The notes under the pieces are model-generated. The model was not told where the DNA came from, did no database searches, and was given only the letters and a program-made list of their open reading frames with translations. A program made the translations under genes and the position numbers. Shown here one piece after another: positions 1-64,000 of a stretch of 64,000 nucleotides of DNA. This DNA comes from Cetorhinus maximus (lineage: Eukaryota). How positions within the stretch are numbered: position 1 is the stretch's first letter; each line of letters begins with the position of its first letter. The stretch is from positions 107,136,001 through 107,200,000 of the forward strand of contig NC_135889.1 in assembly GCF_964194155.1 (NCBI RefSeq), given 5' to 3'.

Positions 1-550
1 TTTGTGTTGTAACTTCTGTGTAGATGCTTGTTTTTTATTCATTTACAGGATGTAGGCATTGCTGGTAAGACCAGCATTTATTGCCATCATTGTAGGGTGT
101 TATTTAGTAGATTTAAGTTGTTTTGAAACTGCTGCTTGCAATCACTGGTTTACTCAATCATAGTTTTGAGCAAATGCAACAATCGATCATGTTCACAAAT
201 GATTTGGAATGTCTTGGGTCACTTTGCAAAGTGGTTTTACGGTTTCACTGCATACTCAGACTCTTGAGTGTCTGGGGTTGGTTGTTTCAAATGGGATGCA
301 AGTTTCTCTGAAGTAGCCAAGCATCAGCCTTGGTTCAGATTGATACTGCCCATGCTTCTACATTTTACCTTTTAAGTTTACAGAGTTCTGTGTTTGTTGA
401 TGTGTCCTTTTACTTGGGTTACATAACTAGGTTTATTATAATGGAAGGTGTTTGATCTCACTGGCTTGCTGGTGCCTTGTTTTATTGTCACTGTTTGTTG
501 CTTATGTCACTACATTTCATTTCTCACTGTTCATATTTTTCTTTCTTTAG

Positions 551-599
551 TCCAGTTAATGGGACTTCAAAGGTGTACACCACTCATCTGTGCAACAAG
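551..599 (+). CDS. RIF1: RIF1 internal coding exon (end of HEAT-repeat region)
   Basis: ttctttag|...aag|gtaaac. Encodes PVNGTSKVYTTHLCNK, similar to the human PKVYSCLNNK that precedes LEKL. An alternative acceptor at 556 is possible. Confidence 0.7.
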
Positions 600-1009
600 G
601 TAAACAATTATAAATTGCATAATAATTGTTGATTAATTTACGCTTTCTCCTTTCCCATCCTGTGGTTTTGCCATGTGCCAATTTCTGGCTGAGAGAACTA
701 AAAGATATGTAACCTGTTAGACTGGTCATACTCTAATCTGGGGGAGATGAGGTGGTAATATAAGGACTGCATGGGAATTGCTTCATTTTCCCCCAGCCCC
801 AGAAGTAATGTAATCGACTTTGACATTCTTGGAGTTTAAAGTTTACCCAACTGTGATGCTCCACTGCCCTGAACTCTATAATTGCTTTATGTTGTCTGAT
901 TTTTTTTTTTGTCGTCAAGTTATGGTGACCCAGAACCTTCTCCAACTTCACATTGGCAGCACTGAAGCAAACCTGTTCAGCTCCCATCAGAAACTGCACT
1001 TGGGTGTTG

Positions 1010-2890
1010 AGCTCTTTTGTCCATGTTTGACCCTAGGCTGTATTGAGGTCAGGAGCTGAGTGGCCCTGGCGGAACCCAAACTGGGCGTCAGTGAGCAGGC
1101 TATTGCTAAGCAAGTGCCGCTGTTGATGACCCCTTCCGTTACTTCATTGATGATGGAGAGTAGGCTGATGGGGCGGTAATTGGCCGGGTTAGGTTTGTCC
1201 TGCTTTTTGTGTACAGGACATACTTGGACAATTTTCCATATAGTTGGGTAGATGCCAGTATTTTAGCTGTTATGGAAGAGCTTGGCGTGGTGCAAGAGGG
1301 CAAGTTCTGGAGAACAAATCTTCATTATTTTTGCTAGAATATTGTCAGGGCCCATAGCTTTTGCACTATGCCTTCAGCAGTTTCTTGATATCACTTGGAG
1401 TCAATTGAATTGGCTGAACGAAGACTGGCATCTGTGATGCTGGGGACCTCGAGGAGGAAGAGATGGATCATCCACTCAGCACTTCTGGCTGAAGATTGTT
1501 GCAAATGCTTCAGCATTATCTTTTGCACTGATGTGCTGGGCTCCTCCATCATTGAGGATTGGGATATTTGTGGAGCCGCCTCCTCCAATGAGTTGTTTTA
1601 TTGCCCGCCACCATTTATGGCTGGATGTGGCAGGGCTGCCGAACATTGATCTGATCCATTGGTTGTGGGATAGCTTTGCTCCGTCTATCACTTGCTGCTT
1701 ATGCTGTTTGGCATGCAAGTAGTTCTGTGTTACAGCTTCACCAAGTTGACACCTTTTAAGTATGCCTGGCATTGCTCCTGGCATGCCCTCCTGCACTCTT
1801 CATTGAACCAAGGTTGATCCCCTGGCTTGATGGTAACGGTACAGTGGTGATATGCCGGGCCATGAGGTTACAGATTGTGTTTGAGTACAATTCTGCTGCT
1901 GCTATTGGCCCACAGTGCATCATGGATGCCCAGTTTTGAGTTGCTAGATCTGTTTCTACTTAGCACGGTGGTAGTGCCACACAACACGGTGGAGGGTATC
2001 CTCAGTGTGAAGGCGGAACTTCATCTCCACAATAACCTGTGCGGTGGTCACTCCTGCGGATACTGTCATGGACAGCTTCATCTGCGGCAGGCAGGTTGGT
2101 GAGGATGAGGTCAAGTATGTTTTTCTCTCTTGCTGGCTCCTTCACCAGCTGCTGCATACCCAGTCTAGCAGCTATGCCCTTTAGGACGTGGCCAGCTCAG
2201 TCAGTAGTGTTGCTACCGAGCCACTCTTCAACATGGAGGAGCACTGATTCTTCAACTGAGGGAGGGCGCTACGTGGTAATCAGCAATTGGTTTCCTTGCC
2301 CATGATTGACCTGATGAGACTTCATGAGGTCCTGAGTCGATGTTGGGGTCTCCCAGGGCAATTCCCTCCCGACTGTATACCACTGTGCCGCCACCTCTGC
2401 TGGGTCTGCCCTGCCGGTGGTGATGGTTGTGCCTGGAACATTATCTGATATGAGGATGACTGTGTCAGGCTGTTGCTTGACTAGTCTGTGAGGCAGCTCT
2501 CCCAATTTTGGCACTAGCCCCCCAGATGTTAACAAGGAGGACTTTGCAGGGTCGACAGGGCTGAGTTTACTGTTGTCATTGGCGGGCAGTCCGTCCAGTT
2601 TCATCCCTCTTTTGAGACTTCGTAGTGATTGATACAACTGAGTGGCTTGCTGGGCCATTTCAGAGGGCATTTTAAGAGTCAACCACACTGCTGTGGGTCT
2701 GGAGCCACATGTAGGCCAGACCAGGTAAGGACAGCAGATTTCCTTCCCTAAAGGACATTAGTGAACCAGATGAATTTTTACAACAATCAGCAATGGTCAT
2801 CATTAGACTTTTCATTCCTGCTTTTAATTCAATTCAAACCCAGAGCATCACCCTAGTCCAGCGACAATATCACTATGCCATCGCCTCCCC
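1010..2890 (-). mobile_element. Degenerate CR1-clade LINE (5' end, APE endonuclease, start of RT)
   Basis: Broken ORFs (RLVKQQPDTVIL, HKWWRAIKQL..KAEAFATIFSQKC-like); reverse-complement homologous to the element at 23700-26125. Confidence 0.8.
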
Positions 2891-3149
2891 TAAAATAGGA
2901 GAACGTAAATGTAAAATAGGGAGTTGTATTTCCGATTTTCCTCCTTGTGCCCTCTATATACTCGAATATTGGAGGTGGAATAACTTTGATAATGGGTTTT
3001 GTGTGTTCTCAACCTGTTGAGTTTGAATCTTCAAACAAAAAGGTGGGGTTGGAATTTTTCTGCTTTTGTGGTAGTCTTTGATTAAACTATTTTCAAAATA
3101 TCAAATGCCTGGACTGGTTTTGTGATTGAATTGTTGCTCTTCCCTGCAG

Positions 3150-3352
3150 CTGGAGAAGCTGCACGCGGATATTCTTCTCTGCTTACAATCCCGTTACACG
3201 TCGACCTATGACAGCGACTTGCTGGAACAACTGTCATCGCTGCTCAGCACCACTTTCCTACACAAGAACCGTCAGATCAGGAACCAGACCACACAGTTTT
3301 GGAATGCTACATTTGCCAAAAGTACAGCGTTAAACTATCCACAACAAATTAA
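3150..3352 (+). CDS. RIF1: RIF1 coding exon
   Basis: ccctgcag|CTG...AA|gtgagt. Encodes LEKLHADILLCLQSRYTSTYDSDLLEQLSSLLSTTFLHKNRQIRNQTTQFWNATFAK, matching vertebrate RIF1 FLHKNKQIR..QFWNATFAK. Confidence 0.93.
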
Positions 3353-3539
3353 GTGAGTGTGGCTGTTTGTTTTTACATGTTTTGGGATGTATTAGTATAA
3401 ATTGCTTCTGTTGAATTGAAAACCATTCTGATCAAGCTTTGCTTGAGTTTATTTTTAACGTGCTTCAAGACTTGATTGGCCAGGCTTACATTGTCTTATT
3501 GTGTATCCCTTCAGCTTATTTATTCTCATAGTTAACTAT

Positions 3540-4422
3540 AGAGTAAGTCCTCACTTAACATTGCAGTTGCATTCCTGGAAAGTGCAGCTTGAAATGCAAC
3601 AATATTAAGTGAAAGAGATTTTTTTCCATTACAAACATATGGATTAGGAGTAGGCCACTCGGCCCCTCAAGCCTGCTCTGCCATTCCATAAGATCATGGC
3701 TGATCTGAATGTAACCTCAACCCCACATCCCTGCTTGCCCTGATAACCTTTCACCCCCTTGTTAATCAATAATTTATCTAGCTCTGCCAACCAGAAAAAG
3801 GCTCATTTATGCCAACCCTGTGCTTCCTGTTAGCTAGCCAATCTTCTATCCATGCCAATAAGTTAACCCCCTACTCCATGAGCTTTATTTTCTGCAATAA
3901 CCTTTGATGTGGCACTTTATCAAATGCCTTCAACCAATGTAAAAGCTGTAGTTAGGTTTTGTGGGACATTTCCCCTCAGAAAAGCATTATACCCTGTAAG
4001 TTGAAATACATTACATTGCTAAACTCCTGCATTTGTAAATGAAATAACTTTTAAAGTAAAATTAGTTTTAAAATATAAAAGAAACATAGTAATACTTTCT
4101 ACTTAACCCTGCTTGCCTTTTCCCTCTCCCAAACCCTCGCCATGAGTGAGGTCTTAGGAGATGAGCGGCGAAAGGTAGCGAGCGCAGCTTCAGTTGCAGA
4201 GGTAAGCTGCAACCTTGAGTCGGTGAGCAGGAGGGTTGGCAGTGATGGAGGTGCCACTTCAAAATGGTGCCAATCAGGTCATGGGACCCCAAGTCAGACG
4301 TGGTGCGAAATGACATTAAAACGAAACTTCTGACGCTAAACATTAATACCTGCCCCATTTAAATGACTGTTCCTTAAGCAGAATAGTTTAAAATGGGGCA
4401 ACTTAAAATGGGGACTTATGGT
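3540..4422. mobile_element. Possible Tigger/pogo-like non-autonomous element interrupted by a CR1 3' fragment (~3635-3930)
   Basis: Degenerate inverted ends gtaagtcctcacttaa ... ttaaaatggggacttat. Confidence 0.4.
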
Positions 4423-4662
4423 ACATGATGCATTGATCTGACTACTTGAAGGCAATTGCTGTGTTCACTTTTTAGCTAAACAATCAAAGATTTGCTGATT
4501 TTTAAACTTTAATTTGTGATTTGACCTTAAATTTCAACATTGTTTAACTTTTTAGTGTCATATTCCTTCTGAAGTAGTAACCTGTTGTAATTGTTTGATG
4601 AACTTTCTCTCCAGAGGTCTTTTAAAGTGTACCTGACATGTTGAGTTTTTGCTTTGCTGTAG

Positions 4663-4762
4663 GTCAGTATTAAGTCAGGTCAAGCAGAAAACCCCCATAA
4701 TATTGCCTGGCTTTGAGACATTAGAGTTGATTGAAGAGTCAAGTGGGCCATACTCAGATTTG
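4663..4762 (+). CDS. RIF1: RIF1 coding exon
   Basis: tgctgtag|G...TTG|gtaag. Encodes SVLSQVKQKTPIILPGFETLELIEESSGPYSDL; phase fits neighbouring exons. Confidence 0.9.
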
Positions 4763-5893
4763 GTAAGTTTTTAAAGCACTCTCTTGATTTTTCTGCTGTG
4801 ACAAAGCACTAGCATACTCTAATGAGACAAGAATTCAAAATAAATGTTCTAAACTCAAGATCTGAATGTCCTATGGTAAGATTCTAGTATTTTTGAACGT
4901 ATTTGAGCATACTTCTTCATTAGCTATGTGAGCAAATCATGACATTCCTAGCCGCAAATGTATTACACTGCTCACTTTTTGAACAGTCAAATTCTACAAA
5001 GAGCAAAATATTTAATCCTTCTGCACTCTCAACAAAAATGCATGGGTAGAGTAGTGTAGATGTTGCTGGATTAGTAACCAGAGAGTATTAATTCAATTGT
5101 CAGCATAGCAGTTGGAGAATTTAATTTCTTTTTAAAATAAATAACACTGGTTTCAGTAAAAGTGGCCATGAAGCTTGCTGTTGTATAAACATAATTGCTT
5201 CACTAATACCATTTTTTATGTCAGGAGCCCTGCTGCCTTTAGATGGGCTGGTCTATATTTGGCAATCCCACACCATGATTGACTCTTCACTACCTTCTGA
5301 AGTGACTTAGCAACCTGCTCTGTTGTATGAAAATCACTAATATTTTTTAAACATCTTCACCATAAAGACTACAATGGTTTGAGAATACAGCCCACTGCCA
5401 CCTTCTCTGGACAACTAGGAATGGTCAATAAGTGCTAGTGGCACCCACTTTCATAGGGAAACTTCTTTTTCAGAAGTGTGTTTTGTTTTGCCAATGTGTA
5501 ATGCTATTAGTTTTTTTTTGGATTTTGAAAGTGACATTAGTTGTGAGAACACTCCCCCCCCCGCCACCACCACCCAACAGTCTCCATGTTTTAGGCATTC
5601 TCAACTGAAATTTAAAAGATACAGCACTTTTAAACTGGCTTTTTAATTAGGTATTGGTCGATAAGGTACCTTAACTTGGAAACAAATGTAGACCATGAAA
5701 TGTAGTTCTGAAACAGAGACATAGCAACAATTTCAGTTTTTTTTAAGCCTACCCATTCCCAAGAGCTGAACCCATCCTAACATCTCTGTTACTCCTTTTG
5801 ATTCTTTGCTGTAGGTGAAGAATACATGTGTTGGTTACTAAATATTCTGTGATCAGCTGCATCAATGCACTTTTTATGTATTCTTTATTGCAG

Positions 5894-6019
5894 TCAGAAA
5901 ATTCCCAGTTAGATGCTAAAGTCAGCGGTGTGCAAGTTAATTCAGTTGGAAAAAGAGAATCATTGCTTGCTAGAGCCGAAGAACTAAGAGAGAAGAGTTT
6001 GCCTCAAACTCCAGCAAAA
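5894..6019 (+). CDS. RIF1: RIF1 coding exon
   Basis: attgcag|TCA...AAA|gtaagt. Encodes SENSQLDAKVSG...GKRESLL. Confidence 0.9.
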
Positions 6020-6507
6020 GTAAGTTGAGCACAAATGTTTTGCACTTGAATGAGACTGGATGTATAAAATAATGACAGTGAATTCAAAGCATTGCTAACC
6101 TAATGCTGATGTGAGCATTTGAAACTACAGCTTCAAAGTTGTAAAAATTTAAAACTCATTAAACATTTAAGACGCTCCTATCCCATGTGAAATTTTATTT
6201 TCTGAGAAATACCTTTCTGGAGAGCTAATGCAAACTATCCAATAGGACGTGTGATGCTCAGTTCAGTAGTTTAGCATTGATGTGTAACCATCTAGCATTG
6301 TTGAACTTCAGAACACCAAAATTTCTATTTGGAAACAAAATGTTATGTTTTAGAATTTGAGTTTTGCAGTAAGAATATATTTAGAGCAGGTTTGTTGACA
6401 CTGCTCTTGTTTGTGGACTGTTTAGGCTTTTTGCTATATATTCTTTGTTTGGATGAGACAAATTAAATCTCTTTTTCCTCTCCCACTCTCGCGCTCTCCT
6501 GGTCCAG

Positions 6508-6653
6508 TTGAAGCTAGATTTTTCTTCTCCCAAAGTGCCACGACGAGAGCTACTTCTAGAGGAGGAGAAATCGATAGATTTTGTGTTTATACCACCTGAA
6601 CCTAAACAGCGGATATTGACAGAGCATCAGAAAGAGGTGTTACAGACAAAGAG
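6508..6653 (+). CDS. RIF1: RIF1 coding exon
   Basis: gtccag|TTG...AG|gtagg. Encodes LKLDFSSPK..LLLEEEKSIDFVFIPPEPKQRILTEHQKEVLQTK, the conserved DFVFIPPE/LTEHQKEVL motif. Confidence 0.93.
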
Positions 6654-7088
6654 GTAGGTTGAAGAAACAACTGTGATCATTGTCTAGGCGGTGTGCTTAT
6701 TTCCCAGGGGCTGCAGAGAGGAAAACTGGACTGAGGCACACCGTTTAGGAATGAGGCACGAGGACATGTTGCCCTTTACTACAACTCCATCTGTTGTCAT
6801 ACTTTGATTCTAACATTATCAGTATGAAGATGAATGTCATATTTATTTTGATTTTTTTTGCCTACCGAGTGTTTTTATTTCTTGTGTTTGACCAGCTCTA
6901 CATTCACTGTCTTTACATTCTAAATAGTATTTACTTTAAGAATACAATATGATTATTGTAAAACAAGCGCATTAAGTATTTTACGCAGTTTTTTGTGACA
7001 AACTTGGAACATGGTAATCTATCCACCTATGCAATGTGAATGTTTAAAAAGGTTTGTCCATTTTAAAATTTATTTTCCCCCAAAACAG

Positions 7089-7175
7089 GACTGACATTCC
7101 TGCAATGTACAATAATTTGGATGCATCTCAGGATTCCCACTTGTTTTCCCAGTACACACAATCTCAGGACAGTTC
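7089..7175 (+). CDS. RIF1: RIF1 coding exon
   Basis: aaacag|G...TC|gtaag. Encodes TDIPAMYNNLDASQDSHLFSQYTQSQDS, the conserved DIPAMYNNLD motif. Confidence 0.93.
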
Positions 7176-8269
7176 GTAAGTAGATCATTTTATTTGAAAT
7201 CCATCACCCCATTTAATTTGCATATTTACAAAATTCAGTAACACCCAAGCTCTATTTTGTCTGTAATGTAATTGTGCAAACCCCATGAATTTTTCAAATA
7301 TAAAAGCAAACTTGTGTGGATGCTGGAAATCTGAAATAAAAACAGAAAATGCTAGAAAAACTCAGCAGGTCTGACAGAATCTGTGGAGAGAGAAACAGTG
7401 TTAACATTTCGAGTCAATTTGGCTCTTCTGAAGTATGCTGCCAGACCTGAGCTTTTCCAGCATTTTCTGTTCTTTTTATTTATGTATTTTTCAAATACTG
7501 TTTTATTTTGAGTAACCCAGCTTGAAGAGTGAAGAATGTATAAAGCTTTAATCAAATCCCAGCCCTTTTCTTGGGTTAGTTTAGAAAAACTTACTGGAAT
7601 CTACAAAATTTACTACTTGTTGAAATCATGTGGATAAGTCTGCGTAGGTGTGGTATTAAATGTAGTTATACAGGTGTATTCGGACCAGGAGCTTACTATA
7701 GCTGGTAGACTTTTTAGTCTTAACCAGATTTCCACTTCTGCTCAATCTTAGAATTTGCAACACAGAAACAAACCATTGCCCAACTGGTCTATGCTGGCAT
7801 TTATGCTCTGTCATCCTCCTCCCACCGCTTTTCGTCTGATCCTATCAGAATAACCTTCTATTCCTTTCTCCGTCATGCTTATCTAGCTTCCTCTAACTAC
7901 TCATTATCTTTTAGGTATTAATTCAATTCACACAGATTTAAAGATTCTGTGTGTGTGTGTATGTTTTTCTTGCCCTTACCATAGAGTTGCTACATCTCAT
8001 TTGGCCTATAGGCTGGTGAATGAAAATAAAACTTAAAATATGCTAGCTCCAGAAGAGCAGAAAAGCCAGTTAATGTCCTCTAGTCTGAACCATAATGAAT
8101 TGGGGAGTTTTACATTGTTCTGCTTTGAAGTGAGCTTCATTTGAAGGCAAAACTCATTCTTGTCATATTTCAGAGGTTCTAGTTAATAAGACTTCATGTA
8201 GCCAAAATCCCCACTTTGTGCACTTGGTCTAAATTTGTTACCAGATTATGCTTGCTTTTTTTCTTTCAG

Positions 8270-8327
8270 GGATAACCCTGCAATAGAAGCTGAAAAAGCA
8301 GAAAAAACTTCTGAAGAACCACCACAG
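8270..8327 (+). CDS. RIF1: RIF1 short coding exon
   Basis: ttctttcag|G...CAG|gtgagt. Encodes DNPAIEAEKAEKTSEEPPQ and is needed to reconcile phase 2 to phase 0. Confidence 0.8.
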
Positions 8328-8594
8328 GTGAGTTGTTACCTGGTGGCTTTCAACAAAATTGTTTTTTTTTAAAGTGATTAGCTCCAATTGCAATCTAGCC
8401 ACAAGGAAATGTAAGGTGAATGTTGGTAATTATAAGAATGGCACTCTTAATGGGTTGGTTACCTGATTTGATTCTACTTTGGTCAGGAGGTGGATGTGTC
8501 ACTGAAAGATTTCTCACGGTATTATAATCTTTTTAATCTGCTTTCATCACATTGGGGCTTAACCTTCATACGGTATGCCAAGAGATATCTAGGG

Positions 8595-9365
8595 ACCCTT
8601 CTTCTTGGGCAGCCTCTCAGGGCCGAAGATGACTTGCTTCCACACTAAAAATGAGTTCTCAGGTGACTGAAGAGTCCCATCTGTGACGTACAGTCTCTCA
8701 CAGATTGGGCAAACAGTGGCAGGGGGAATGGATGGGTGGGATACCCGGGTTGCCACACGCTCCTTTCGCTGTCGACGCTTGGCTTCAGCTAGTCCTTGAC
8801 GATGAGACTCAGTCAAGTCCTTCCCGGATGCTTTCCCTCCACTTCGGCCTTGGGCCAGGGATTCCCAGATGTTGGTGGGGATGTTGCACTTTTGCAAGGA
8901 GGCTTTGAGGGTGTCCCTGAAGCATTTCTTCTGCCCTTCTGGCACTCGCTCGCCGCGTCAAAGCTCCAAGTAAAGCACTTGATTCTGGAGTCTCATGTCA
9001 GGCATGCGGATGATGTGGCCCGCCCGCAGGACTGACATTCCAGATGGCTGGTAGAGCATGGTTAATTCTTTGATGCTTGGACTGTTGACCTGAGTGAGAA
9101 CACTGACGTTTGTGAGCCTATTCTGCCAGTGGATTTGCAGGATTTTGCACAGGCTGCATTGGTGGTATTTCACCAGAGTTTGAGGTGCCTGCTGCACGTG
9201 GTCCACATCCCTGAGCCATGTAGGAGGGTGGGTATCACTACTGCTCTGTAGGCCGTGAGTTTGGTGCTGTGTTTGAAGTCCTGGCCTCATACACACTTCC
9301 TCAGGTGGCCAAAGGCTGTGCTGGCACACCTGAAGGTGGTTTTGAGCCTCATCGTCCATACAAGT
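8595..9365 (-). mobile_element. RTE-clade LINE 3' fragment
   Basis: GQKKCFRDTLKASLQKCNI, KILQIHWQNRLTNVSVL and AGHIIRMPD are typical of the RTE ORF C-terminus; (AAG)-like tail. Confidence 0.75.
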
Positions 9366-10111
9366 GTGCGGGCCTTACGCTAAACATCCTTTAGACAAAG
9401 GTCCTCTACCAACCTGCCCCCTCCACACCGCCCCCCCCCCCTCCTTTGCTGGTTATCAGAATCCACGACGAGGCCTTGGACAGCATGGACCACTTTCCAT
9501 ACCTTGGAAGCTTACCGTCAACAAGGGCAGATATCTAGGAAGGGTTCAAAGAAAGTGCTTTTTCTTTTCTTCCCAAATTGTCTGTGCTGTATCATTATAA
9601 ATGGGGATATAGACTTACATCCAGCTGTTTTAAGTGTTGGTTAATTAATGCTGCAAATTTATTATTATTAAAATGCAGTTTGGTGAATTTGAGATAAGTT
9701 AATTAGGTTGTGGAGGCTTACTTGTATGTTCTTTCCAATATTCTTTCACAGCCCAGATAATGGTTTAATGTTGACTTCTTTTGGAAGCATTTGAGAGGAT
9801 GGGTCCCTGGGTTAAATTTGCAAATCGCTCCTACAAGTGTGCTGAAGTACAAGTTTGTTAACCTTGCCAGACAAGTATTCTTGCCTAGAATGCTAATGCA
9901 GTAAGTGGCATTCTGAATTCAAGGGATTGTGCAGAGAAAAGGAATATTGAGTGCTACTAACCTTTATAGTGCTTGATGCTGGCAGTTGGATGGAGAGTGT
10001 TCAAAACCAGCTTTACTGAAGCCTTGCACTGTAATGGGTACCTACTGTAAAGCAAGGCCTGGATTACTTCTGCCTCATACAGTCAGTTGTAACATTCAGT
10101 TTTTTTTTCAG

Positions 10112-13100
10112 GATGAAAATATGGAAACTGAAAATGAATTTGATACCCAGGTTGCAATGGAGGCAATCAATGAAGATAAATTGTTTGATCAAGAAACTGA
10201 CCAAGACTCTGCTGGTCACAAGGGAAGCAGGACTGAACAAATCATTGGAGATTCTATAGACCTTAATTGCAGTGGCAAACAAGAAGAAGTGAAGAACACG
10301 GCGGCTGAATCTATGTCAAACTGCACTGGTGGTGCTTCTGAATCGGGGGTCAGCAGTGCAGAGGTCAGTGGTAGTTCTACCTCCTCCGACATTATCTCTG
10401 GAACACCACAAAAATCCAGCAGCAGACGACAATCGTTTATTACTCTGGAGAAGTTTGATCCCTCCACTACGTGCTGCTTCAGTAAATCACCTTTGGTTAA
10501 ATTTGCACAAGCAGCTGCTGAAGCTTTTGCTCCTCAGCAGACCGAAGCAATGGAGGTGGAAGATGTATCACAGCTTGAGGTGGACAAAGTTTGCCAGGAT
10601 GTCAGTTTGAATAATACAAAAACTGAAGCAGCGAATGTCTCAATCACTGAGGGGAAACGCAGTAGACGCAGGCAAAATAAAACTGAACCGTCGATTGTAG
10701 AAAAACCAACCAACTGCACCAAAGCGCCTAGAAGTATTAAGAGTTCTGACGGTGAATCATCTGATGCAAAAGAAAATTCTTCAACTAATGATAGAGACAC
10801 TCCTAATAAAAACAAAGCTGACTGCAGCCGAAGTTCTGAGAGTCGGACAAGTAACAAACCGACAAAAGGCAGTGTTTTTAATGAAGAGAAGAATCCTGCA
10901 TCATCTCCTGTGGTTTTGAAAGAGAAAGCTTCAGCAGAAGGTGCTTCAAGCACACAAGATGAGAGGAATGCACATTCTTCAATTCTGACAAAAAAAACAC
11001 TAAGACGTTCTTCTAGGAAGCACTTGGATGTGGCAGTGGCTGCTCAGGCAGGTAACAAGGGAAAAAGGGAGGATAATAAACTTGGGAAAAGATCACAAAA
11101 CGAGGCGGCAGAGCCTCTTCAGGGCAAGTCTCAGCATGACGAGCTTTCAAAGGGAAAGGAGAATGATTCTAAAAGTTCACCTGGCAAGTCAGCAACTGAG
11201 AAAAGCAGGTCTTTAAAAACTGATTCTCAAGACTCTGACTCTAACAAAACTACCCCAGCTGCTGGCAAAGTCCGCCCTCGCTACCAGACTCGTAGGGCAT
11301 CTCAAGGTTTGTCTGACTTAGAGAACAGCTGTTGTGGCATGACTGAATCGGAGAGTTCTGAAGGCAACTCAAAAGTTCAGGATGGTCAAAAGAAAAGAAG
11401 AACGTTTAAGGGGAAAACAAAGACCAAAGAGCTGTCCCTTGAGGACAGCAAGACTAAAAATGTGGTGGAACATGAACCGACCCTGGGCAGTCAACTATAC
11501 TCAAAAAATGAAACTATGGAGATGCAGTGTTCAGAAACAGAATTGGAGATTGAAAATAAGCAAGAAGATGCAGTAATGACACAAGTGGTAGATATAGAAA
11601 ATCTGGATGAAATAAATATTGCACAGATGTCTCCAGGGACTTGTGCTTTAGTTGAAAAGCCAAATGCAGAAGAGGACCCTAAAACACAGAGCATAGCACA
11701 TCCCACAAGAGAAGAGTCTGAAACTGTTGAAAGTGTTAAAACTGAGCTTGATTTAGAACGAGGCAAAACAGAAGAAGCCTGCACTATTGTCCATGCTGAA
11801 TACTTGCCTTATGAGGCAGGAGTTTCAACAACTGAATTATCAACTGACGATTGTTCAAATCTTTCAGATGTGCAACTTTCAGTCAAGAAGAGCCAGCAGT
11901 TGAATGAGTGCCATGTGAGAAGTAAAAGGACCAGGAAAACTAAAAACTGTGATTGTTGCAAAGACTCTTCACAACAGCATGGGAAGTCACGTTTGGAAAG
12001 CAAAGAGAGTTCCACCAAACGAGAGCCACGATCTGATGATCAGAAAGAAGAATCACACCTAAATTCGGTTTATTATTCTTCTACAGAAGGGCTATTAAAA
12101 AGTCCCACATTTAACGACACTGTAAATGATGGACCCTGTGCGTTCAGCACTCCCCTTTCGGGGAATAGCAAAACACAGTTTTTTGGTATTTCTCTTAGTA
12201 CTGTTGCATCGGAGGTGGATTTGGCTGAAGAGAAAAAGCTCACTCCGAGGATTGAAACCTCCACGGAGCAGAAAATGGTGGAGGAGTCCTATTCAGTGCG
12301 GAAAGCACTGAACGACTCTTCCACAGAGCCGAAAATGGTGGAGGAGTCCTGTACAGAGCAGAAAGCAATGGATGACTCTTCCATGGAGCAGAAAGTGGTG
12401 GAGGAGTACTGTACAGAGCGGAAAGCGATGGATAACTCTTCCACTGGTCAGAAAATGGTGGAGTCCTCCTCTACAGAGCAGAAAGTGTTGGATGACTCTT
12501 CCACTGGTCAGAAAATGGTGGAGTCCTCCTCTACAGAGCAGAAAGTGTTGGATGACTCTTCCACTGGTCAGAAAATGGTGGAGTCCTCCTCTACAGAGCA
12601 GAAAGTGTTGGATGACTCTTCCACTGGTGAGAAAATGGTGGAGTCCTCCTCTACAGAGCAGAAAGTGATGGATGACTCTTCCACTAAGCAGGAAGTTGTG
12701 GATGAGTCCTCTACAGAGCGGAAAGCAATGGGTGATCCTTCCACAGAGCAGAAAGTTGTGGAGGAGTCCTCTACAGAGTGGAAAGCGATGGGTGACTCTT
12801 CCACTGGTCAGAAAATGACGGAGGAGTCCTCTACAGAGCGGAAAGCGATGGGTGACTCTTCCACTGGTCAGAAAATGATGGAGGAGTCCTCTACAGAGCA
12901 GAAAGTGATGGGTGATTCTTCCACAGAGCAGAAAGCTGAAGAAATTTTAAATTATGGAGGGAGTGAACAAGTGGAATTAATGGCAGAGGCTGATGGCACT
13001 GTTGAAGTGTCAATGTCAGAAGGTGAACCAGTGTCCAATGATGTTGTCTTGATAGAAGGTGAACAGTTGGAAAGCAAAGAAACAGTAGCTGGCTATGAAC

Positions 13101-13552
13101 TGGACCAAGATCAAATGAGTAGGACAGGCATTACTGCCCCAGTTGACAAAATAGCCACAGTACAGCCTGAACCAGATCAGATGGATGGGACAAATGTTTT
13201 AACCCCATTTGACAAAAAAACTGTACAGGATGAATCAGTAACTGCAGAACATTTTAAAGATACAGAGTCTGATGGAAATGAAGAAGCTTCCGAGGTGGGG
13301 TTAACCACAACAATTAATCTCCCCAAACCTATGATAACAGACTGTAATGTGGTTGAGCACATGTCAGAGCACCTCATGGAATCACCCCAAAAAACTAAAA
13401 ATGATGTCCCATTTCTGGTTGGATCAATGCACAGTCCTTCTGAAATGCAGGCATGCTGTGTGTGGTCACCCACAGCATCACCTTCTACAAGTATCCTCAA
13501 GAAAGGAATTAAACGGCCATCTGAAAATGATTCTCCTTCTCCAATGAATAAG
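10112..13552 (+). CDS. RIF1: RIF1 giant exon (intrinsically disordered region, ends with the SILK PP1-binding motif)
   Basis: tttttcag|GAT...AAG|gtaaat, 3441 bp, inside ORF 9986-13618. Motifs RRQSFITLEKFD, RYQTRRASQGL and CVWSPTASPSTSILKKG. Confidence 0.95.
12257..12937 (+). repeat. Coding tandem repeat, 30-bp unit (60-bp higher order), ~23 units, consensus SSTEQKxxD/E
   Basis: Directly visible: lines 12481 and 12541 are identical 60-mers; the protein alternates SSTGQKMVES and SSTEQKVLDD. Confidence 0.95.
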
Positions 13553-15029
13553 GTAAATAAAAGAGGCCAAAATATTTTAGTTTGGATAAATCTGCAGATA
13601 TACTTTTCTAATGAATAATGTGAGCCATACAGATCATGAAGGCCACGAGTTCTGGTCTATGCTGAATTGGCTGATTTCGGTCATAACGCTGGTGTGGTTG
13701 TTATAGATAACGTTGGCTCTTTGGGATAGATTGGAACATAAGTTATGATACCATCCCACTGAGATTTGCTTGAAGTGTATGCTTATGGACATGGGTGTGG
13801 GTAGTGGATCGAAGCTTAGCTTTGTTGCATACAATGTCGCATGACTTGCTGACGTTCTGAAAAGCCATTTTTGTTTAGTTCTCATAGAGAACAAAATGGG
13901 AAGATGCTTCATTTTTGAACCATCACCATGTTCGAGTCTCTAAACCACACTATTGAAAATTGTGCACCAGCAGAATTTGTTTGCCCAGTATTGATTGCAC
14001 ATGTTCTTCCCCAATCCTGTGTGCAGAGAGCTGACGTGCATGTTGCAGTGTTGAGACTTAAATTCTAGCACCTATAGGGTTTAACTACCTAAAATCACCA
14101 AACTTCTCCAGCTAAACTACAAGCTAATACCCTGATAGTTGTTCTCTAGAACTGATTGGAAAGGGAAAATTCCAGCCTCCAGTGGCTGATGTGCCCCTCC
14201 AGTTTCCATTCACGAGAGAGCCTGGCTGGTCTGTCAGTGACAGTAACCTGCAATACTGACACTCTTATTTAGTTTGGGCATTGGATTATCAGTCTTAACA
14301 GCTCCATCTCTATCCCTCAGAAACCCATATTGCAATTAGGGAATGAAATGCCTCCTTTTGATGGAATTATAGATGTCAATCCAGTTGTATCTTTCTGCAT
14401 GTTTTCTAAAATTTCTAAAGCTTTGGGTGAGAGGGGTGATTGGCACACTAGTGTGGGCAGTCATTTATGCCCAATCTGGGGAGCTACATCAGCTATTTTT
14501 TGTATATTGACTGGGCCAAAATAATGTATAAAACACATTTCTAACCAGCGCCCCCTGGCAAACTAATTCTAAGGTAGCTGAATCTAGACTCAAATGGAGT
14601 TTCCTCTATTTTCTAGGGCCTTGCCTGTCTTGAGTCCTTTTGTGTGCTATATTGCTGAGTATTCATTGAATGAAGGCCAGCATTTCAGTCTGGAACAATG
14701 CAGCCAAAGCCTGAGGTTGGATGGGACTTACTAATCTAAATTAGTTTAACCTATTGTTTCTCTCATTTTAAAGGGTGTGTGTGTGGAGAAAGAACATTTA
14801 GTTTTCCTGTATTTGAGAAACCTTTGTATCCCATTTGATGTGGGTATGACTTAAGAGTTTAAAATATTGCTTTTACCAACTCCCATGTTGGCTACCTGAA
14901 TTCCTGCTCAATATTTTTTTTAAGAAAGCTTGGAACTTTTTATGGTATTGGCAAGCAATGCTTAAATGTAACTTTATTGGCAAAACTTTATTCAAGTTCC
15001 TAAGCCATCACCTGAAGCCTGTTATTGAG

Positions 15030-17460
15030 CTTTGTGAAGTTTGAACATAACCTCTCTGCTTTTGTAGTTAATAACTTTATTTACAAAACCCATGATCCCA
15101 TTTGTTTTCCCAACTACCCCCTCAAATACGTCCTGTCACCCCCAAGAATCTGTGCACATGAACTCCCAGGACCCTCCTGTCCCAGCGCATAGTTTTAGAA
15201 TGTACCAAAAAGTCTATATATCCTCTTTTCCCCCATCCCTTCTACCACATCAACTCATGCTTTTCGGTATTAAATTCTATCCTCCACTAGTCTGCCCCTT
15301 CTGCTGGCCTAACTGTGACCTGTTGCAATCGATTGGTTTGCCGCACCTTCAAGTCCAAGCTAACGCTGACCCCCTTATTTCATGAGCTCAATTTTGTTAA
15401 CCAGCCCTTTGTGTTACTTTGTCAAATACTTTCTTAAAATTCATATAGACAACACCCAATGCATTTTCTTCTTCAACTAAATTGATTTGATTAGTCAAAC
15501 ATGATCTACCTTTTACAATCTACGCTGGTTCTCAATTACTGAAACTCAAAATTCTCCAAGTTTTTGTTGATTTATTTTCCCCTGATTATTTTTTATGAAC
15601 CTTATCTGTCACTGATATTGAACTGATCAGTCTGTAGTTACTGGAAATTCCCTTGCAATCCTCCTTGAGTAAGGGTGTCACATTTGCCACTCTTCGATCC
15701 TCCGGCGCTTCTCCACATCAGAGGAAGATTGGAAGATTATGGCAATCCCTTCCACTGTCTCCACTCCTACTTCCTTGGGATACAAGCTATCTGAATCAGC
15801 AACTTAACCGGTCTTAAGCAAAATGAGCCTTTACAGGATATTGTGCCTATCAAATTTCACCCTATCCATTACCTCTACTTTCTCTGCTTCTTCTGATATT
15901 TTGTCAGACATCCTCTTCCTTAATAAATATCTTAAACAAAGTACTCATTAAGTATTCTAGCCTTGCCCTAAGCCTCTTAACATTTATCACACACTTTGTA
16001 TTTCCTCATCCTTAATATGGCTTGATATTTTTCCCTTCTCTGTTTATCTGCTGTTGAAACCCTCATCTATGTCTTTGTGACCACTAGGTTCAGTTATTCC
16101 AACGCACTTCTGGCTGGTCTCCCACAATCTAACCTCTAAACTTGAGGTCATTCAAAGCTCTACTGCCCGTGTCCTGTTCCCATATCATTCCTTTGTTCGC
16201 TGACTTACATTGGCTCCTGATCAAGCAAAGTCTTGATTTTAAAATTCTTATCCTTGTTTTTAAATCTCTCCCAAGGCCTTGCCCCTCACCATCTCTGCAA
16301 TCTCCTCCAACTCCACAACCCTCCAGAATATCTACTTTCTTCTAATTCTGGCCTCCTGTGCATTCCCAATCATGACTGCTGCACGATCGGTGACCATACC
16401 TTTGGTTGCCTAGGCCCCATCTCTAGAATTCCCTCCCTACACCTCTCTGCCCCTCCACCTTGCTTTCCTCCTTTAAGACACTACTTAAAACATATTTCTT
16501 TGACCTTATGTGGCTTAGTGTCATATTTTGTTTCATATTATTCCTGTGAAGTGCCTTAGGAGGTTTCTTTAAAGGTGTTATGTAAACATAAGTTGTTGTT
16601 TGTCACTAAAAGGCCCTATTCCACCTCTTACCATCTGCTTACTATTTACATGCCGGTCTAATATTTTGCAATTCCCTTCAACATTGATTGCTATTCTATT
16701 CTCATTCGCTTCGCAAGTCTTATTTTCCTCTTCACAACTTACTGTATTTAGCCTGATTCTTGCTTGAAGAATTCACCTGGCATACATCATACACCCTCTT
16801 ATTTCATCATATTCTTTATCTTCCTTGTCATTCAAGGTGCCCTGGCTTTGGGTCCCCTACCTGTTGTCCTTGTTGGCATGTATCCAGCCTGTACCTGAAG
16901 CACCTCCCACCTCCTTCAAGATCGCCCATTGTTCCATTACCATTTTCCTGTCAATCTGTAGTTCCATTCTATCCTTTTCATCCAATTGCAATTAGCCCTC
17001 TTGTATTTAGAAGTTCAGCTTTCTACTTCTTCTCCATTACTAATTTAAATCTCATGAGAGGTCTGAAGAAGGGCCATACAGACTCAAAGCATTTACTCTG
17101 TTTCTCTCTCCACAGATGCTGTCAGACTTGCTTAGCTTTTTCAGCATTTTCTGCTTTTATCTCATGAGATGGTCACGCTTAACTAAGTGCCCTGCCATAG
17201 ATACTTGGTCCACTTGACCGACACCATTTCCCAGCATCCCAGTTCCCCAAATCCAGCAATGCCTCCTTCCTAGGCGGACCGAGAGCATGCTGGTCAAGGA
17301 TGTTCTCCAGAATACATTTCAGAAATTCCTCCCACTCTTTATCCTTTACCATTATCCCAAATGTTATTAGGGTAATTGAAGTCCCCCAGTATCGTACTCT
17401 AAAGTTCTTGTGTATCTCTGATTTTCCTGCAGATTCCGCCCTCTGTCTCTTTCTCATTGT
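15030..17460 (-). mobile_element. Old CR1 LINE remnant with a nested L2 3' end (~16050-16600, +) and a short repeat (~17055-17160)
   Basis: EEFLKCILENILDQH..RKEALLDL (CR1 endonuclease). HIIPLFADLHWLLIKQSLDFKILILVFK (L2 C-terminus) followed by a (ttg) tail. Confidence 0.6.
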
Positions 17461-17772
17461 TTGGAGGCCAGTGTGAGTGCTTTATGAACTTGAATAAAGT
17501 CTGAGAAATTGGCTTTGTGTGATCCTAATATGTAATTCGCACTTTTGGCTTGTTGTATTTATTAAAATTTTAAAAAGCACACCTATCTATAACAATAAAT
17601 ACAAGCATTTGTAGTCAGCCTTTTACACAACTTTTAAAAAATCTCGGCAACACCTGAGTTATGCTGATCTTGAAATTTAGAAGCTTTGGAAAGGTTGCAT
17701 TTCTTTTATGTGCTGCTCATAAGATGAGATTTCAAATTTTCCTTTGTGTCCTACGTCATTTGTTTTCTGTAG

Positions 17773-17934
17773 ATCCGTCGCGTTTCATTTGCAGATCCAA
17801 TTCAGCGGGAAGGATTAGCAGATGACATTGATCGCCGTAGCCCTGTAGTGAGATCCCATTCTTCTTCTGGAAGTTCTCCTGGATTAAATCACTCTGCCAC
17901 AAATGGTTGCAACCGGTCCAATGTTCAATCCAAG
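17773..17934 (+). CDS. RIF1: RIF1 coding exon with RVxF PP1-docking motif
   Basis: ttctgtag|ATC...AAG|gtaagt. Encodes IRRVSFADPIQREGLADDIDRRSP. Confidence 0.95.
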
Positions 17935-18269
17935 GTAAGTTCCATTAAGTTCTCATTCAAATCACAGCTCTATAAGATAGTTGCAGATAATGAAACCACT
18001 GTGTCCCATCTTAATTCATGGATACAAAAAAGCCTAACTCTCTCTTGCCCTAATTATTTGCGGTACTTGTCTTATTAAGTTTCATCTGACATTGACCACA
18101 TGAATGCTTTTCTCACTTATTCTGTCATTTCTGAATTGCCTCCTTCGGTTGCATTGTCGGTCCTAGTTTGGAATTATTTGCACAGTGGGTTTCTGAATTC
18201 AAAGAATTTCTCTGAACAACAAGCAATAAGTTTCAACTGGTTCATTCTCAATTTGCCCTGGACCAACTT

Positions 18270-18985
18270 GTTTCGGTGGTAACACTTGGAGTTAGAAGAG
18301 CTCACATTCAAGTCCTACTTTAGCTAATATTTCAGTATAGTGTTGAGGCAGTGCTATAATGGTCACAAGTGCCATTTTAGCAATGCGAAGATGAGCTAAG
18401 GCATATCTGCTATGCAAACGGACATAAAGGATGCATGACATTATTTGAAAAGGACTAAAAACGTTCTGGTGTCCTAGCCAACATTTAGATCACTAACAAC
18501 ACCATTAAGACAATTCAGAAATATGTTATGGACTAGCCAGTAACCCATTACATTGGCTGTTTTGCATTCAAACAAAAAAATCTGAGTTGAGGGCGTTAGC
18601 CCTGTTACGGTAGTAATCTTGCTTCTGAAGCAGAAGTTGTGGATTGAAGTCCCACTGTAGCACATAATCTAGGTTGGCATTTCAGTGTAGTACTGAGGGA
18701 ATGCTGCACTGTTGGAGGCATCACCTTTCTGATGAAATGTTATATCAAGGCCCCATATGCTCTGAATAGTGTCATGGCTTCTTTTGCATCCAAAAAGGAG
18801 CAGGGGAGTTCTCCCCTGTGTCTGGCCAATACTTATCGCTCATCAGCAAAAAAAAAATTAATTCCTGCCATGTTGCCAACATTATAACACTTATTGTCCT
18901 CCAAAACTATTTGGTTATTAAATGCTTTCTGACATCCTGAGATCATGAAGGATATTATAACCAATAACCAATGCACAACTTTTTT
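18270..18985 (+). mobile_element. Two adjacent degenerate DeuSINE/SacSINE1-like SINEs
   Basis: Core cacataatctagg..cagtgtagtactgagggaatgctgcactgttggagg, with a degraded copy just upstream and another near 29540-29720. Confidence 0.55.
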
Positions 18986-19162
18986 TTCTGGTCTTGTATT
19001 TAATGCTTTCTTTCATCTTTTAATTTTGCAAATGTTTATCCTGTATGGAATTTAACATGTCACTCAGTGATCTGAGTTTTATTATTTATTTAGTATATAT
19101 CAGAGCATTGAGGTTACTGTATTTATCTTAATTCTGAGTTTCATATATTTTAATTCACTCAG

Positions 19163-19240
19163 TACAACACCACTCCAACTAAAGGTTTCCTGTCTCCAAG
19201 CACTCGCAGCTCTGGCTATAAAAGTTCAAAGAAATGTTTG
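19163..19240 (+). CDS. RIF1: RIF1 78-nt S/K cassette exon (RIF1-Long-specific exon homologue)
   Basis: cactcag|TAC...TTG|gtaagt. Symmetric phase 0, 26 aa YNTTPTKGFLSPSTRSSGYKSSKKCL. Confidence 0.9.
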
Positions 19241-19314
19241 GTAAGTTGAAGGCATTAAGGTTTATCTTGTGGTTAAGTGATGCCATGTATTATGTAAACA
19301 TTTTTTTAAAGCAA

Positions 19315-20010
19315 AATAGGGTAAGCACTGGAGATACTCAGCAGCACAGGCAGCATCTGTGAAGAGAGGAGCGTAACGTTATAGGTCGATGACATTTTTA
19401 TAACTGGGAAAAGTTAGAGATGTAATAGATTTTAAGCAGGTGAAAGCAGGGAGGCTTGAAAAAGAAAAGAGGGAAGACCTGTGATAGGGCGGAAGACAGG
19501 AGAAATTAAACGATAAAGGAGTTGGTGTGCAAGGCCAAAGGGAGTGATAGGACAAGTAAAGAAATAAAACTTGTAGCCAAAGGAGGTGTGAATGGCATTC
19601 TGCATCTGCCTTCTGAAAGCAAAACAATAAAACCAAAGCCTGCAAAGATAAAGGAAACAAAATGGGGGAAGAGGTTAAATTCTGGAATTGCTGAACTCAA
19701 TATTGAGTTCGCAAGGCTGTAAATCACCTAATTGAAAGATGAGGTGCTGTTCCCCCAGCTTGCTTTCAGCTTCATTGTAACACTGCAGGAGGCAGAAGGC
19801 TTGAGAGAAAGGTGGAGAATTAAAGTGACAAGACAACCAGAGTTCAGGGCCACTCTAATGGACTGAACGGAGGTGTCCTGCAAAGCAATCACCCAATCTG
19901 TGTTTGGTTTCCACACTGAAAAGCAGAATGCATTGTAAACAACAATTGCAGTATGCTAAATTGAAAGAAACATAAATTGATGTTTCACCTGGAAGTAGTA
20001 TTTGGGAAAA
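19315..20010 (-). mobile_element. Penelope-like element fragment (GIY-YIG C-terminus plus terminal repeat)
   Basis: - strand EQHLIFQLG-like motif. The terminal gctgga..actcagc..cagcatctgtg.agagaga motif also occurs near 7305-7480, 33845-34270 and 36710-36805. Confidence 0.6.
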
Positions 20011-20463
20011 TAATGGCCACAGAAAATCGCTTGGGTCACTTTTTTTCAGCCATAAGCTACACCAACAGTTTTATATTTGAATCTGATTTGGTCTAAACCT
20101 GCAATGTGAGTGCAGGCAGAATATGTGGAATGAGCCAGTGAACAATGATTCTAGGGATAGTTAAAAGTGGAGGATAGAAATGGCCACTTAGTCAAGTTGA
20201 TGCTTGACTTTCATTGTACCATCAAACATTTGATCATCTCGAGCTGGCAGGTTGTGCCAAAAAATTATGAATCTGAGTAAATAATTTCTTTCTTTACCAA
20301 AAATGTAGAAAATGAATGGGAAAGATGATTTCTGGATAGGGTAATTCTAATTTGTATGGTGGTATAGAGGTCAGTTGCAGTTTTGGAAAATACAATCTAC
20401 AAAATGCTGAATTGAAACATGGTACTTTTAACATATAAGTTTCTTTTTTTAAAACCCCTCAAG

Positions 20464-20579
20464 ATCTCAGAGATGAGTAAAGAATCTGGGGCAGTGTCTA
20501 CAGCTGCCGTGTATCCGGCTCTGATCAGCTGCTCTTTACCAGTAGAGACCATTCTACCCCAGCTTGCCTCTAACATGTG
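20464..20579 (+). CDS. RIF1: RIF1 coding exon (C-terminal domain)
   Basis: cctcaag|ATC...TG|gtaagt. Encodes ISEMSKES..VYPALISCSLPVETILPQLASNMW. Confidence 0.92.
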
Positions 20580-20800
20580 GTAAGTAAAGTTTGTGATGCA
20601 TTTAGTTGCCCTGCATTCTAATACGTAATGTCATTTTAAAATTTTGCTCTTGAAAATTCTAGTTTTAAAATAGGACAGTTTTACTAGGAGGGGGCCTGTA
20701 ATTAAACTTCTGTTCAATATTAAATTAACCAAGGTGATGCAGTGTAATTTACCGCCTGCTACACCTGTACTGAATGATCAAGTTTTGTTCTTCCTACTAG

Positions 20801-20954
20801 GGCCCGAGGTCTAGGCCAGCTTGTAAGAGCTAAAAACATCAAGACCATTGGTGACCTGAGCTCGCTTACAGTGGCTGAAATTAAGTTGCTTCCAATCCGT
20901 TCTCCAAAAGTCTTTGTTGTGAAAAAGGCTCTCAAAGCCTTCTATGAACAGCAG
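20801..20954 (+). CDS. RIF1: RIF1 coding exon (CII DNA-binding subdomain)
   Basis: ctactag|G...CAG|gtgagt. Encodes ARGLGQLVRAKNIKTIGDLSSLTVAEIKLLPIRSPKVFVVKKALKAFYEQQ. Confidence 0.95.
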
Positions 20955-23699
20955 GTGAGTTTTTTGTAAACTGACAAGTCCTATCTGAAGTTGCAGTTTT
21001 CTAAAGATGAGATATTTTGCATGTTAAACTACTACAGGACCTTTCATTTTGTTTATAAACTTTTTTTCTAGTATTTTTCAAGACACTTTTTCCAATGGTA
21101 CTGTGTCCACGAGCTGATGCCTAATTGGATTCTCATTTGTACTTTTCTATGTTGGAATAATAATGGTTATAGTACAGGAGGCCATTTGACATGTGGAATC
21201 CATGCTGGTTCTCTGCAAGGGCAGATTAACTAGTCCTACTCCCCTGCCCTTTCCCTGTAGCCCTGTAATTCTTTTCCCTCCAGGTGCCTACCTGATTCCC
21301 TTTTGAAAGCCGCAGTTGAATCTGGCTCCTCCACTCACTCGGGCAATGCATTCCAAAAAATAACCATTCGTTGCATGTTAAAAAAAAAAAAATCCTCATG
21401 TCTCTGATTCTTTTACCAATTGCTTTAAATTGATGCCATCTTGTTCTTGACCCTTCTACCAGTGGGGACAGTTTCTCTCTATTCACTCCATCTTGATCCC
21501 TCATGATTTTGGTCATATTCTTCTGCAGAAGGTTTAAACCTGCAATGTGAGTGCTGGCAGAATATGTGGAATGAGCTAGTGAACAATGATTCTTGGGATA
21601 GTTAAGAAAAGTGGAGGATAGAAATGGCCACTTGTTGATGCTCGACTTTAATTTGAGCATCTCGAGCTGGCAGGTTGTGCCAAAAAATTATGAGTCTGAG
21701 TAAATTTCTCTCTAGTATGTGATTTTTAAATTCAATCTTCATTTAATTTGTTCCCCTTGGTCTACTTATTTTGAACTAAGTTTATGTATCTATTATTTTA
21801 TAAACTGTAATTAGGGTTTCTCCATCTTTCTAGATGGTAGAGATGGAGCTCTGTTTTGTACTTTCTGTATAGCTTATCCTCTATACTTGCGATCACTTCT
21901 TTTGTTACTTTTCTCTTTCGCCATTCCATTGTGCATATGTATTTATGGACCAGATATGTACCAGAACTGAACACTACTCCATGTCTGATCGGTGCATTAT
22001 AAAAGTTGAGTAATCTCTTTAGATTGACACTTGACAGTTCTGGCTATTAATACTGACACTTTCCAATTTATTTTTGATTGTTTCAACGTATCCAGGTGGA
22101 TGTTTAAAATTAGAGGGATCATTACTGGGACAAAAGCTCTTTATTCACCCTGTTATAGATTACTGTATGCTTAAAAATGCTCAGAAATAAAAAGAGGATA
22201 ATTTTATCACTGTTGCAGGTGAGATATTGGCAATTTGGGTTCATGCTACTCACTGTGGCAGGTGAGACTCCATATCGGGAGTGTGAGCTTGCAATTGCAC
22301 CGGTGCTGCCAGCTCTGTATACTTGATCTCTACTATTGCCCTCCTTTTATCATCAGCAAATTTGAGTATTGTAGTCGTTTGGTAGTACAGAACTTGAGTA
22401 TTGCTGAAAAAGATTTATTTTGTCGATGCTTTTTGACCAGCACTCATCGCAAGAATACCACTGTGAGGAAAACCAACAAATTTATACTGTATGAGAGTGT
22501 TGATTGTCTCTTTTGAGAATTGTTGTTTTGGTATCAATTTCCTTTTATATAGTTATCAGAGAGTCCAAACAATGGACCACTGAGATTCCCTTTATTACCA
22601 ACCCCCACCCAGATAGTACTATTGGTGAGAACAATATGTATTCATATGATGCTCTTAACATAGCAAGCCATCAAAAGATGCTTCACAGTGGTTTGAGAAA
22701 AATGAAATAGTGTGCCAAAGGAGATACAGGTATGATCACAAGTGTGACTGAAAATATGGACCTGATTTTTGCAGTGGTAATGGCAGTGAAATTGTCAGCA
22801 TTCAGCATTATTATTCCAGTGAAACTGACAGCAACTTCTGAGTCCATGCAAAATAACATGGAAATCCAGAAGTTGCTCTCAGCGATTCTATACTTCTCCA
22901 GAGGGAGTGCGCTTACGCTGTTAGTTTCGCTGGAAAAACACTTGGAAAAAGTTGCATGTAACTGAATATAACTGGATTTTTAATGCTGTACTAACATTCA
23001 TAATTGCTACTAAACATCCTTACTGGCCCTGAAAAACTAATTTTATATTTGTGGAATGTCAAATTTCTTCATAATGGTTAAAATCAAATTCTACTTATTG
23101 TTTTAAATATTACATTTGTAAAATGGTTCTTAACTTCAATCTAAATCCAATTGTCGTTTATTTCACTCTCTGAAAATGTCAATTAAAAGTGAAGGATATT
23201 AAGTGTAGAGCCAGTTAGATCAGATGGTTGTGTGGTGCTTGACTGCAACAGTGCAGGTCAGTCCCCATATCAGCTGTGATGATAGTTCTTGGGCCTGCCT
23301 CCTCCTCTTGCCCCAGTGTGACATCATGACATCACTGAGTCTTGATTATCACCCATCAAACATTGAGGATGCTACATGAAGAAAGAGATATTAAGTGGTT
23401 TTAACTTCCTGGTATGATGTGTGCAGATACATCAATATGATTGGTTGCCTACCTTCTTGCTGACATCAACGCTACTGCATGCCAAGCCATCCCCTTGACT
23501 TGGTGCCGGATTTTAAACTGTCGACGGGCAAAGGGAAAACCATGCCACAGAGATCGCTAGGTCTCTGTGACCAGATTTCTTTGCTTTGCTGATGACTGCA
23601 AAATCAGGGCCATGGACGTTAAACAGGGCCTTCTAAAGGAGGAAAGGCAGAGGAGCCATTTGGTAGCTGAAGGCAAGCTGCTAATGGTGGGACAAAGGG

Positions 23700-26125
23700 G
23701 AGGCGATGGAGTAGTGGTATTTGTTACTGGACTAGTAATCCAGAGACCCAGGGTAAAGTCTAATGACCATGAAACCATTGTCGATTGTTGTAAAAACCCA
23801 TCTTGTTCACTAATTTCCTTTTTGGGGAGGGAAATCTGTCATCCTTACCTGGTCTGGTCTACATGTGACTTCAGACCCACAGCAATGTGGTGGACTCTTA
23901 AATGCTTTCTGAAATGGCCTAGCAAGCCACTCAGTTGTAAGTCACAAATAAGGACTGAAATCGGACGGACCACCAGGCATCGACCTAGGCACCGGAAACA
24001 ACAGCAATCGCAGCCCTGTCGACCCTGCAAAGTCTTCCTTGCCTACATCTGGGGGCGAGTGCCAATATTGGGGCCTCAGACTAGTCAAGCAACAGCCTAA
24101 CATAGTCATCCTTATGGAATCATACCTTACAGATAATGTCCCAGACTCCTCCATCACTATCCCTGGGTATGTCCTGTCCCACCAGCAGGACAGACCCAAC
24201 AGAGGTGGTGGCACAGTGGTATACAGTCGGGAGGGAGTTGCCCTGGGAGTCCTCAACATCGACTCCAGACCCCATGAAGTCTCATGGCATCAGGTCAAAC
24301 ATGGGCAAGGAAACCTCCTGCTGATTATCACATACCGCCCTCCCTCAGCTGATGAATCAGTGCTCCTCCATGTTGAACACCACTTGGAGGAAGCACTGAG
24401 GGTGGCAAGGGCACAGGATGTACTGTGGGTGGAGGACTTCAGTGCCCATCACCAAGAGTGGCTCGGTTGCATCACTACTGCCCGAGCTGGCCAAGTCCTA
24501 AATGACATAGCTGCTAGACTGTGTCTGCGGCAGGTGGTGAGGGAACCAACAAGAGGGAAAAACATACTTGACCTCATCCTCACCACCTTGCCTGCTGCAG
24601 ATGCATGACAGTAACGGTAGGAGTGACCATCGCACAAGACGAACCCCCGCCTTCACAATGAGGATACCCTCCATCGTGTTGTGTGGCACTGTGATAAATG
24701 GGATAGATTTTAAACAGATCCAACAACTGAAGACTGGGCATCCATGAGGCTCTGTGGGCCAACAACAGCAGCAGAATTGTACTCGAACACAATCTGTAAC
24801 CTTATGGCCCGGCATATCCTCTACCATTACCATCAAGCCAGAGAATCAACCCTGGTTCAATGAAGAGTGCATGCCAGGAGCAGCACCAGGCATACCTAAA
24901 AATGAGTTGTCAACCTGGTGAAGCTGTAACACAGGACTCCTTGCTTTCCAAACAGCATAAGCAGCAAGTGATAGACAGAGCTAAGCGATCCCACAACAAA
25001 TAGATCAGATCTAAGCTCTCCATTGGTGGAGCCATACCTAGCACAAAGGAAGGTGGTTGTGGTTCTTGGAGGTCAGTCATCTCAGCTTCAACTGCACAAG
25101 TTCCTCAGGGTCTGAGGCCCAACCATCTTCAGCTGCTTCATCAATAACCTTCCTTCCATCATAAAGTCAGAAGTGGGATGTTCGCTGATGATTGCACAAT
25201 GTTCAGCACCATTTGTGACGACTCAGATACTGCAGCAGTCCATGTCCAAATGCAGCAAGACCTGGACGATACCCAGGCTTGGGCTGACAAGTGGCAAGTA
25301 ACATTCGTGCCACACAACGTCAGGGAATGACCATTTCCAACAAGAGAATCCAGCCATCGCCCCTTGATGTTCAATGGCATTACCATCACTGAATCCCCCA
25401 TGATCAACATCCTGGGTGTTACCATTGACCAGAAACTGAACTGGGCTAGCCATATAAATACTGTGGCTGCAAGAGCAGGTCAGAGGCTAGGAATCGTGTG
25501 ATGAGTAACTCACCACCTGACTCCCCAAATCCTGTCCACCATCTACACGGCACAATTCAGGAGTGTGATGGAATAGTCCTCACTTGCCTGGATGAGTGCA
25601 GCTCCCACAACACTGAAGCAACTGGACACTGTCCAGGACAAAGCAGTGCACTTTATTGGCACCACATCCACAAACATTCACTCCCTCCACCACCAACACA
25701 CAGTAACAGCAGTGTGTGCCATCTACAAGATGCACTGCAGGAATTCACCACAGCTCCTTAGACAGCACCTTCCAAACCCACGACCACTACCATCTAGAAG
25801 GATATGGGCAGCAGATAGATGGGAACACCACCACCTGGAATTTCCCCTCCAAATCACTCATCCTGACTTGGAAATATATCGCCGTTCCTTCACTGTCGCT
25901 GGGTCAAAATCCTGGAACTCCCTCCCTAACAGCACTATGGGTATACCTCCACCACATGGCCTGCAGTGGTTCAAGAAGGGAGCTCACCACCACCACCACA
26001 ATGTCAGGCAATGACCATCTCCAACAAGAGAATCCAGCCATCACCACTCAAGGGCAACTGGGGATGGGCAATAAATGCTGGCCCAGCCAGCAAGGTCCAC
26101 ATCCCGTGAATGAATAAAAAAAAAA
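23700..26125 (+). mobile_element. CR1-clade LINE with an internal deletion of the RT core
   Basis: APE ORF 24039-24608 (PGYVLSHQQDRPNRGGGTVVY, EPTRGKNILDLILT). An abrupt jump near 25020 to VPQG..FADD. 3' end tgaatgaataaaaaaaaaa. Confidence 0.85.
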
Positions 26126-26299
26126 TACCTGATGCAAAAGTGGCTAGATAAAGATAGTGTATTTGAAAATGAGAAGATAGTAAATGGAACAGAGGATTTA
26201 TTGATAGAGGATTTATTGGGTTAGAGGAGCGGGTGTTACAGAAATGGGGAGGTGTGAGGGAATCTCAAGAGGAGATTGTGGCTTTATGGCCATGTCAGT

Positions 26300-26670
26300 G
26301 GGTTAGTAATCCATGGGATCAGGCTAATGCCCTGGGGAGATGGGTTCAAATCCCTCCATGACAACTGGTGGAACTTAAATTCAATTAATGAAATCTGGAG
26401 TTGAAAGCCAATCTCAGTAATGGTGACCCTGAAGCTGTCATTGAAAGTTGTAAAATCCCATCTGGTTCACTAATGTCCTTTAGAGAAGGAAATCTGCCAT
26501 CCTTACCTGGTCTGGCCTAAATGCGACTCCAGACCAATGTGGTTGATTCTGAACTGATTTCTGAAATGTCCTAGCAAGCCACTCAGTTCAAGGGCATTTC
26601 AGGATGTGCAACAAATACTGGCTTTGCCAGCGATGCCCACAGCCCATGAAAGAATAAAGGAAAAAAATTA
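26300..26670 (+). mobile_element. Short non-autonomous element joining the 5' and 3' ends of the CR1 family
   Basis: Shares the ccatctggttcactaatgtcc..ccttacctggtctgg 5' block and the aagggca..ggatg..aaatactggc 3' tail with the LINE; related copies near 5045-5450 (+) and 34685-35020 (-). Confidence 0.6.
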
Positions 26671-27019
26671 AACACCAGGATGAGAATTCCAAATTTGAGG
26701 CATTGTAATCAATGTAGGCTGGAAAGGACAGGGATGATGGGCAAGTGTGACTTTCTGTATGATAGCATAGGTGAAATATAGGTGCATTAATAATGAAAAA
26801 TACTTTCCAATGGACTTGTGTACCCAGGGAATAAATGTCTTCAGCTTCTTGAGCCATATGACTGAAGCATTCAAGTTAATGAATATTTCTAGAAAAGATT
26901 AAAAAACAAACCACCTTCAATTTCAGTATTTAGTTCTGATTTGCCCTCTTAATGTTTTCTTCCTCAGGTATTTGAAAAGATAATTGTGTTGTACTTAAGA
27001 CTTTTTTTTGCTGTTTCAG

Positions 27020-27128
27020 AGGAAATCCCTTGGGTTAGATGAAGATAGTGTATTTGAAAATGAGAAGATAGTAAATGGAACAGAGGACAGCAGTTACTCT
27101 AACGGTGACGACGAGAAGCTAGCAACAG
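27020..27128 (+). CDS. RIF1: RIF1 penultimate coding exon
   Basis: gtttcag|AGG...G|gtaaaa. Encodes RKSLGLDEDSVFENEKIVNG. Confidence 0.85.
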
Positions 27129-27749
27129 GTAAAATTGAAGCTGTCTCAATCAGATATCTTCAGCAAATTAATTTGAAGCTCAAATGCATTGAGAAGCATT
27201 GACAAAAAATCTCAATTTCCAGAGCCATTCAGTGTCGGGGCTAGGTGACATGGTGGGTTTGCATCTCATTTTCATTTCTAACGTCTGGATTTGAATCCAG
27301 CCATGCTGAATGGATTTTCTTTGCTGCTTCTACCTCAAGACTGGCAGTCACTGAAAAGCCACAAGCATTAGTGATTTACCACATTCTATTCACAGGTTTG
27401 CATGGAGAGAAATTGAAAATTTTTATAGAGATAGGGGACAGTATCGCTGAGATTTTTTTTAGTTCCTCTTGTATTGTAGACCAATAGCTGGTGAAGCTTA
27501 TTGTGACTAGGGCTTTTTATCTGTTGTAAGCAGAGTAACTCCAGCTTGTTTAGTCTCTACATTACAAAAGCCCTTCCATCTGTGTTACCATTCTTATAGA
27601 TCTCCTCTCTCCAATCCTTTGACATCCTTCCTAAAGTGTGAGCAGACCAGTCTATTTAAAAGCGAATTGGCTTCATACCTTTGACCTAACTGTGTGCTGC
27701 TTATTTTAAAACAAAATCTGTAATGACTTTGTCTTTTATATTCTTTCAG

Positions 27750-27964
27750 ATTTAGTTGAGACTGCACCACCTGCTGTTACTCCTTCCACAGCCCTGGTTT
27801 CTGAGGTTAATGCCCTTTCTGCTCGCTTTTTCTCTGAGAACTTGAATGAACACTCTGGGAGTCAACTCTTTGCAATGCACCAGCAGCTGAGCAGCATGAT
27901 GAACTGCATCATGGGAAACCTACGGTCTCGCTGGAGGTCGTCACCACATGAAGCTGCTGATTGA
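27750..27964 (+). CDS. RIF1: RIF1 last coding exon, stop TGA
   Basis: ctttcag|AT. Encodes ...SGSQLFAMHQQLSSMMNCIMGNLRSRWRSSPHEAAD*, similar to the human RIF1 C-terminus SRWRSPSHE. Confidence 0.92.
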
Positions 27965-28931
27965 ACTTTTAAGTTACATGAACTGGCAAAGTTCAACCAA
28001 AAGGATGGAGAGCATTGACTGCCTCACCCTGCCCTTACTCTCCCCAACAGGCTAACTTTTCCTTACCTTTGATAATTCCCCACATTCTTTTTGATCAGTG
28101 TAGTTTCCTCCTAGGATAACATCCTGCTGCTCTCGCAGTTGAGCCTTTGCCTCCATCTTAGAGGGTTGAGAGTTTGAATTGCAGCCTTGCCTGCTTTTCA
28201 AACCCATCTGTCCTCTTGTGGAGGTGTTCTAGTAAATTACAGCGATAAGTGGCCTGGTCAGAGTGGGAGCTGCAATCCGGCAGTGAGCAACTCCTGTTCT
28301 ATAGAAGCTCATCCCCTCTGGCTGATCCAGATTGATATCACCAGCTGTGCCATTACCATGGGAGGCTGCCTTCCCTGAAGGGCAAATAGAGGGACATTTG
28401 ATATTTAAAGAATGGGGTTGAAGGGAATATTGTTTCAAGAGATTAGGAATTAATTTCCTAAAATAAAAGTGCTGACCAGAACTCAATCTTATTCTGGTGG
28501 ACTGCTTTACAGAGAGGCAAACCAAACACAAGGTGCTGGTAACTGGAGAGGGCCCCACTTGGTAAAAATTATCTTTTTTAAAAGCAGTAGGGCAGAACTC
28601 TATGCAGGAAGAGGACCACACATGGAGCTTTCATTTGAGAGACTCATGCTATGTAAATTGGTAAAAGTAGTTTTTTTTTAAAAAATGGAGATTTTCTGTA
28701 AGGAAAATAATTTTGATGTTAAATTATATTGTTTTACCAAATGCATTTTTGCTTTTTACTTAGCAGAATATCACAGTGGAATACTGCTGCTAATTCTGTA
28801 TTTCTGGCCATTACTTGACTTTTGTAGTGATGTTTATAGCTGCCAGAGTAAATCAGTGCACAGAAATGGAATCAGAGCTGCACTTTTTTTTATTAAATCT
28901 GTGCTTAGGCTCACCATGATACTCTTGTACA

Positions 28932-28942
28932 AATAAAATAAA
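28932..28942 (+). terminator. Candidate RIF1 polyadenylation signal (overlapping AATAAA pair)
   Basis: aataaaataaa about 970 bp after the stop, followed by T/GT-rich sequence. Confidence 0.55.
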
Positions 28943-30128
28943 TTGCAATTTTTTTGTGTTTATTGGGCTTTTTATTTTTCTCACTGATCAGTTTTGGTTT
29001 TACTTGTACTTCTCTGCTCCAGCCCTCATTACAAGTCTTGGTCCAAACATGAACATTAGAGTGAATTCCAGTGGGGAGGTGAAAGTGACTACAATAATGA
29101 AGTAGCATTCAACAGTCTAGTGTCAAGGAGCCCAGTAGAACTAGTCGATGAAGATCAGAAAGAAATGTTAGAGGCTATTCATCTCAGTGTGGATGTTACT
29201 GCAGAAGTTGGGTTGTAACTTGGCATTGCTCCAGTAGCACCTCAAACCTTTACCTAAAAAGACAAAGGACTGCAATGGAAACATCAACTCCACATCTTTC
29301 ACTAAGTCAGCCTCCTGGAACTCCTTTGAGAGTTTTGATAGGAGTACTTTCAACAGATGGATTGTAGTGGTTCAATAAAGCTCAACACCCTCTCAAAGGC
29401 ATCCAAGGATGGGTAATAAATTCTACCCCAATTGCCACCAATACCCATATCCTGAAAATGAATGATAAACAACATGGAGGAAATGTACCAACACATATGT
29501 AGAAGACCAATAAATAACTTGCATCAAGGTGTGTATAAATGGTTGTTGTCTTGCCTCCAGAGTTAGAAAGCTGTGAATTCAAAAACCACTCCATATACAA
29601 TCTAGGCTCACCTTGGTACGGTGTTGAGTGAGTGCTACACTTTTTTGAATGAGCTGTTATTACTGATCTTTAGATGGATGTAAAGTGATTCTATGTTACT
29701 AGTTGAAGAGGAGGGAGTTCTGGTTAAGTAACCTCACTAAAATATTTGGGCATACTTATTTCACTACAATTTTTTGCGTGTTGAACATATTAAACCACTT
29801 TTACAGATAGAGCTTGACGGGGGAACTCTGAATTCGCACAAGTGTACACCGAAGGATTTCTAGGGCAATGAAACTTTAGATCATAAGAAATTGGAGTAAG
29901 CCATCTGGTCCCTTTGAGCCTGCTCCACCATTCATTTAAGACCATGGCTGATGTGACTCTGGCCCCCTGCATGTCGACCCCACCCCCCAAAAAAACTCTT
30001 GACTCCTTTGTTGCTGAGTATTAGATGTGATGGAAAGGTTAAAACTAGAAATTACCGGAATAACTTCAGATCCTGCAGTGCACTCATTTTAAAATGACTA
30101 CAGCGAAGACGTTTTGCAGAAACTGAGC

Positions 30129-30134
30129 TTTATT
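30129..30134 (-). terminator. Candidate nebulin polyadenylation signal
   Basis: tttatt on + is AATAAA on -, about 690 bp downstream of the NEB stop. Confidence 0.5.
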
Positions 30135-30818
30135 TGACGCCACAGCTAGTTATCAGGTGTTGAGAAAACAGACAATACATGTACAAGTCCACCCTGAGCA
30201 AGTGAAGTAGGGAGGCTCTTAACATGTTCCTTTAACCACCTCTTTCAAAAGGGTCTCAAATTATGGAAACTAAATATGTCAGTGGCAACATGTTTTTAAA
30301 GCTCTGTTAAGGAATTTGCAAACTAACTACATATTTGTCAGGATACAGAAACCATAAGTTGTACTGCTGCAACCACTTTCAGTCATGACACGTTATGCTA
30401 TTCAACATTTTTCCTACTTCAAATGAGACCATCCAGTTTGCTTTGGGTATAACATTATGGAACACATCTCTGAATACAACTTAACAGTTCCAAAGAGTTA
30501 AAAGTTGGTTAAAATACACTGAACAGCCTAATTATTAAATGGTTTCATTATAGCAGAAATGCATGTAACGATTAGGCAGCAGTTTTTGTTTTGCACGTGT
30601 CCAAGATTTGTCATAAGTTCTGTAACTTGGTTGTAATAATAGATTTGGATGTACAATGGGAAGGAAATGGAAGATTATTGTGCTTATCCTTTTATCCCCT
30701 TAAGAAATTGAATCCCAATTGAGGAAAATCAAATGATAGGTTATGGGTTACTTGTGACTTGCATTTTTGTTTTGGAGTGGGGAGGGTGGGAAGTGCCTGT
30801 AAGGAAAATTGACCTAGC

Positions 30819-30992
30819 TTAGATGGCATCCACATAGTTAGCAGGCAGCATGCCTGTCAACCCAGTCCTTTGTACAGTACCATACATCCATCCTTCATCA
30901 ATGGACTGAACATTCATAAGGAAGTCACCATCTTTGAAAGAGACTTCATCTGCATCAGCTGCTGAATAATCATATATGGCACGGTATGTTTT
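30819..30992 (-). CDS. NEB: Nebulin last exon, SH3 domain
   Basis: ccacag|AAA...TAA. Encodes [57 protein letters not shown]; the RIF1-NEB tail-to-tail synteny supports NEB. Confidence 0.95.
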
Positions 30993-32342
30993 CTGTGGGG
31001 AAAAAACATGATCAGATCAATACCTACAGGAGATTTTTTTTCTCAAATCCAATTTTCTATTTAGGAAAATATTTTTCCACAAAATGTAGTGCTTGCTATA
31101 AAACATATATTCTTTTATTTATTTTCATCATTTTGGGGTATACATGAGCATCACCCGTTGTGCGCAGATGAAGTGGTTCATTTGCGAAGGCCAGTCAAAC
31201 CTTGGCTAAACCAACATCACCCGCATAGCTTCTGAGCCTGCCAGCTGACTTTCGGGCACACTGTCAGGGGCCAAAGGATTGTCCAGTTGGGTTGGCATCA
31301 ACCTTTTCCTAATCATGCCTGTGTAGTGAGTCCGAGTGTGCACGTTAGTGTGTTAATGAGTTGTACAAATTATTGATATCAAATCAATAATAACTGGATA
31401 CAGGGAGAGAGGCAAGAGGTACAGTGATTGGGTGTGTACCTGTCTGGCAGATTGGTAGATTATGGGATAGTGACTAGAAAGAAAATCTTAGATCAGTTGG
31501 GAGGGATTCGTTTTTGATTGCTGTGGCAAAGCAAGTGATATTAACTAATACAGCTTTAAGGTAATGGGTTACGCAGAGCTCTCTGACTCTCACCATGTAA
31601 ACATTGCATGACCTAGTACTGAGCCATGTTGACCAGTATGTCCATCAGAACAGCTCCTATGATTATGATCGGCCACATACTCTGGGACCAGAGGGAAGAA
31701 ACGAACAACCATTGTTTTGCAGTTGGCTTTGCTGGAATGTGTATGTATGATAAAGTTAGCTGACAGGAAGTAGGGAGAGGGCGGGGGGAGGAGCAAGGTG
31801 GGTTATTCTCCTGTAGTCTGGGTGGTTGGTATACCTGAACCAGGAAATGGTAAGTGCCATAATGATAAATCAGTGAGTGAACAGGTGTTTTGTACAGTGA
31901 TGCGCTTATGTACATTCACTCTCAATACAACAGTTACATTCTAGCAAACTAGTACACCGAAACTAAATAATAATTTACAATAAAATAAATAATATTATCT
32001 TTTTAAAAAGACTGAGAGCACCTCTGCATTAAATGATGCATTTTCTTAGCAAGTAGACAGCATAAGCAGAGAGCTGCCACTCCCTCTGGCGAATGCTGGA
32101 AAAAGAACTTGTTTGACTTCAGGGGAAAATGCTGGACTGATTAGCTATTCTGTTAAATGAACACAGTAGTAGATCACATGGTGACTGTGGCCACCATGGA
32201 ATCAGCAGCCCACATGCCATCCCCTATGACTGATGGGGGCTGCAAAGTGTTGAAACTCCCCTCAAGTTTGCCTTCGATTGTTTTGTGACTACCCCATTAT
32301 TTCCTGTGCAATAAGTTTAGATTTGTCACATCAGTCACTTAC

Positions 32343-32449
32343 ACCAGTTGTTGATGGGTGAGAGGGAATAGATGACACGTTAGTCTGCTGTGTGGCAACA
32401 GAGGATGATCTCTGCTGTGGCAGGACAGTGGTTTTGGTTTGTTGGTAGC
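32343..32449 (-). CDS. NEB: Nebulin exon, serine-rich region
   Basis: tttcag|GC...GGT|gtaagt. Encodes YQQTKTTVLPQQRSSSVATQQTNVSSIPSHPSTTG. Confidence 0.93.
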
Positions 32450-32698
32450 CTGAAATAAGCAAGGAAAAGATTGTGTGTTAGCGAGCAGGTAAAAATGAAT
32501 GCATAGCTTATTTAAAAGTTGCTTATCAAAGAAATTATTGCAGAAAACTAGCTACAGTTCAAGACATACCCCATTCTACACAGCTGAAAAAATGAGAGAT
32601 TTGCAACTGTAAGCCTTTCCAGGTCCCTGGGCCTCGAAAAGCTTCCAAATATAAAGTCTTAACCCTATAAATGCAATGAACTGATGACCAAAATCTAG

Positions 32699-33329
32699 GG
32701 GCAGGATTTTATGTATTGTGGGCGGGTGCGCGCCTGACCCAGTCAGGCGTAAAATAGTGCATGATGACTTTGGGTGAGCGTCCTGACGTCATTGCGCACT
32801 CCTGCGATATTCTGGTCGACGGGCGTGCGCGAGAGTCAGCAGTGTGCCCACCGACAATTAAGAGGCCTATCAAGGCTATTAATCAAGTAATTAAAGCTAT
32901 TTTCCGCTGCCCACCCAAACTTACGGCTGGTGAGCAGGTGAGCGAATTGGCCAGGCGGCCTCAACGGGCAGGATGAGGTTTCCAACGTTAATGAAAAAAA
33001 AAATTTCTTTTTTTTTTACTTCATTTTTATTATGTTTATGCTCATGTGAGTGAATTTTGTTGTGTGGAAATGTTTTTCACATTTTCATAATCTTTCATTT
33101 TGATTTTAATATTCTTCAGCTCCCTGCCTTCAGGGAACTTTAGCGCTCATGCTCTTTCCGCCTCCGCACCCTGGCAGCTCTGAGGCTCTGAGCGCATGTT
33201 CCACCCTGTCTGGCCGTTAATTGGCCAAGGCCAGCCAGCGTGAAATGGTGGTTGGGGCCAGTCGCAGACGGAAAATCATTTCCCGGCAGTTCTTGGGCCC
33301 ACCCGCCTGATGACCCGAAAATCCTGCCC
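32699..33329. mobile_element. MITE (PIF/Harbinger-like), 12-bp perfect TIRs, 3-bp TSD
   Basis: gggcaggatttt ... aaaatcctgccc, flanked by tag/tag. Confidence 0.8.
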
Positions 33330-34343
33330 TAGATTTCTTCGTGCATTTGAAATTTTCCACCTTCTTTGGTCATAGTACCTTGAAACCTAAATGTCTGATA
33401 CATTAGAAGACTTCGGGGCATATAACAGAGTACATGCGAGAGTGAATTCCAATCTCACCAATGATTAGAAGCGACTTATTAATCAGAAAGCACATCATCA
33501 CCACCATTGGGAAGCTTTCACATAAAATTACCGTTCACACGATTGGCCATCGAGTTGCACCACCTTAAATCCTTTCGCCTGTTAAACGGTACGCAGATGT
33601 ATCATTTAACCGGCCAAACCCTATCCTCTTCCGCTGTTTCCCTTTGTTCAATCTAATGAGTTCTACCATGTGTCCTTACAGTTTCTCCTGTTTATAAAAA
33701 TAATACCTCCTCGTCAGCTTTTAAAAGCTTTGGCTGAAAGGAGGAAAGGATTTAATGATATGTACTCTCCTGCAGCCCACAAACACTTTCCCGTAGTATT
33801 GTAGTGCTAGAATCAATTGTAAACTTGAACTTAAACTCTGCAAAATGCTGCAGACCCTGGAAATCTGAAACAAAAACGAAAAGTGCTGGAAAAACTCAGT
33901 GGGCCTGACAGCATCTGTGGAGAGAAAGACAGAGTTTACGTTTCGAGTCCGTATGACTCTTCTTCAGAACTAAAGAGTAGAAATGTGGTGAAATATATAC
34001 TGTTTAAGGGGGGGGTGGGACAGGTGGAGCTGGATAGAAGGCCAGTGATAGGTGCAGGCAAAGGAGAGATTGCAAAAGATGTCATAAACAAAAGGTCGAA
34101 GGGGTGTTGATGGTGGTGATACTGGCTAAAGGAGGTGCTAATGGTGACATTAAGAGTAGAAAGCAGGATGAGCCAGTGACAGATGGCCCTAGTGGGGGTG
34201 GGGTGGGAGGAGGGGACGGTGTGGGAGAAAAGATTGAAGTAGGTTAAAAGGTGGGGATAAAACAATGAGGGGAAATAAATTGAAAAAATAATAATAGAAA
34301 TAGGTGGGAAAAAATATATATAATTTTAAACTTGGTCACTAAC

Positions 34344-34490
34344 TGGTTGGTGCCGTCTGGAAGAAGCTGTTTCCGTTGCAGTAACTAATGGTATGATCGG
34401 GTTCAGAAAGTTCCGATTTCTCATCTCCGCCACTCAGGCTCTGGGCGCTAGCGGAGCGCGAGTGCTCCCGGCTGCGGCGCTGCGCTTGAA
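34344..34490 (-). CDS. NEB: Nebulin exon, serine-rich region
   Basis: tttctag|TT...A|gttagt. Encodes QAQRRSREHSRSASAQSLSGGDEKSELSEPDH. Confidence 0.92.
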
Positions 34491-35141
34491 CTAGAAACAA
34501 GCACATTGGAACAAATGGTTGCAATGAAATCAAGGATTCAGGCTGCAAAGTATTTTAAAGCACAAACAAAATGTTTTTTCCCCTTAAAAAACCCCTGTTC
34601 TAGCACAGTGTCTATATACAATGGCACAATCACACTTCCGAAATTTAATCAAACTTCACTTATTAATTTAAAGTTAATCTTTTATTTTATTCATTCATGG
34701 GACGTGGGCATCACTGGCTGGGCCAGCATTTATTGCCCATCCCTAATTGCCCTTGTTCAGATTGCTGTGGGTCTGGAGTCACGTGTGGGTCAGACCAGGT
34801 AAGGGCAGCAGATTTCCTTCCCTACAGGACATTAGTGAACCAGATGGATTTTTACAACAATCGGCAATGGTTTCCATGGTCATCATCAGGCTTTTAATTC
34901 CAGATTTTTATTGAATTGCCATTTGCCATTATGGGATTCGAACACGGGTCCCCAGAGCAATACCCTGGGTCTCTGGAATACTAATCCAGTCACAATATCA
35001 CTATGCCACCACCTCCCCAAATCTGCCCTGTCTGGAGGATTATTTTCAACAAATTACCAGTCTTTGAGTAAAGAAGTAGTGCTTCAAAACAGATCCCCAC
35101 TAAATAGTATGCAATAGTACGTAATAAAAATACAGACTTAC

Positions 35142-35234
35142 TGCTTAACATGTGCAAACTCCTGGACTGAATGTTGTCTTCAGCCGGATCATAGTCAAAG
35201 ACTGAGCCAGGGTTGGTGCGCCATACACGCAGAT
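35142..35234 (-). CDS. NEB: Nebulin exon
   Basis: ttccag|AT...A|gtaagt. Encodes LRVWRTNPGSVFDYDPAEDNIQSRSLHMLS. Confidence 0.95.
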
Positions 35235-36008
35235 CTGGAAGCAAGGATTTAGGGGGTTAACCACACAATTGGTGACTGCCAAGAATACAATGCAACTGGG
35301 TAGAACCGTTGATATGAACCGTTGGGATTTTTTTTTTCTCAGATAAATGAAAATTAGGTTTTTATTTTTCACAATTCCTGCTTTATTTTGTCTGCTCTGG
35401 TTCCAATCACATGCCTTGTCTGACAAAATTCATTACCAATAGTTTAATAATGAAAATACTGTTGATGTGTAAATTAATGAGGAAAATATAAAAATCATTA
35501 TGCAGCTCAGACAAACGCAACATTTATGGCCATCCAATATCAGCTGTGAGTGCATCCGGTCAATTATTCCTGCAATAGGTAGGTTTTTTGTGTTATTTTC
35601 TGGAACTAGTACATGATGCAAATAAATGACCAACTGACTGCCATGCAAAGAAATTATGTAGAAATCACAACACGGGCTGTTTGGTTGATGTCAATGCTCC
35701 ACACAAGCTGCAGTCTATGGGCTTGCTCTATCCCTGAATCCCTTCATTCTCCTTCCTTCAACCACTGATTTAACAGTTGACAAGGTCTCTGCTTCAATCG
35801 CCAAGGTGGGTGGGGGGAAAGGGGGAAGTCACTACTAGATATAGGGGAGGGTGGTTATGATGGTCGGTGCAACCTACAATTAGGGGTTTGGTAAATATGT
35901 ATCCATGTAAGAATGTACATCCTGATAAAGCAACAGTAAGGCATGGCCATTTTGCATTAGCATTCTAGGCTCTGAAGAAGAGTCATGTGGACTGGAAACG
36001 TTAACCCT

Positions 36009-36710
36009 GGACAGAATTTTCTGCCTGCCGGGTGGGCGGGCCCAACCCCCGATCCAATCTCCGGTGGGTGGGGAGATGGTCCCCGTCAGAGAAGCGGGCC
36101 CCACCGCCATTTTACGTGGGCAGGCCAATTAAGGCCCGCCCAGTGTGACGCCCGGTGGGAAGCGCTATGCGCTCCCTGTGCGGGGGTGGGGATTCCCTAA
36201 AAGCGGGAGTGTGTTCTTTCACGCATGTGCACAAAGGAGCACACATCTCCCTGAGGCTAAGTGCAGTCTCAGGGAGATTGCTGACACTTTTAAAAACGTT
36301 AAAAATAGAAAAGAAAATCCTTAACATGTCTCCCTCATGTGACAATGTCACACAAGATGGGACATGTTCATAATTTACACTAAAACTTTAGTAAACTTTT
36401 TAAATTCCTACATGAAACCTCATCCCGCCAGTGGATGAGTTTTCATGTTTTCTCTATTTGCTACCAGGGCTCCTGGCCTGCCCGCCAACCTTAAGGTTGG
36501 ATGGGCAGGTCCTTTAATTGTTTAAATGATCCTGTCATTTAACAGTTGGCCATTGACAGGTCGACGGGCCCGCAGCTGATTTTGCTGCGCTCCCCACCTT
36601 CCTGAAAATTTAAATGGGACAGGATGACGTCAGGGGTTCCCCGATTTTCTATCAATACTCGACGGCGAGTGGGCCCCGCCCCCTGCTTGCCGCCGGCAAA
36701 ATTCAGTCCC
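36009..36710. mobile_element. MITE of the same family, nested in a Penelope-type terminal repeat
   Basis: ggacagaatttt ... aaaattcagtcc; the interrupted host sequence aacgttaaccctg|tttctct..cacagatgctg rejoins across it. Confidence 0.7.
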
Positions 36711-37239
36711 ATGTTTCTCTTTTCACAGATGCTGTCAGACCTGCTGAGTTTCCAGCATTTTCTGTTCTTATTTCAGATTTCCAGCATCCGCAGTATTTTG
36801 CTTTTATCATTAGCATTCCAGCTTCCCTATCTTCTAAATATGTTGGCTTTACAAATGTTCCCACTTTTCAACTAGTTAAGTTGGAGGTTAGTTGGTTGAA
36901 ATGTGAAACTGATTATCAGTGCAAATACAGACTGATTCTTCAACTCCTGCTGGTTGTGAATATTGAATTTAAGAGCAACTTTAGAGAGGAAACCCTAATG
37001 TGACTTCTAATCTCCCTCAGGGATTACATAGATAACCAGAAGTAGCCACATTTTAATAAACATTTACAAAGGAAGAAAGAAAATATCACCAAAGGTTTAA
37101 AGGAAAGGAGAGTAGTTCCTTATTATAATTACACCGGGCATTGTGGAAGCTGATTTACCAGCTACGGAGCACAGTAAATTAATCATTGGGGTACCATTTT
37201 ACCATGATTGAATAAATGAAATTACATCACTTTAATTCA

Positions 37240-38193
37240 AATCTTTATAAAATATTTAAAAACCCTCATGAAGCTTCATCCCGCCCGTGGATGAGGTTTG
37301 ATGCTTTTTCTGAAGCCCGCCAGGGCTCCCGGCCTGCCCGCAAACCCTAAGGTTGGACGGGCAGCCCTGTCAATGACCTAAATTGTTTTATTAATGGCCT
37401 CAATAGACCGTTGACAGGTCGTCATGCGCGCGAAAGAGCACAGAAATCTCCCCGAGGAACAGAGCTGCCTCAGGGAGATCAGCTTAAGGCTTTAAAATTT
37501 AAATAAAGGAAAAAAATAACTTTTAAAACATGTCCCCTGGTGTGACAGTGTCACATGAGCTGGGACATGTCAATGAATTTTTAAAAATAATTTTTATTGA
37601 ATTTTAAAACATTTCATGAAACCTCATCCCGCCCGGAGCGCTCAGCGCTTCCGGGCAAGCGTCACGCTGGGCGGGCCTTAATTGGCAGGGCCACGTAAAA
37701 TGGTGGCGCGGACCCGATCGGGTTTGTGATCACTCCCGCCCGCCCCTGCACAACCCCCCGACGGGGGGGAAAATTCAGCCCAGAGTTTCAGCTCTGGTCC
37801 CCAGACACCAGGACAGTCTGGAGCAGGGTTCAAACGTTGTCGCTTTTTGTTTCAGACGTTGCACCTTCTGACTCAGAGGCAGGAATCACATCCCCCGCCC
37901 GTGGATGAGGTTTCATGAAAAATGTGAAGGCCGCCTGGGCTCTTCGCCTGCCCGCCCGCCAGCCTTAAGGTTGGACGGGCAACTCATTTAACTGTATTAA
38001 TTAGTTTTTAACAGGATTTAATAGGCCTTTGACAGTTCGGTGGACGCGCAGCTGAGTCAGCTACGTGCCCGCCAAACTGAAAATCTAAATGACGCGCGGT
38101 GTCGTCGGGACGCACGCCCGAAGTCACCGCGTGTCAATTTATGTGTTGGCGAGCAGGCCCCACCCCCACTCGCCAACCGGAAAATTATTCCCT
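37240..38193. mobile_element. Cluster of partial MITE copies, same family
   Basis: Shared catgaaacctcatcccgcc / ccttaaggttggacgggc motifs; ends aaaattcagccc and aaaattattccc. Confidence 0.65.
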
Positions 38194-38849
38194 CTGAATT
38201 TTGGACCCGTCCCTAATAGGATATCAGAGCCCATAAAACTCTCCCGTCGTGTAGGGCCGGTTACCTGATGGGCTGATATACGAAGGTTACGGTCTGTCAT
38301 ATTGTTAATCCGCCTGAAAGTGCTTCCATTACTTCACTCTATTCTCCAAGGAAAGAGTGTCAGGATATAAAACCTACAATGCCCCAACACTGATCCAGGA
38401 TGTTTTTTTAAATTGAATCAGCCTGTAATTCCTACATGAAACCATTGGGTGACAGTGAAGGAATCACTTTTGGCTAAATGCATACTAAAAAATAGGAGGA
38501 GGAAAGTAAGTGTTTGAAACATAAAATATTCATGCAGTAAGTAGATTGTAATCCTAATGTTCCCGGCAAATGCCTATAAAGCATTTGAGATGTTATATGC
38601 CTTCTCCCCAACAGCCCAAAGGAGATCAATAATGGAACACAACCACAACCTCTCTCACAATAAGGGCCCTGTTAGCAAACCCCTCCTACTCTGGTCCATT
38701 AATTCTTAACTCACTTCACAATCTAATCCCTCTTGTTAACCTGATCCCAAATTCCAAGGCACAGCTGCCATTTATCTTCAGTCACCCTCGAAATAGCTGG
38801 TCACTGTCAAGAGCTGCTCCCATCATACCGTGTCCAATAGCCCGCCCTC

Positions 38850-38881
38850 CCTCCTCCTCCTCCTCCTCCTCCTCCTCCTCC
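38850..38881 (+). repeat. (CCT)n microsatellite
   Basis: About 10 CCT units. Confidence 0.9.
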
Positions 38882-40231
38882 AGCAAGGTGTCGCAAACCA
38901 TCTACCAGGTCACCAAAGGACAGCAATTTGGTGTTCTGGGACCTCCCGCATTGAGTAACCTTGCTAGTCCTCCTCTCTGTGGCCTTCTACTGTCCTTCTT
39001 CCTCACCTGCTCAGCTACTCTAACATCACCAGGGATATCTATCGGCCCAGGCGTTTGCCTGCCCAGACTCATTCTCTCTCAATCCACGAATTCCTTCCCA
39101 ATCCTCCCCTTTGCCCCCACATCCCATCCTATGCCTCCTACTCTTGTTCTCTCCTGCCTCTCTCCTCTTTCTTGCCCTTCCCCTCAAAACGCACTTGATA
39201 TTTTTCTTGCAGCAGATGCAGCCCACGTGATTTATTAATATGTAAGGAGGTAGAATCACTTTATCATCTACAGATCTCGGTTGGATACAATTTATGAATT
39301 ATTTACTAGTCAGGAGAATTCATTAATTATTTGAAGAGCATCGGTCAGGATAATTCATTATTTACAGGTCTCCATCTTCCACACATTTTATTTTTTATTC
39401 TAAAAATGGTTACTCCTAATGCTGGAATTAAACACATTTATAGAATTAAGGAAGAGGAGGCTATTCAGTCCATCACATCTGTGCTAGCTCTACAGGACTA
39501 CATATTGAAATTCATATTTTTCTTGCAGAATGTGCTTTTTTTTAATATTTAGAACTCCAACAATGAGTTGCCAGCGTGGGATCTAATATATTTATGCACT
39601 TCTATTTTTGTCATTTGATTTTTACTGCAACATGTACAAGAAAAAGCAGGAGAAAATGAAGATTATTAATATTAACACTAGAGTAATAAAATAACATGGC
39701 TGTGTTTACAAGCTGGCCTTTGTCTTCAGGTGAACGGAATATGTCACATGGGGAAAAAAAAATCAGCAAATTAGAGATAAGTATAAGAAGTTGGGGTAAA
39801 AAAAAATCACTTTAATGTGACAGACAAGCGTGATAAAAGTAATGTCATGAAAGGAAGTAATGAAGCATTATTGTCTTTTTTTGTTCATCCATGGGATGTG
39901 GGCTTCGCTGGTTGGGCCAGCATTTATTGCCCGTCCCGAGCTGCCCTTGAGAAGGTGGTGGTGAGCTTCCCTCTTGAACTCCTTTGAAGTACAGTAAGCA
40001 TCCACTAAATGCAAGAGTTTATCATATTATTTATGGGGCTGAATAAAAAGAAAATATTTATGAACCCAATGGGCCAGCTGGTCTCAGCTGCTCCGCCAAT
40101 GAAATCCGTGCCTCAACTCCATTCAGTTGCTTTGTTTCCATGTCCCTTGATACTATTACCTGTTAAAACCTTTTAGATCACAGCCTTGAAAGCTCAAGCA
40201 CCCACACAGCCGTTTGGGGAGAGAATTCCCG

Positions 40232-40866
40232 GGGCAGGATCTTCCGGTCGGCGAATGGGGGTGGGGCCCGCTCGCCGATGCGTAAAATGATGCGGGATGA
40301 TGTTGGGTGGAACCCCCAATGTCACCCCGCACCATTTCCGTTTTCAGGTCGGCGGGGGCGCAGTCGAGTCAGCTGCGTGCCCGCCAACCTGTCAACAGCC
40401 CATTGAGGCAATTGAAAAAGTAATTAAGGTCATCACCCTTAAGGTTGGCGGGCAGACCGGGTACTCTGGCGGGCTTCAGAAAAAGCATGAAACCTCATCC
40501 ACGAGCGGGATGAGGTTTCATGAGGGTCTTTAAATTCTTATCACATCTTTCAATAAAAGTAACTAAAAGTGTCAAATGATGGGACATGGCAGGGAAATTT
40601 TTCATACTTCTTTACTTAAAGTTTTAAATCGGAGACGATCTCCCTGAGGCAGCACTTTGCCTCAGGGAGATCTGTGCACTCTTTCGCACGCATGCGTGAA
40701 CAAGCCCACTCCCAGCTGTGGGAAATCCCCCCCACGCCCGCACAGGGAGCGCATAGCACTTCCTGGTGGGCATCACACTGGGTGGGCCTTAATTGGCCCA
40801 CCCATGCAAAATGGTGGCCCGCCCGCTCACACACTTCCCCCCTAACAGGGGGGAACATTTTTCCCC
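40232..40866. mobile_element. MITE of the same family
   Basis: Left TIR gggcaggatctt; internal motifs as in 36009-36710; degenerate right end. Confidence 0.65.
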
Positions 40867-40934
40867 AGATTTCAACTACCCTTTTTGTGAAACAAGTGCC
40901 TCCTGATTGCCTCCTAAATGCCTAGCTGTGATTT

Positions 40935-41705
40935 ATTTATTTATTCATTCACGGGATGTGGACATCGCTGGCTGCAGACATTTATTGTCCATTCCTAATT
41001 GCCCTCGAGAAGGTGGTGGTCAGCCACCTTCTTGAACTGCTACAGACCATCTAGTACAGGTACACCTACAGTGCTGTTAGGGAGGGAGTTCCAGGATTTT
41101 GACTCAGCGACAGAAGGAACGGTGATATATTTCCAAGTCAGGATGGTGTGTAGGGAAGCTTGTTCTCATGCAGCTGTTGCCCTTATCCTTCTGGGTGGTA
41201 GAGGTTGTGGGTTTGGAAGGTTGTCGAAGGAGCCTTGGTGAGTTGCATGTATATGGTACACACTGCTGCCACTGTGCATCAGTGGTGGATGGAGTGCCAA
41301 TCAAGCGGGCTGCTTTGTCATGGATGTTGTCGAGCTTCTGGATTGTTGTTGGAATTGCACTCGTCCAGGCAAGTGGAGAGTATTCCATCAAACTCCTGAC
41401 TTGTAGATAGTGGACAGGCTTTGGGGAGTCATGAGGTGAGTTACTCTCTGTAGAATTCCCAACCTCTGACGTGCTCTTGCAGCCACAGTATTTATATGGC
41501 TGGTCCAGTTCAGTTTCTGGTCAATGGTAACCCCCAGGACGTTAACAGTGAGCAATTCAGTTATGTTTATATCATTGAATGTCATGGGGAGATGGTTAGA
41601 TTCGCTCTTATTGGAGATAGTCATTGCCTGGCACTTATGTGGCCACTTATCAACCCAAGCCTGAATATTACCCGTATCTTGCTGCATATGGACACGGACA
41701 GCTTC
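40935..41705 (-). mobile_element. CR1 LINE 3' fragment
   Basis: LGVTIDQKLNWTSHINTVAARARQRLGIL; reverse complement of 25250-26120. Confidence 0.8.
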
Positions 41706-41918
41706 AATTTTAAGATGATGTACCCTTGCTCCTGGCTCCCCATCAGGAGAGATCCCCAGCTACACTATCAAATCCTTTTAACTTTTTAAACATTTTGATC
41801 AGGCCACACCTTCAATCGTCTGTGCTCAAGGCAAGTTTACACAACCTGTTTTGGGTTTTGAATCATGCTTATGATAGAAGAAGAATGGGCTACAGCAACG
41901 TCCAAGCCAATCACATAC

Positions 41919-42102
41919 CTGTGAGGCTCTCGCCTTCGTTTTCCACCCGGCGTCTCTGCATTTCCACGACCCGCCTTTGGATGCCACGGTAACTGATGTC
42001 ACTGAAGTCTTGCATGTTCTTCTTTACACGTTCGGTGATGGGATCGGTAACCACAGGTGTGAAGTTTCCCTTGGTCTTCTCAAAGTCTTCATGGTATTTC
42101 AC
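41919..42102 (-). CDS. NEB: Nebulin exon (last nebulin module)
   Basis: ttttaag|GTG...G|gtatgt. Encodes VKYHEDFEKTKGNFTPVVTDPITERVKKNMQDFSDISYRGIQRRVVEM. Confidence 0.95.
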
Positions 42103-42727
42103 CTTAAAATTGGAAAATACTTAGCAAAAGAAGAAATTTCTGCCCTTCTTCAAACATTCAGCCATCTAAACCAGCCAAAAAATCCAGCGTCTCCGATAGG
42201 AGGCACCACCCCCTTGACAATGCAAGGGAAGGGTCAGTCCAGAAGAGACCCTCATGCATCGGAGTGCTGGACTCCATAAAATTTTGACTCAGTGCAGAAG
42301 AATTCTACCAACTACGGCCAGGTGACAATTAAAAAGAAATTAAAATGTTAGTTGCATTACGAAAAGTTATTGCAACTAAGTTCAATGCAGTGGGGCAGAG
42401 AAAGTTGCAAGCTCAAATACCGCACCGAATGGTTCCTGATCTGAGCTATGCCAAGTGGAGAATAAGGGAAATCGCAAGCGATACTCATTACGGGGCAATC
42501 CTTAGTAACTACCCAACAGCAGTATGGAAACTGGCGTTGGAGCCAGCCATGCACCCTGCCTCTTATAGTTGCAGACATGGACCAAGTGGGCAAAGAAAAG
42601 GGGAATTTCAAAACACTTCCCCACTACAGAAAATGAGGAAAACATAACCATAAATACATACGTTTTCTACTTTATTTCTTACTACAGTTTCTTTTTCTAC
42701 TTATTGTATTTTCACATTTCATTCTAC

Positions 42728-43910
42728 TGTTATATCTGATTCCATAATTCAGGTATTTTAGAGGTATGACTTATAGTTTTGGGAATTAAAGTATTAAATG
42801 TAGATAAATGGTTGAGGAGCTGGTAAACAGATCTATGTTAATTACAGTTCAAAAGGAACCCATGTTTATTTAATGAGGTTAGAATTAGGAGGGAGAAAAC
42901 GTAAACAATAGGTTATTTTTCCTGAGCTTCTTGGTAGAGATGAGATGTCTACAGTTGTCTTCATAAGGAATTTAAATTGTTCATGTAATTTCCAGATAAA
43001 AGAAGTTAAGGCCACTTTTGTAAATAAGAGAGTTTCTTGGTGGAACCTGGGAGTCTGGAGAGGGGACAATTACATCCATTAGAGATATAAATTAGCCATG
43101 TGGGTCAAAAAATCAAGGGGGTTGTTTTTAAGGTAAAAGACAGTTAATTTACATTTCTGTTTGGAACATCCCTGGTATGTCACATTGCTATGTAGATAGG
43201 CTGTGGGGGTTAGGAAAGTTTCTTTGGTTTAATTTATCTCTGTGTGTGCTTTGCTCAAAGAAACAGGCAGTCAACAGTTCAGTTTTGGAACAGAGACAGT
43301 TCCAGCTCACTGAGTCGAGGGGGCAAAAGAGATAAATGTCAGCGAGGCCTGCATCTTATGCAGAGAAAATTCTAACTTTATCAATCATTCCACAGAATGC
43401 AAGTGGGAGTACAAGTTCAGTTTGGAGATAGAGTTTGTGAGGGAAAAGAGATTGGAACATTTGCCTATCTTGGAGCTACAGGGAGACATCTTCTGTAACT
43501 CTCATAACGAAAAAAAGGAGTTATCTTGGAGAATACAGTGAAGCCCATGCTTGAGCTGAGAAGTCCACAGTCATGAAGGAAAAATGGAAGATTCCTTAGC
43601 CAAATGCTAATGGAAGGATCCTGTGAAATTTCTACCCCGGAGAATGGCTGGAATACTGAGTAAAAATTAAACTGAATTCTGGAGAGCTGTGGCACACTTG
43701 ATGAATTTCAAAAGGAGAGGTGAATATACTCAGAGTATTAACAAACTATCGTGTTAAGTTAGTAGTGCTTGCTTTGTTTAATTTTTTTATATATAGTAAA
43801 GTTTGTTTTTGTTTAAAAACTTGAAATCTTGTGGCATAATTTCTTTCAGATAATCACTGATTGCTCGAATTTCTCTTTGAACGATAATGATCTCTACAGA
43901 ATTCATAACA
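42728..43910 (+). mobile_element. Possible solo LTR
   Basis: Begins TGTTAT and ends ATAACA, with an AGTAAA near the 3' end; no clear TSD. Confidence 0.3.
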
Positions 43911-44794
43911 CCCCTGGAAAGGACCAGTGTATCTGTTATAGATTCTATTAAATATTATTTGATTATCAACAAATTATTCATACTTCCTCTTGCACAATTT
44001 TTGCAAGCTCTTAGCTGCAATGGCAATATAAAATATCTCACATATATTTTACTTTAACTTGTAATATAATATCTGTCAATTTGAGAAATATTGAAAATCT
44101 TATGACACATTATACAGATAGAGGATGTGTTTTATTTGTTTGGAAATCAAGGTCAAATGATTAATTCATTCTAAGAAACGCTGTGGTTAACATTATGCAA
44201 TGAATAGTAGCAGACACGAGACAGCCTCATGTTGCTGAACTACTTTACTGATGTGGACCAGGTTTATTGCTGAACTGTTGTTCACTAACTGGACTAAAAC
44301 CAAAACATTACACACCACAAAGGTCCATAGCCTGTGCTGTAATGGCTAATCTCAGCTGGGGAAGATCAACCATTATGACTGCAATCCAATGACTCTTACT
44401 GGAAAGTGTGAGGCACTAGATGAAGGCAGAATATATTCAGCACTGAGATGCTGGGCTCTGGCCACCCTCCATAGCCAAACAGCCTGTCATTCAATGCTAG
44501 TCTCATATCTTGGAGAATAGCATCTTCAGCAAGGCACCAGAGCATTGCCTTGGCATGAACCTTCTGAAGATACAAGGTAGAAAAGCGGAGAAAATTGGAG
44601 AATAATTTTAGGGCACATTTAGGTTCTATTTTATCACTGATTTACAGAACTAAATATGCTTAATGATATTTATTGGCAATATGCCTCATCCAAGAGCTGC
44701 AACTGAAGTAAATGCTTAATTGGAAGAATAACAAACGTTTTTGGGCATCTGTTATTAACAACTAGAAAGGAACACAAGATGGTGCAGTCAATAC

Positions 44795-44902
44795 CGTTGA
44801 TATGTTGCGCTGAGAATCCCGTACACGTCTCATCTCTGGTGTGTCCAGCACATAAGCCGCCCTCCCTTGCACTTGTTTACGGAAGCTGTCAGAGTATAGG
44901 AC
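44795..44902 (-). CDS. NEB: Nebulin exon (Z-disk module)
   Basis: ttacag|GTC...ACG|gtattg. Encodes VLYSDSFRKQVQGRAAYVLDTPEMRRVRDSQRNIST. Confidence 0.95.
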
Positions 44903-46467
44903 CTGTAACAGCAAGGTAAAAATGCTGAAAGAAATCTCGAGTAAGGCTTCTCGTTTCTCCACATTCACTTTACCTAGGTGCACTGCCGTGGAGATGATAG
45001 GGTTAGCTGACTCAGTGTTAGGAAAAAAGACTGAAGCGAGTTAATGAGTTTAATTTTCAACCTCTGGCTTTTAGCTATAAGAGGGAAAAAACAACAATTT
45101 GTTTCTGTTTTGCATTATGATACCTATGTCTCCTCAATAGGTATGGAGGTGGTGGATATCCAAATATCACTTGCATTTGTGGTGGGGATGTGTGTTTCTT
45201 TTTAAATGTTTCTCTATCTATTACTTGCCATTTTTGCATGTTATGGGTCCTTTTATTTAAAACTGTAAATGAAAAAAAAAAGTCAGAAGTCATTCCCTTA
45301 TCCCATGTCAAACGAATTATTTTAAACTGGGACAGGCATTGCCCCCTGGCCTCTGCCAATCCTATCCTTAGTCATAAATTGTCTGATTATTCCATCATCC
45401 TTTACAGAAGGCGCCTTGTCCCAGCTGGTGCTGCCACAGTTTATAAGATTGACATTGCATGGTACAAGGACCATTGTTTCATTATAAAAACCCACCAAAG
45501 GACTGTAGCTTTTATCTTTTCTAAGGAGTGCCTGATGAGAATTAGAGCAAACCACTTGACTATGTGTTTTGTCGGAAGAATTCTTCTCACAAAGGGTTAT
45601 TGGGACATGAAATCCAGAAGGTGCTATTGAAGTTGAGAAAGGAAATTAGAAAACTAATTGAAAAGGAATACTATAACAGATGTGAAAAAAGAGCATGGAA
45701 ATGGGGTTAGAGTAACCAACACCAGTTGATGGACTAGGATGGAATGTCCTTCTGGGCCTTTCTCCATGAACAGATGCTCGAACGAACTTCAATCAAAAGG
45801 GTGATCAATGTCTGCAACAATATACCACGTATGACTGCAGAGACACGGGGCTTAGGGGCACTCAAAATACAACAGATGTCGAGAGTGTTAGAACATGAGA
45901 GGGATGAGGTCTGGTGGGCACAATACTTTTTTTTTTCTCATCCTTCACTTTCCTTTATCCTTTCACTTTCTCATCTCCTGGTGTGCTGAAGAGGTGTATT
46001 AGCAGAGACCTCCCAGCTAGAGAGAAAACAAAACACCTTGAGATTGGGGCCATGAAACAACCCCAAAGTTTCACGAGCATATTGCTCTCTTTTCTGTATG
46101 TTCAAAGTTTCTATGTACTCCAATTTTCCATAATGGTCCATTTTTAAAAAATTTTTACAAAGCTAAAATAGCTGACAAACAACCAAATAATGGCACAGCA
46201 GTCAAAGATGTCTTCCTGTGTTTTCCCTCTCACACTAGCAAAATGGCTGAATTCAAGGGTACTGCTTAAGCCCCACATTGCTCTTTCATACGATTTTAGT
46301 TTTTGTGAGTGGGTCTTTGGCGTACCAGCGGTTATAGGTGCAATGCCATGGTCAATATGGTATTAAGAATTAGAGAGGAATAAAAAGCACTAGAAAAGAG
46401 GGGGAAAAAGTTAGAGCGCAACGGAAAACACTGAATATGGTATTTTTCTTAAAGTTGCAGAAAATAC

Positions 46468-46560
46468 CGAGCTAATGTTTTCTTGATTGCGTTTAACGCG
46501 CTGCATCTCTGGTGTGTACACCACTGCGGTCCCTTTACCCAGGTTTTCTTTGTATAAGAC
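46468..46560 (-). CDS. NEB: Nebulin 93-bp Z-disk exon, TPEM/RNQEN type (single copy)
   Basis: ctgcag|GTC...TCG|gtattt. Encodes VLYKENLGKGTAVVYTPEMQRVKRNQENISS. Confidence 0.93.
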
Positions 46561-47740
46561 CTGCAGAAGTAAAGCACCCAAAATGAAAAGATAAAAATTC
46601 AACAGTCTTTCAAGACCGTGTACATGACTCAACACAAATACAACTCAAATCGACTAAAAGTGATGGTTGAGAAGTTAAAAATATAAGATGTTAAAAAAAC
46701 AATTAGTTTTCATTAAAATGAAATGAAATGGCTTTAGTGAAAAAGCAGTGGATGAGAACAGAAGCCAGGACTATGCCAAAATTTGGTTTCAGAAAATGGA
46801 AGCACCAGATCCTTATTACAATTACTGTGCAAGAAAACATTCAAAAGTATTTTTGCAAATACTTTTAGCCTATTATTGTATAGCAACATCTGTGCTTTTT
46901 TTGTAAATTAACAGGAGTCTGAATCAGAAATATTGGATCACAATTATTCTGGAGGTAAAAAAAAACATTAGCGACATTGGCCTCAGGTAAAGACTGCAGA
47001 TAGAACAACAATATGCAAATATTTTGAATGAACAAGTGTTTCTAATTTCTGAAATGTAGAGTTAAATACAGAGTTAATTCATATTTTGATGTAAGCAAAT
47101 TTGATTGCTGATTTCCCCTTATATGATTGCTTGCATTTTCATGCACGATTAAGAACATTTGAAACCCAAACTGACGCGAAATGGGACAATTTCAAACTTG
47201 ACGGATATTTGTTAAGCCAGTAAAGGTCACAACAGCTTCAGAACTTCTTTACGCTGATGGAACAGCACCAAAGGTCTAATGCTGTGAAATAATAAAGTAA
47301 ATGAAACAAACTGGAACTGAAGGTAGGGCTTGGACATGCCCAACATTGAGCACTGAATCTAACAGAGGGTTGAATTCAGTAAAGCTTTGGAATCGACCTT
47401 GCACTGGATTCAAAGGACCCAAGTCCAGTCGAGTGCTAGTTCTAAAATGGGCAACATTGCTGTGTGCTACCTTTGGTCTTTTCAGGTTAATTTTCTTTTT
47501 CAAGCAATTTGAAAATAATCCCTGAAGACAGCCTTCACTTTCTCTTTATGGAATCCCTTCAAAATTGGCAGAGTCCTGGCTCCACAAAAACTACTCATTT
47601 CCAAACATTAGAAGGATGTAAATACAAACACGCAAGATGATGAAGCAAGTGAAAAAAAATTGACATTGTACGACTTGTGTTTAGTGCTGTGATGGGGGTG
47701 AAATCACAAGTTAGCAAAGTGCATCAAAACCAGCAGCTAC

Positions 47741-47833
47741 CGAGCTGATGTTCTTCTGTGTCTCTTTTACACGCTTCACCTCAGGCAGGTCAGAGATTGC
47801 AGTTCCTTTCCCAATACCTTCCTTGTACTTGAT
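47741..47833 (-). CDS. NEB: Nebulin 93-bp array exon A
   Basis: tttgtag|ATC...TCG|gtagct. Encodes IKYKEGIGKGTAISDLPEVKRVKETQKNISS. Confidence 0.9.
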
Positions 47834-49512
47834 CTACAAAGTGCGTAGATCAGAAAAGAAAAGAACAGCCTGTCAGCACACAACAAACGCAACACACGGA
47901 CCAACACAAACTGCAACAAGTTACACCAGTTCTAATAAGTTAAACTGGCGAATTAGATTATGTTATCAAATACCATTTAACTATTCTCAAAGTAATCACA
48001 AGTTATCAAAAGCACCAAGGAAAATGTAAACAAACTTTCTGAGATTCAATGTGATGTCCATATGAAATGAAACACATTTGAAATTGAAAGTTCGTTAGTT
48101 AGAAAATGGAAAGTTGGTTAGTTGAAATCAAATTTTAACCTTAGTGAAAGAGTACCATTCAAAGTTACATGTTCAGCAAAAAGATCACTGTCAATGATCA
48201 CGGCAAAATTCCTCATGCTTCCATCCCTGAAAATAATGTCGCAATCGTGCCCAGCAGTGCCCTCCAGCGCTAATCTTGGTGCAGTTTTTCCACTATTAAT
48301 GCAACTCGTTAGTATGGGGCAAGCTCCTCTTCAGGGTACATCTCTGGCTCTGATCTGTAACTGGTAACTGGAGACTCCAGCAATCGCTTGATCATGGGGC
48401 AGATGGGGATTCCCTCGGCCCATCCATGGTCATAACTAATGAAGCCAAACTGCAATAGTTTTTCTCTTCTAAGGCGCAAGCTGCTGAACTCATGATGATT
48501 TCAATGATAGGGCCCATGATTGGGTTTGTAGAGTACACAATGCCTACACTCCTTCAGTGTACCACTAATACGCAAGGTCACCCTCCAGGCTCAGGAGCAG
48601 AAACTCTTGCTTTATTGAGTCCCTGCCTCTGGTCCTAGTCTCTACTTGCCTGACAAACAGAAGACCCACCCCTTAAAAGAGAGCTGGAGAACTCCTGGAA
48701 ATGGTGGACAACCAGCGCAACCAAGTTTGGCCATTTTTTTTAAGCGGGTCCTGCCAGAGATGCAGAAGGAGATTGTGAAAACCAATATAGAACAACCTCC
48801 TTGACCGCCACCCAGATATATTGCAATGATTGCTAAAACTCATTACGTGAAATTGTATTTTTTGTTTTAGCAACTCTTTGCTTTATATTTAAAAAATGCC
48901 AGTGGCTCTAGTTTGGATGACCAGTTAAAGTAAAGTCGGCTTCTTACAATTAAAGTTAATGTGAATCACTCTGAAAATTTGAAGCTACAAATCAAAAGAA
49001 TTATGCAGGAATGTGAAACCAAACTTCAAATTCAAATAATTAAAAATCAAAGCTCTGATTTAGATTCCAAAACATGCTGCAACTGATTTTGTATTTAAAA
49101 GCCTTTAGGTTATTTGACAAGTATTTCAGATGTCATGTGCAATAAAGCTACATTGCTGTTGATTTAACTTACTAATTATGCTTTGTTATAATGAAGTCCA
49201 GGACTTCCAACATACCTACTTCATGCCTGGCATTCTTAGTTACGTCTCAAAGAAGTCATTCTCAGAGAGCCACAATCCTGAGTTAGTTCCACAAAAATCA
49301 AGAAGTTAAAACTAATTTCAAATATCTTGTGGGAAAATGGTGTTATTCATTTCAGGAGTATATGTTTCAACAATCGGGGAAACCTGTTAAAACGATATTG
49401 AGGAGTAAACTGTGAAAAGGAGGAATTGTGTGAATTGTGTTTTAGTGCTAGGAAGGGTTGGGTAGTAAGGGGGTGGATTGTGGGTTAACACAGAAATCAA
49501 GTCAACAGCTAC

Positions 49513-49605
49513 CGAGCTGATGTTCTTCTGTGTCTCCTTTACACGCCGCACCTCAGGCAGGTCAGAGATTGCAGTTCCTTGACCAACATTTTCCTTGTAT
49601 TTGAT
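49513..49605 (-). CDS. NEB: Nebulin 93-bp array exon B
   Basis: Encodes IKYKENVGQGTAISDLPEVRRVKETQKNISS; AG/GT intact. Confidence 0.9.
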
Positions 49606-50737
49606 CTACAAAGTGTGCAGATCAGGGAAGAAAAGACAAACTGTAAGCACATGACAAACAACAACAGCTTGCATTTGCATAGAACTTGAACATAATGAAA
49701 GTTCCCAGTGCCCTTCAGAGGAACAATTATCAAACAAAACTTTACACGGGGTTACATAAAACGCTAGCTAACGAAGACAATCTTAATTAAAGAGATAGGT
49801 TTTAAGGCATGTCGCAATGTTGGAAAGAGAAGTAGAGAGGCAGGGAGGTTTAGGGAGGAATTCCATGAGCTGCAGTAATACAGGACTTTATACAAATGAT
49901 GTCAAGTGAGACTGTATCCACACTAGAGATTGGATTGGCCTAGTGGATAAAGGCTTCAGCCAATCTAGCACTAACTCACACAAACCAGAAAGTAGCCTTG
50001 ATTTAATTCCCAATATTTGTTGAGTAGTAGCCATGCCAACAAATGAAGAGCGACAATTAACCTCAGCACCATTGGGACAGGGAAGGAAAAATCAACCAGG
50101 GATGCCAATGCGGATATCCATCCAGCAATTTCTGCTTCTGCAAAGTCAGGATGAATCTTCATGGTGATCCTTCCACAGTCATTGCCAACTCAAGGTCTAA
50201 GCTCCTACACCTGGTGAGATGGTGGAGGGCTGCCAGAGCATGAACACGTACTGCAGAATTTGGAAATCAACCTGGATACAAAAACCTTTAAAAATAATCC
50301 TAAAAGTTCTGATTCGATGATAATAAAAGTACAGAGCTAAATGTTGACTTTGTGGTTCTGATTCAAATTCCATCAATATTCCAAAGCCTGCTTTCCTGTT
50401 GTTTTTTTTGGAAGCTGTTTAATCCATGCTATAGATGCTGTATTCGTATTACAGTCATGGCTTCTTAATGTTGTTCTTTGTTTTCTGTCTCACTGCACAG
50501 CATCGTAAGGTCTTACGAAAAATTGCTTACGCAAGCTCTTCCCCCATCAATAAAATCTATATGTCAAAATTGACAAAACTTTATGTATAAGGCACAAAAA
50601 GGTTTCAAGAATTTGAAAAAAAAGTTACATAAAAAAAGACTAGAAAAAAAATGACATTAATTGTGTTTAGTGACAGGAAGTTTCGGACAGGGGATATCAT
50701 GAGTTTAAAAAAAAAGGGGAATCAAATTGGCAACTAC

Positions 50738-50830
50738 CGAGCTGATGTTCTTCTGTGTCTCCTTCACACGCTTCACCTCAGGCAGGTCAGAGACTGCAGT
50801 TCCTTGACCAACATTCTCCTTGTATTTGAT
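50738..50830 (-). CDS. NEB: Nebulin 93-bp array exon C
   Basis: Encodes IKYKENVGQGTAVSDLPEVKRVKETQKNISS; AG/GT intact. Confidence 0.9.
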
Positions 50831-51919
50831 CTACAAAGTGTGCAGATCAGAGAAGAAAGGACAAACTGTCAGCACATCACAAACGAAAAACAAAAGCAAC
50901 CAACATTTATACAGGACCTTTAACATAGCAAACATCCCAAGGCACTTTACAGGAACCATCATCAAACAAAATTTGACAACGAGCCACCCAAGGCAACATT
51001 AGGACAGCAGAGATAGGGTGTTAAGGAGTATCTTAAAGGAGGAAAGAGAGGTAGAAAGGCAGAGAAATGAAGGGAGGGAATTTCAGAACTACAGTAATAG
51101 GTAGACATTATACAAATGCTATGAAGCCACAGACTGCATCAAACCACATGGAATTCTCCCACAATAGCCTAGTGGGTAGAGGCATCAACCAGTCTTGCAC
51201 TAAGTCACACAAACCAGTAAGCAGCCTTTAATTCCCAGTCTGTGTTGCGATCATAGTAAACATGGCAACACGTGAAGAGCTGGCTTTGGCATCATTGGGG
51301 CTGGGAGAGAAAACTAGCCTGTGGATGGCAATGTTGGTGTCTATCCAGCAATTTCTGCTCCTGTACAGTCAGGATTAAGCTTCATAATGTTGTTCCGAGG
51401 GTTGAATAGTCTACTCATTATCTAAGCTTACAGAAGGAGGGCCACTTGGATGAGGTTGTGACAGACTGCTGAAGCATGAATCCATACGACAATGTCAATC
51501 AGCACCTTCAGCAAAGGAGGCCAGAAAGGGGGGAAATAAATTCTGTATTGCGAAAAGGGAACTGCAGGTATTGCCAATGACATTGTGGCCTGGATTTTTG
51601 CAATGAAAGAGGGCCCTTCTGTCAAAAATGGTGAAAGAAGCTGAAATCTGGAAGTTCCATCCCTGCAACACGGCACCTACTATTTTCACGGGAATGGGCC
51701 CAAGATTTGTACATACAGTTTTGCGGAAGCAACTGCCTATATACATCAGTAGCTGTCTCCGGTCATGTCTAATTTTGGTGACCCATATGTGTGAAACATG
51801 ATGTGTGCAGAATAGACCTGGTAGGAGCAGGTCTGAGCTTTGTGGAGTCCTTTGGAGAGGTGGGGTATCCTTTTGGGGAGGTAGGGAACCTCTTTGGATA
51901 TAGTTTTGGGACACAGCAG

Positions 51920-52219
51920 TTAATCATCATCATCGTCATCGACTGGGACAAAGATGTCACGTTCCTCCAGTAATGAGGCGAAGCTCTTGCTGATCTGATT
52001 GCCCATGTAGAGAAAAGGGACGACCACAACAAAGACTTTCATGAGACCAAAGGAAGTCTTGACAGGTCTGGGTAAAATGGCTCCCGATTTTGTCACCACC
52101 ACGTTTCTGAAAGAGTTGAGTTGAATCCCAGCTTTAGTTCGGGGATTCAGAAGGCCCCGGGTTACCTCAGTGCTCAGGGATCTTCCGAGTCCAAACAGAC
52201 GCCACCCGACCGCCACCAT
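51920..52219 (-). CDS. SMDT1: Intronless EMRE (essential MCU regulator) retrocopy with an intact 99-aa ORF; retrogene or young processed pseudogene
   Basis: RNVVVTKSGAILPRPVKTSFGLMKVFVVVVPFLYMGNQISKSFASLLEERDIFVPVDDDDDD aligns with recalled human EMRE RSVIVTRSGAILPKPVKMSFGLLRVFSIVIPFLYVGTLISKNFAALLEEHDIFVPEDDDDDD. Has an Arg/Leu-rich presequence-like N-terminus and no intron. Confidence 0.9.
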   Translation of the reverse strand: MVAVGWRLFGLGRSLSTEVTRGLLNPRTKAGIQLNSFRNVVVTKSGAILPRPVKTSFGLMKVFVVVVPFLYMGNQISKSFASLLEERDIFVPVDDDDDD

Positions 52220-53149
52220 ATTTATGAGGTTGTCTCAAAAGGTCAGGTGCCCTTTGGGGGAGGTCAGGTGGTGTTTTGGAAAGGTAGGTTGCCCCTTGGG
52301 ATTGTTAAAAGCATGAATGTGCATACAAAATGCATGAACTCATTAACTGTCAACCTCATTGGAACTGTCAAAAGTGTCAAAATGAAGTGTCAAAGGCAAC
52401 TGTCAAGCTGTCAAGACATTTACAACTCCTGCCCTTTAAATCCTTGAAACAAATGTCTGGAGTTTAAAAAAATCATGACTTGCTATTTCACTCTGTCTGT
52501 TGACATAAACCTGAGGGCTACCATTACTGGATTTGTGCTGCACAACCTTCCATTATCACAGTAGGATGCCTGTCATTTCAGAATATGATTGACAGCTCCA
52601 AGTGCTTATCAACTCTTTGAAGCAGGACTATGAATTCCAACGCTTGTTTTTCTAAAGGATTATGCACAAATGAAATGTTTGTTCTTATATGGGTTTATGT
52701 AATTGAAAGAAAGTAAATATAGAAAATGGGTTTTTACGAATTAGACTAATTCTTCAAAATAAAGTCTGCAATAGACACATAGAATGTCATTTTTTTTCAT
52801 TTCAGCATGGCTCCTGAGCTCTGCCCATGGTAGATACTGGGTGAGTTGACATGGTAGCTGTAAGGGCAAAAGGTGGTGGGTTGGGTGCATGGGTTTCTGT
52901 GAGTTGGCATAGGGGCTATAAAGGTCATGGGGGTATGTGGAGGGCATGGAGGAGATGAGGGGCCATGGGGATGTGTGTGGCACATAGGTAGGCATGGAGG
53001 GTATGAGGGGCCAAGGGAGCATGGGAAGTTTGAGGGGGTGTGAGGGGTGAGGGCTGGAGGGCCATTTTGTGTTTTACTGTTTTTTAAAAACTCAACACAA
53101 TGCTGGAACACAGAGGCAGGCCTTCTTCCCAGCCTGCTACTGCACCCAG

Positions 53150-54015
53150 CAGCCTCTGCAATGGCTATTGGATCATACTTACTTATTTCTATTTGCACTG
53201 TTAGTTCATCTGTTTTGTTTCAAATGCTATGTGCATTCAGACACAGAGCCTCAAGTTTTGTCCTTTTATTATTTTTGTAACCTCTACTCTTTGACTTGTG
53301 GTCTCTGTCCCTTCCTGTCATGGTGTGTTTATCATTTCCCAAATTAATACCTTCCCCTCTCATCTGTCTCTACTCTTTAATTTACCACAGCTTCCCACAT
53401 TCGATCCCTTGCCCCCACAATTTAGTTTAAAACTCTTTCTGCTTCCCTAGTTATGCCTAGATGTCTCGAGAACCCTGGCACCAGGCAGGCAACACAGCCT
53501 TCTGGACTCTCACTCTTTACTGCAGAGATCAGTGTCAATCCCCCTCACTATACTGTCCTCTACTAGCACTACATTCCTGCTTGCTCCCACCGCTTGACCG
53601 GCTTCCTATACAATGGTGCTATGGCCAGCCTGCTCATCCACCTTGCAGACCTTGCTTTCAGCCACACAGGTTGTGAGCACTTCAAACCTGTTGGACAATT
53701 GCAAAGTCTGAGGTTTCTCCACTACTGTCTCCTCAGTCCCATTACCTGTCTCACTCACAGGCACATCCACTGCTGGCCAAAACAGATGACCCTATTCTAA
53801 AAGATGTGGCTGTCTACTGGAACAAAGTGTCCAGATATTCCTCGCCCTCCCTTAGGTTGCACAATGTCTGCAGTTCAGCTTCCAAATCAATAATCCTGAT
53901 CCTGAATTCCTCAAGCTGCTTACACTTCCTGCAAACATGTTTGTCATGGATCGCCTTGGCGTCCAAAAACTCTCACATTCCACAGCTGCAACATAACACC
54001 TGTCCTGCCATTGTT
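53150..54015 (-). mobile_element. CR1 ORF1 remnant (zinc finger/leucine zipper)
   Basis: - strand reads MAGQVLCCSCGM*..HVCRKCKQLEEFRIRIIDLEAELQTL. Confidence 0.55.
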
Positions 54016-54399
54016 ACTTATGTTATTTAGTTAATTTAATCACTTTCTTAATTAACTTAGAATAATTCCTATGTATGCTACAATTTACTGTGCTTATTAA
54101 ATGTTAGTACCACTGACAACTAGAAGTTACGTGTTTCTTGACTACACAGGTATGTGTTTTAGGTGTTTAAAATTAAAATAAATTAAAGTAAAGTTTTAGT
54201 TCGATTTTATTTATAGTTCTACCATAACTCCTGTGGCCTAAGCTGTTTATTATTACACTATCCCTAACACTAAGCACTTACCGGCCAATCTATAAACTTA
54301 CAAAAGTACTATACTATTTGAAACCCTAGGAACAGAATAAACCTTAACCACTCACCAGATATTCACAAGCTAGCTTCTTCTCTAACCAATTAAACTCAC

Positions 54400-54930
54400 A
54401 AGTCAGGAATACTCTCCACTTGCCTTGATCAATGCGGCTTCAATAACACTCAAGAAGTTCAACACCACCCAGGACAAAGAAATTCATTTGATCGGCACCC
54501 CATACATCACTTTCAACATCCACTCCCTCCACCACTGACACACAATGGCAGCAGGGTGTACTACATACAAGATTCTCTGCAACTACACACCATGGCTCCT
54601 TAGACAGTAACTTCCAAACTCTTGATCTCTACCACCTTGAAAAATAAGGGCAGCAGTCGCATGGGAACACGACCACCTGCAAGTTCCCCTCCAAGCCACA
54701 CACCATCCTGACTTGGAACTATATCGCCGTTCCTTCAGTATTGCTTGGTCAAAGTCCTGGAACCCCCTTCCTAACAGCACTGTGGGCCACGCGTAGGTTC
54801 CCGCGCCAGATGGACTACAGCAGTTCAAGAATGCGGCTCACCACCACCTTCTCAAGGGCAATTACGGATGGGCAACAAATGCTGGCCTTGTCAGCAACAT
54901 ATGTATCCCATGAAACATTAAAAAAAAAAC
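54400..54930 (+). mobile_element. CR1 LINE 3' fragment with A-tail
   Basis: Homologous to 25555-26120. Confidence 0.8.
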
Positions 54931-56101
54931 TACTGAGGCTGGTAGAAAACCTCCCACCGTGTATGCCAATGTTGATGTCCATCCAGCAATTTCCGCTAAT
55001 ACGAAGTCAGGATTAAGCTTTACAGTTGAATAGCCTACCCATTATATAGCTTACAGAAGTAGAACCACTTGGCTGAGATGGTGTCAGGCTGCTGAAGGAT
55101 GAATCTATACCACAATATCAGTCAGCCCCTTCGACAAAGGAGGGCAGAAAGAGGGGAACAAAATATGTATTACATCAAACTACAAAATACAGGTCATAAA
55201 AGGGAACTGCTGGTTAGATATGCAATTAACATTTTCAGTAAATGTCCTGAAATCAGAGAGTACCTTCATTGTAAGTAATTAAATAAAGAAAGCTCATGCT
55301 GTATCCCTTTAGAACTAATCACGTTTTTTTTACTACTTTGCCTTCAAATAACTTATAGACCTAATGGAGATTGGGAATTGATAGATTGAATCTTAGTAGA
55401 AAAATTAAATATGATATTTTATCTTTAAGATGAATGTACCAAGCAACACCATTTAAATTGAATGTAACTTTATCACTAAATGGATTACAATAGTTTCAAA
55501 AAGATTTATTTATTAATAACATGTGGCTCAATGTGAATTTTTTAAAATCCTGAAGATGCTAAAAGTGAAGGACTGAGTTCCGTATCACAAATGAAATTCT
55601 GATTGGCAGATCTCAAAAATTAATCTAGATTCAAAAATTTGAAACACTAAGGTTTGAGTTAGAGATGATAAAAGTATGAGGCTAAATGTTGACTTTGAGG
55701 TTCAAAATCAAAGGCCATCATTATGTTAAAGTCTGTTTTCCTGCAGTGTTATTGAAAGCTGTGTCATTTATACTGTTGATGCTGTATTGATATTACAATC
55801 ACAGTTTTGTTATGTTGCTTTTGGTTTACTTTCTCAACGCATTGTATTAAAATGTATGACCAAAAAAAAAGCTTAACCATTAATTTTCTTCCCCCTCACA
55901 TATATGTAAATTCAAAACTGATAAAAAAAAACTTAAGTACATTTCACAAAAATGTTTCAAAAATTAGAAAAGGTTAAAATAAATTTGAAAAAAAAGGCTA
56001 GAAAAAATTGGCATTAATTGTGTTTAGTGGTAAGAGGTACTGGGTAGTAAGGGCCAGGGTGAATCATAGGTTGAGAAAAGGGGAATCAAATTGGCAACTA
56101 C

Positions 56102-56194
56102 CGAGCTGATGTTCTTCTGTGTCTCCTTCACACGCTTCACCTCAGGCAGGTCAGAAACTGCAGTTCCTTGACCAACATTTTCCTTGTATTTGAT
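56102..56194 (-). CDS. NEB: Nebulin 93-bp array exon D
   Basis: Encodes IKYKENVGQGTAVSDLPEVKRVKETQKNISS; AG/GT intact. Confidence 0.9.
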
Positions 56195-56889
56195 CTACAA
56201 AGTGTGCAGATCAGGGAGGAAAGGACAAACTGTCAGCACATCACAAACAAACAACAACAACTGGCGTTTACGTAACACCATCAACATAGTAAAACGTTCT
56301 AAGGCACTTTACAGGAGCCATCAACCAACAAACTTTGACATCATAGCACATAAGGCAACATAAGAACAGAGAAGTGATTTTAAGGGGTGGTTTAAAGGAT
56401 GAGGGAGATGCGAAGAACTGGAGAAGATTAGGGAAGGAATTCCAGAGCTACAGTCACATGTAGACTTTATATAAATGATGTCAAGCCACAGACTTCACCT
56501 CGCTACACATTTGAATCTGCTTTATTGGCCTAGCGGGTAAAGGGATCAGCCAGTCCGGTACCAATTCACACAAATCAGTAAAACAGCCTTGGTTCAAATT
56601 CCAGGTCGGTTTTGAGGAAGTAGCTATGACAAAATGTGATGAGCTATAACGAGTCTCAGCGTTCCTGGGAAGGGAAACTCGGCCGAGTATGCCAATGTTG
56701 ATGCCTATCCAGCAATTTCTTCTTCTGCAAAGCCGGGGTGAAACTTTATAGTGACGTTTCCATAGTTTAATAGCCTAACCATTATCCTAGCTTACAGAAG
56801 AAGGCCGCTTGGGTGGCATGTTGATGGGCTGCTGGAGTATGAATCTATACTACAATATCAGTCAGTACCTTCAGCAAATGAGGGCTGGT

Positions 56890-57470
56890 TGAGTACGGTC
56901 AGTACTCTGCCTATTGCAAACAACCCAAAGGGACATGCTGTTTGATATGGTCCGCCAGTCATTGGGACATATCGCTTACGTACCTGGCATCACACCGGCA
57001 CTGAAATTCATGTACCATATTACTCATTTGTGTGGTAGGCAGAACGCCTTTTTGGTTTTGCATCAGCATCCACTCGCGTTGCCACTGCACAGTAGCAGCA
57101 TGAGTCAGTTGGCTTCATCTGTTGCTCAAATTATCGAGATACTTTACCTTTTCAAGGTATTTGAGGTAGCTGGGGACTTTTCAGGTCTGAAAGTGTGGGC
57201 CACAATGCACAGCGAGCAATAATCTGATCGGGGTAGCCATTATCCCACAGGATAGCTTTGATGCGCCCTACGGCATCAAGCATGCATAGTTTGCAAATGG
57301 CATAGGCCCTATTTATGAGATTGTCGATAAGGCCAATCTTATAGCAGTGGAACTGTAGGAATCCCAATGCATATATTGAAGGTAGGCTTGCGGTAAACTG
57401 TAGTGGAAAACAAATTAGCAGATTTCTCAACTAGCAATTCAAGGAAAGGCTTTGAAAGGCTTCGATAGAG
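56890..57470 (-). mobile_element. Penelope-like retroelement fragment
   Basis: YKIGLIDNLINRAYAIC..IKAILWDNGYPDQII, the post-RT helical domain of Penelope-type elements. Confidence 0.65.
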
Positions 57471-58064
57471 TATCTCTTTCTTCAGCAGGAATCAAGTATG
57501 TATTACAGTGCATCAAATTACACGGTGCAGGCCAAGAGGGGGGGCTGGAGATTTCGCCAATGAAACTATGAATTGCAGATGTCAAAATAAATCCAGGTTT
57601 AAAAACATTCAATACTAAGTTCTGCTTGGGAGATAATAAAAGTACAGGGCTAAAATGTTAATTTTGTGATTCTGGTTCAAATTCCATCAATACCCCAAAG
57701 CCTGTTTATCTGCTATTTTTGGAAGCCGTGTAATCTGTGCTATTGATGCTGTATTCATAATACAGGTTTTCTTATGTTGCCTTGTTTTCTTTCTGAATGC
57801 ACAGCACTAAAAAAAGTCTGACAAAAAATGCTTTTGACAGCAATTTCCTTTGCCCCGATAATATATAAATTTTAAAACTGATTTTAAAAAAAGCTTTTGA
57901 GTAAATTCCACAAAATGTTTCAAGAATTAGGATAAGTTAAAAATAAACTTGAAGAAAAACGCCTTGAAAAATGACATTAACTGTGCTTATTGGCAGGAAA
58001 TGCTGGGTAGTAAGGTGTGGGATGAATCATGGGTTAAAAAAACGGAAAACAAATTAGCAGCTAC

Positions 58065-58157
58065 CGAGCTGATGTTCTTCTGAGTCTCCTTTACACGCTG
58101 CACCTCAGGCAGGTCAGAGATTGCAGTTCCTTGACCAATATTTTCCTTGTATTTGAT
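58065..58157 (-). CDS. NEB: Nebulin 93-bp array exon E
   Basis: Encodes IKYKENIGQGTAISDLPEVQRVKETQKNISS; AG/GT intact. Confidence 0.9.
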
Positions 58158-58227
58158 CTACAAAATGTGCAGACCAGGGATGAAAGTACAAACTGTAAGC
58201 ACATGACAAACAAATAACGACAGCTAT

Positions 58228-58392
58228 TATCCTGGAACACCCTCCCTAACAGCACTGCGGGTGCACCTACACCACATGGACTGCAGTGGTTCAAGAAGGC
58301 AGCTCAGCACCACCTTCTCAAGGGCAATTAAGGATGGGCAATAAATTCTGGCCTAGCCAGCGACCCTCACATCCCTTGAACGAATAAAGAAA
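58228..58392 (+). mobile_element. Short CR1 3' end inserted in one array unit
   Basis: tcctggaac..ccctaacagcactg..cttctcaagggcaatt..tgaacgaataaa. Confidence 0.8.
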
Positions 58393-59544
58393 ATACAGCA
58401 TCTTAACATATTAAAACAGCCTAAGGCATTTCACAGGAGCTAGTATCAAAAAGAACTTGACTGTGAAAAACGTAGGGCAACATTAGGACAGAAGAGGTCG
58501 GTTTTAATGAGTGACTTAAAAGAGACAACAGAAGTAGAGAGGTGGAGGTTTAGGGAGGGAATTCCAGGGCTACAGTAAAATGTAGACGTCTTACAAACAA
58601 TGTCAAGCCACAGACTGCACAAAACCACACATGGGATTCTCCCCCATTAACCAACTGAGAAAGGCATCAGCCAGTTTAGCACTCGCTCAGACAAACCAGT
58701 AAATTCCCAGTCAGTTTTGTGACAGTCGCCATGGGAATGTATGATTAAGCTATAACCGGCCTCAGCATCCCGGTGGCTGGGAGGGGGAGCTCAGCCGGGG
58801 ATGCCAATGTCGATGTCTGGCCAGCAACTTCTGCTTCTGCAAAGTCCGGATGAAGCTTTCTAGTGATGATCCCACGGGTGAACAGCCTACCCATTATCTA
58901 AACTCACAGAAGGCGGCCCACTTGGATGGCTCTTGGTGCATGTATCTATACCACAATATCAGTCAGCCCCTTCAGCAAAGGAGGGCAGAAAGTATAGATT
59001 ATATCAAACTGCACACTGCAGACCAAAAGGGGAACTGTAGGTTTCTCTCATAAAATTCTGATGTGCAGATCTCAAAATTAATCCAGATTCATAAACCTTA
59101 AATTCTGATTTAAGCTCTGATTATGAGGTAACAAAAGTGCAGGCTTTGTTAACTTTGAGATTCTGATTTAAATTCCATCAATATGCTAAAACCTGTTTAT
59201 CTGCTGTTTTTTTGGAAGCTATGTAATAAATGCTATGGATATCGTAAATTGCAATCAAAGTTTGCTTATGTTGCCTTTTGTTTACTATCTCACTCTAGTG
59301 TGTTGCACAGCCTGACAAAAATTGCTTACTCATTCATTATTTTTCACCCTGAAGAAGACATAAATGTTAACATTGATAAGAACCTTATGTATATTCCACA
59401 AAAAAAGCTTAATGAATTAAAAAATAGTGAAATAAATTTGAAAAAGGATGAGAAAAAAGTCATTAATTGTAATTGTTGGTTAAAAAAAAAATGTTGGGTG
59501 GAAGGATAACGGGTTAAAAAAAGGGGAATCAAATTGGCAACTAC

Positions 59545-59637
59545 CGAACTGATGTTCTTCTGAGTCTCCTTCACACGCTTCACCTCAGGCAGGTCAGAGA
59601 TTGCAGTTCCTTGACCAACATTTTCTTTGTATTTGAT
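59545..59637 (-). CDS. NEB: Nebulin 93-bp array exon F
   Basis: Encodes IKYKENVGQGTAISDLPEVKRVKETQKNISS; AG/GT intact. Confidence 0.9.
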
Positions 59638-60892
59638 CTACAAAGCGTGTAGATCAGGGAGGAAAGGACAAACTGTCAGCACATGACTAACAAACAACAA
59701 CAAGAACTACTGGCATTTATATAGCACCTTTATCGTAGCAAAATATCCCAAGATACTTCAGAGGAGCCATTATCAAACAAAATTTGACACCAAAGCACAT
59801 AAGACAACGTGAGGACAGAAGAGATAGATTTTAAGGTGTGTCTTAAAGGAGAAGAGGGAGCTATTGAAGCAGGGAGGGATTTCCAGAGCTACAATGGTAC
59901 ATAGACTTTATGCAAATAATGTCAAGCCACAGACTGCACCAAATGACACATTGGAATCTCCCTCATTGACCTAGTGAGTAAAGGCAACAGACAGCCTGGC
60001 CCTAATTCACACAAACTGTAGTGGCCTTAGTTTAATTCCCAGTCTGTGTTGAGTTGGAAGCCATGGCAACACTTGGAAGAAGCTACTTCCAGCTTCAGAG
60101 ACCCTGGGACGAGGATGGGAATCTCAGCCGGGAAGACCAATGTTGACGCCTATCCAGAAATTTCTGCTCCTGCAAAGTCAGGTGGAGCCTTTATAATGAT
60201 GCTCCAACAGTTGAATAGCCTACCCGTTATATAAGCTTACAGAAGTGGGGCCACTTGGGTGAGATGATGTCAGGCTGCCAAAGCATGAATCTGTAGCACA
60301 ACATCAGTCAGCCCCTTCAGCAAAGGAGGGCAGAAAATGGGGAATAATGTGTATAGTACATCAGACTACACACTGCAGGCCAAAAAGGAAGTTTCAGGTT
60401 TCTCTAATGAAATTCCGATTTGGAGATCTCAGCAATTAATCTGGATTTTAAAATCTTAGACATTAAGTTCTGGTTCAGGGATAATAAAGTACGGGGCTCA
60501 ATGTTAACTTGGAGGTTCTGATTCAAATCCCATCACTATTCTAAAGCCTGTTTATCTGCTGTTTTGTTGGAAGTTGTGTAATCTATGCTGAAAGTGTTAT
60601 CTATTGCCATCATGGTTTTATTATGTTGCTTTTTGACTACTTTCTCACAGCACAGCATTGTGAATTATGACAAAAATAGCTTGTACATTATTTTTCCCTA
60701 TAAAATATAATGTCAAAATTGATTTTTTTAAAAAGTGTGAATTCCACAAAAATTTTTTTCAAGAATTAAAGTAAAATTGAAAAAAGACAAACAAGAAATG
60801 CCATCAATTGGCGTTTGGTGGCATTGGAAATGTTGGGTAGTAAGGTGCTGTGCTGTGGGATAAAAAAAAAAGGGAATCAAATTGGTAACTAC

Positions 60893-60985
60893 CGAGCTGA
60901 TGTTCTTCTGTGTCTCCTTTACACGCTTCACCTCAGGCAGGTCAGAGATTGCAGTTCCTTGACCAACATTTTCCTTGTATTTGAT
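60893..60985 (-). CDS. NEB: Nebulin 93-bp array exon G
   Basis: Encodes IKYKENVGQGTAISDLPEVKRVKETQKNISS; AG/GT intact. Confidence 0.9.
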
Positions 60986-62197
60986 CTACAAAGCACGTAG
61001 ATCAGGGAGGAAAGGACAAACTGTAAGCACGTGACAAACAGCAACACATGAACTTTCTGCAAACAATATCCAGACACACACTGCACCAAGCTACACACTG
61101 GGTTCTCCTCCATTGGCCAAATGGGTAAATAAATGCATCTGCTTGCAGACTGTACAAACCAGCAAGTCACTGACTTTGATTCTAATTCCCTTGTACAGTA
61201 GAATACAATTGGCATGGGGTGGGAGGGCATAATTAAAATGGGATAGGGAATTTACCCACTGTTTTCCCACTCCGATCTGGCCAACAGTAATTTTAAATTG
61301 CTAGTGGCAAGGACTTCCGCCCCAAACCTGTGGGGTCCTCTTTAAGTGTACAAGTCAGGCTCCAACCACATCATCTCAGCTTAATCTAGCCTGAGTGGAT
61401 AGCCGTGATGGCTTCCCCATGAAGCCAAACCTGTGGGGAACAGCAGCAAGGGCCAGAAGAGATAAGCTTTACATATCTTTGCATATGTCAATGCTGTCCA
61501 GGAGCTAAAATCTCCCCAGGTCTTAGCAGATGAGTTTGTCGCTTGCCCTGGGCTCATTCTCAATCATCAATCCTGCTCTGAGTTAAAATTAAGGCCCCTG
61601 CTTCATTCTCAATTGAACTCCTATAGTAGGCAGAACAGCAATTGGAGACCTCAGCAGGAAGCCTCAGGTTCCTTGGGCTAGAAAAGGGAAAAAAAAAATT
61701 CAGCCTATATTCTTGCTCTCTAGAAACCTGTTCTCCATGATAAATAGCCTCTAGGTGTTTAAATCCACATGGGGAGAATGATCATGCTGGAAATGTATTG
61801 GAGGGCTATGTGTGCTGATGTACCCATATTCCAGTATAAATTGGCTCTCCTTCACCAGAAGACAGTGAACAGAATGGAAAAAAAGTATATATACACTATG
61901 TCAAACTCCACACTGCAAGCAAAAAAGGCAACTGTAGGTTAAGTATGTCATCTGTTTGTGTTTCACTTTTTGTTAAGGCAGGTGATTAAGTGGACCAGGG
62001 TTTTGTTTAAGCATTCATTTTGAACTTGACAAAGCCTTTGGTTAATTCCATAAAAAACAAAAATTAGAATATAAGTTCTAGCTAAATCAAAATAAATTAG
62101 ACTAGAGAAATTGTGTGAATTCTGTTTAGTGCAAGGGAGGTTCGGTAGTAAAGGTGAATTATGGCGTAATACAGAGGGAAATCAAATTAGCAGCTAC

Positions 62198-62290
62198 CGA
62201 GCTGATGTTCTTCTGTGTCTCCTTTACACGCTGCACCTCAGGCAGGTCAGAGATTGCAGTTCCTTGTCCAACACTTTCCTTGTATTTGAT
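62198..62290 (-). CDS. NEB: Nebulin 93-bp array exon H
   Basis: Encodes IKYKESVGQGTAISDLPEVQRVKETQKNISS; AG/GT intact. Confidence 0.9.
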
Positions 62291-62976
62291 CTACAAAGTG
62301 TGTAGACCAGGGAGGAAAGGACAAATTGTAAATACATGACCAACAATGACAAATAGACCGAGACAAACTACATATCACAATGGATTAGACACTACAACAA
62401 ACTGCAAACATCAAACTACACAGAATAAATGAAGAACAGAACTCTTGCATTACACAGACCAAACATGCAGCCAATCAACTAAAATTAATTTTGATCTACT
62501 CCTTTTAATTCAATTAGATATTTTGCTTGTAATTATGTGAATTTTACATGTGTGACATTGGGAAAAAAACTTACTTAATCATGAACTTGGTTTTCTTACA
62601 CGGATGGGCAATTAGTTTTAATCTTTGAATGAATATGATATGAAAGCAGCATGCTTAGTCTTTAAGAATGCTTAAAGTTCCAGCTATATCCAGTATTCAC
62701 AACTATTTTATTATAATAGTCCTTATAAGTATATTCAAATGTTGTTAAGTTGGAGACATGGGGCTGGCCAGTTGATGCAAAAAAAAAATGCTTTCAATCA
62801 ATTTTTTTTTGAAGAAACCACTGATGAAGCAAACCTAAAATCTGGAAATTGAGTTTATGATTCAAGTTACAGTAGATTGATATTGAATGTTGAATCCACA
62901 CCTACAAATCTAATTTAAAAATTCCAAAATAGCATTCTGAGCTTGAGTTTCCAAATCACAATTCATTTTTGTATAA

Positions 62977-63175
62977 TTCCAAAGTGATTCCAGATTTGGA
63001 AATCCCAGAAGTGATTCCGGATTTGGAAATCCCAGAAGTGATTCCGGATTTGGAAATCCCAGAAGTGATTCCGGATTTGGAAATCCCAGAAGTGATTCCA
63101 GATTTGGAAATCCCAGAAGTGAATCGGGATTTGGAGATCCCAAAGTTGAATCTTGATTTCAAGAATCCAAAAGTG
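62977..63175 (+). repeat. 27-bp minisatellite, about 7 units
   Basis: (gtgattccggatttggaaatcccagaa)n with degenerate terminal units. Confidence 0.92.
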
Positions 63176-63582
63176 GTGCTCTAAATTTGAATCTGAAGAT
63201 CAGATTCTCCTAATATGCCTTGAAATTCACTCTGGGATTGGCTTTTAAATCTTGACTGTTTAAGTATCTCCCTCTAGTAACATTTACTGCAGGTGTATCT
63301 GTGTCCATAATAAAGCTCTTCTGATGCGTTTGTTGCCTTTTTTCATTTTCCCCACGTAGCTCTCTACCACTTCTGCAGTCTTCTGTCCTAAAAGCAGTCC
63401 TAAAAAAAAATGTCCTCACCAAAATTGTTCACATTTCAAAAATACAAATGAGTTTGAATGATTTGAAAAATGAAAAAGAAATTATAGGGAAATGGTATCA
63501 ATGAAATTTAGTTTATGACACAATGGGTTAGGTGGTCTGGGTGGATCATGAGGTGACATAAGGAAATTAAACCAGCAGCTAC

Positions 63583-63675
63583 CGAGCTGATGTTCTTCTG
63601 AGTCTCCTTTACACGCTTCACCTCAGGCAGGTCAGAGATTGCAGTTCCTTGACCAACATTTTCCTTGTATTTGAT
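63583..63675 (-). CDS. NEB: Nebulin 93-bp array exon I
   Basis: Encodes IKYKENVGQGTAISDLPEVKRVKETQKNISS; AG/GT intact. Confidence 0.9.
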
Positions 63676-64000
63676 CTACAAAGCGTGTAGATCAGGGAGG
63701 AAAGGACAAATAGTGAACACATATTTTGGACAAACTGTAAACCACATTAAATCAGATCCCAGATTGCAATAAACTGTGTACTTCAGCACATGTAACAAAC
63801 TAGATCTGCCACCAATCGGCACACTGTGTGTCATTTTTTAACTAGCTTGTTAACTGGCCTCTGAGCATCCAAAACACTGAGTAATATTTGTTTTAAGTCA
63901 TGTCATTTAAGTTTTATTAACACTTATTATTTCAAACTGATAAAGAGTTATTTATTAAAGGTTGTTGGCGAATTAGAATTTAGTTTAAATCTCTGAAGAA

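Follow-up and report, generated by a model that had tools for sequence, protein, structure and literature searches.

The variable Z-repeat tract of nebulin (NEB) has likely been built by different vertebrate lineages from different units of the single A, B and C exons of a jawed ancestor. The stretch of Cetorhinus maximus DNA analysed here (64,000 nucleotides, referred to as the window) contains the 3' end of a cartilaginous-fish nebulin gene on the minus strand. Read 5' to 3' along the gene, nine intact 93-nt B exons are followed by one C exon, the constitutive repeats and the SH3 exon. B and C denote the DLPE-type and the TPE-type 31-residue module exons, respectively, and A denotes the module preceding B.

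The nebulin locus of Cetorhinus maximus

Features of the window:
63583-63675, minus strand: B copy 1 (outer), flanks alignable to those of the other copies for about 60 nt at most
62198-62290, minus strand: B copy 2 (outer), 93-nt exon
60893-60985, minus strand: B copy 3 (start of the inner block), 93-nt exon
59545-59637, minus strand: B copy 4, match to Pfam Nebulin PF00880 below the cut-off (E 0.002)
58065-58157, minus strand: B copy 5, 93-nt exon
56102-56194, minus strand: B copy 6, 93-nt exon
50738-50830, minus strand: B copy 7, 93-nt exon
49513-49605, minus strand: B copy 8 (end of the inner block), 93-nt exon
47741-47833, minus strand: B copy 9 (outer), the most divergent copy, with 88-92% DNA identity to the rest
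49513-60985, minus strand: inner block of whole-unit (exon plus intron) tandem duplicates that repeat at a basic period of about 1.2-1.5 kb
46468-46560, minus strand: single C-type (TPE) exon, of the class amplified in coelacanth and tetrapods
44795-44902, minus strand: conserved repeat exon of the VLYSDSF type (D), 84% to coelacanth NEB versus 52-57% to nebulettes
41919-42102, minus strand: last repeat exon, VKYHEDF type (E), 78% to coelacanth NEB versus 51-67% to nebulettes; Pfam Nebulin, E-value 3.6e-5
about 35134-35232, 34351-34500 and 32343-32468 (span 32343-35232), minus strand: three exons of the serine-rich region, tblastn limits with splice sites unrefined
30822-31010 (approximate), minus strand: SH3 exon, the NEB coding end, from a sequence match
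9977-13618, plus strand: large ORF of 1213 aa, tail-to-tail neighbour of NEB, no Pfam family matched

By similarity the gene is NEB rather than nebulette (NEBL), its repeat, serine-rich and SH3 exons being nearer to NEB; two of the serine-rich exons are matched by NEB only. The super-repeat region falls outside the window, past its end. The plus-strand ORF may be RIF1, as suggested by its motifs and by the tail-to-tail synteny of NEB with RIF1. The VLYSDSF exon is likely the equivalent of human exon 178, with the numbering deduced from the text of PMC7863720.

All nine B exons possess AG/GT ends, an open frame and phase 0, and the count of at least nine DLPE-type copies in an earlier sequence-only reading holds; it stays a minimum because only 325 nt of the window lie upstream of copy 1. 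That reading had also placed a single TPEM/RNQEN-type exon directly before the VLYSDSF exon, and this order is confirmed. Each B exon encodes 31 residues that start with xxYK and end with SS, as at the S-S-x-x-Y-K junction of Gohlke et al., and the array occupies the Z-repeat position, immediately ahead of the final conserved repeats and of the serine-rich domain. The nine copies share 88-99% pairwise DNA identity, with a protein mean of 93.6%, and are under purifying selection (dN/dS ~0.21 over 36 non-independent pairs). When the 64 kb were searched with a profile built on 100 module rows of other species, 12 matches emerged: the nine B exons, the C exon, part of the VLYSDSF exon and, below significance, one in the exon that follows it. 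No additional or decayed module exon, including a tenth copy, was detected. The C exon is identical to the B copies at 57-61 of 93 nt and shows no flank homology with them.

Module classes across vertebrates

In the module tree, whose bootstrap had not settled, all 25 B-type modules fall in one clade (100/96), comprising the nine window copies, the single B of coelacanth, frog, echidna, rabbit and wagtail, the teleost B modules and nebulette B. The 51 lobe-finned C modules (51/51), the window C and the teleost C form a separate nebulin C clade (98/94). The phylogeny proposed as a check on the sequence-only reading places the nine copies beside the one B that coelacanth and tetrapods possess, apart from C. 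At the residue level, 26-28 of 31 positions agree between each window B and the single B module of coelacanth or frog, compared with 18-19 of 31 for the best C. Five columns separate 25/25 B from 51/51 C modules; the window copies carry the B diagnostics (D15, K27 and no T16) and none of the C diagnostics.

Orthology of the nine copies to C modules, including a one-to-one relationship with the mammalian alternative exons, was also considered, and neither the 18-19/31 identity nor the diagnostic columns agree with it. The AU tests (31 columns and 68 rows, after removal of lamprey, wagtail C, echidna C, one trout B and duplicates) did not reject the grouping of window B with all nebulin C as one clade (p 0.37) or with frog and rabbit C (p 0.20) at the level of the array; the single pair of B1 and rabbit C6 was rejected (p 0.03), the sole rejection among the three tests.

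Counts from Data S2 of Gohlke et al. 2021 (PMC7754682) give A+9B+C for whale shark, A+8B+C for thorny skate and A+6B+C for elephant shark; shark arrays have one A only. All three of these chondrichthyan rows have the order A-(B)n-C, which makes it unlikely that C-type exons lie upstream of the window array. On pages 10-17 of the same file, a single B is found in 43/43 tetrapod rows. Teleosts carry 2-4 B copies, mostly as repeating A+B pairs. Cichlids repeat A alone, and teleost nebulin has a single C in the four of seven teleost rows followed to the tract end. Coelacanth nebulin, with one B and nine C, exhibits the tetrapod pattern; in lamprey, five TPE-type modules occur but none of the DLPE type. 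The sequence-only reading had proposed that sharks and mammals built the region independently from adjacent exons: the difference in module class stands, but the split is not one of shark versus mammal. It is at least four-way, with B in chondrichthyans, A+B or A in teleosts, C in lobe-finned vertebrates including coelacanth, and an own TPE-type run in lamprey. The nebulettes of catshark and coelacanth possess each of the three classes once, in a single A-B-C series, and this speaks for an ancestor with a 1:1:1 arrangement.

The nebulin comparison covered cartilaginous fishes, teleosts, coelacanth, tetrapods and lamprey; no nebulin of gar, bichir, sturgeon or lungfish was obtained. A lamprey-based protein search returned no shark, gar, bichir or lungfish nebulin among the best 120 of 3210 matches, so for cartilaginous fishes other than Cetorhinus the pattern rests on the Gohlke alignment; queries with the B exon and the trout C-terminus gave mostly nebulette (proteins up to about 2000 residues). 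Among 148 long records, which are mostly rodent isoforms and not independent, 121 have one A and one B, 25 have neither and two have one of the two; more than one B occurred in none of the 148. The 25 records comprise 19 from lamprey (in which the anchor motif fails), one from a mormyrid and five short coelacanth isoforms. Predicted coelacanth and mormyrid isoforms are devoid of A/B or of the whole tract, in keeping with optional splicing in fish.

The following course of events is likely. In the nebulin of the jawed-vertebrate ancestor, three adjacent single 93-nt phase-0 exons, A, B and C, would have preceded the constitutive C-terminal repeats. Since any of these exons could be duplicated or skipped without a frame break, different lineages could have used different units: B would have been repeated in cartilaginous fishes (at least nine times here), mostly the A+B pair or A in teleosts, and C in lobe-finned vertebrates. 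The B copies may be optionally spliced, as human exons 167-177 are, and selection may act on module number (Z-disc width) and not on module identity.

Duplication of the B exons and competing histories

The inner six B copies arose by whole-unit tandem duplication. Over most of their extent the five inner introns show 68-75% identity, and they are homologous to one another, not to the C-exon flanks; the outer introns are unalignable (flanks were compared by local BLAST, global alignment being near the shuffled background for the outer copies). Unequal crossing-over probably generated these duplicates. Some exon-centred homogenisation among the B copies is also suggested. Between B1 and B3, whose introns are unalignable, 1 of 93 nt differs; fourfold sites differ by 0.10 versus 0.24 for deep intron (for the 13 of 36 pairs in which 300 nt or more could be aligned); and 56/120 informative-site pairs fail the four-gamete test, which was run without a control. 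The synonymous deficit was significant in one of three disjoint-pair tests (p 0.13, 0.017 and 0.14) and could equally reflect splicing constraint.

Homogenisation that looks active, as in these three comparisons, is what would be expected if the jawed ancestor already possessed a multi-exon array, which each lineage overwrote by gene conversion and birth-and-death, i.e., turnover and not independent building. The coelacanth C copies (mean 90.5% identity among themselves versus 76-79% to tetrapod C) and the existence of an array in lamprey point in the same direction. However, catshark and coelacanth nebulettes are single-copy per class, the repeat unit varies by lineage (B, A+B or C), whole-unit duplication is visible in the inner shark introns, and the synonymous deficit is open to the splicing reading; we consider this history improbable. 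It is very improbable that B amplification is itself ancestral to jawed vertebrates, was reworked as A+B in teleosts and lost in lobe-finned vertebrates, so that only the C expansion is new. The 2-4 B copies of teleosts (Data S2, PMC7754682) and the lack of resolution between shark and teleost B modules inside the B clade would agree with it, but the teleost unit includes A, cichlids repeat A alone, and shark arrays hold one A; moreover, inner introns this similar would be hard to reconcile with such an old duplication unless they were homogenised. Tandem repeats can be mis-assembled, and to this general risk the idea of an assembly artefact owes its only appeal; distinct exon variants, introns either 68-75% alike or unalignable, and arrays of the same kind in whale shark, skate and elephant shark make it scarcely conceivable, and the divergent flanks refute it.

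The building of the tract from different ancestral units is compatible with a neutral reading, which shares this history and differs on function only. Here, short, symmetric and skippable exons would be a tolerated duplication hotspot, with copy number unselected for Z-disc width. Nebulette has independently duplicated the same exons (the B+C pair in mammals and crocodile, C in birds and newt), Z-repeat and super-repeat numbers correlate weakly (R2 0.19), and Gohlke et al. describe Z-disc width regulation as not directly tested (PMC7754682). On the other hand, 9/9 copies keep the frame and splice sites with dN/dS ~0.21, no decayed exon copy was found in the window, and in mammals module inclusion varies with fibre type and with Z-disc width (PMC7754682, PMC7863720). 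Neutrality is possible but doubtful.

Module chemistry and comparison with known systems

The window B modules have no S/T-P sites, versus 2-2.7 per lobe-finned C module; rabbit C modules have 2.0 S/T-P dipeptides each, with PxS/TP in 10/12. Net charge per module is about +1.9 in the shark tract versus about +0.4 in the mammalian tract. The S/T-P gain in lobe-finned vertebrates could add proline-directed phosphorylation, a point drawn from sequence only, as the literature search gave nothing specific on phosphorylation of Z-repeat modules. The Z-disc tracts may have converged in function. As a tentative proposal, cartilaginous fishes (using B), teleosts (A+B), lobe-finned vertebrates (C) and lamprey (a TPE-type module) may each have assembled a splice-tunable Z-disc tract of their own out of different neighbouring exons, giving at least four separate origins under selection on module number; only the lobe-finned lineage would have multiplied S/T-P motifs. 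If so, nature has provided a swap experiment on how nebulin sets Z-disc width. If similar tract lengths are reached with chemically different modules, number would outweigh sequence, for which the shark tract (no S/T-P) and the mammalian tract (about two S/T-P) offer a clean swap test. It also follows that "Z-repeat counts" compare non-orthologous exons across species.

The exon-class pattern has been readable in a public supplement since December 2020 (Data S2, PMC7754682), and the present result rereads existing data and adds modestly to them, without describing a new system. The additions are the coelacanth count of one B and nine C, the lamprey TPE-type run, the single A-B-C of nebulette and the intron analysis. 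No paper stating the exon-class switch was found beyond PMC7754682, although subscription literature may discuss it; the words shark, lamprey and tandem are absent from the main text of the preprint 10.64898/2026.10.05.756842.

Gohlke et al. surveyed nebulin Z-repeats in 53 vertebrates (5-18 per species), the same tract of 31-residue repeats as the window array, and the A, B and C modules counted for the three chondrichthyans in Data S2 match the totals of 11, 10 and 8 in their Table 1. Their text names the pattern only "differential expansion" and counts Z-repeats as one class, with the exon amplified in each lineage unstated; it presents no module tree or intron analysis, and Data S2 has no coelacanth, lamprey or nebulette rows. 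Human NEB exons 167-177 are, like the window array, a 31-residue run directly before the conserved last three repeat exons (PMC7863720, PMC7109182). The human order given in the sequence-only reading agrees with Data S2: the human run is 11 C after one B, whereas the window has nine B before one C. According to the review PMC7109182, spliced nebulin modules may lie outside the Z-disc. Nebulette possesses a homologous A-B-C-D-E series whose B joins the clade of the window B, but it is a paralogue. Lineage-specific duplications of nebulin super-repeats (Bjorklund et al. 2010, as cited in PMC7754682) are, like the window array, independent tandem exon duplications in nebulin; they differ in that seven-module units of the central region are duplicated there, whereas single-exon units are duplicated at the C-terminus here.

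Exon layout of the nebulin end

The minus strand of the window carries the 3' end of a nebulin gene. The last two repeat exons share 84% and 78% identity with coelacanth nebulin, as against 52–57% and 51–67% with human and catshark nebulette. The 31-residue (93-nt) Z-repeat modules fall into classes A, B (DLPE-type) and C (TPE-type). Nine B exons lie between 63675 and 47741, each of 93 nt and all with AG/GT ends, an open frame and phase 0.

Nebulin exons of the window in gene order (all minus strand)
63583–63675, minus, B1
62198–62290, minus, B2
60893–60985, minus, B3
59545–59637, minus, B4
58065–58157, minus, B5
56102–56194, minus, B6
50738–50830, minus, B7
49513–49605, minus, B8
47741–47833, minus, B9
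46468–46560, minus, single C exon (TPE-type), after the B array
44795–44902, minus, VLYSDSF exon, next after the C exon
41919–42102, minus, VKYHEDF exon, after the VLYSDSF exon
three serine-rich exons, minus, after the VKYHEDF exon
ends near 30822, minus, SH3 exon, after the serine-rich exons

Searching the 64 kb with a profile of 100 module rows taken from other species turned up no additional or degenerate module exon. Since just 325 nt lie upstream of B1, nine B copies are a minimum. The sequence-only reading had counted at least nine B-type exons and a single TPE-type exon before the VLYSDSF exon, and nine intact B exons and one C exon are indeed present. On the opposite strand to nebulin, an ORF of 1213 aa (9977–13618) is, by its motifs, a putative RIF1, the neighbour of NEB; Pfam gave no match. 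Within it, at about 12290–12950 on the plus strand, lies a tandem peptide repeat of ~11 residues (SST-x-x-K-x-x-x-x-x type) with ~20 units.

The C exon translation is identical to the whale shark row of Data S2, the module alignment supplement of Gohlke et al. (PMC7754682); from the elephant shark row it differs by one residue, from the skate row by two. Several window B copies differ from those of the whale shark. The DNA most likely comes from a shark.

Class of the amplified modules

Each window B module shares 26–28 of 31 residues with the single B of coelacanth or frog, versus 18–19 of 31 with the best C, and five alignment columns set the whole B set (25 modules) apart from the whole C set (51). 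The module tree drew on nebulin from coelacanth, a frog, echidna, rabbit, wagtail, lamprey and six teleost records, and on nebulette from human, coelacanth, catshark, newt and a bird. In this 110-row tree, whose bootstrap had not settled and in which 42 of 92 inner branches are open, all 25 B modules fall in one starred clade (100/96), and the 51 lobe-finned C group with the window C and three teleost C in a second clade (98/94). The phylogenetic check proposed earlier thus held in so far as the nine copies sit within the B clade, apart from the C clade; the AU tests (68 rows) kept two of three alternatives. Grouping window B with all nebulin C (p 0.37) or with frog and rabbit C (p 0.20) was not rejected, and B1 with rabbit C6 (p 0.03) was the sole alternative rejected. 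Because 31 columns give such tests little power, the case is carried by the diagnostic columns and the outgroup.

Construction of the B array

The B exons are spaced, in order, by 1385, 1305, 1348, 1480, 1963, 5364, 1225 and 1772 nt. The five introns between B3 and B8 are 68–75% identical over most of their length; introns B1–B2, B2–B3 and B8–B9 are alignable near the exon only, and the B9–C intron gave no alignment. None of 18 comparisons of the C flanks and next-exon flanks with the B units matched. The pattern of intron likeness implies that the inner six B exons are whole-unit tandem duplicates, and the outer three (B1, B2 and B9) look older. An E-x-I-G in the last B copy is common to the window and the whale shark and skate rows consulted in Data S2, and E-S and Q are common to the second copies of window and skate; this sharing, of few residues, weakly suggests that part of the array predates the shark–skate split.

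The B exons are 88–99% identical in DNA, with dN/dS of ~0.21 over 36 non-independent pairs. Fourfold sites differ by 0.10 and deep intron by 0.24 (13 of 36 pairs), with p 0.13, 0.017 and 0.14 in disjoint-pair tests. Of 120 informative-site pairs, 56 are incompatible, a count without a control. Exon-centred conversion or splicing constraint is suggested. B1 and B3 are identical at all but 1 of 93 nt, with introns unalignable past ~60 nt, and this near-identity may reflect exon-centred homogenisation or strong nucleotide constraint.

The 5.3-kb B6–B7 intron carries a ~250-bp repeat-unit intron segment twice (51296–51549 and 54934–55215), separated by ~3.4 kb of other DNA; this intervening DNA is in part a dispersed repeat, found also near 25570–25994 and 40979–41386. 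The doubling may be the trace of a tenth unit since lost, or of an insertion that brought a duplication with it; a search for remains of an exon was negative. The B1–B2 intron contains a minisatellite (27-bp unit, ~6.4 copies, 62975–63175).

Ancestral state and comparison with other lineages

Coelacanth nebulin is A+B+9C, so the C array is a lobe-finned trait, wider than tetrapods. Its C copies average 90.5% identity among themselves and 76–79% to tetrapod C, which argues for separate expansion or homogenisation; the coelacanth and tetrapod arrays may be separate expansions too. In the tree, tetrapod C modules cluster apart from the nine coelacanth C (94/81, unstarred). Catshark and coelacanth nebulette have A, B and C once each; the B+C pair is duplicated in mammals and crocodile, and C occurs twice in birds and three times in newt, so nebulette duplicated the same exons independently. 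The single C of sharks and teleosts, the single B of lobe-finned species and single-copy nebulette point, by parsimony, to a 1:1:1 A:B:C ancestor of jawed vertebrates. The sea lamprey's nebulin-like protein carries five TPE-type modules, of which three are nearly identical, and lacks any DLPE-type one; this TPE-type run is a further expansion. Beyond its serine-rich region, the lamprey protein also has a long, low-complexity stretch of Gln, Ser, Gly and Thr. Among 120 of 3210 protein matches listed, there was no gar, bichir, sturgeon, lungfish or chondrichthyan nebulin. The earlier proposal that the variable tract was built independently from adjacent exons is supported, and independent amplification from adjacent single exons is quite probable.

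The nine symmetric B exons could, by analogy with the human run, be optional 31-residue actin-binding modules that would vary tract length; predicted coelacanth and mormyrid isoforms lacking A/B or the whole tract give indirect support to optional B modules. Window B modules have no S/T-P dipeptides and a net charge of +1.9, and lobe-finned C modules have 2.0–2.7 such dipeptides and a net charge of −0.3 to +0.5; PxS/TP occurs in 39 of 42 tetrapod C versus 0 of 9 coelacanth C. As read from these compositions, the amplified modules are chemically unlike. According to a review (PMC7109182), such spliced modules could sit outside the Z-disc. Adaptive convergence on Z-disc width is a tentative reading, somewhat on the improbable side.

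Gohlke et al. compared 53 species (PMC7754682). In the parts of Data S2 consulted, we count A+9B+C in whale shark, A+8B+C in thorny skate and A+6B+C in elephant shark, in agreement with the published Z-repeat totals of 11, 10 and 8. The human row is A+B+11C, so the arrangement that the sequence-only reading gave, one B and then a run of C, was correct; one B occurs in 43 of 43 tetrapod rows (pages 10–17; for pages 18–25 the tetrapod rows covered here are human and frog). Zebrafish and pike have ABABC, perch ABABABC, trout (AB)4C and tilapia AAABABC, the single teleost C being traced to the tract end in four of seven teleosts, perch outside those four. A naming of the amplified exon class per lineage was found neither in the parts of PMC7754682 consulted nor by wider literature searching, outside which older subscription papers lie. 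The raw shark B-array pattern is already visible in this public supplement, and the ancestral-state evidence from coelacanth, nebulette and lamprey is new relative to PMC7754682.

Follow-up and report, generated by a model that had tools for sequence, protein, structure and literature searches.

The closest described counterparts of the exon array analysed here are already in print for three cartilaginous fishes. Data S2 of Gohlke 2021 (J Gen Physiol 153:e202012783, PMC7754682) gives arrays of 9, 8 and 6 copies for whale shark, thorny skate and elephant shark, respectively, and Table 1 of that paper gives Z-repeat totals of 11, 10 and 8. In the same data set, the amplified Z-repeat exon is a later, TPEM-type exon in tetrapods and the second exon in cartilaginous fishes, while several teleosts amplified the first Z-repeat exon or the first pair. 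The alternative Z-disk exons of NEB (mouse 152-160; human 166-177) are 93-nt, phase-0 exons that encode 31-residue modules with SSxxYK junctions (PMC7673738, PMC7370890, PMC7109182). In mouse, exons 152-160 are the variable ones and exon 151 has a PSI of 100 in diaphragm, EDL and soleus (PMC7673738); for human, a report describes exons 166-177 as alternative (PMC7109182), and zebrafish exons 121-129 are variably included (PMC11153343). The link between nebulin Z-repeats and Z-disk width is a correlation only, in mammals. Gohlke et al. state that Z-width regulation by nebulin has not been directly tested so far (PMC7754682), and one review considers that M176-M182 may not belong to the Z-disk itself (PMC7109182).

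In a 64,000-nt stretch of the Cetorhinus maximus genome (the window), nine 93-nt exons lie on the minus strand (Table 1). All nine are open and in phase 0, preceded by AG and followed by GT, as an earlier note on this DNA had described. Their start-to-start spacing (1772, 1225, 5364, 1963, 1480, 1348, 1305 and 1385) agrees with the 1.2-2.0 kb and the single 5.4-kb gap given there, the range being 1225-1963 with one value of 5364. Each copy has the features by which Gohlke defines a Z-repeat, namely 31 residues from an open AG-93 nt-GT exon placed after the linker repeats and before the final three simple repeats. The SSxxYK motif said to be regenerated at the junctions is found at all 8 internal ones, where SS closes one exon and IKYK opens the next, a junction of the SSVLYK type of Z-repeats; the published arrays of the other cartilaginous fishes show this variant too (PMC7754682). 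The consensus proposed for the exon describes the array in general, but not copy I (47741-47833), which reads EGIGKG. Pairwise, the copies differ by 1-11 nt per 93 nt. A scan for AG-93-GT returned 26 open candidates, 11 of them nebulin-like. The Pfam Nebulin match of a single exon (E 0.002) stays under the cut-off because the exon holds two half modules, and a PDB sequence search with one exon gave 3 matches at chance level (best E 0.04).

Table 1. Features of the shark NEB 3′ end and its surroundings, in positions of the window.
Feature	Position	Strand	Basis or remark
Z-repeat exon, copy A, the first copy in the transcript	63583..63675	-	sequence
Copy B (N6S, K20Q)	62198..62290	-	sequence
Copy C, start of six-copy block C-H with homologous introns	60893..60985	-	sequence, intron alignment
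Copy D	59545..59637	-	sequence
Copy E (V7I, K20Q)	58065..58157	-	sequence
Copy F (I13V)	56102..56194	-	sequence
Intron F-G, 5.27 kb, no exon remnant	50831..56101	-	
Extra array-specific intron segment	54957..55215	-	69-77% like four long counterparts
Dispersed repeat in intron F-G	52240..53160	.	long matches 70-81%
Copy G (I13V)	50738..50830	-	sequence
Copy H (K20R)	49513..49605	-	sequence
Copy I, most divergent, 7-11 nt from other copies	47741..47833	-	sequence
Last Z-repeat exon, single TPEM-type 31-residue repeat	46468..46560	-	counterpart of mouse exon 152-160 group
108-nt exon, M182/M183	44795..44902	-	mouse exon 161, 108 nt
184-nt exon, M183/M184	41919..42102	-	mouse exon 162, 184 nt
93-nt exon, M185	35142..35234	-	mouse exon 163
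Serine-rich exon 1, 147 nt	34344..34490	-	ends deduced from phase; mouse 153
Serine-rich exon 2, 107 nt	32343..32449	-	mouse 107
Last exon, SH3 domain	30130..30992	-	Pfam SH3_9 E 5e-15
RIF1-like gene, tail-to-tail with NEB	9977..20950	+	

The array is the Z-repeat region in the 3′ end of the NEB (nebulin) gene of a shark; the earlier note was right about the gene, the region and the joint duplication of exons and introns. Linker repeats, Z-repeats, three simple repeats, a serine-rich region and a terminal SH3 domain follow one another as in nebulin, and the exon lengths (105, 105, 105, 93 ... 108, 184, 93, 147, 107, SH3) match mouse in order and length, with 153 nt in mouse for the 147-nt exon. 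Upstream exons carry the motifs WLKGIG, WLRGIG and WMRGIGW and form repeating units of 108- and 312-nt exons, i.e. super-repeats, which nebulette lacks. The 184-nt exon is 93% identical to a nebulin-like protein of Chiloscyllium plagiosum, and the last exon contains the stop at 30819 and a 3′ UTR up to an AATAAA at about 30134. We examined 149 kb beyond the window, and NEB runs on further.

The earlier note allowed for a continuation of the array past the window, which was rejected. Of the 10 candidates of a genome search, nine were the copies in the window and the tenth, on another contig, matched at 76%; going 5′ from the array, the first exon, 2.5 kb beyond the window, encodes a divergent repeat of 31 residues. 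The array ends at nine, and the Z-repeat total is 1+9+1 = 11. The other contig holds a nebulette-like locus in which the orthologous exon is single-copy and comes after a first-Z-repeat counterpart; the super-repeats belong to the window gene. The amplified exon is that of module M175/M176, single-copy in tetrapods and nebulette. Its mouse equivalent is exon 151, which is present once and is constitutive (PMC7673738), and its human equivalent, by our count back from exon 178, is exon 166. Mouse NEB has 11 Z-repeats too, but arranged 1+1+9, and its variable exons 152-160 have one counterpart in the shark array region (PMC7673738). The shark copies are far more uniform than the Z-disk exons of mouse and human.

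Compared with the published cartilaginous fish arrays (PMC7754682), the locus is one more table entry: whale shark, skate and elephant shark all carry the same module in the same place, flanked by the same two exons. Whale shark also has 1+9+1 = 11 Z-repeats, several copies are protein-identical between the two sharks, and the IG signature of copy I is common to the last copy in all three species. The neighbouring exons differ from the whale shark rows of Data S2. Most copies have Q at residue 20 in whale shark (7 of 9) and skate (7 of 8), and K here (6 of 9) and in elephant shark (6 of 6). In the accessible portions of that paper, repeats are counted and proteins aligned, while intron homology, age, gene conversion and the identity of the amplified exon are undiscussed. 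A literature search found no account of the conversion or intron-level history of the array, from which absence from print does not follow, as Data S1 of the same paper is an image and unsearchable.

The five intron bodies between copies C and H (60985 to 49605) align end to end, with local scores of 353-880 over the 10 pairs against shuffle maxima of 37-62, which confirms the homology claimed for these introns (units B-G of the earlier note are our copies C-H). Their p-distances are 0.27-0.33, and they form a star-shaped tree with branch lengths of 0.18-0.23. The three remaining internal introns show weak traces alone (scores 54-100, shuffles 40-64), and the intron before the first copy shows next to no likeness (scores 34-59, shuffles 38-64). 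Genome matches of two intron-DNA probes (6 of 6 and 5 of 5) fall inside the array, so the intron likeness is not due to dispersed repeats; independent transposon insertions were ruled out for these two probes. Separately, intron C-D includes 160 nt of dispersed repeat.

Because the shared intron bodies differ by 27-33%, the copies are old and do not form a fast copy-number dial; the idea of an array tuned in copy number as an ongoing process finds no support in these distances or in the star tree. The human NEB triplicate region is likewise a duplication within NEB that took in exons and introns together, but it is a highly identical, copy-number-variable segmental duplication within the super-repeats (PMC7754682), whereas the shark introns are about 30% divergent. 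The M175/M176 exon would have been duplicated in tandem together with its introns in two layers, both long ago, the older comprising A, B, the ancestor of C-H, and I, and a later single burst giving rise to C-H. Intron F-G opens with an intron 5′ part, after which come a second copy of a mid-intron segment specific to the array, dispersed repeats (11,270 first-look candidates for the one in Table 1, 40 scored) and an intron 3′ part. The extra segment is 77% identical to the other copy within this intron and may be what remains of a tenth unit that was lost. With permissive settings, blastn across 35 kb recovered, at E below 0.001, just the nine copies plus three divergent exons of nebulin, and no decayed exon in intron F-G.

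Strong purifying selection on the protein keeps the copies alike, since mean pN is 0.031 and mean pS 0.138 across the 36 copy pairs. Gene conversion, restricted to the exon and the flanks with its splice sites, would probably add to this homogenisation. Values of pS do not rise with intron age, being 0.108 for A/B versus C-H (12 pairs whose introns hardly align) and 0.126 among the C-H copies themselves (15 pairs), and pS between the amplified exon and its nebulette counterpart is 0.57-0.68. Similarly, for the 312-nt exons of six super-repeat units upstream, pS is 0.10-0.28 in 15 of 15 pairs, whereas for the adjoining 108-nt exons it is 0.64-0.90 in 12 of 15 pairs. Both sets of copies are thus more alike than their age allows, as in concerted evolution. 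The flat pS and the homogenised 312-nt exons beside saturated neighbours suggest exon-limited gene conversion, to which we give somewhat better than an even chance. With 18 informative sites in the array, a mosaic test found 72 of 153 site pairs incompatible, a value reached in 28.6% of 500 tree simulations, and an adjacency test for conversion tracts gave P 0.20.

The copies are 93 nt long and in phase 0, with module borders inside the exons, so any subset joins in frame; whichever copies are joined, every junction rebuilds the SSxxYK actin-binding motif. The copies would act as cassette exons, with the number of actin-binding modules near the Z-disk varying between fibres. By analogy with tetrapods, which use a different exon group in this way, we find such cassette use quite likely, and mutually exclusive use would be pointless given the near-identical products. 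The earlier note had extended the known nebulin splicing to the array, an extension that fails by orthology with mouse exon 151 rather than 152-160. G at +5 occurs in 0 of 9 array donors versus 39 of 43 upstream NEB exons, and array donors score -2.2 to -4.0 versus a leave-one-out minimum of -0.2. Of the 58 flank positions from -60 to -3, 43 are invariant in D-H versus 41% of intron-body columns (P 4e-7). Of 12 four-fold sites, 10 are invariant versus 5.0 expected (P 0.004). Weak donors and conserved flanks, the latter a known cassette-exon property (PMC2077895), hint at variable splicing of the copies. These flanks overlap the pyrimidine tract, where constraint is expected anyway. Three single-copy neighbours (the 108-nt exon and two exons 5′ of the array) have donor scores of -3.0 to -4.7; the mouse counterparts of two of them have a PSI of 100 (PMC7673738), so weak donors are not specific to the array. 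Among the matches listed, 9 of the 22 proteins examined, mostly ray-finned fish gene models, pass from the linker repeats straight to the 108-nt exon with no 31-residue repeat, and a short-contig mammalian-type protein (P0011) keeps the amplified exon and skips all later Z-repeats. Searches for shark isoforms (73 and 84 matches listed, up to 2000 residues) contained no cartilaginous-fish protein with the array, which is weak evidence, and none of the 73 matches listed had more than one DLPEV motif.

Other accounts of the copies have to be weighed against this one. A false duplication in the assembly would explain the near-identity of the exons and nothing else; it was already refuted by the divergence of the introns, which also carry private insertions, and the array occurs in three other species (PMC7754682), leaving it a negligible probability. 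A young array, still expanding and contracting and varying in copy number between individuals, would fit the different counts across lineages (6, 8 and 9) and the possible lost unit in intron F-G. Recent unequal crossing-over would, however, leave near-identical units, and even the closest two of the five homologous introns are p 0.267 apart; whale shark has nine copies as well (PMC7754682), and we regard a young array as very improbable. More weight is due to likeness from strong purifying selection on the protein and splicing signals alone, with no gene conversion, which differs from our preferred explanation just in the cause of the likeness. The module is little different from the human one in Data S2 (PMC7754682), the conserved flanks need no conversion if the exons are cassettes, and the mosaic test gave no significant sign of conversion. 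Yet pS is flat with intron age in an exon whose synonymous sites have far diverged from nebulette, and one upstream pair of 312-nt exons is identical over its first 125 nt between unalignable flanks, with a pS of 0.85 in the neighbouring exon pair. The residue 20 pattern is also within-species, although independent expansions would give it too. We take selection alone to be a serious contender, but on balance doubt it.

The nine copies might also all be constitutive like mouse exon 151, forming a fixed eight-module C-terminal extension, with any fibre-type tuning through other exons. (At 5.5 nm per module, eight modules would be about 44 nm long.) The inclusion of the mouse exon in 3 of 3 muscles, its retention in P0011 and the weak donors at neighbours with constitutive mouse counterparts speak for this. 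Sharks, however, have only one TPEM-type exon and so little other material for tuning, the human alternative group (PMC7109182) begins, by our count, with the amplified exon, and many fish gene models lack any Z-repeats; constitutive use seems unlikely to us. The account that we favour overall, of shark nebulin Z-repeats duplicated long ago in two layers, used as cassettes and kept alike by selection with probable conversion, is likely as a whole.

Tentatively, cartilaginous fishes may have built a Z-disk splicing dial independently of tetrapods from an exon that is constitutive in mouse, with old copies (the array and the 312-nt exons) kept interchangeable by exon-confined conversion and isoforms differing almost only in module number; we would not call this probable, but if true it would provide a natural test of whether module number alone sets Z-disk width. 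The amplification of different Z-repeat exons in different lineages suggests that selection acts on module count, not on module identity. The red muscle of fishes is anatomically separate from the white, and with near-identical copies this would make shark muscle a clean system for the idea relating Z-repeat number to Z-disk width. The residual value of the array is comparative. Exon-limited homogenisation in the super-repeats would mislead the dating of super-repeat duplications from protein identity.

The large plus-strand exon of the gene tail-to-tail with NEB has no Pfam match, and its Atlas scores (0.76) are uninformative. We take the gene to be RIF1-like from a SILK motif in this exon and a next exon starting RVSF, and its position presumably matches the NEB-RIF1 neighbourhood in human.

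Scanning all six frames for the motif and extracting the exons gave nine minus-strand exons of 93 nt, named A (at 63675) to I (at 47833) in transcript order. Every one is open, in phase 0 and flanked by AG and GT, which agrees with an earlier note on the sequence. The exon spacing given there agrees with the measured spacing, and the actin-binding motif said to be rebuilt at exon junctions is present, as SS joined to IKYK, at 8 of 8 internal junctions. The copies differ pairwise by 1-11 nt, with 16 of 93 positions variable, and the intron homology reported earlier is borne out by five introns between C and H that align end to end. The naming as nebulin Z-disk exons was also right, and the observation is real. 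One further 31-residue exon lies 3′ of the array, followed by exons of 108, 184, 93, 147 and 107 nt and, last, by the SH3 exon, which contains the stop codon. On the upstream side, linker repeats and super-repeat exons are present within 149 kb. The exon lengths and order agree with the accessible part of the mouse nebulin table (PMC7673738, supplementary table). Sequence likeness places the source among sharks: a Chiloscyllium nebulin-like sequence shares 93% identity with the 184-nt exon, and the exons neighbouring the array are near, yet not identical to, the accessible whale shark rows of PMC7754682. The earlier note also suggested that the array may continue past the window. Instead, all nine near-identical matches on contig NC_135889.1 fall inside it and the next exon upstream is divergent; the Z-repeat total of NEB here is 1+9+1 = 11. 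The sole off-array match of an array exon is on another contig (C3), within a nebulette-like locus carrying one such exon. Since each of the first two Z-repeat exons has one counterpart in this gene, both predate the NEB/NEBL split.

Gohlke et al. (PMC7754682), whose detection rule was also AG-93-GT, report in the portion available 5-18 Z-repeats across 53 vertebrates, with totals of 11 in whale shark, 10 in thorny skate and 8 in elephant shark. From the accessible rows of their Data S2 we counted 9, 8 and 6 near-identical copies of the array module in these species, respectively, flanked in each by the same two exons, whereas the tetrapod rows have one copy against nine here. Because of these rows, the array is an old trait of cartilaginous fishes already published at the protein level, and the present one is a further example of a kind already in print.

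The intron bodies of C-H differ by p-distances of 0.27-0.33 (JC 0.33-0.43; 10 pairs, 926 columns) and their tree is a star; on this basis, C-H arose in one old burst, with nothing recent. Introns A-B, B-C and H-I retain only weak traces of likeness and belong to an older duplication layer. Two probes from the C-H introns matched nowhere outside the array in the 3.99-Gb genome. This age and history argue against the active copy-number dial that had been proposed as a tunable module array. The 5.3-kb intron F-G contains dispersed repeats and a second copy of the array-specific intron segment, diverged as much as the other units are; a search of this intron for an exon remnant found none. Most simply, this would be what is left of a tenth unit whose exon has been lost, the alternative being an old out-of-register duplication.

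Protein constraint on the copies is clear (pN 0.031, pS 0.138). Yet synonymous difference does not rise with age: pS is 0.108 when copies of the old layer are compared with those of the burst (12 pairs) and 0.126 within the burst (15 pairs). A and C are 1 nt apart, only copy I stands apart (0.21, 8 pairs), and an array exon differs from its nebulette counterpart by ~0.6. Gene conversion within the array is, by a small margin, the favoured explanation, and a mosaic test of little power gave no excess over a tree model inside the array (P 0.29, and P 0.20 for adjacency). Across six super-repeat units upstream, pS of the 312-nt exon lies at 0.10-0.28 in 15/15 pairs, whereas the directly preceding 108-nt exon has 0.64-0.90 in 12/15 and 0.09-0.29 in the remaining three; two more 312-nt exons were excluded, one with a miscalled boundary and one without a paired 108-nt exon. 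This contrast serves as an internal control in the same direction as the pS of the Z array; exon-limited conversion accounts well for the pattern. One 312-nt pair has its first 125 nt identical and unalignable flanks. Exon-limited gene conversion is likely in the 312-nt exons, where its signal is stronger than in the Z array. Introns beside these exons are mostly unalignable, and synonymous sites in the adjacent 108-nt exons have reached saturation.

The amplified exon corresponds to mouse exon 151, judged both by its module label (Data S2 heads M175 and M176) and by its place as the second exon of 93 nt. In the accessible data of PMC7673738 this exon has a PSI of 100 in diaphragm, EDL and soleus, and the variable exons are 152-160 (EDL 6-87%); the available part of a mouse long-read study concurs, later exons being dropped in fast muscle (PMC7370890). 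The 152-160 group has a single counterpart in this shark (mouse layout 1+1+9, shark 1+9+1). The earlier note had carried mammalian alternative splicing over to the array. Variable inclusion of the array exons in sharks is probable. The donors are weak, with +5 G in 0/9 copies vs 39/43 upstream exons of our selection, and flanks are conserved from about -60 to +25 with scarce synonymous changes, a cassette-exon property according to the accessible text of PMC2077895. Human exons 166-177 are reported as alternative (PMC7109182, in part) and zebrafish exons 121-129 vary in inclusion (PMC11153343, in part). Among the matches listed, 9/22 database proteins, mostly gene models and 0 from cartilaginous fish, are without any Z-repeat. 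Against this, three single-copy neighbours have donors as weak, two of them constitutive in mouse.

Z-region exon inclusion correlates with Z-disk width in mammals. According to the available text of PMC7754682, each nebulin module binds one actin (~5.5 nm), and the Z-repeat effect on Z-disk width is a correlation whose causality was not directly tested. The sequence itself establishes that the exons were duplicated together with their introns, and also their frame symmetry, the junction motif, the age of the copies and the protein constraint. Beyond this, shark fibres probably vary the number of array exons included, which would affect the Z-disk; gene conversion may keep the copies alike, and a tenth unit may have been lost.

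On the plus strand, tail-to-tail with NEB, lies a RIF1-like gene, so named from motifs in the sequence and from synteny. Two inverted fragment pairs have reverse-transcriptase- or endonuclease-like reading frames and are LINE-like. These and other features are listed below.

Coordinates of the array and surrounding features (window numbering, continued past 64,000 for features upstream of NEB's array, unless a contig is named; the window is NC_135889.1:107136001-107200000)
Feature	Position	Strand	Details
Z-repeat exons A-I	47741-63675	-	
Next upstream exon	66216-66308	-	divergent repeat
Intron A-B minisatellite	62975-63146		27-nt unit, 6.4 copies
RIF1-like large exon, coding tandem repeat	12260-12934	+	60-nt unit, 11.2 copies, 30-nt subunit; acidic 10-residue repeats
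NEB 3′ end, converging on RIF1-like gene	28890-30134	-	AATAAA/ATTAAA at 30134, 28976, 28964, 28894
Inverted pair	1641-2789 / 23821-25018		79-91% alike
Inverted pair	25343-25994 / 41012-41606		79-91% alike
312-nt super-repeat exons	153.5-209.9 kb (NC_135889.1 ~107.29-107.35 Mb)	-	84-95% alike
Intronic minisatellite	186.7-188.5 kb		~1.8 kb, 34/68-nt period, ~95% identity
More recent super-repeat duplication	196.2-202.6 kb		88% identity over 1.3 kb, intron included; identical protein from two exons
Nebulette-like gene	C3:53440001-53490000

Follow-up and report, generated by a model that had tools for sequence, protein, structure and literature searches.

A probable young processed pseudogene of SMDT1 within the nebulin gene of Cetorhinus maximus, and a family of copies ending next to a splice donor

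Introduction

Classical L1-type retrocopies, which are primed at poly(A), show precise loss of introns, dispersal from the parent gene, variable truncation at the 5' end and loss of the promoter. A heritable insertion requires an event in the germ line. Tailless retropseudogenes with hot-spot 3' ends have been described in therians and the anole, mostly from small-RNA sources and, in the accessible text of that study, among loci chosen by flanking duplications (PMC5322556). Human mRNA/LINE-1 chimeras carry 5' exons up to the donor before a long intron; these exons are fused to LINE-1, and trans-splicing has been proposed, according to the available part of the report (10.1101/2025.02.02.635956). 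Stringent and relaxed types of LINE recognition (PMC3747384), signatures of RTE elements (PMC6007223) and class 2 templated insertions that patch DNA breaks (PMC5110952) have also been described. For cartilaginous fishes, 14,081 retrocopies are reported, 15.7% of them with an ORF; SMDT1 is unnamed in the main text of that work (10.64898/2026.06.26.734816). Neither SMDT1 retrocopies nor, for sharks, tailless copies of mRNAs are described in the open-access literature that we searched.

Here we analyse a stretch of 64,000 nucleotides from C. maximus (hereafter the window), in which a first-pass annotation had pointed to an EMRE/SMDT1 reading frame, and compare the locus with its parent gene, with further SMDT1 copies and with copies of control genes.

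Results

A duplicated part of nebulin hosts the copy

The following exons of the host gene are relevant here:
47741..63675, minus strand: array of nebulin repeat exons, nine in number, each of 93 nt and in phase 0, with almost the same sequence
56102..56194, minus strand: nebulin Z-repeat exon that precedes the SMDT1 copy in the sense direction, phase 0, AG/GT borders intact
50738..50830, minus strand: nebulin Z-repeat exon downstream of the copy
30822..30992, minus strand: nebulin C-terminal SH3 exon, which fixes the identity and strand of the host

The best match of the SH3 exon is nebulin (1ark), with nearly equal scores for LASP1 and nebulette, and more nebulin-repeat exons were found upstream through ~55 kb. 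Exons 56102-56194 and 50738-50830 flank the copy, which is present in one of the nine array units. The duplicated intron of a unit measures ~1.1-1.9 kb and the copy-bearing intron 5.3 kb. The nine Z-repeat exons are 89-100% identical at the DNA level with intact AG/GT borders, and their introns are only ~73% alike; more divergent nebulin-repeat exons border the array. Published counts for cartilaginous fishes are 8-11 nebulin Z-repeats, and the Z-repeat region is alternatively spliced, as far as the accessible text goes (PMC7754682); the position of the array fits this region. Elsewhere in the window, positions 12260-12938 hold a tandem array with a period of ~60 nt and ~82% identity among its copies.

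An intact EMRE frame copied from a spliced parent

The copy and its surroundings comprise four features:
51920..52219, minus strand: intact EMRE/SMDT1 ORF of the processed copy, 99 aa (ORF call, PF10161 and human EMRE match)
51914..52232, minus strand: whole parent-derived insert, no poly(A) (comparison with the parent)
52233..52239, minus strand: 7-nt filler at the 5' junction, replacing ~9 nt of host repeat (14 empty-site loci aligned)
51586..53160 (approximate ends), no strand assigned: high-copy host repeat around the insert, relatives ~70-87% identical

The frame runs from ATG to TAA (52219..51920) and encodes 99 aa; the plus strand has no open reading over 51920-52219. PF10161 matches residues 29-99 (E 4.6e-30, 103.6 bits, cut-off 27) and human EMRE (6o58_L) matches with E 1.1e-26. 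The closest database protein is Carcharodon SMDT1 (P0001, 95% identity). P-[KR]-P, the G-x-x-x-S helix and the poly-Asp tail that characterize the EMRE family are all present. The first-pass annotation had described an intact intronless frame nested in sense orientation within the nebulin exon array. Both points hold, the nebulin exons sharing with the copy the minus strand, which the annotation had left unstated. GAILPRP, GNQIS, the D6 tail and the start context aatATGG, also listed there, are all seen in the ORF; the Kozak context is present but merely taken over from the parent gene.

That annotation had further called for a search for an intron-containing parental SMDT1, and we found this gene on contig C30, the window copy being on C11. 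The parent has three exons: two coding ones split by a 5,222-nt GT-AG intron, and a third, non-coding exon 8,186 nt downstream that was found via a loose end of spliced contigs. Intron 2 (8.2 kb) is a 3'-UTR intron with a weak donor (TGG/GTATAG) 7 nt after the stop. In the window copy the 5,222-nt intron is lost precisely and the exons abut, with the junction between 52058 and 52057. The copy is dispersed from its parent and has no parental promoter, homology beginning at -13.

Copy and parent are 96.3% identical over 322 nt. This compares with ~73% between the introns of the array units and supports the earlier proposal, made from the presence of the copy in a single unit, that it post-dates the unit duplications. 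The sequence of events would be duplication of the units, insertion of the host repeat and then insertion of the SMDT1 copy.

Contigs from read runs (4 runs of 24) extend the comparison to a second organism (organism C). In its run X11, one contig of 115 nt and one of 165 nt reach across the two junctions of the insert; each shows 4 differing letters, and 30-37 letters lie on the EMRE side, right at the bridging threshold of ~31 letters. Contigs from X11 and from X8, the latter without flank, carry the copy-type codon 10 and an in-frame 3-nt deletion, and we infer that they represent the orthologous copy. Since the X11 contigs span the junctions, the insertion is probably common to both organisms and older than their split.

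We also observed that the C30 parent has a lineage-specific A47T within the conserved GAIL motif, and that parental codon 67 encodes I, as against V in the window, C7 and C3 copies and in the contigs of organism C.

Junctions of the insert and the surrounding repeat

Counting the A of the ATG as 0, the stop ends at +299 and parent exon 2 at +306. The insert covers -13 to +302 exactly, and reaches +305 with one mismatch; it thus holds 13 nt of 5' UTR only and no more than 6 nt beyond the stop. Neither a poly(A) tail nor a target-site duplication, which had not been obvious in the first-pass annotation either, was found at the window copy. Comparison with 14 empty-site loci revealed instead a ~9-nt target deletion with a 7-nt filler, without duplication.

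Both flanks of the copy belong to one high-copy repeat. Searches from the two flanks gave 2,182 and 1,493 first-look candidates, 40 of which were scored from each. The repeat (51586-53160) is unclassified, at least 1.5 kb long, has more than 1,400 candidate copies and, where the copy inserted, includes 21-nt units repeated in tandem. For host repeats, the labels LINE-like, SINE, CR1 and L2 are tentative.

Substitutions and the status of the window copy

Ten codons separate the copy from its parent, half of them by synonymous and half by nonsynonymous changes. Polarized by sister copies and spliced contigs of organism C, the changes at codons 30, 47, 65, 67 and 73 fall on the parent branch. Those on the copy branch are replacements at codons 2, 74 and 87 (window positions 52215, 51999 and 51960) and synonymous changes at codons 10 and 68 (52190 and 52016); codon 2 was polarized from the C12a copy and orthologues. 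The copy retains the G-x-x-x-S, P-x-P and Asp tail typical of EMRE/SMDT1 (PF10161), but differs from this family by A2V, T74N and H87R at otherwise invariant sites: each of its own replacements lies at a column invariant in 14/14 orthologues (alignment of 14 of 20 hits). Among the changes relative to human that the first-pass annotation had named, T to N is indeed the copy's own. L to Q and E to V, in contrast, were already in the parent and other sharks (Q75 in the parent and 9/14 orthologues, V93 in the parent and 7/14).

The frame has no disabling change, and its 3N:2S pattern is compatible with neutrality (P of at least 2 synonymous of 5 = 0.38-0.51), although five changes have no power and leave mild purifying selection possible. 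For a neutral copy, the probability of no disabling substitution is ~0.8 and that of no frameshift also ~0.8 (rate from 7 sister copies, 5 per 115 substitutions), jointly ~0.6. An open frame is the expected state for a copy of this age. In the pieces assigned to the orthologous copy, which cover it partially, the only indel is the in-frame 3-nt deletion. Within 500 nt upstream of the copy, CpG o/e is 0.05 versus 0.38 at the parent, and no TATA-like match was found. From X18 and X20, presumed to be RNA runs, came a single parent-type contig apiece across the CDS; since rare variants drop out of contigs, this bears neither way on expression of the copy.

Overall, the locus is most probably a processed pseudogene of SMDT1, young and with a frame kept open by chance. 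This was one of two alternatives in the first-pass annotation, and the 3N:2S pattern, the neutral frame survival of ~0.6 and the lack of promoter features are in line with it. The other was a retrogene encoding a variant uniporter regulator. It finds little in the substitutions, most of the cited differences being parental and the 3:2 pattern inseparable from a neutral one. We consider it very unlikely that a variant EMRE is made in muscle, whether from a cryptic promoter within the host repeat or by processing of nebulin pre-mRNA. Such a gene would be consistent with the complete ORF and retained Kozak context, with an ATTAAA 685 nt downstream, and with the apparent presence of the copy in a second organism, where the pieces seen hold an in-frame deletion alone. 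It would also accord with the undamaged state of the essential motifs: in the accessible text of two studies, G-x-x-x-S (human G81 and S85, G73 and S77 in the copy) and the P-x-P anchor are essential, Trp substitutions at other helix positions still allowed MCU binding, and T82 is unmentioned in the main text (PMC4892889, PMC7764451). With G73, S77 and P-x-P kept, the protein might therefore work if made. Against a gene count the placement of all three replacements at 14/14-invariant sites, the chance of ~0.6 that a neutral frame survives anyway, the missing promoter features and the state of the 7 other copies, all truncated or frameshifted.

Exonization into nebulin, giving an EMRE segment in a Z-disc isoform, is exceedingly improbable: the sense orientation in an alternatively spliced region (PMC7754682, accessible text) and an AG before the insert would suit it, but this AG, the nearest one, leads to Thr-Thr-Ser-stop in the phase-0 frame of nebulin, and the AGs that are in frame fall within the ORF and have, by eye, no strong pyrimidine tract. 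As a pseudogene, the copy would in muscle be passively transcribed as part of a nebulin intron and then discarded.

Eight SMDT1 copies share a 3' end

Protein and DNA searches found at least 8 processed SMDT1 copies, including that of the window. All 8 span the exon junction or lie 3' of it. Their 5' ends vary from ~-19 to +180, and their 3' ends fall at +299, +300, +300, +302, +303, +304 and +305, with one at +296 followed by CTGATG-type repeats. Hence 8/8 copies break off no more than 10 nt before the exon-2 donor (+306), which follows the stop by 7 nt. An end exactly at +306 and free of a gap occurs in none of them. The last-exon UTR and a poly(A) tail, as expected for a classical poly(A)-primed pseudogene, were found in 0/8 copies. 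Genome-wide searches with exon 3 (882 nt) and with the start of intron 2 (349 nt) each matched the parent only. In three copies the end is followed by 2-5 A; the A-run of C12a is host sequence.

The copies are 4-12% diverged, form a star-like tree with end branches of 0.011-0.10 and have unrelated flanks, and therefore reflect repeated independent insertions. C12a has a clean target-site duplication of 10 nt. For C3 one of 5 nt is possible, and its junction also shows 3-nt microhomology (AAC). The flanking duplication together with an L1-type target site is absent at the window copy, present for C12a only and possible for C3. The C13 junction has a deletion with microhomology CTGA. Within the local sample, no empty site turned up for the C2, C7, C3 or C21 copy.

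Two origins of the family were rejected. A single transcribed master copy seeding the others conflicts with the unrelated flanks and the star tree, in which no fork is supported. A short transcript polyadenylated at the stop conflicts with the lack of AATAAA/ATTAAA before the ends and with a spliced contig from X20 that runs ~1 kb past the SMDT1 stop.

Individual copies have features of their own. The C7 copy (L003 1498-1668) has the N74 codon in common with the window copy but none of the remaining changes private to the latter. This could reflect gene conversion, recurrent mutation, a parental allele common to both copies or an origin of C7 from the window copy itself. C7 also has a short repeat fragment 17-30 nt after the stop. 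At the end of the C12b copy (L011 1501), a CTGATG-type unit is repeated in tandem three to four times; it equals the 6 nt after the parental stop, and the repeats look like slippage.

Retrocopies of control genes

As controls we took the copies of RPL32 (8), RPS3A (2), TPT1 (2) and HMGB (2), 14 in total; SLU7 contributed 0. The last-exon UTR is present in 13/14 control copies versus 0/8 SMDT1 copies (Fisher test, P-value 2.8e-5), and the poly(A) site is reached in 11/14 versus 0/8 (Fisher test, P-value 1.0e-3). Both P-values are overstated because the control genes were our own choice and have shorter UTRs, and because the types of search were unequal; copies of one gene are also non-independent draws. 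Short A tails occur in the RPL32 and RPS3A copies, where they are clear, and in one HMGB copy. The two control copies of RPL32 that end short, L089 (mid-exon) and L091 (inside the UTR), have ends off exon boundaries. HMGB is the most useful control because its copies pass a GAT-rich coding end: in both of them (n = 2 only) a GAT-rich tail ending in GATTAA is read through and the copy extends >400 nt further.

SLU7 is among the top retrocopied genes in cartilaginous fishes, according to the available part of the survey (10.64898/2026.06.26.734816); our search of this genome for SLU7 retrocopies returned the parent exons alone. The L091 (C8) copy of RPL32 ends in 26 nt, with the poly(A) signal among them, that run in the opposite orientation to its body. 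Copies L142 and L144 (C5) of HMGB and L129 (C1) of RPS3A are very young: they are 97-100% identical to the parent exons, their frames are open and they bear A tails. In this genome, a young retrocopy with an intact frame is nothing unusual.

Discussion

The SMDT1 copies share with classical poly(A)-primed retrocopies the precise loss of the intron, dispersal, variable 5' truncation and loss of the promoter, but they differ from them in lacking the 3' UTR and poly(A) and in showing a duplication in only 1-2 of 8 cases. They resemble the tailless retropseudogenes, as these are described in the accessible text (PMC5322556), in the lack of an oligo(A) tail and in clustered 3' ends (8/8 at +296 to +305). 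Unlike those, they come from a spliced mRNA, in a shark, mostly without duplication and with the hot spot at a splice donor. By analogy the copies may work like tailless retropseudogenes; we do not claim membership in that class. With the mRNA/LINE-1 chimeras, again as described in part of the source (10.1101/2025.02.02.635956), they have in common the capture of 5' exons to a donor upstream of a long intron. In contrast to the chimeras, the window, C12a, C13 and C12b copies are followed by no LINE body and lie in continuous host repeats.

How could such ends arise? The spliced exons 1 and 2 of the C30 parent were copied into an old repeat in the nebulin intron. In the mechanism that we put forward, a LINE reverse transcriptase primed via 0-4 nt of microhomology would have done this. 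The template would be an RNA whose free 3' end, slightly trimmed, coincides with that of exon 2, and most simply the released 5'-exon splicing intermediate of the long, weak-donor intron 2. That this intermediate was the template has, in our judgment, nearly an even chance. The broader proposal, that LINE reverse transcriptase in these sharks repeatedly captures the SMDT1 5'-exon intermediate and so generates UTR-less, CDS-complete copies, we hold somewhat more tentatively. With 7 nt from stop to donor, products of full length would carry exactly the ORF. The stop, a (GAT)n run and the donor all fall within 25 nt, so their effects are confounded and cannot be separated with SMDT1 alone.

It is possible, if rather unlikely, that the pseudogene arose when the full-length mRNA was primed internally, in a single-stranded hot spot directly 3' of its (GAT)n run. 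Truncation hot spots and internal priming as the favoured model are set out in the accessible text of Noll et al. 2015 (PMC5322556). The 3' microhomologies CTGA (C13) and AAC (C3), the slippage-like (CTGATG) repeats in which the C12b copy terminates and the stop region, predicted to be 40-70% unpaired, are all in line with this model. It leaves unexplained, however, the absence both of starts at the poly(A) end and of passage beyond the donor, and the GAT-rich GATTAA end failed to truncate 2/2 HMGB copies. Nor did a LINE family with a (GAT)8 tail emerge from 30 of 31 loci, and the likeness to an abundant LINE-like 3' end is by eye only.

Two forms of mimicry by SMDT1 were tried and rejected. 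For a LINE with a (GAT)n tail, (GAT)8 gave 31 matches, and the 30 loci examined have no shared LINE-like upstream sequence; a 454-kb sample held no LINE with a (GAT)n tail. For the stem-loop of an abundant LINE-like 3' end, 45 aligned ends gave a weak likeness by eye.

It is improbable that the pseudogene derives from a decay fragment trimmed at a terminating ribosome, or from its cDNA patching a DNA break. Ends within 6 nt of the stop and the 2-5 A that follow the end in three copies would fit a decay fragment, but copies of the control genes do not stop at their stop codons. To our knowledge, an intron 7 nt past the stop is not a classical trigger of NMD, which counts against a decay fragment as well. 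The target deletions with filler or microhomology (window, C13) resemble class 2 templated insertions, as far as these are described in the accessible text (PMC5110952); the clean 10-nt duplication of C12a, on the other hand, is typical of endonuclease-primed insertion.

As a gene, the window copy is probably unimportant. The pattern of the family could extend tailless retroposition to sharks and to spliced mRNA. If our preferred reading of a captured 5'-exon intermediate is true, the route to a retrocopy was set here by a splice donor instead of a poly(A) tail. This opens a genome-wide question, namely whether the ends of tailless retrocopies pile up at 5' splice sites. The SMDT1 family would then record, in fossil form, how an RNA end located at a donor site served as a template for reverse transcription over a long time (4-12% divergence).
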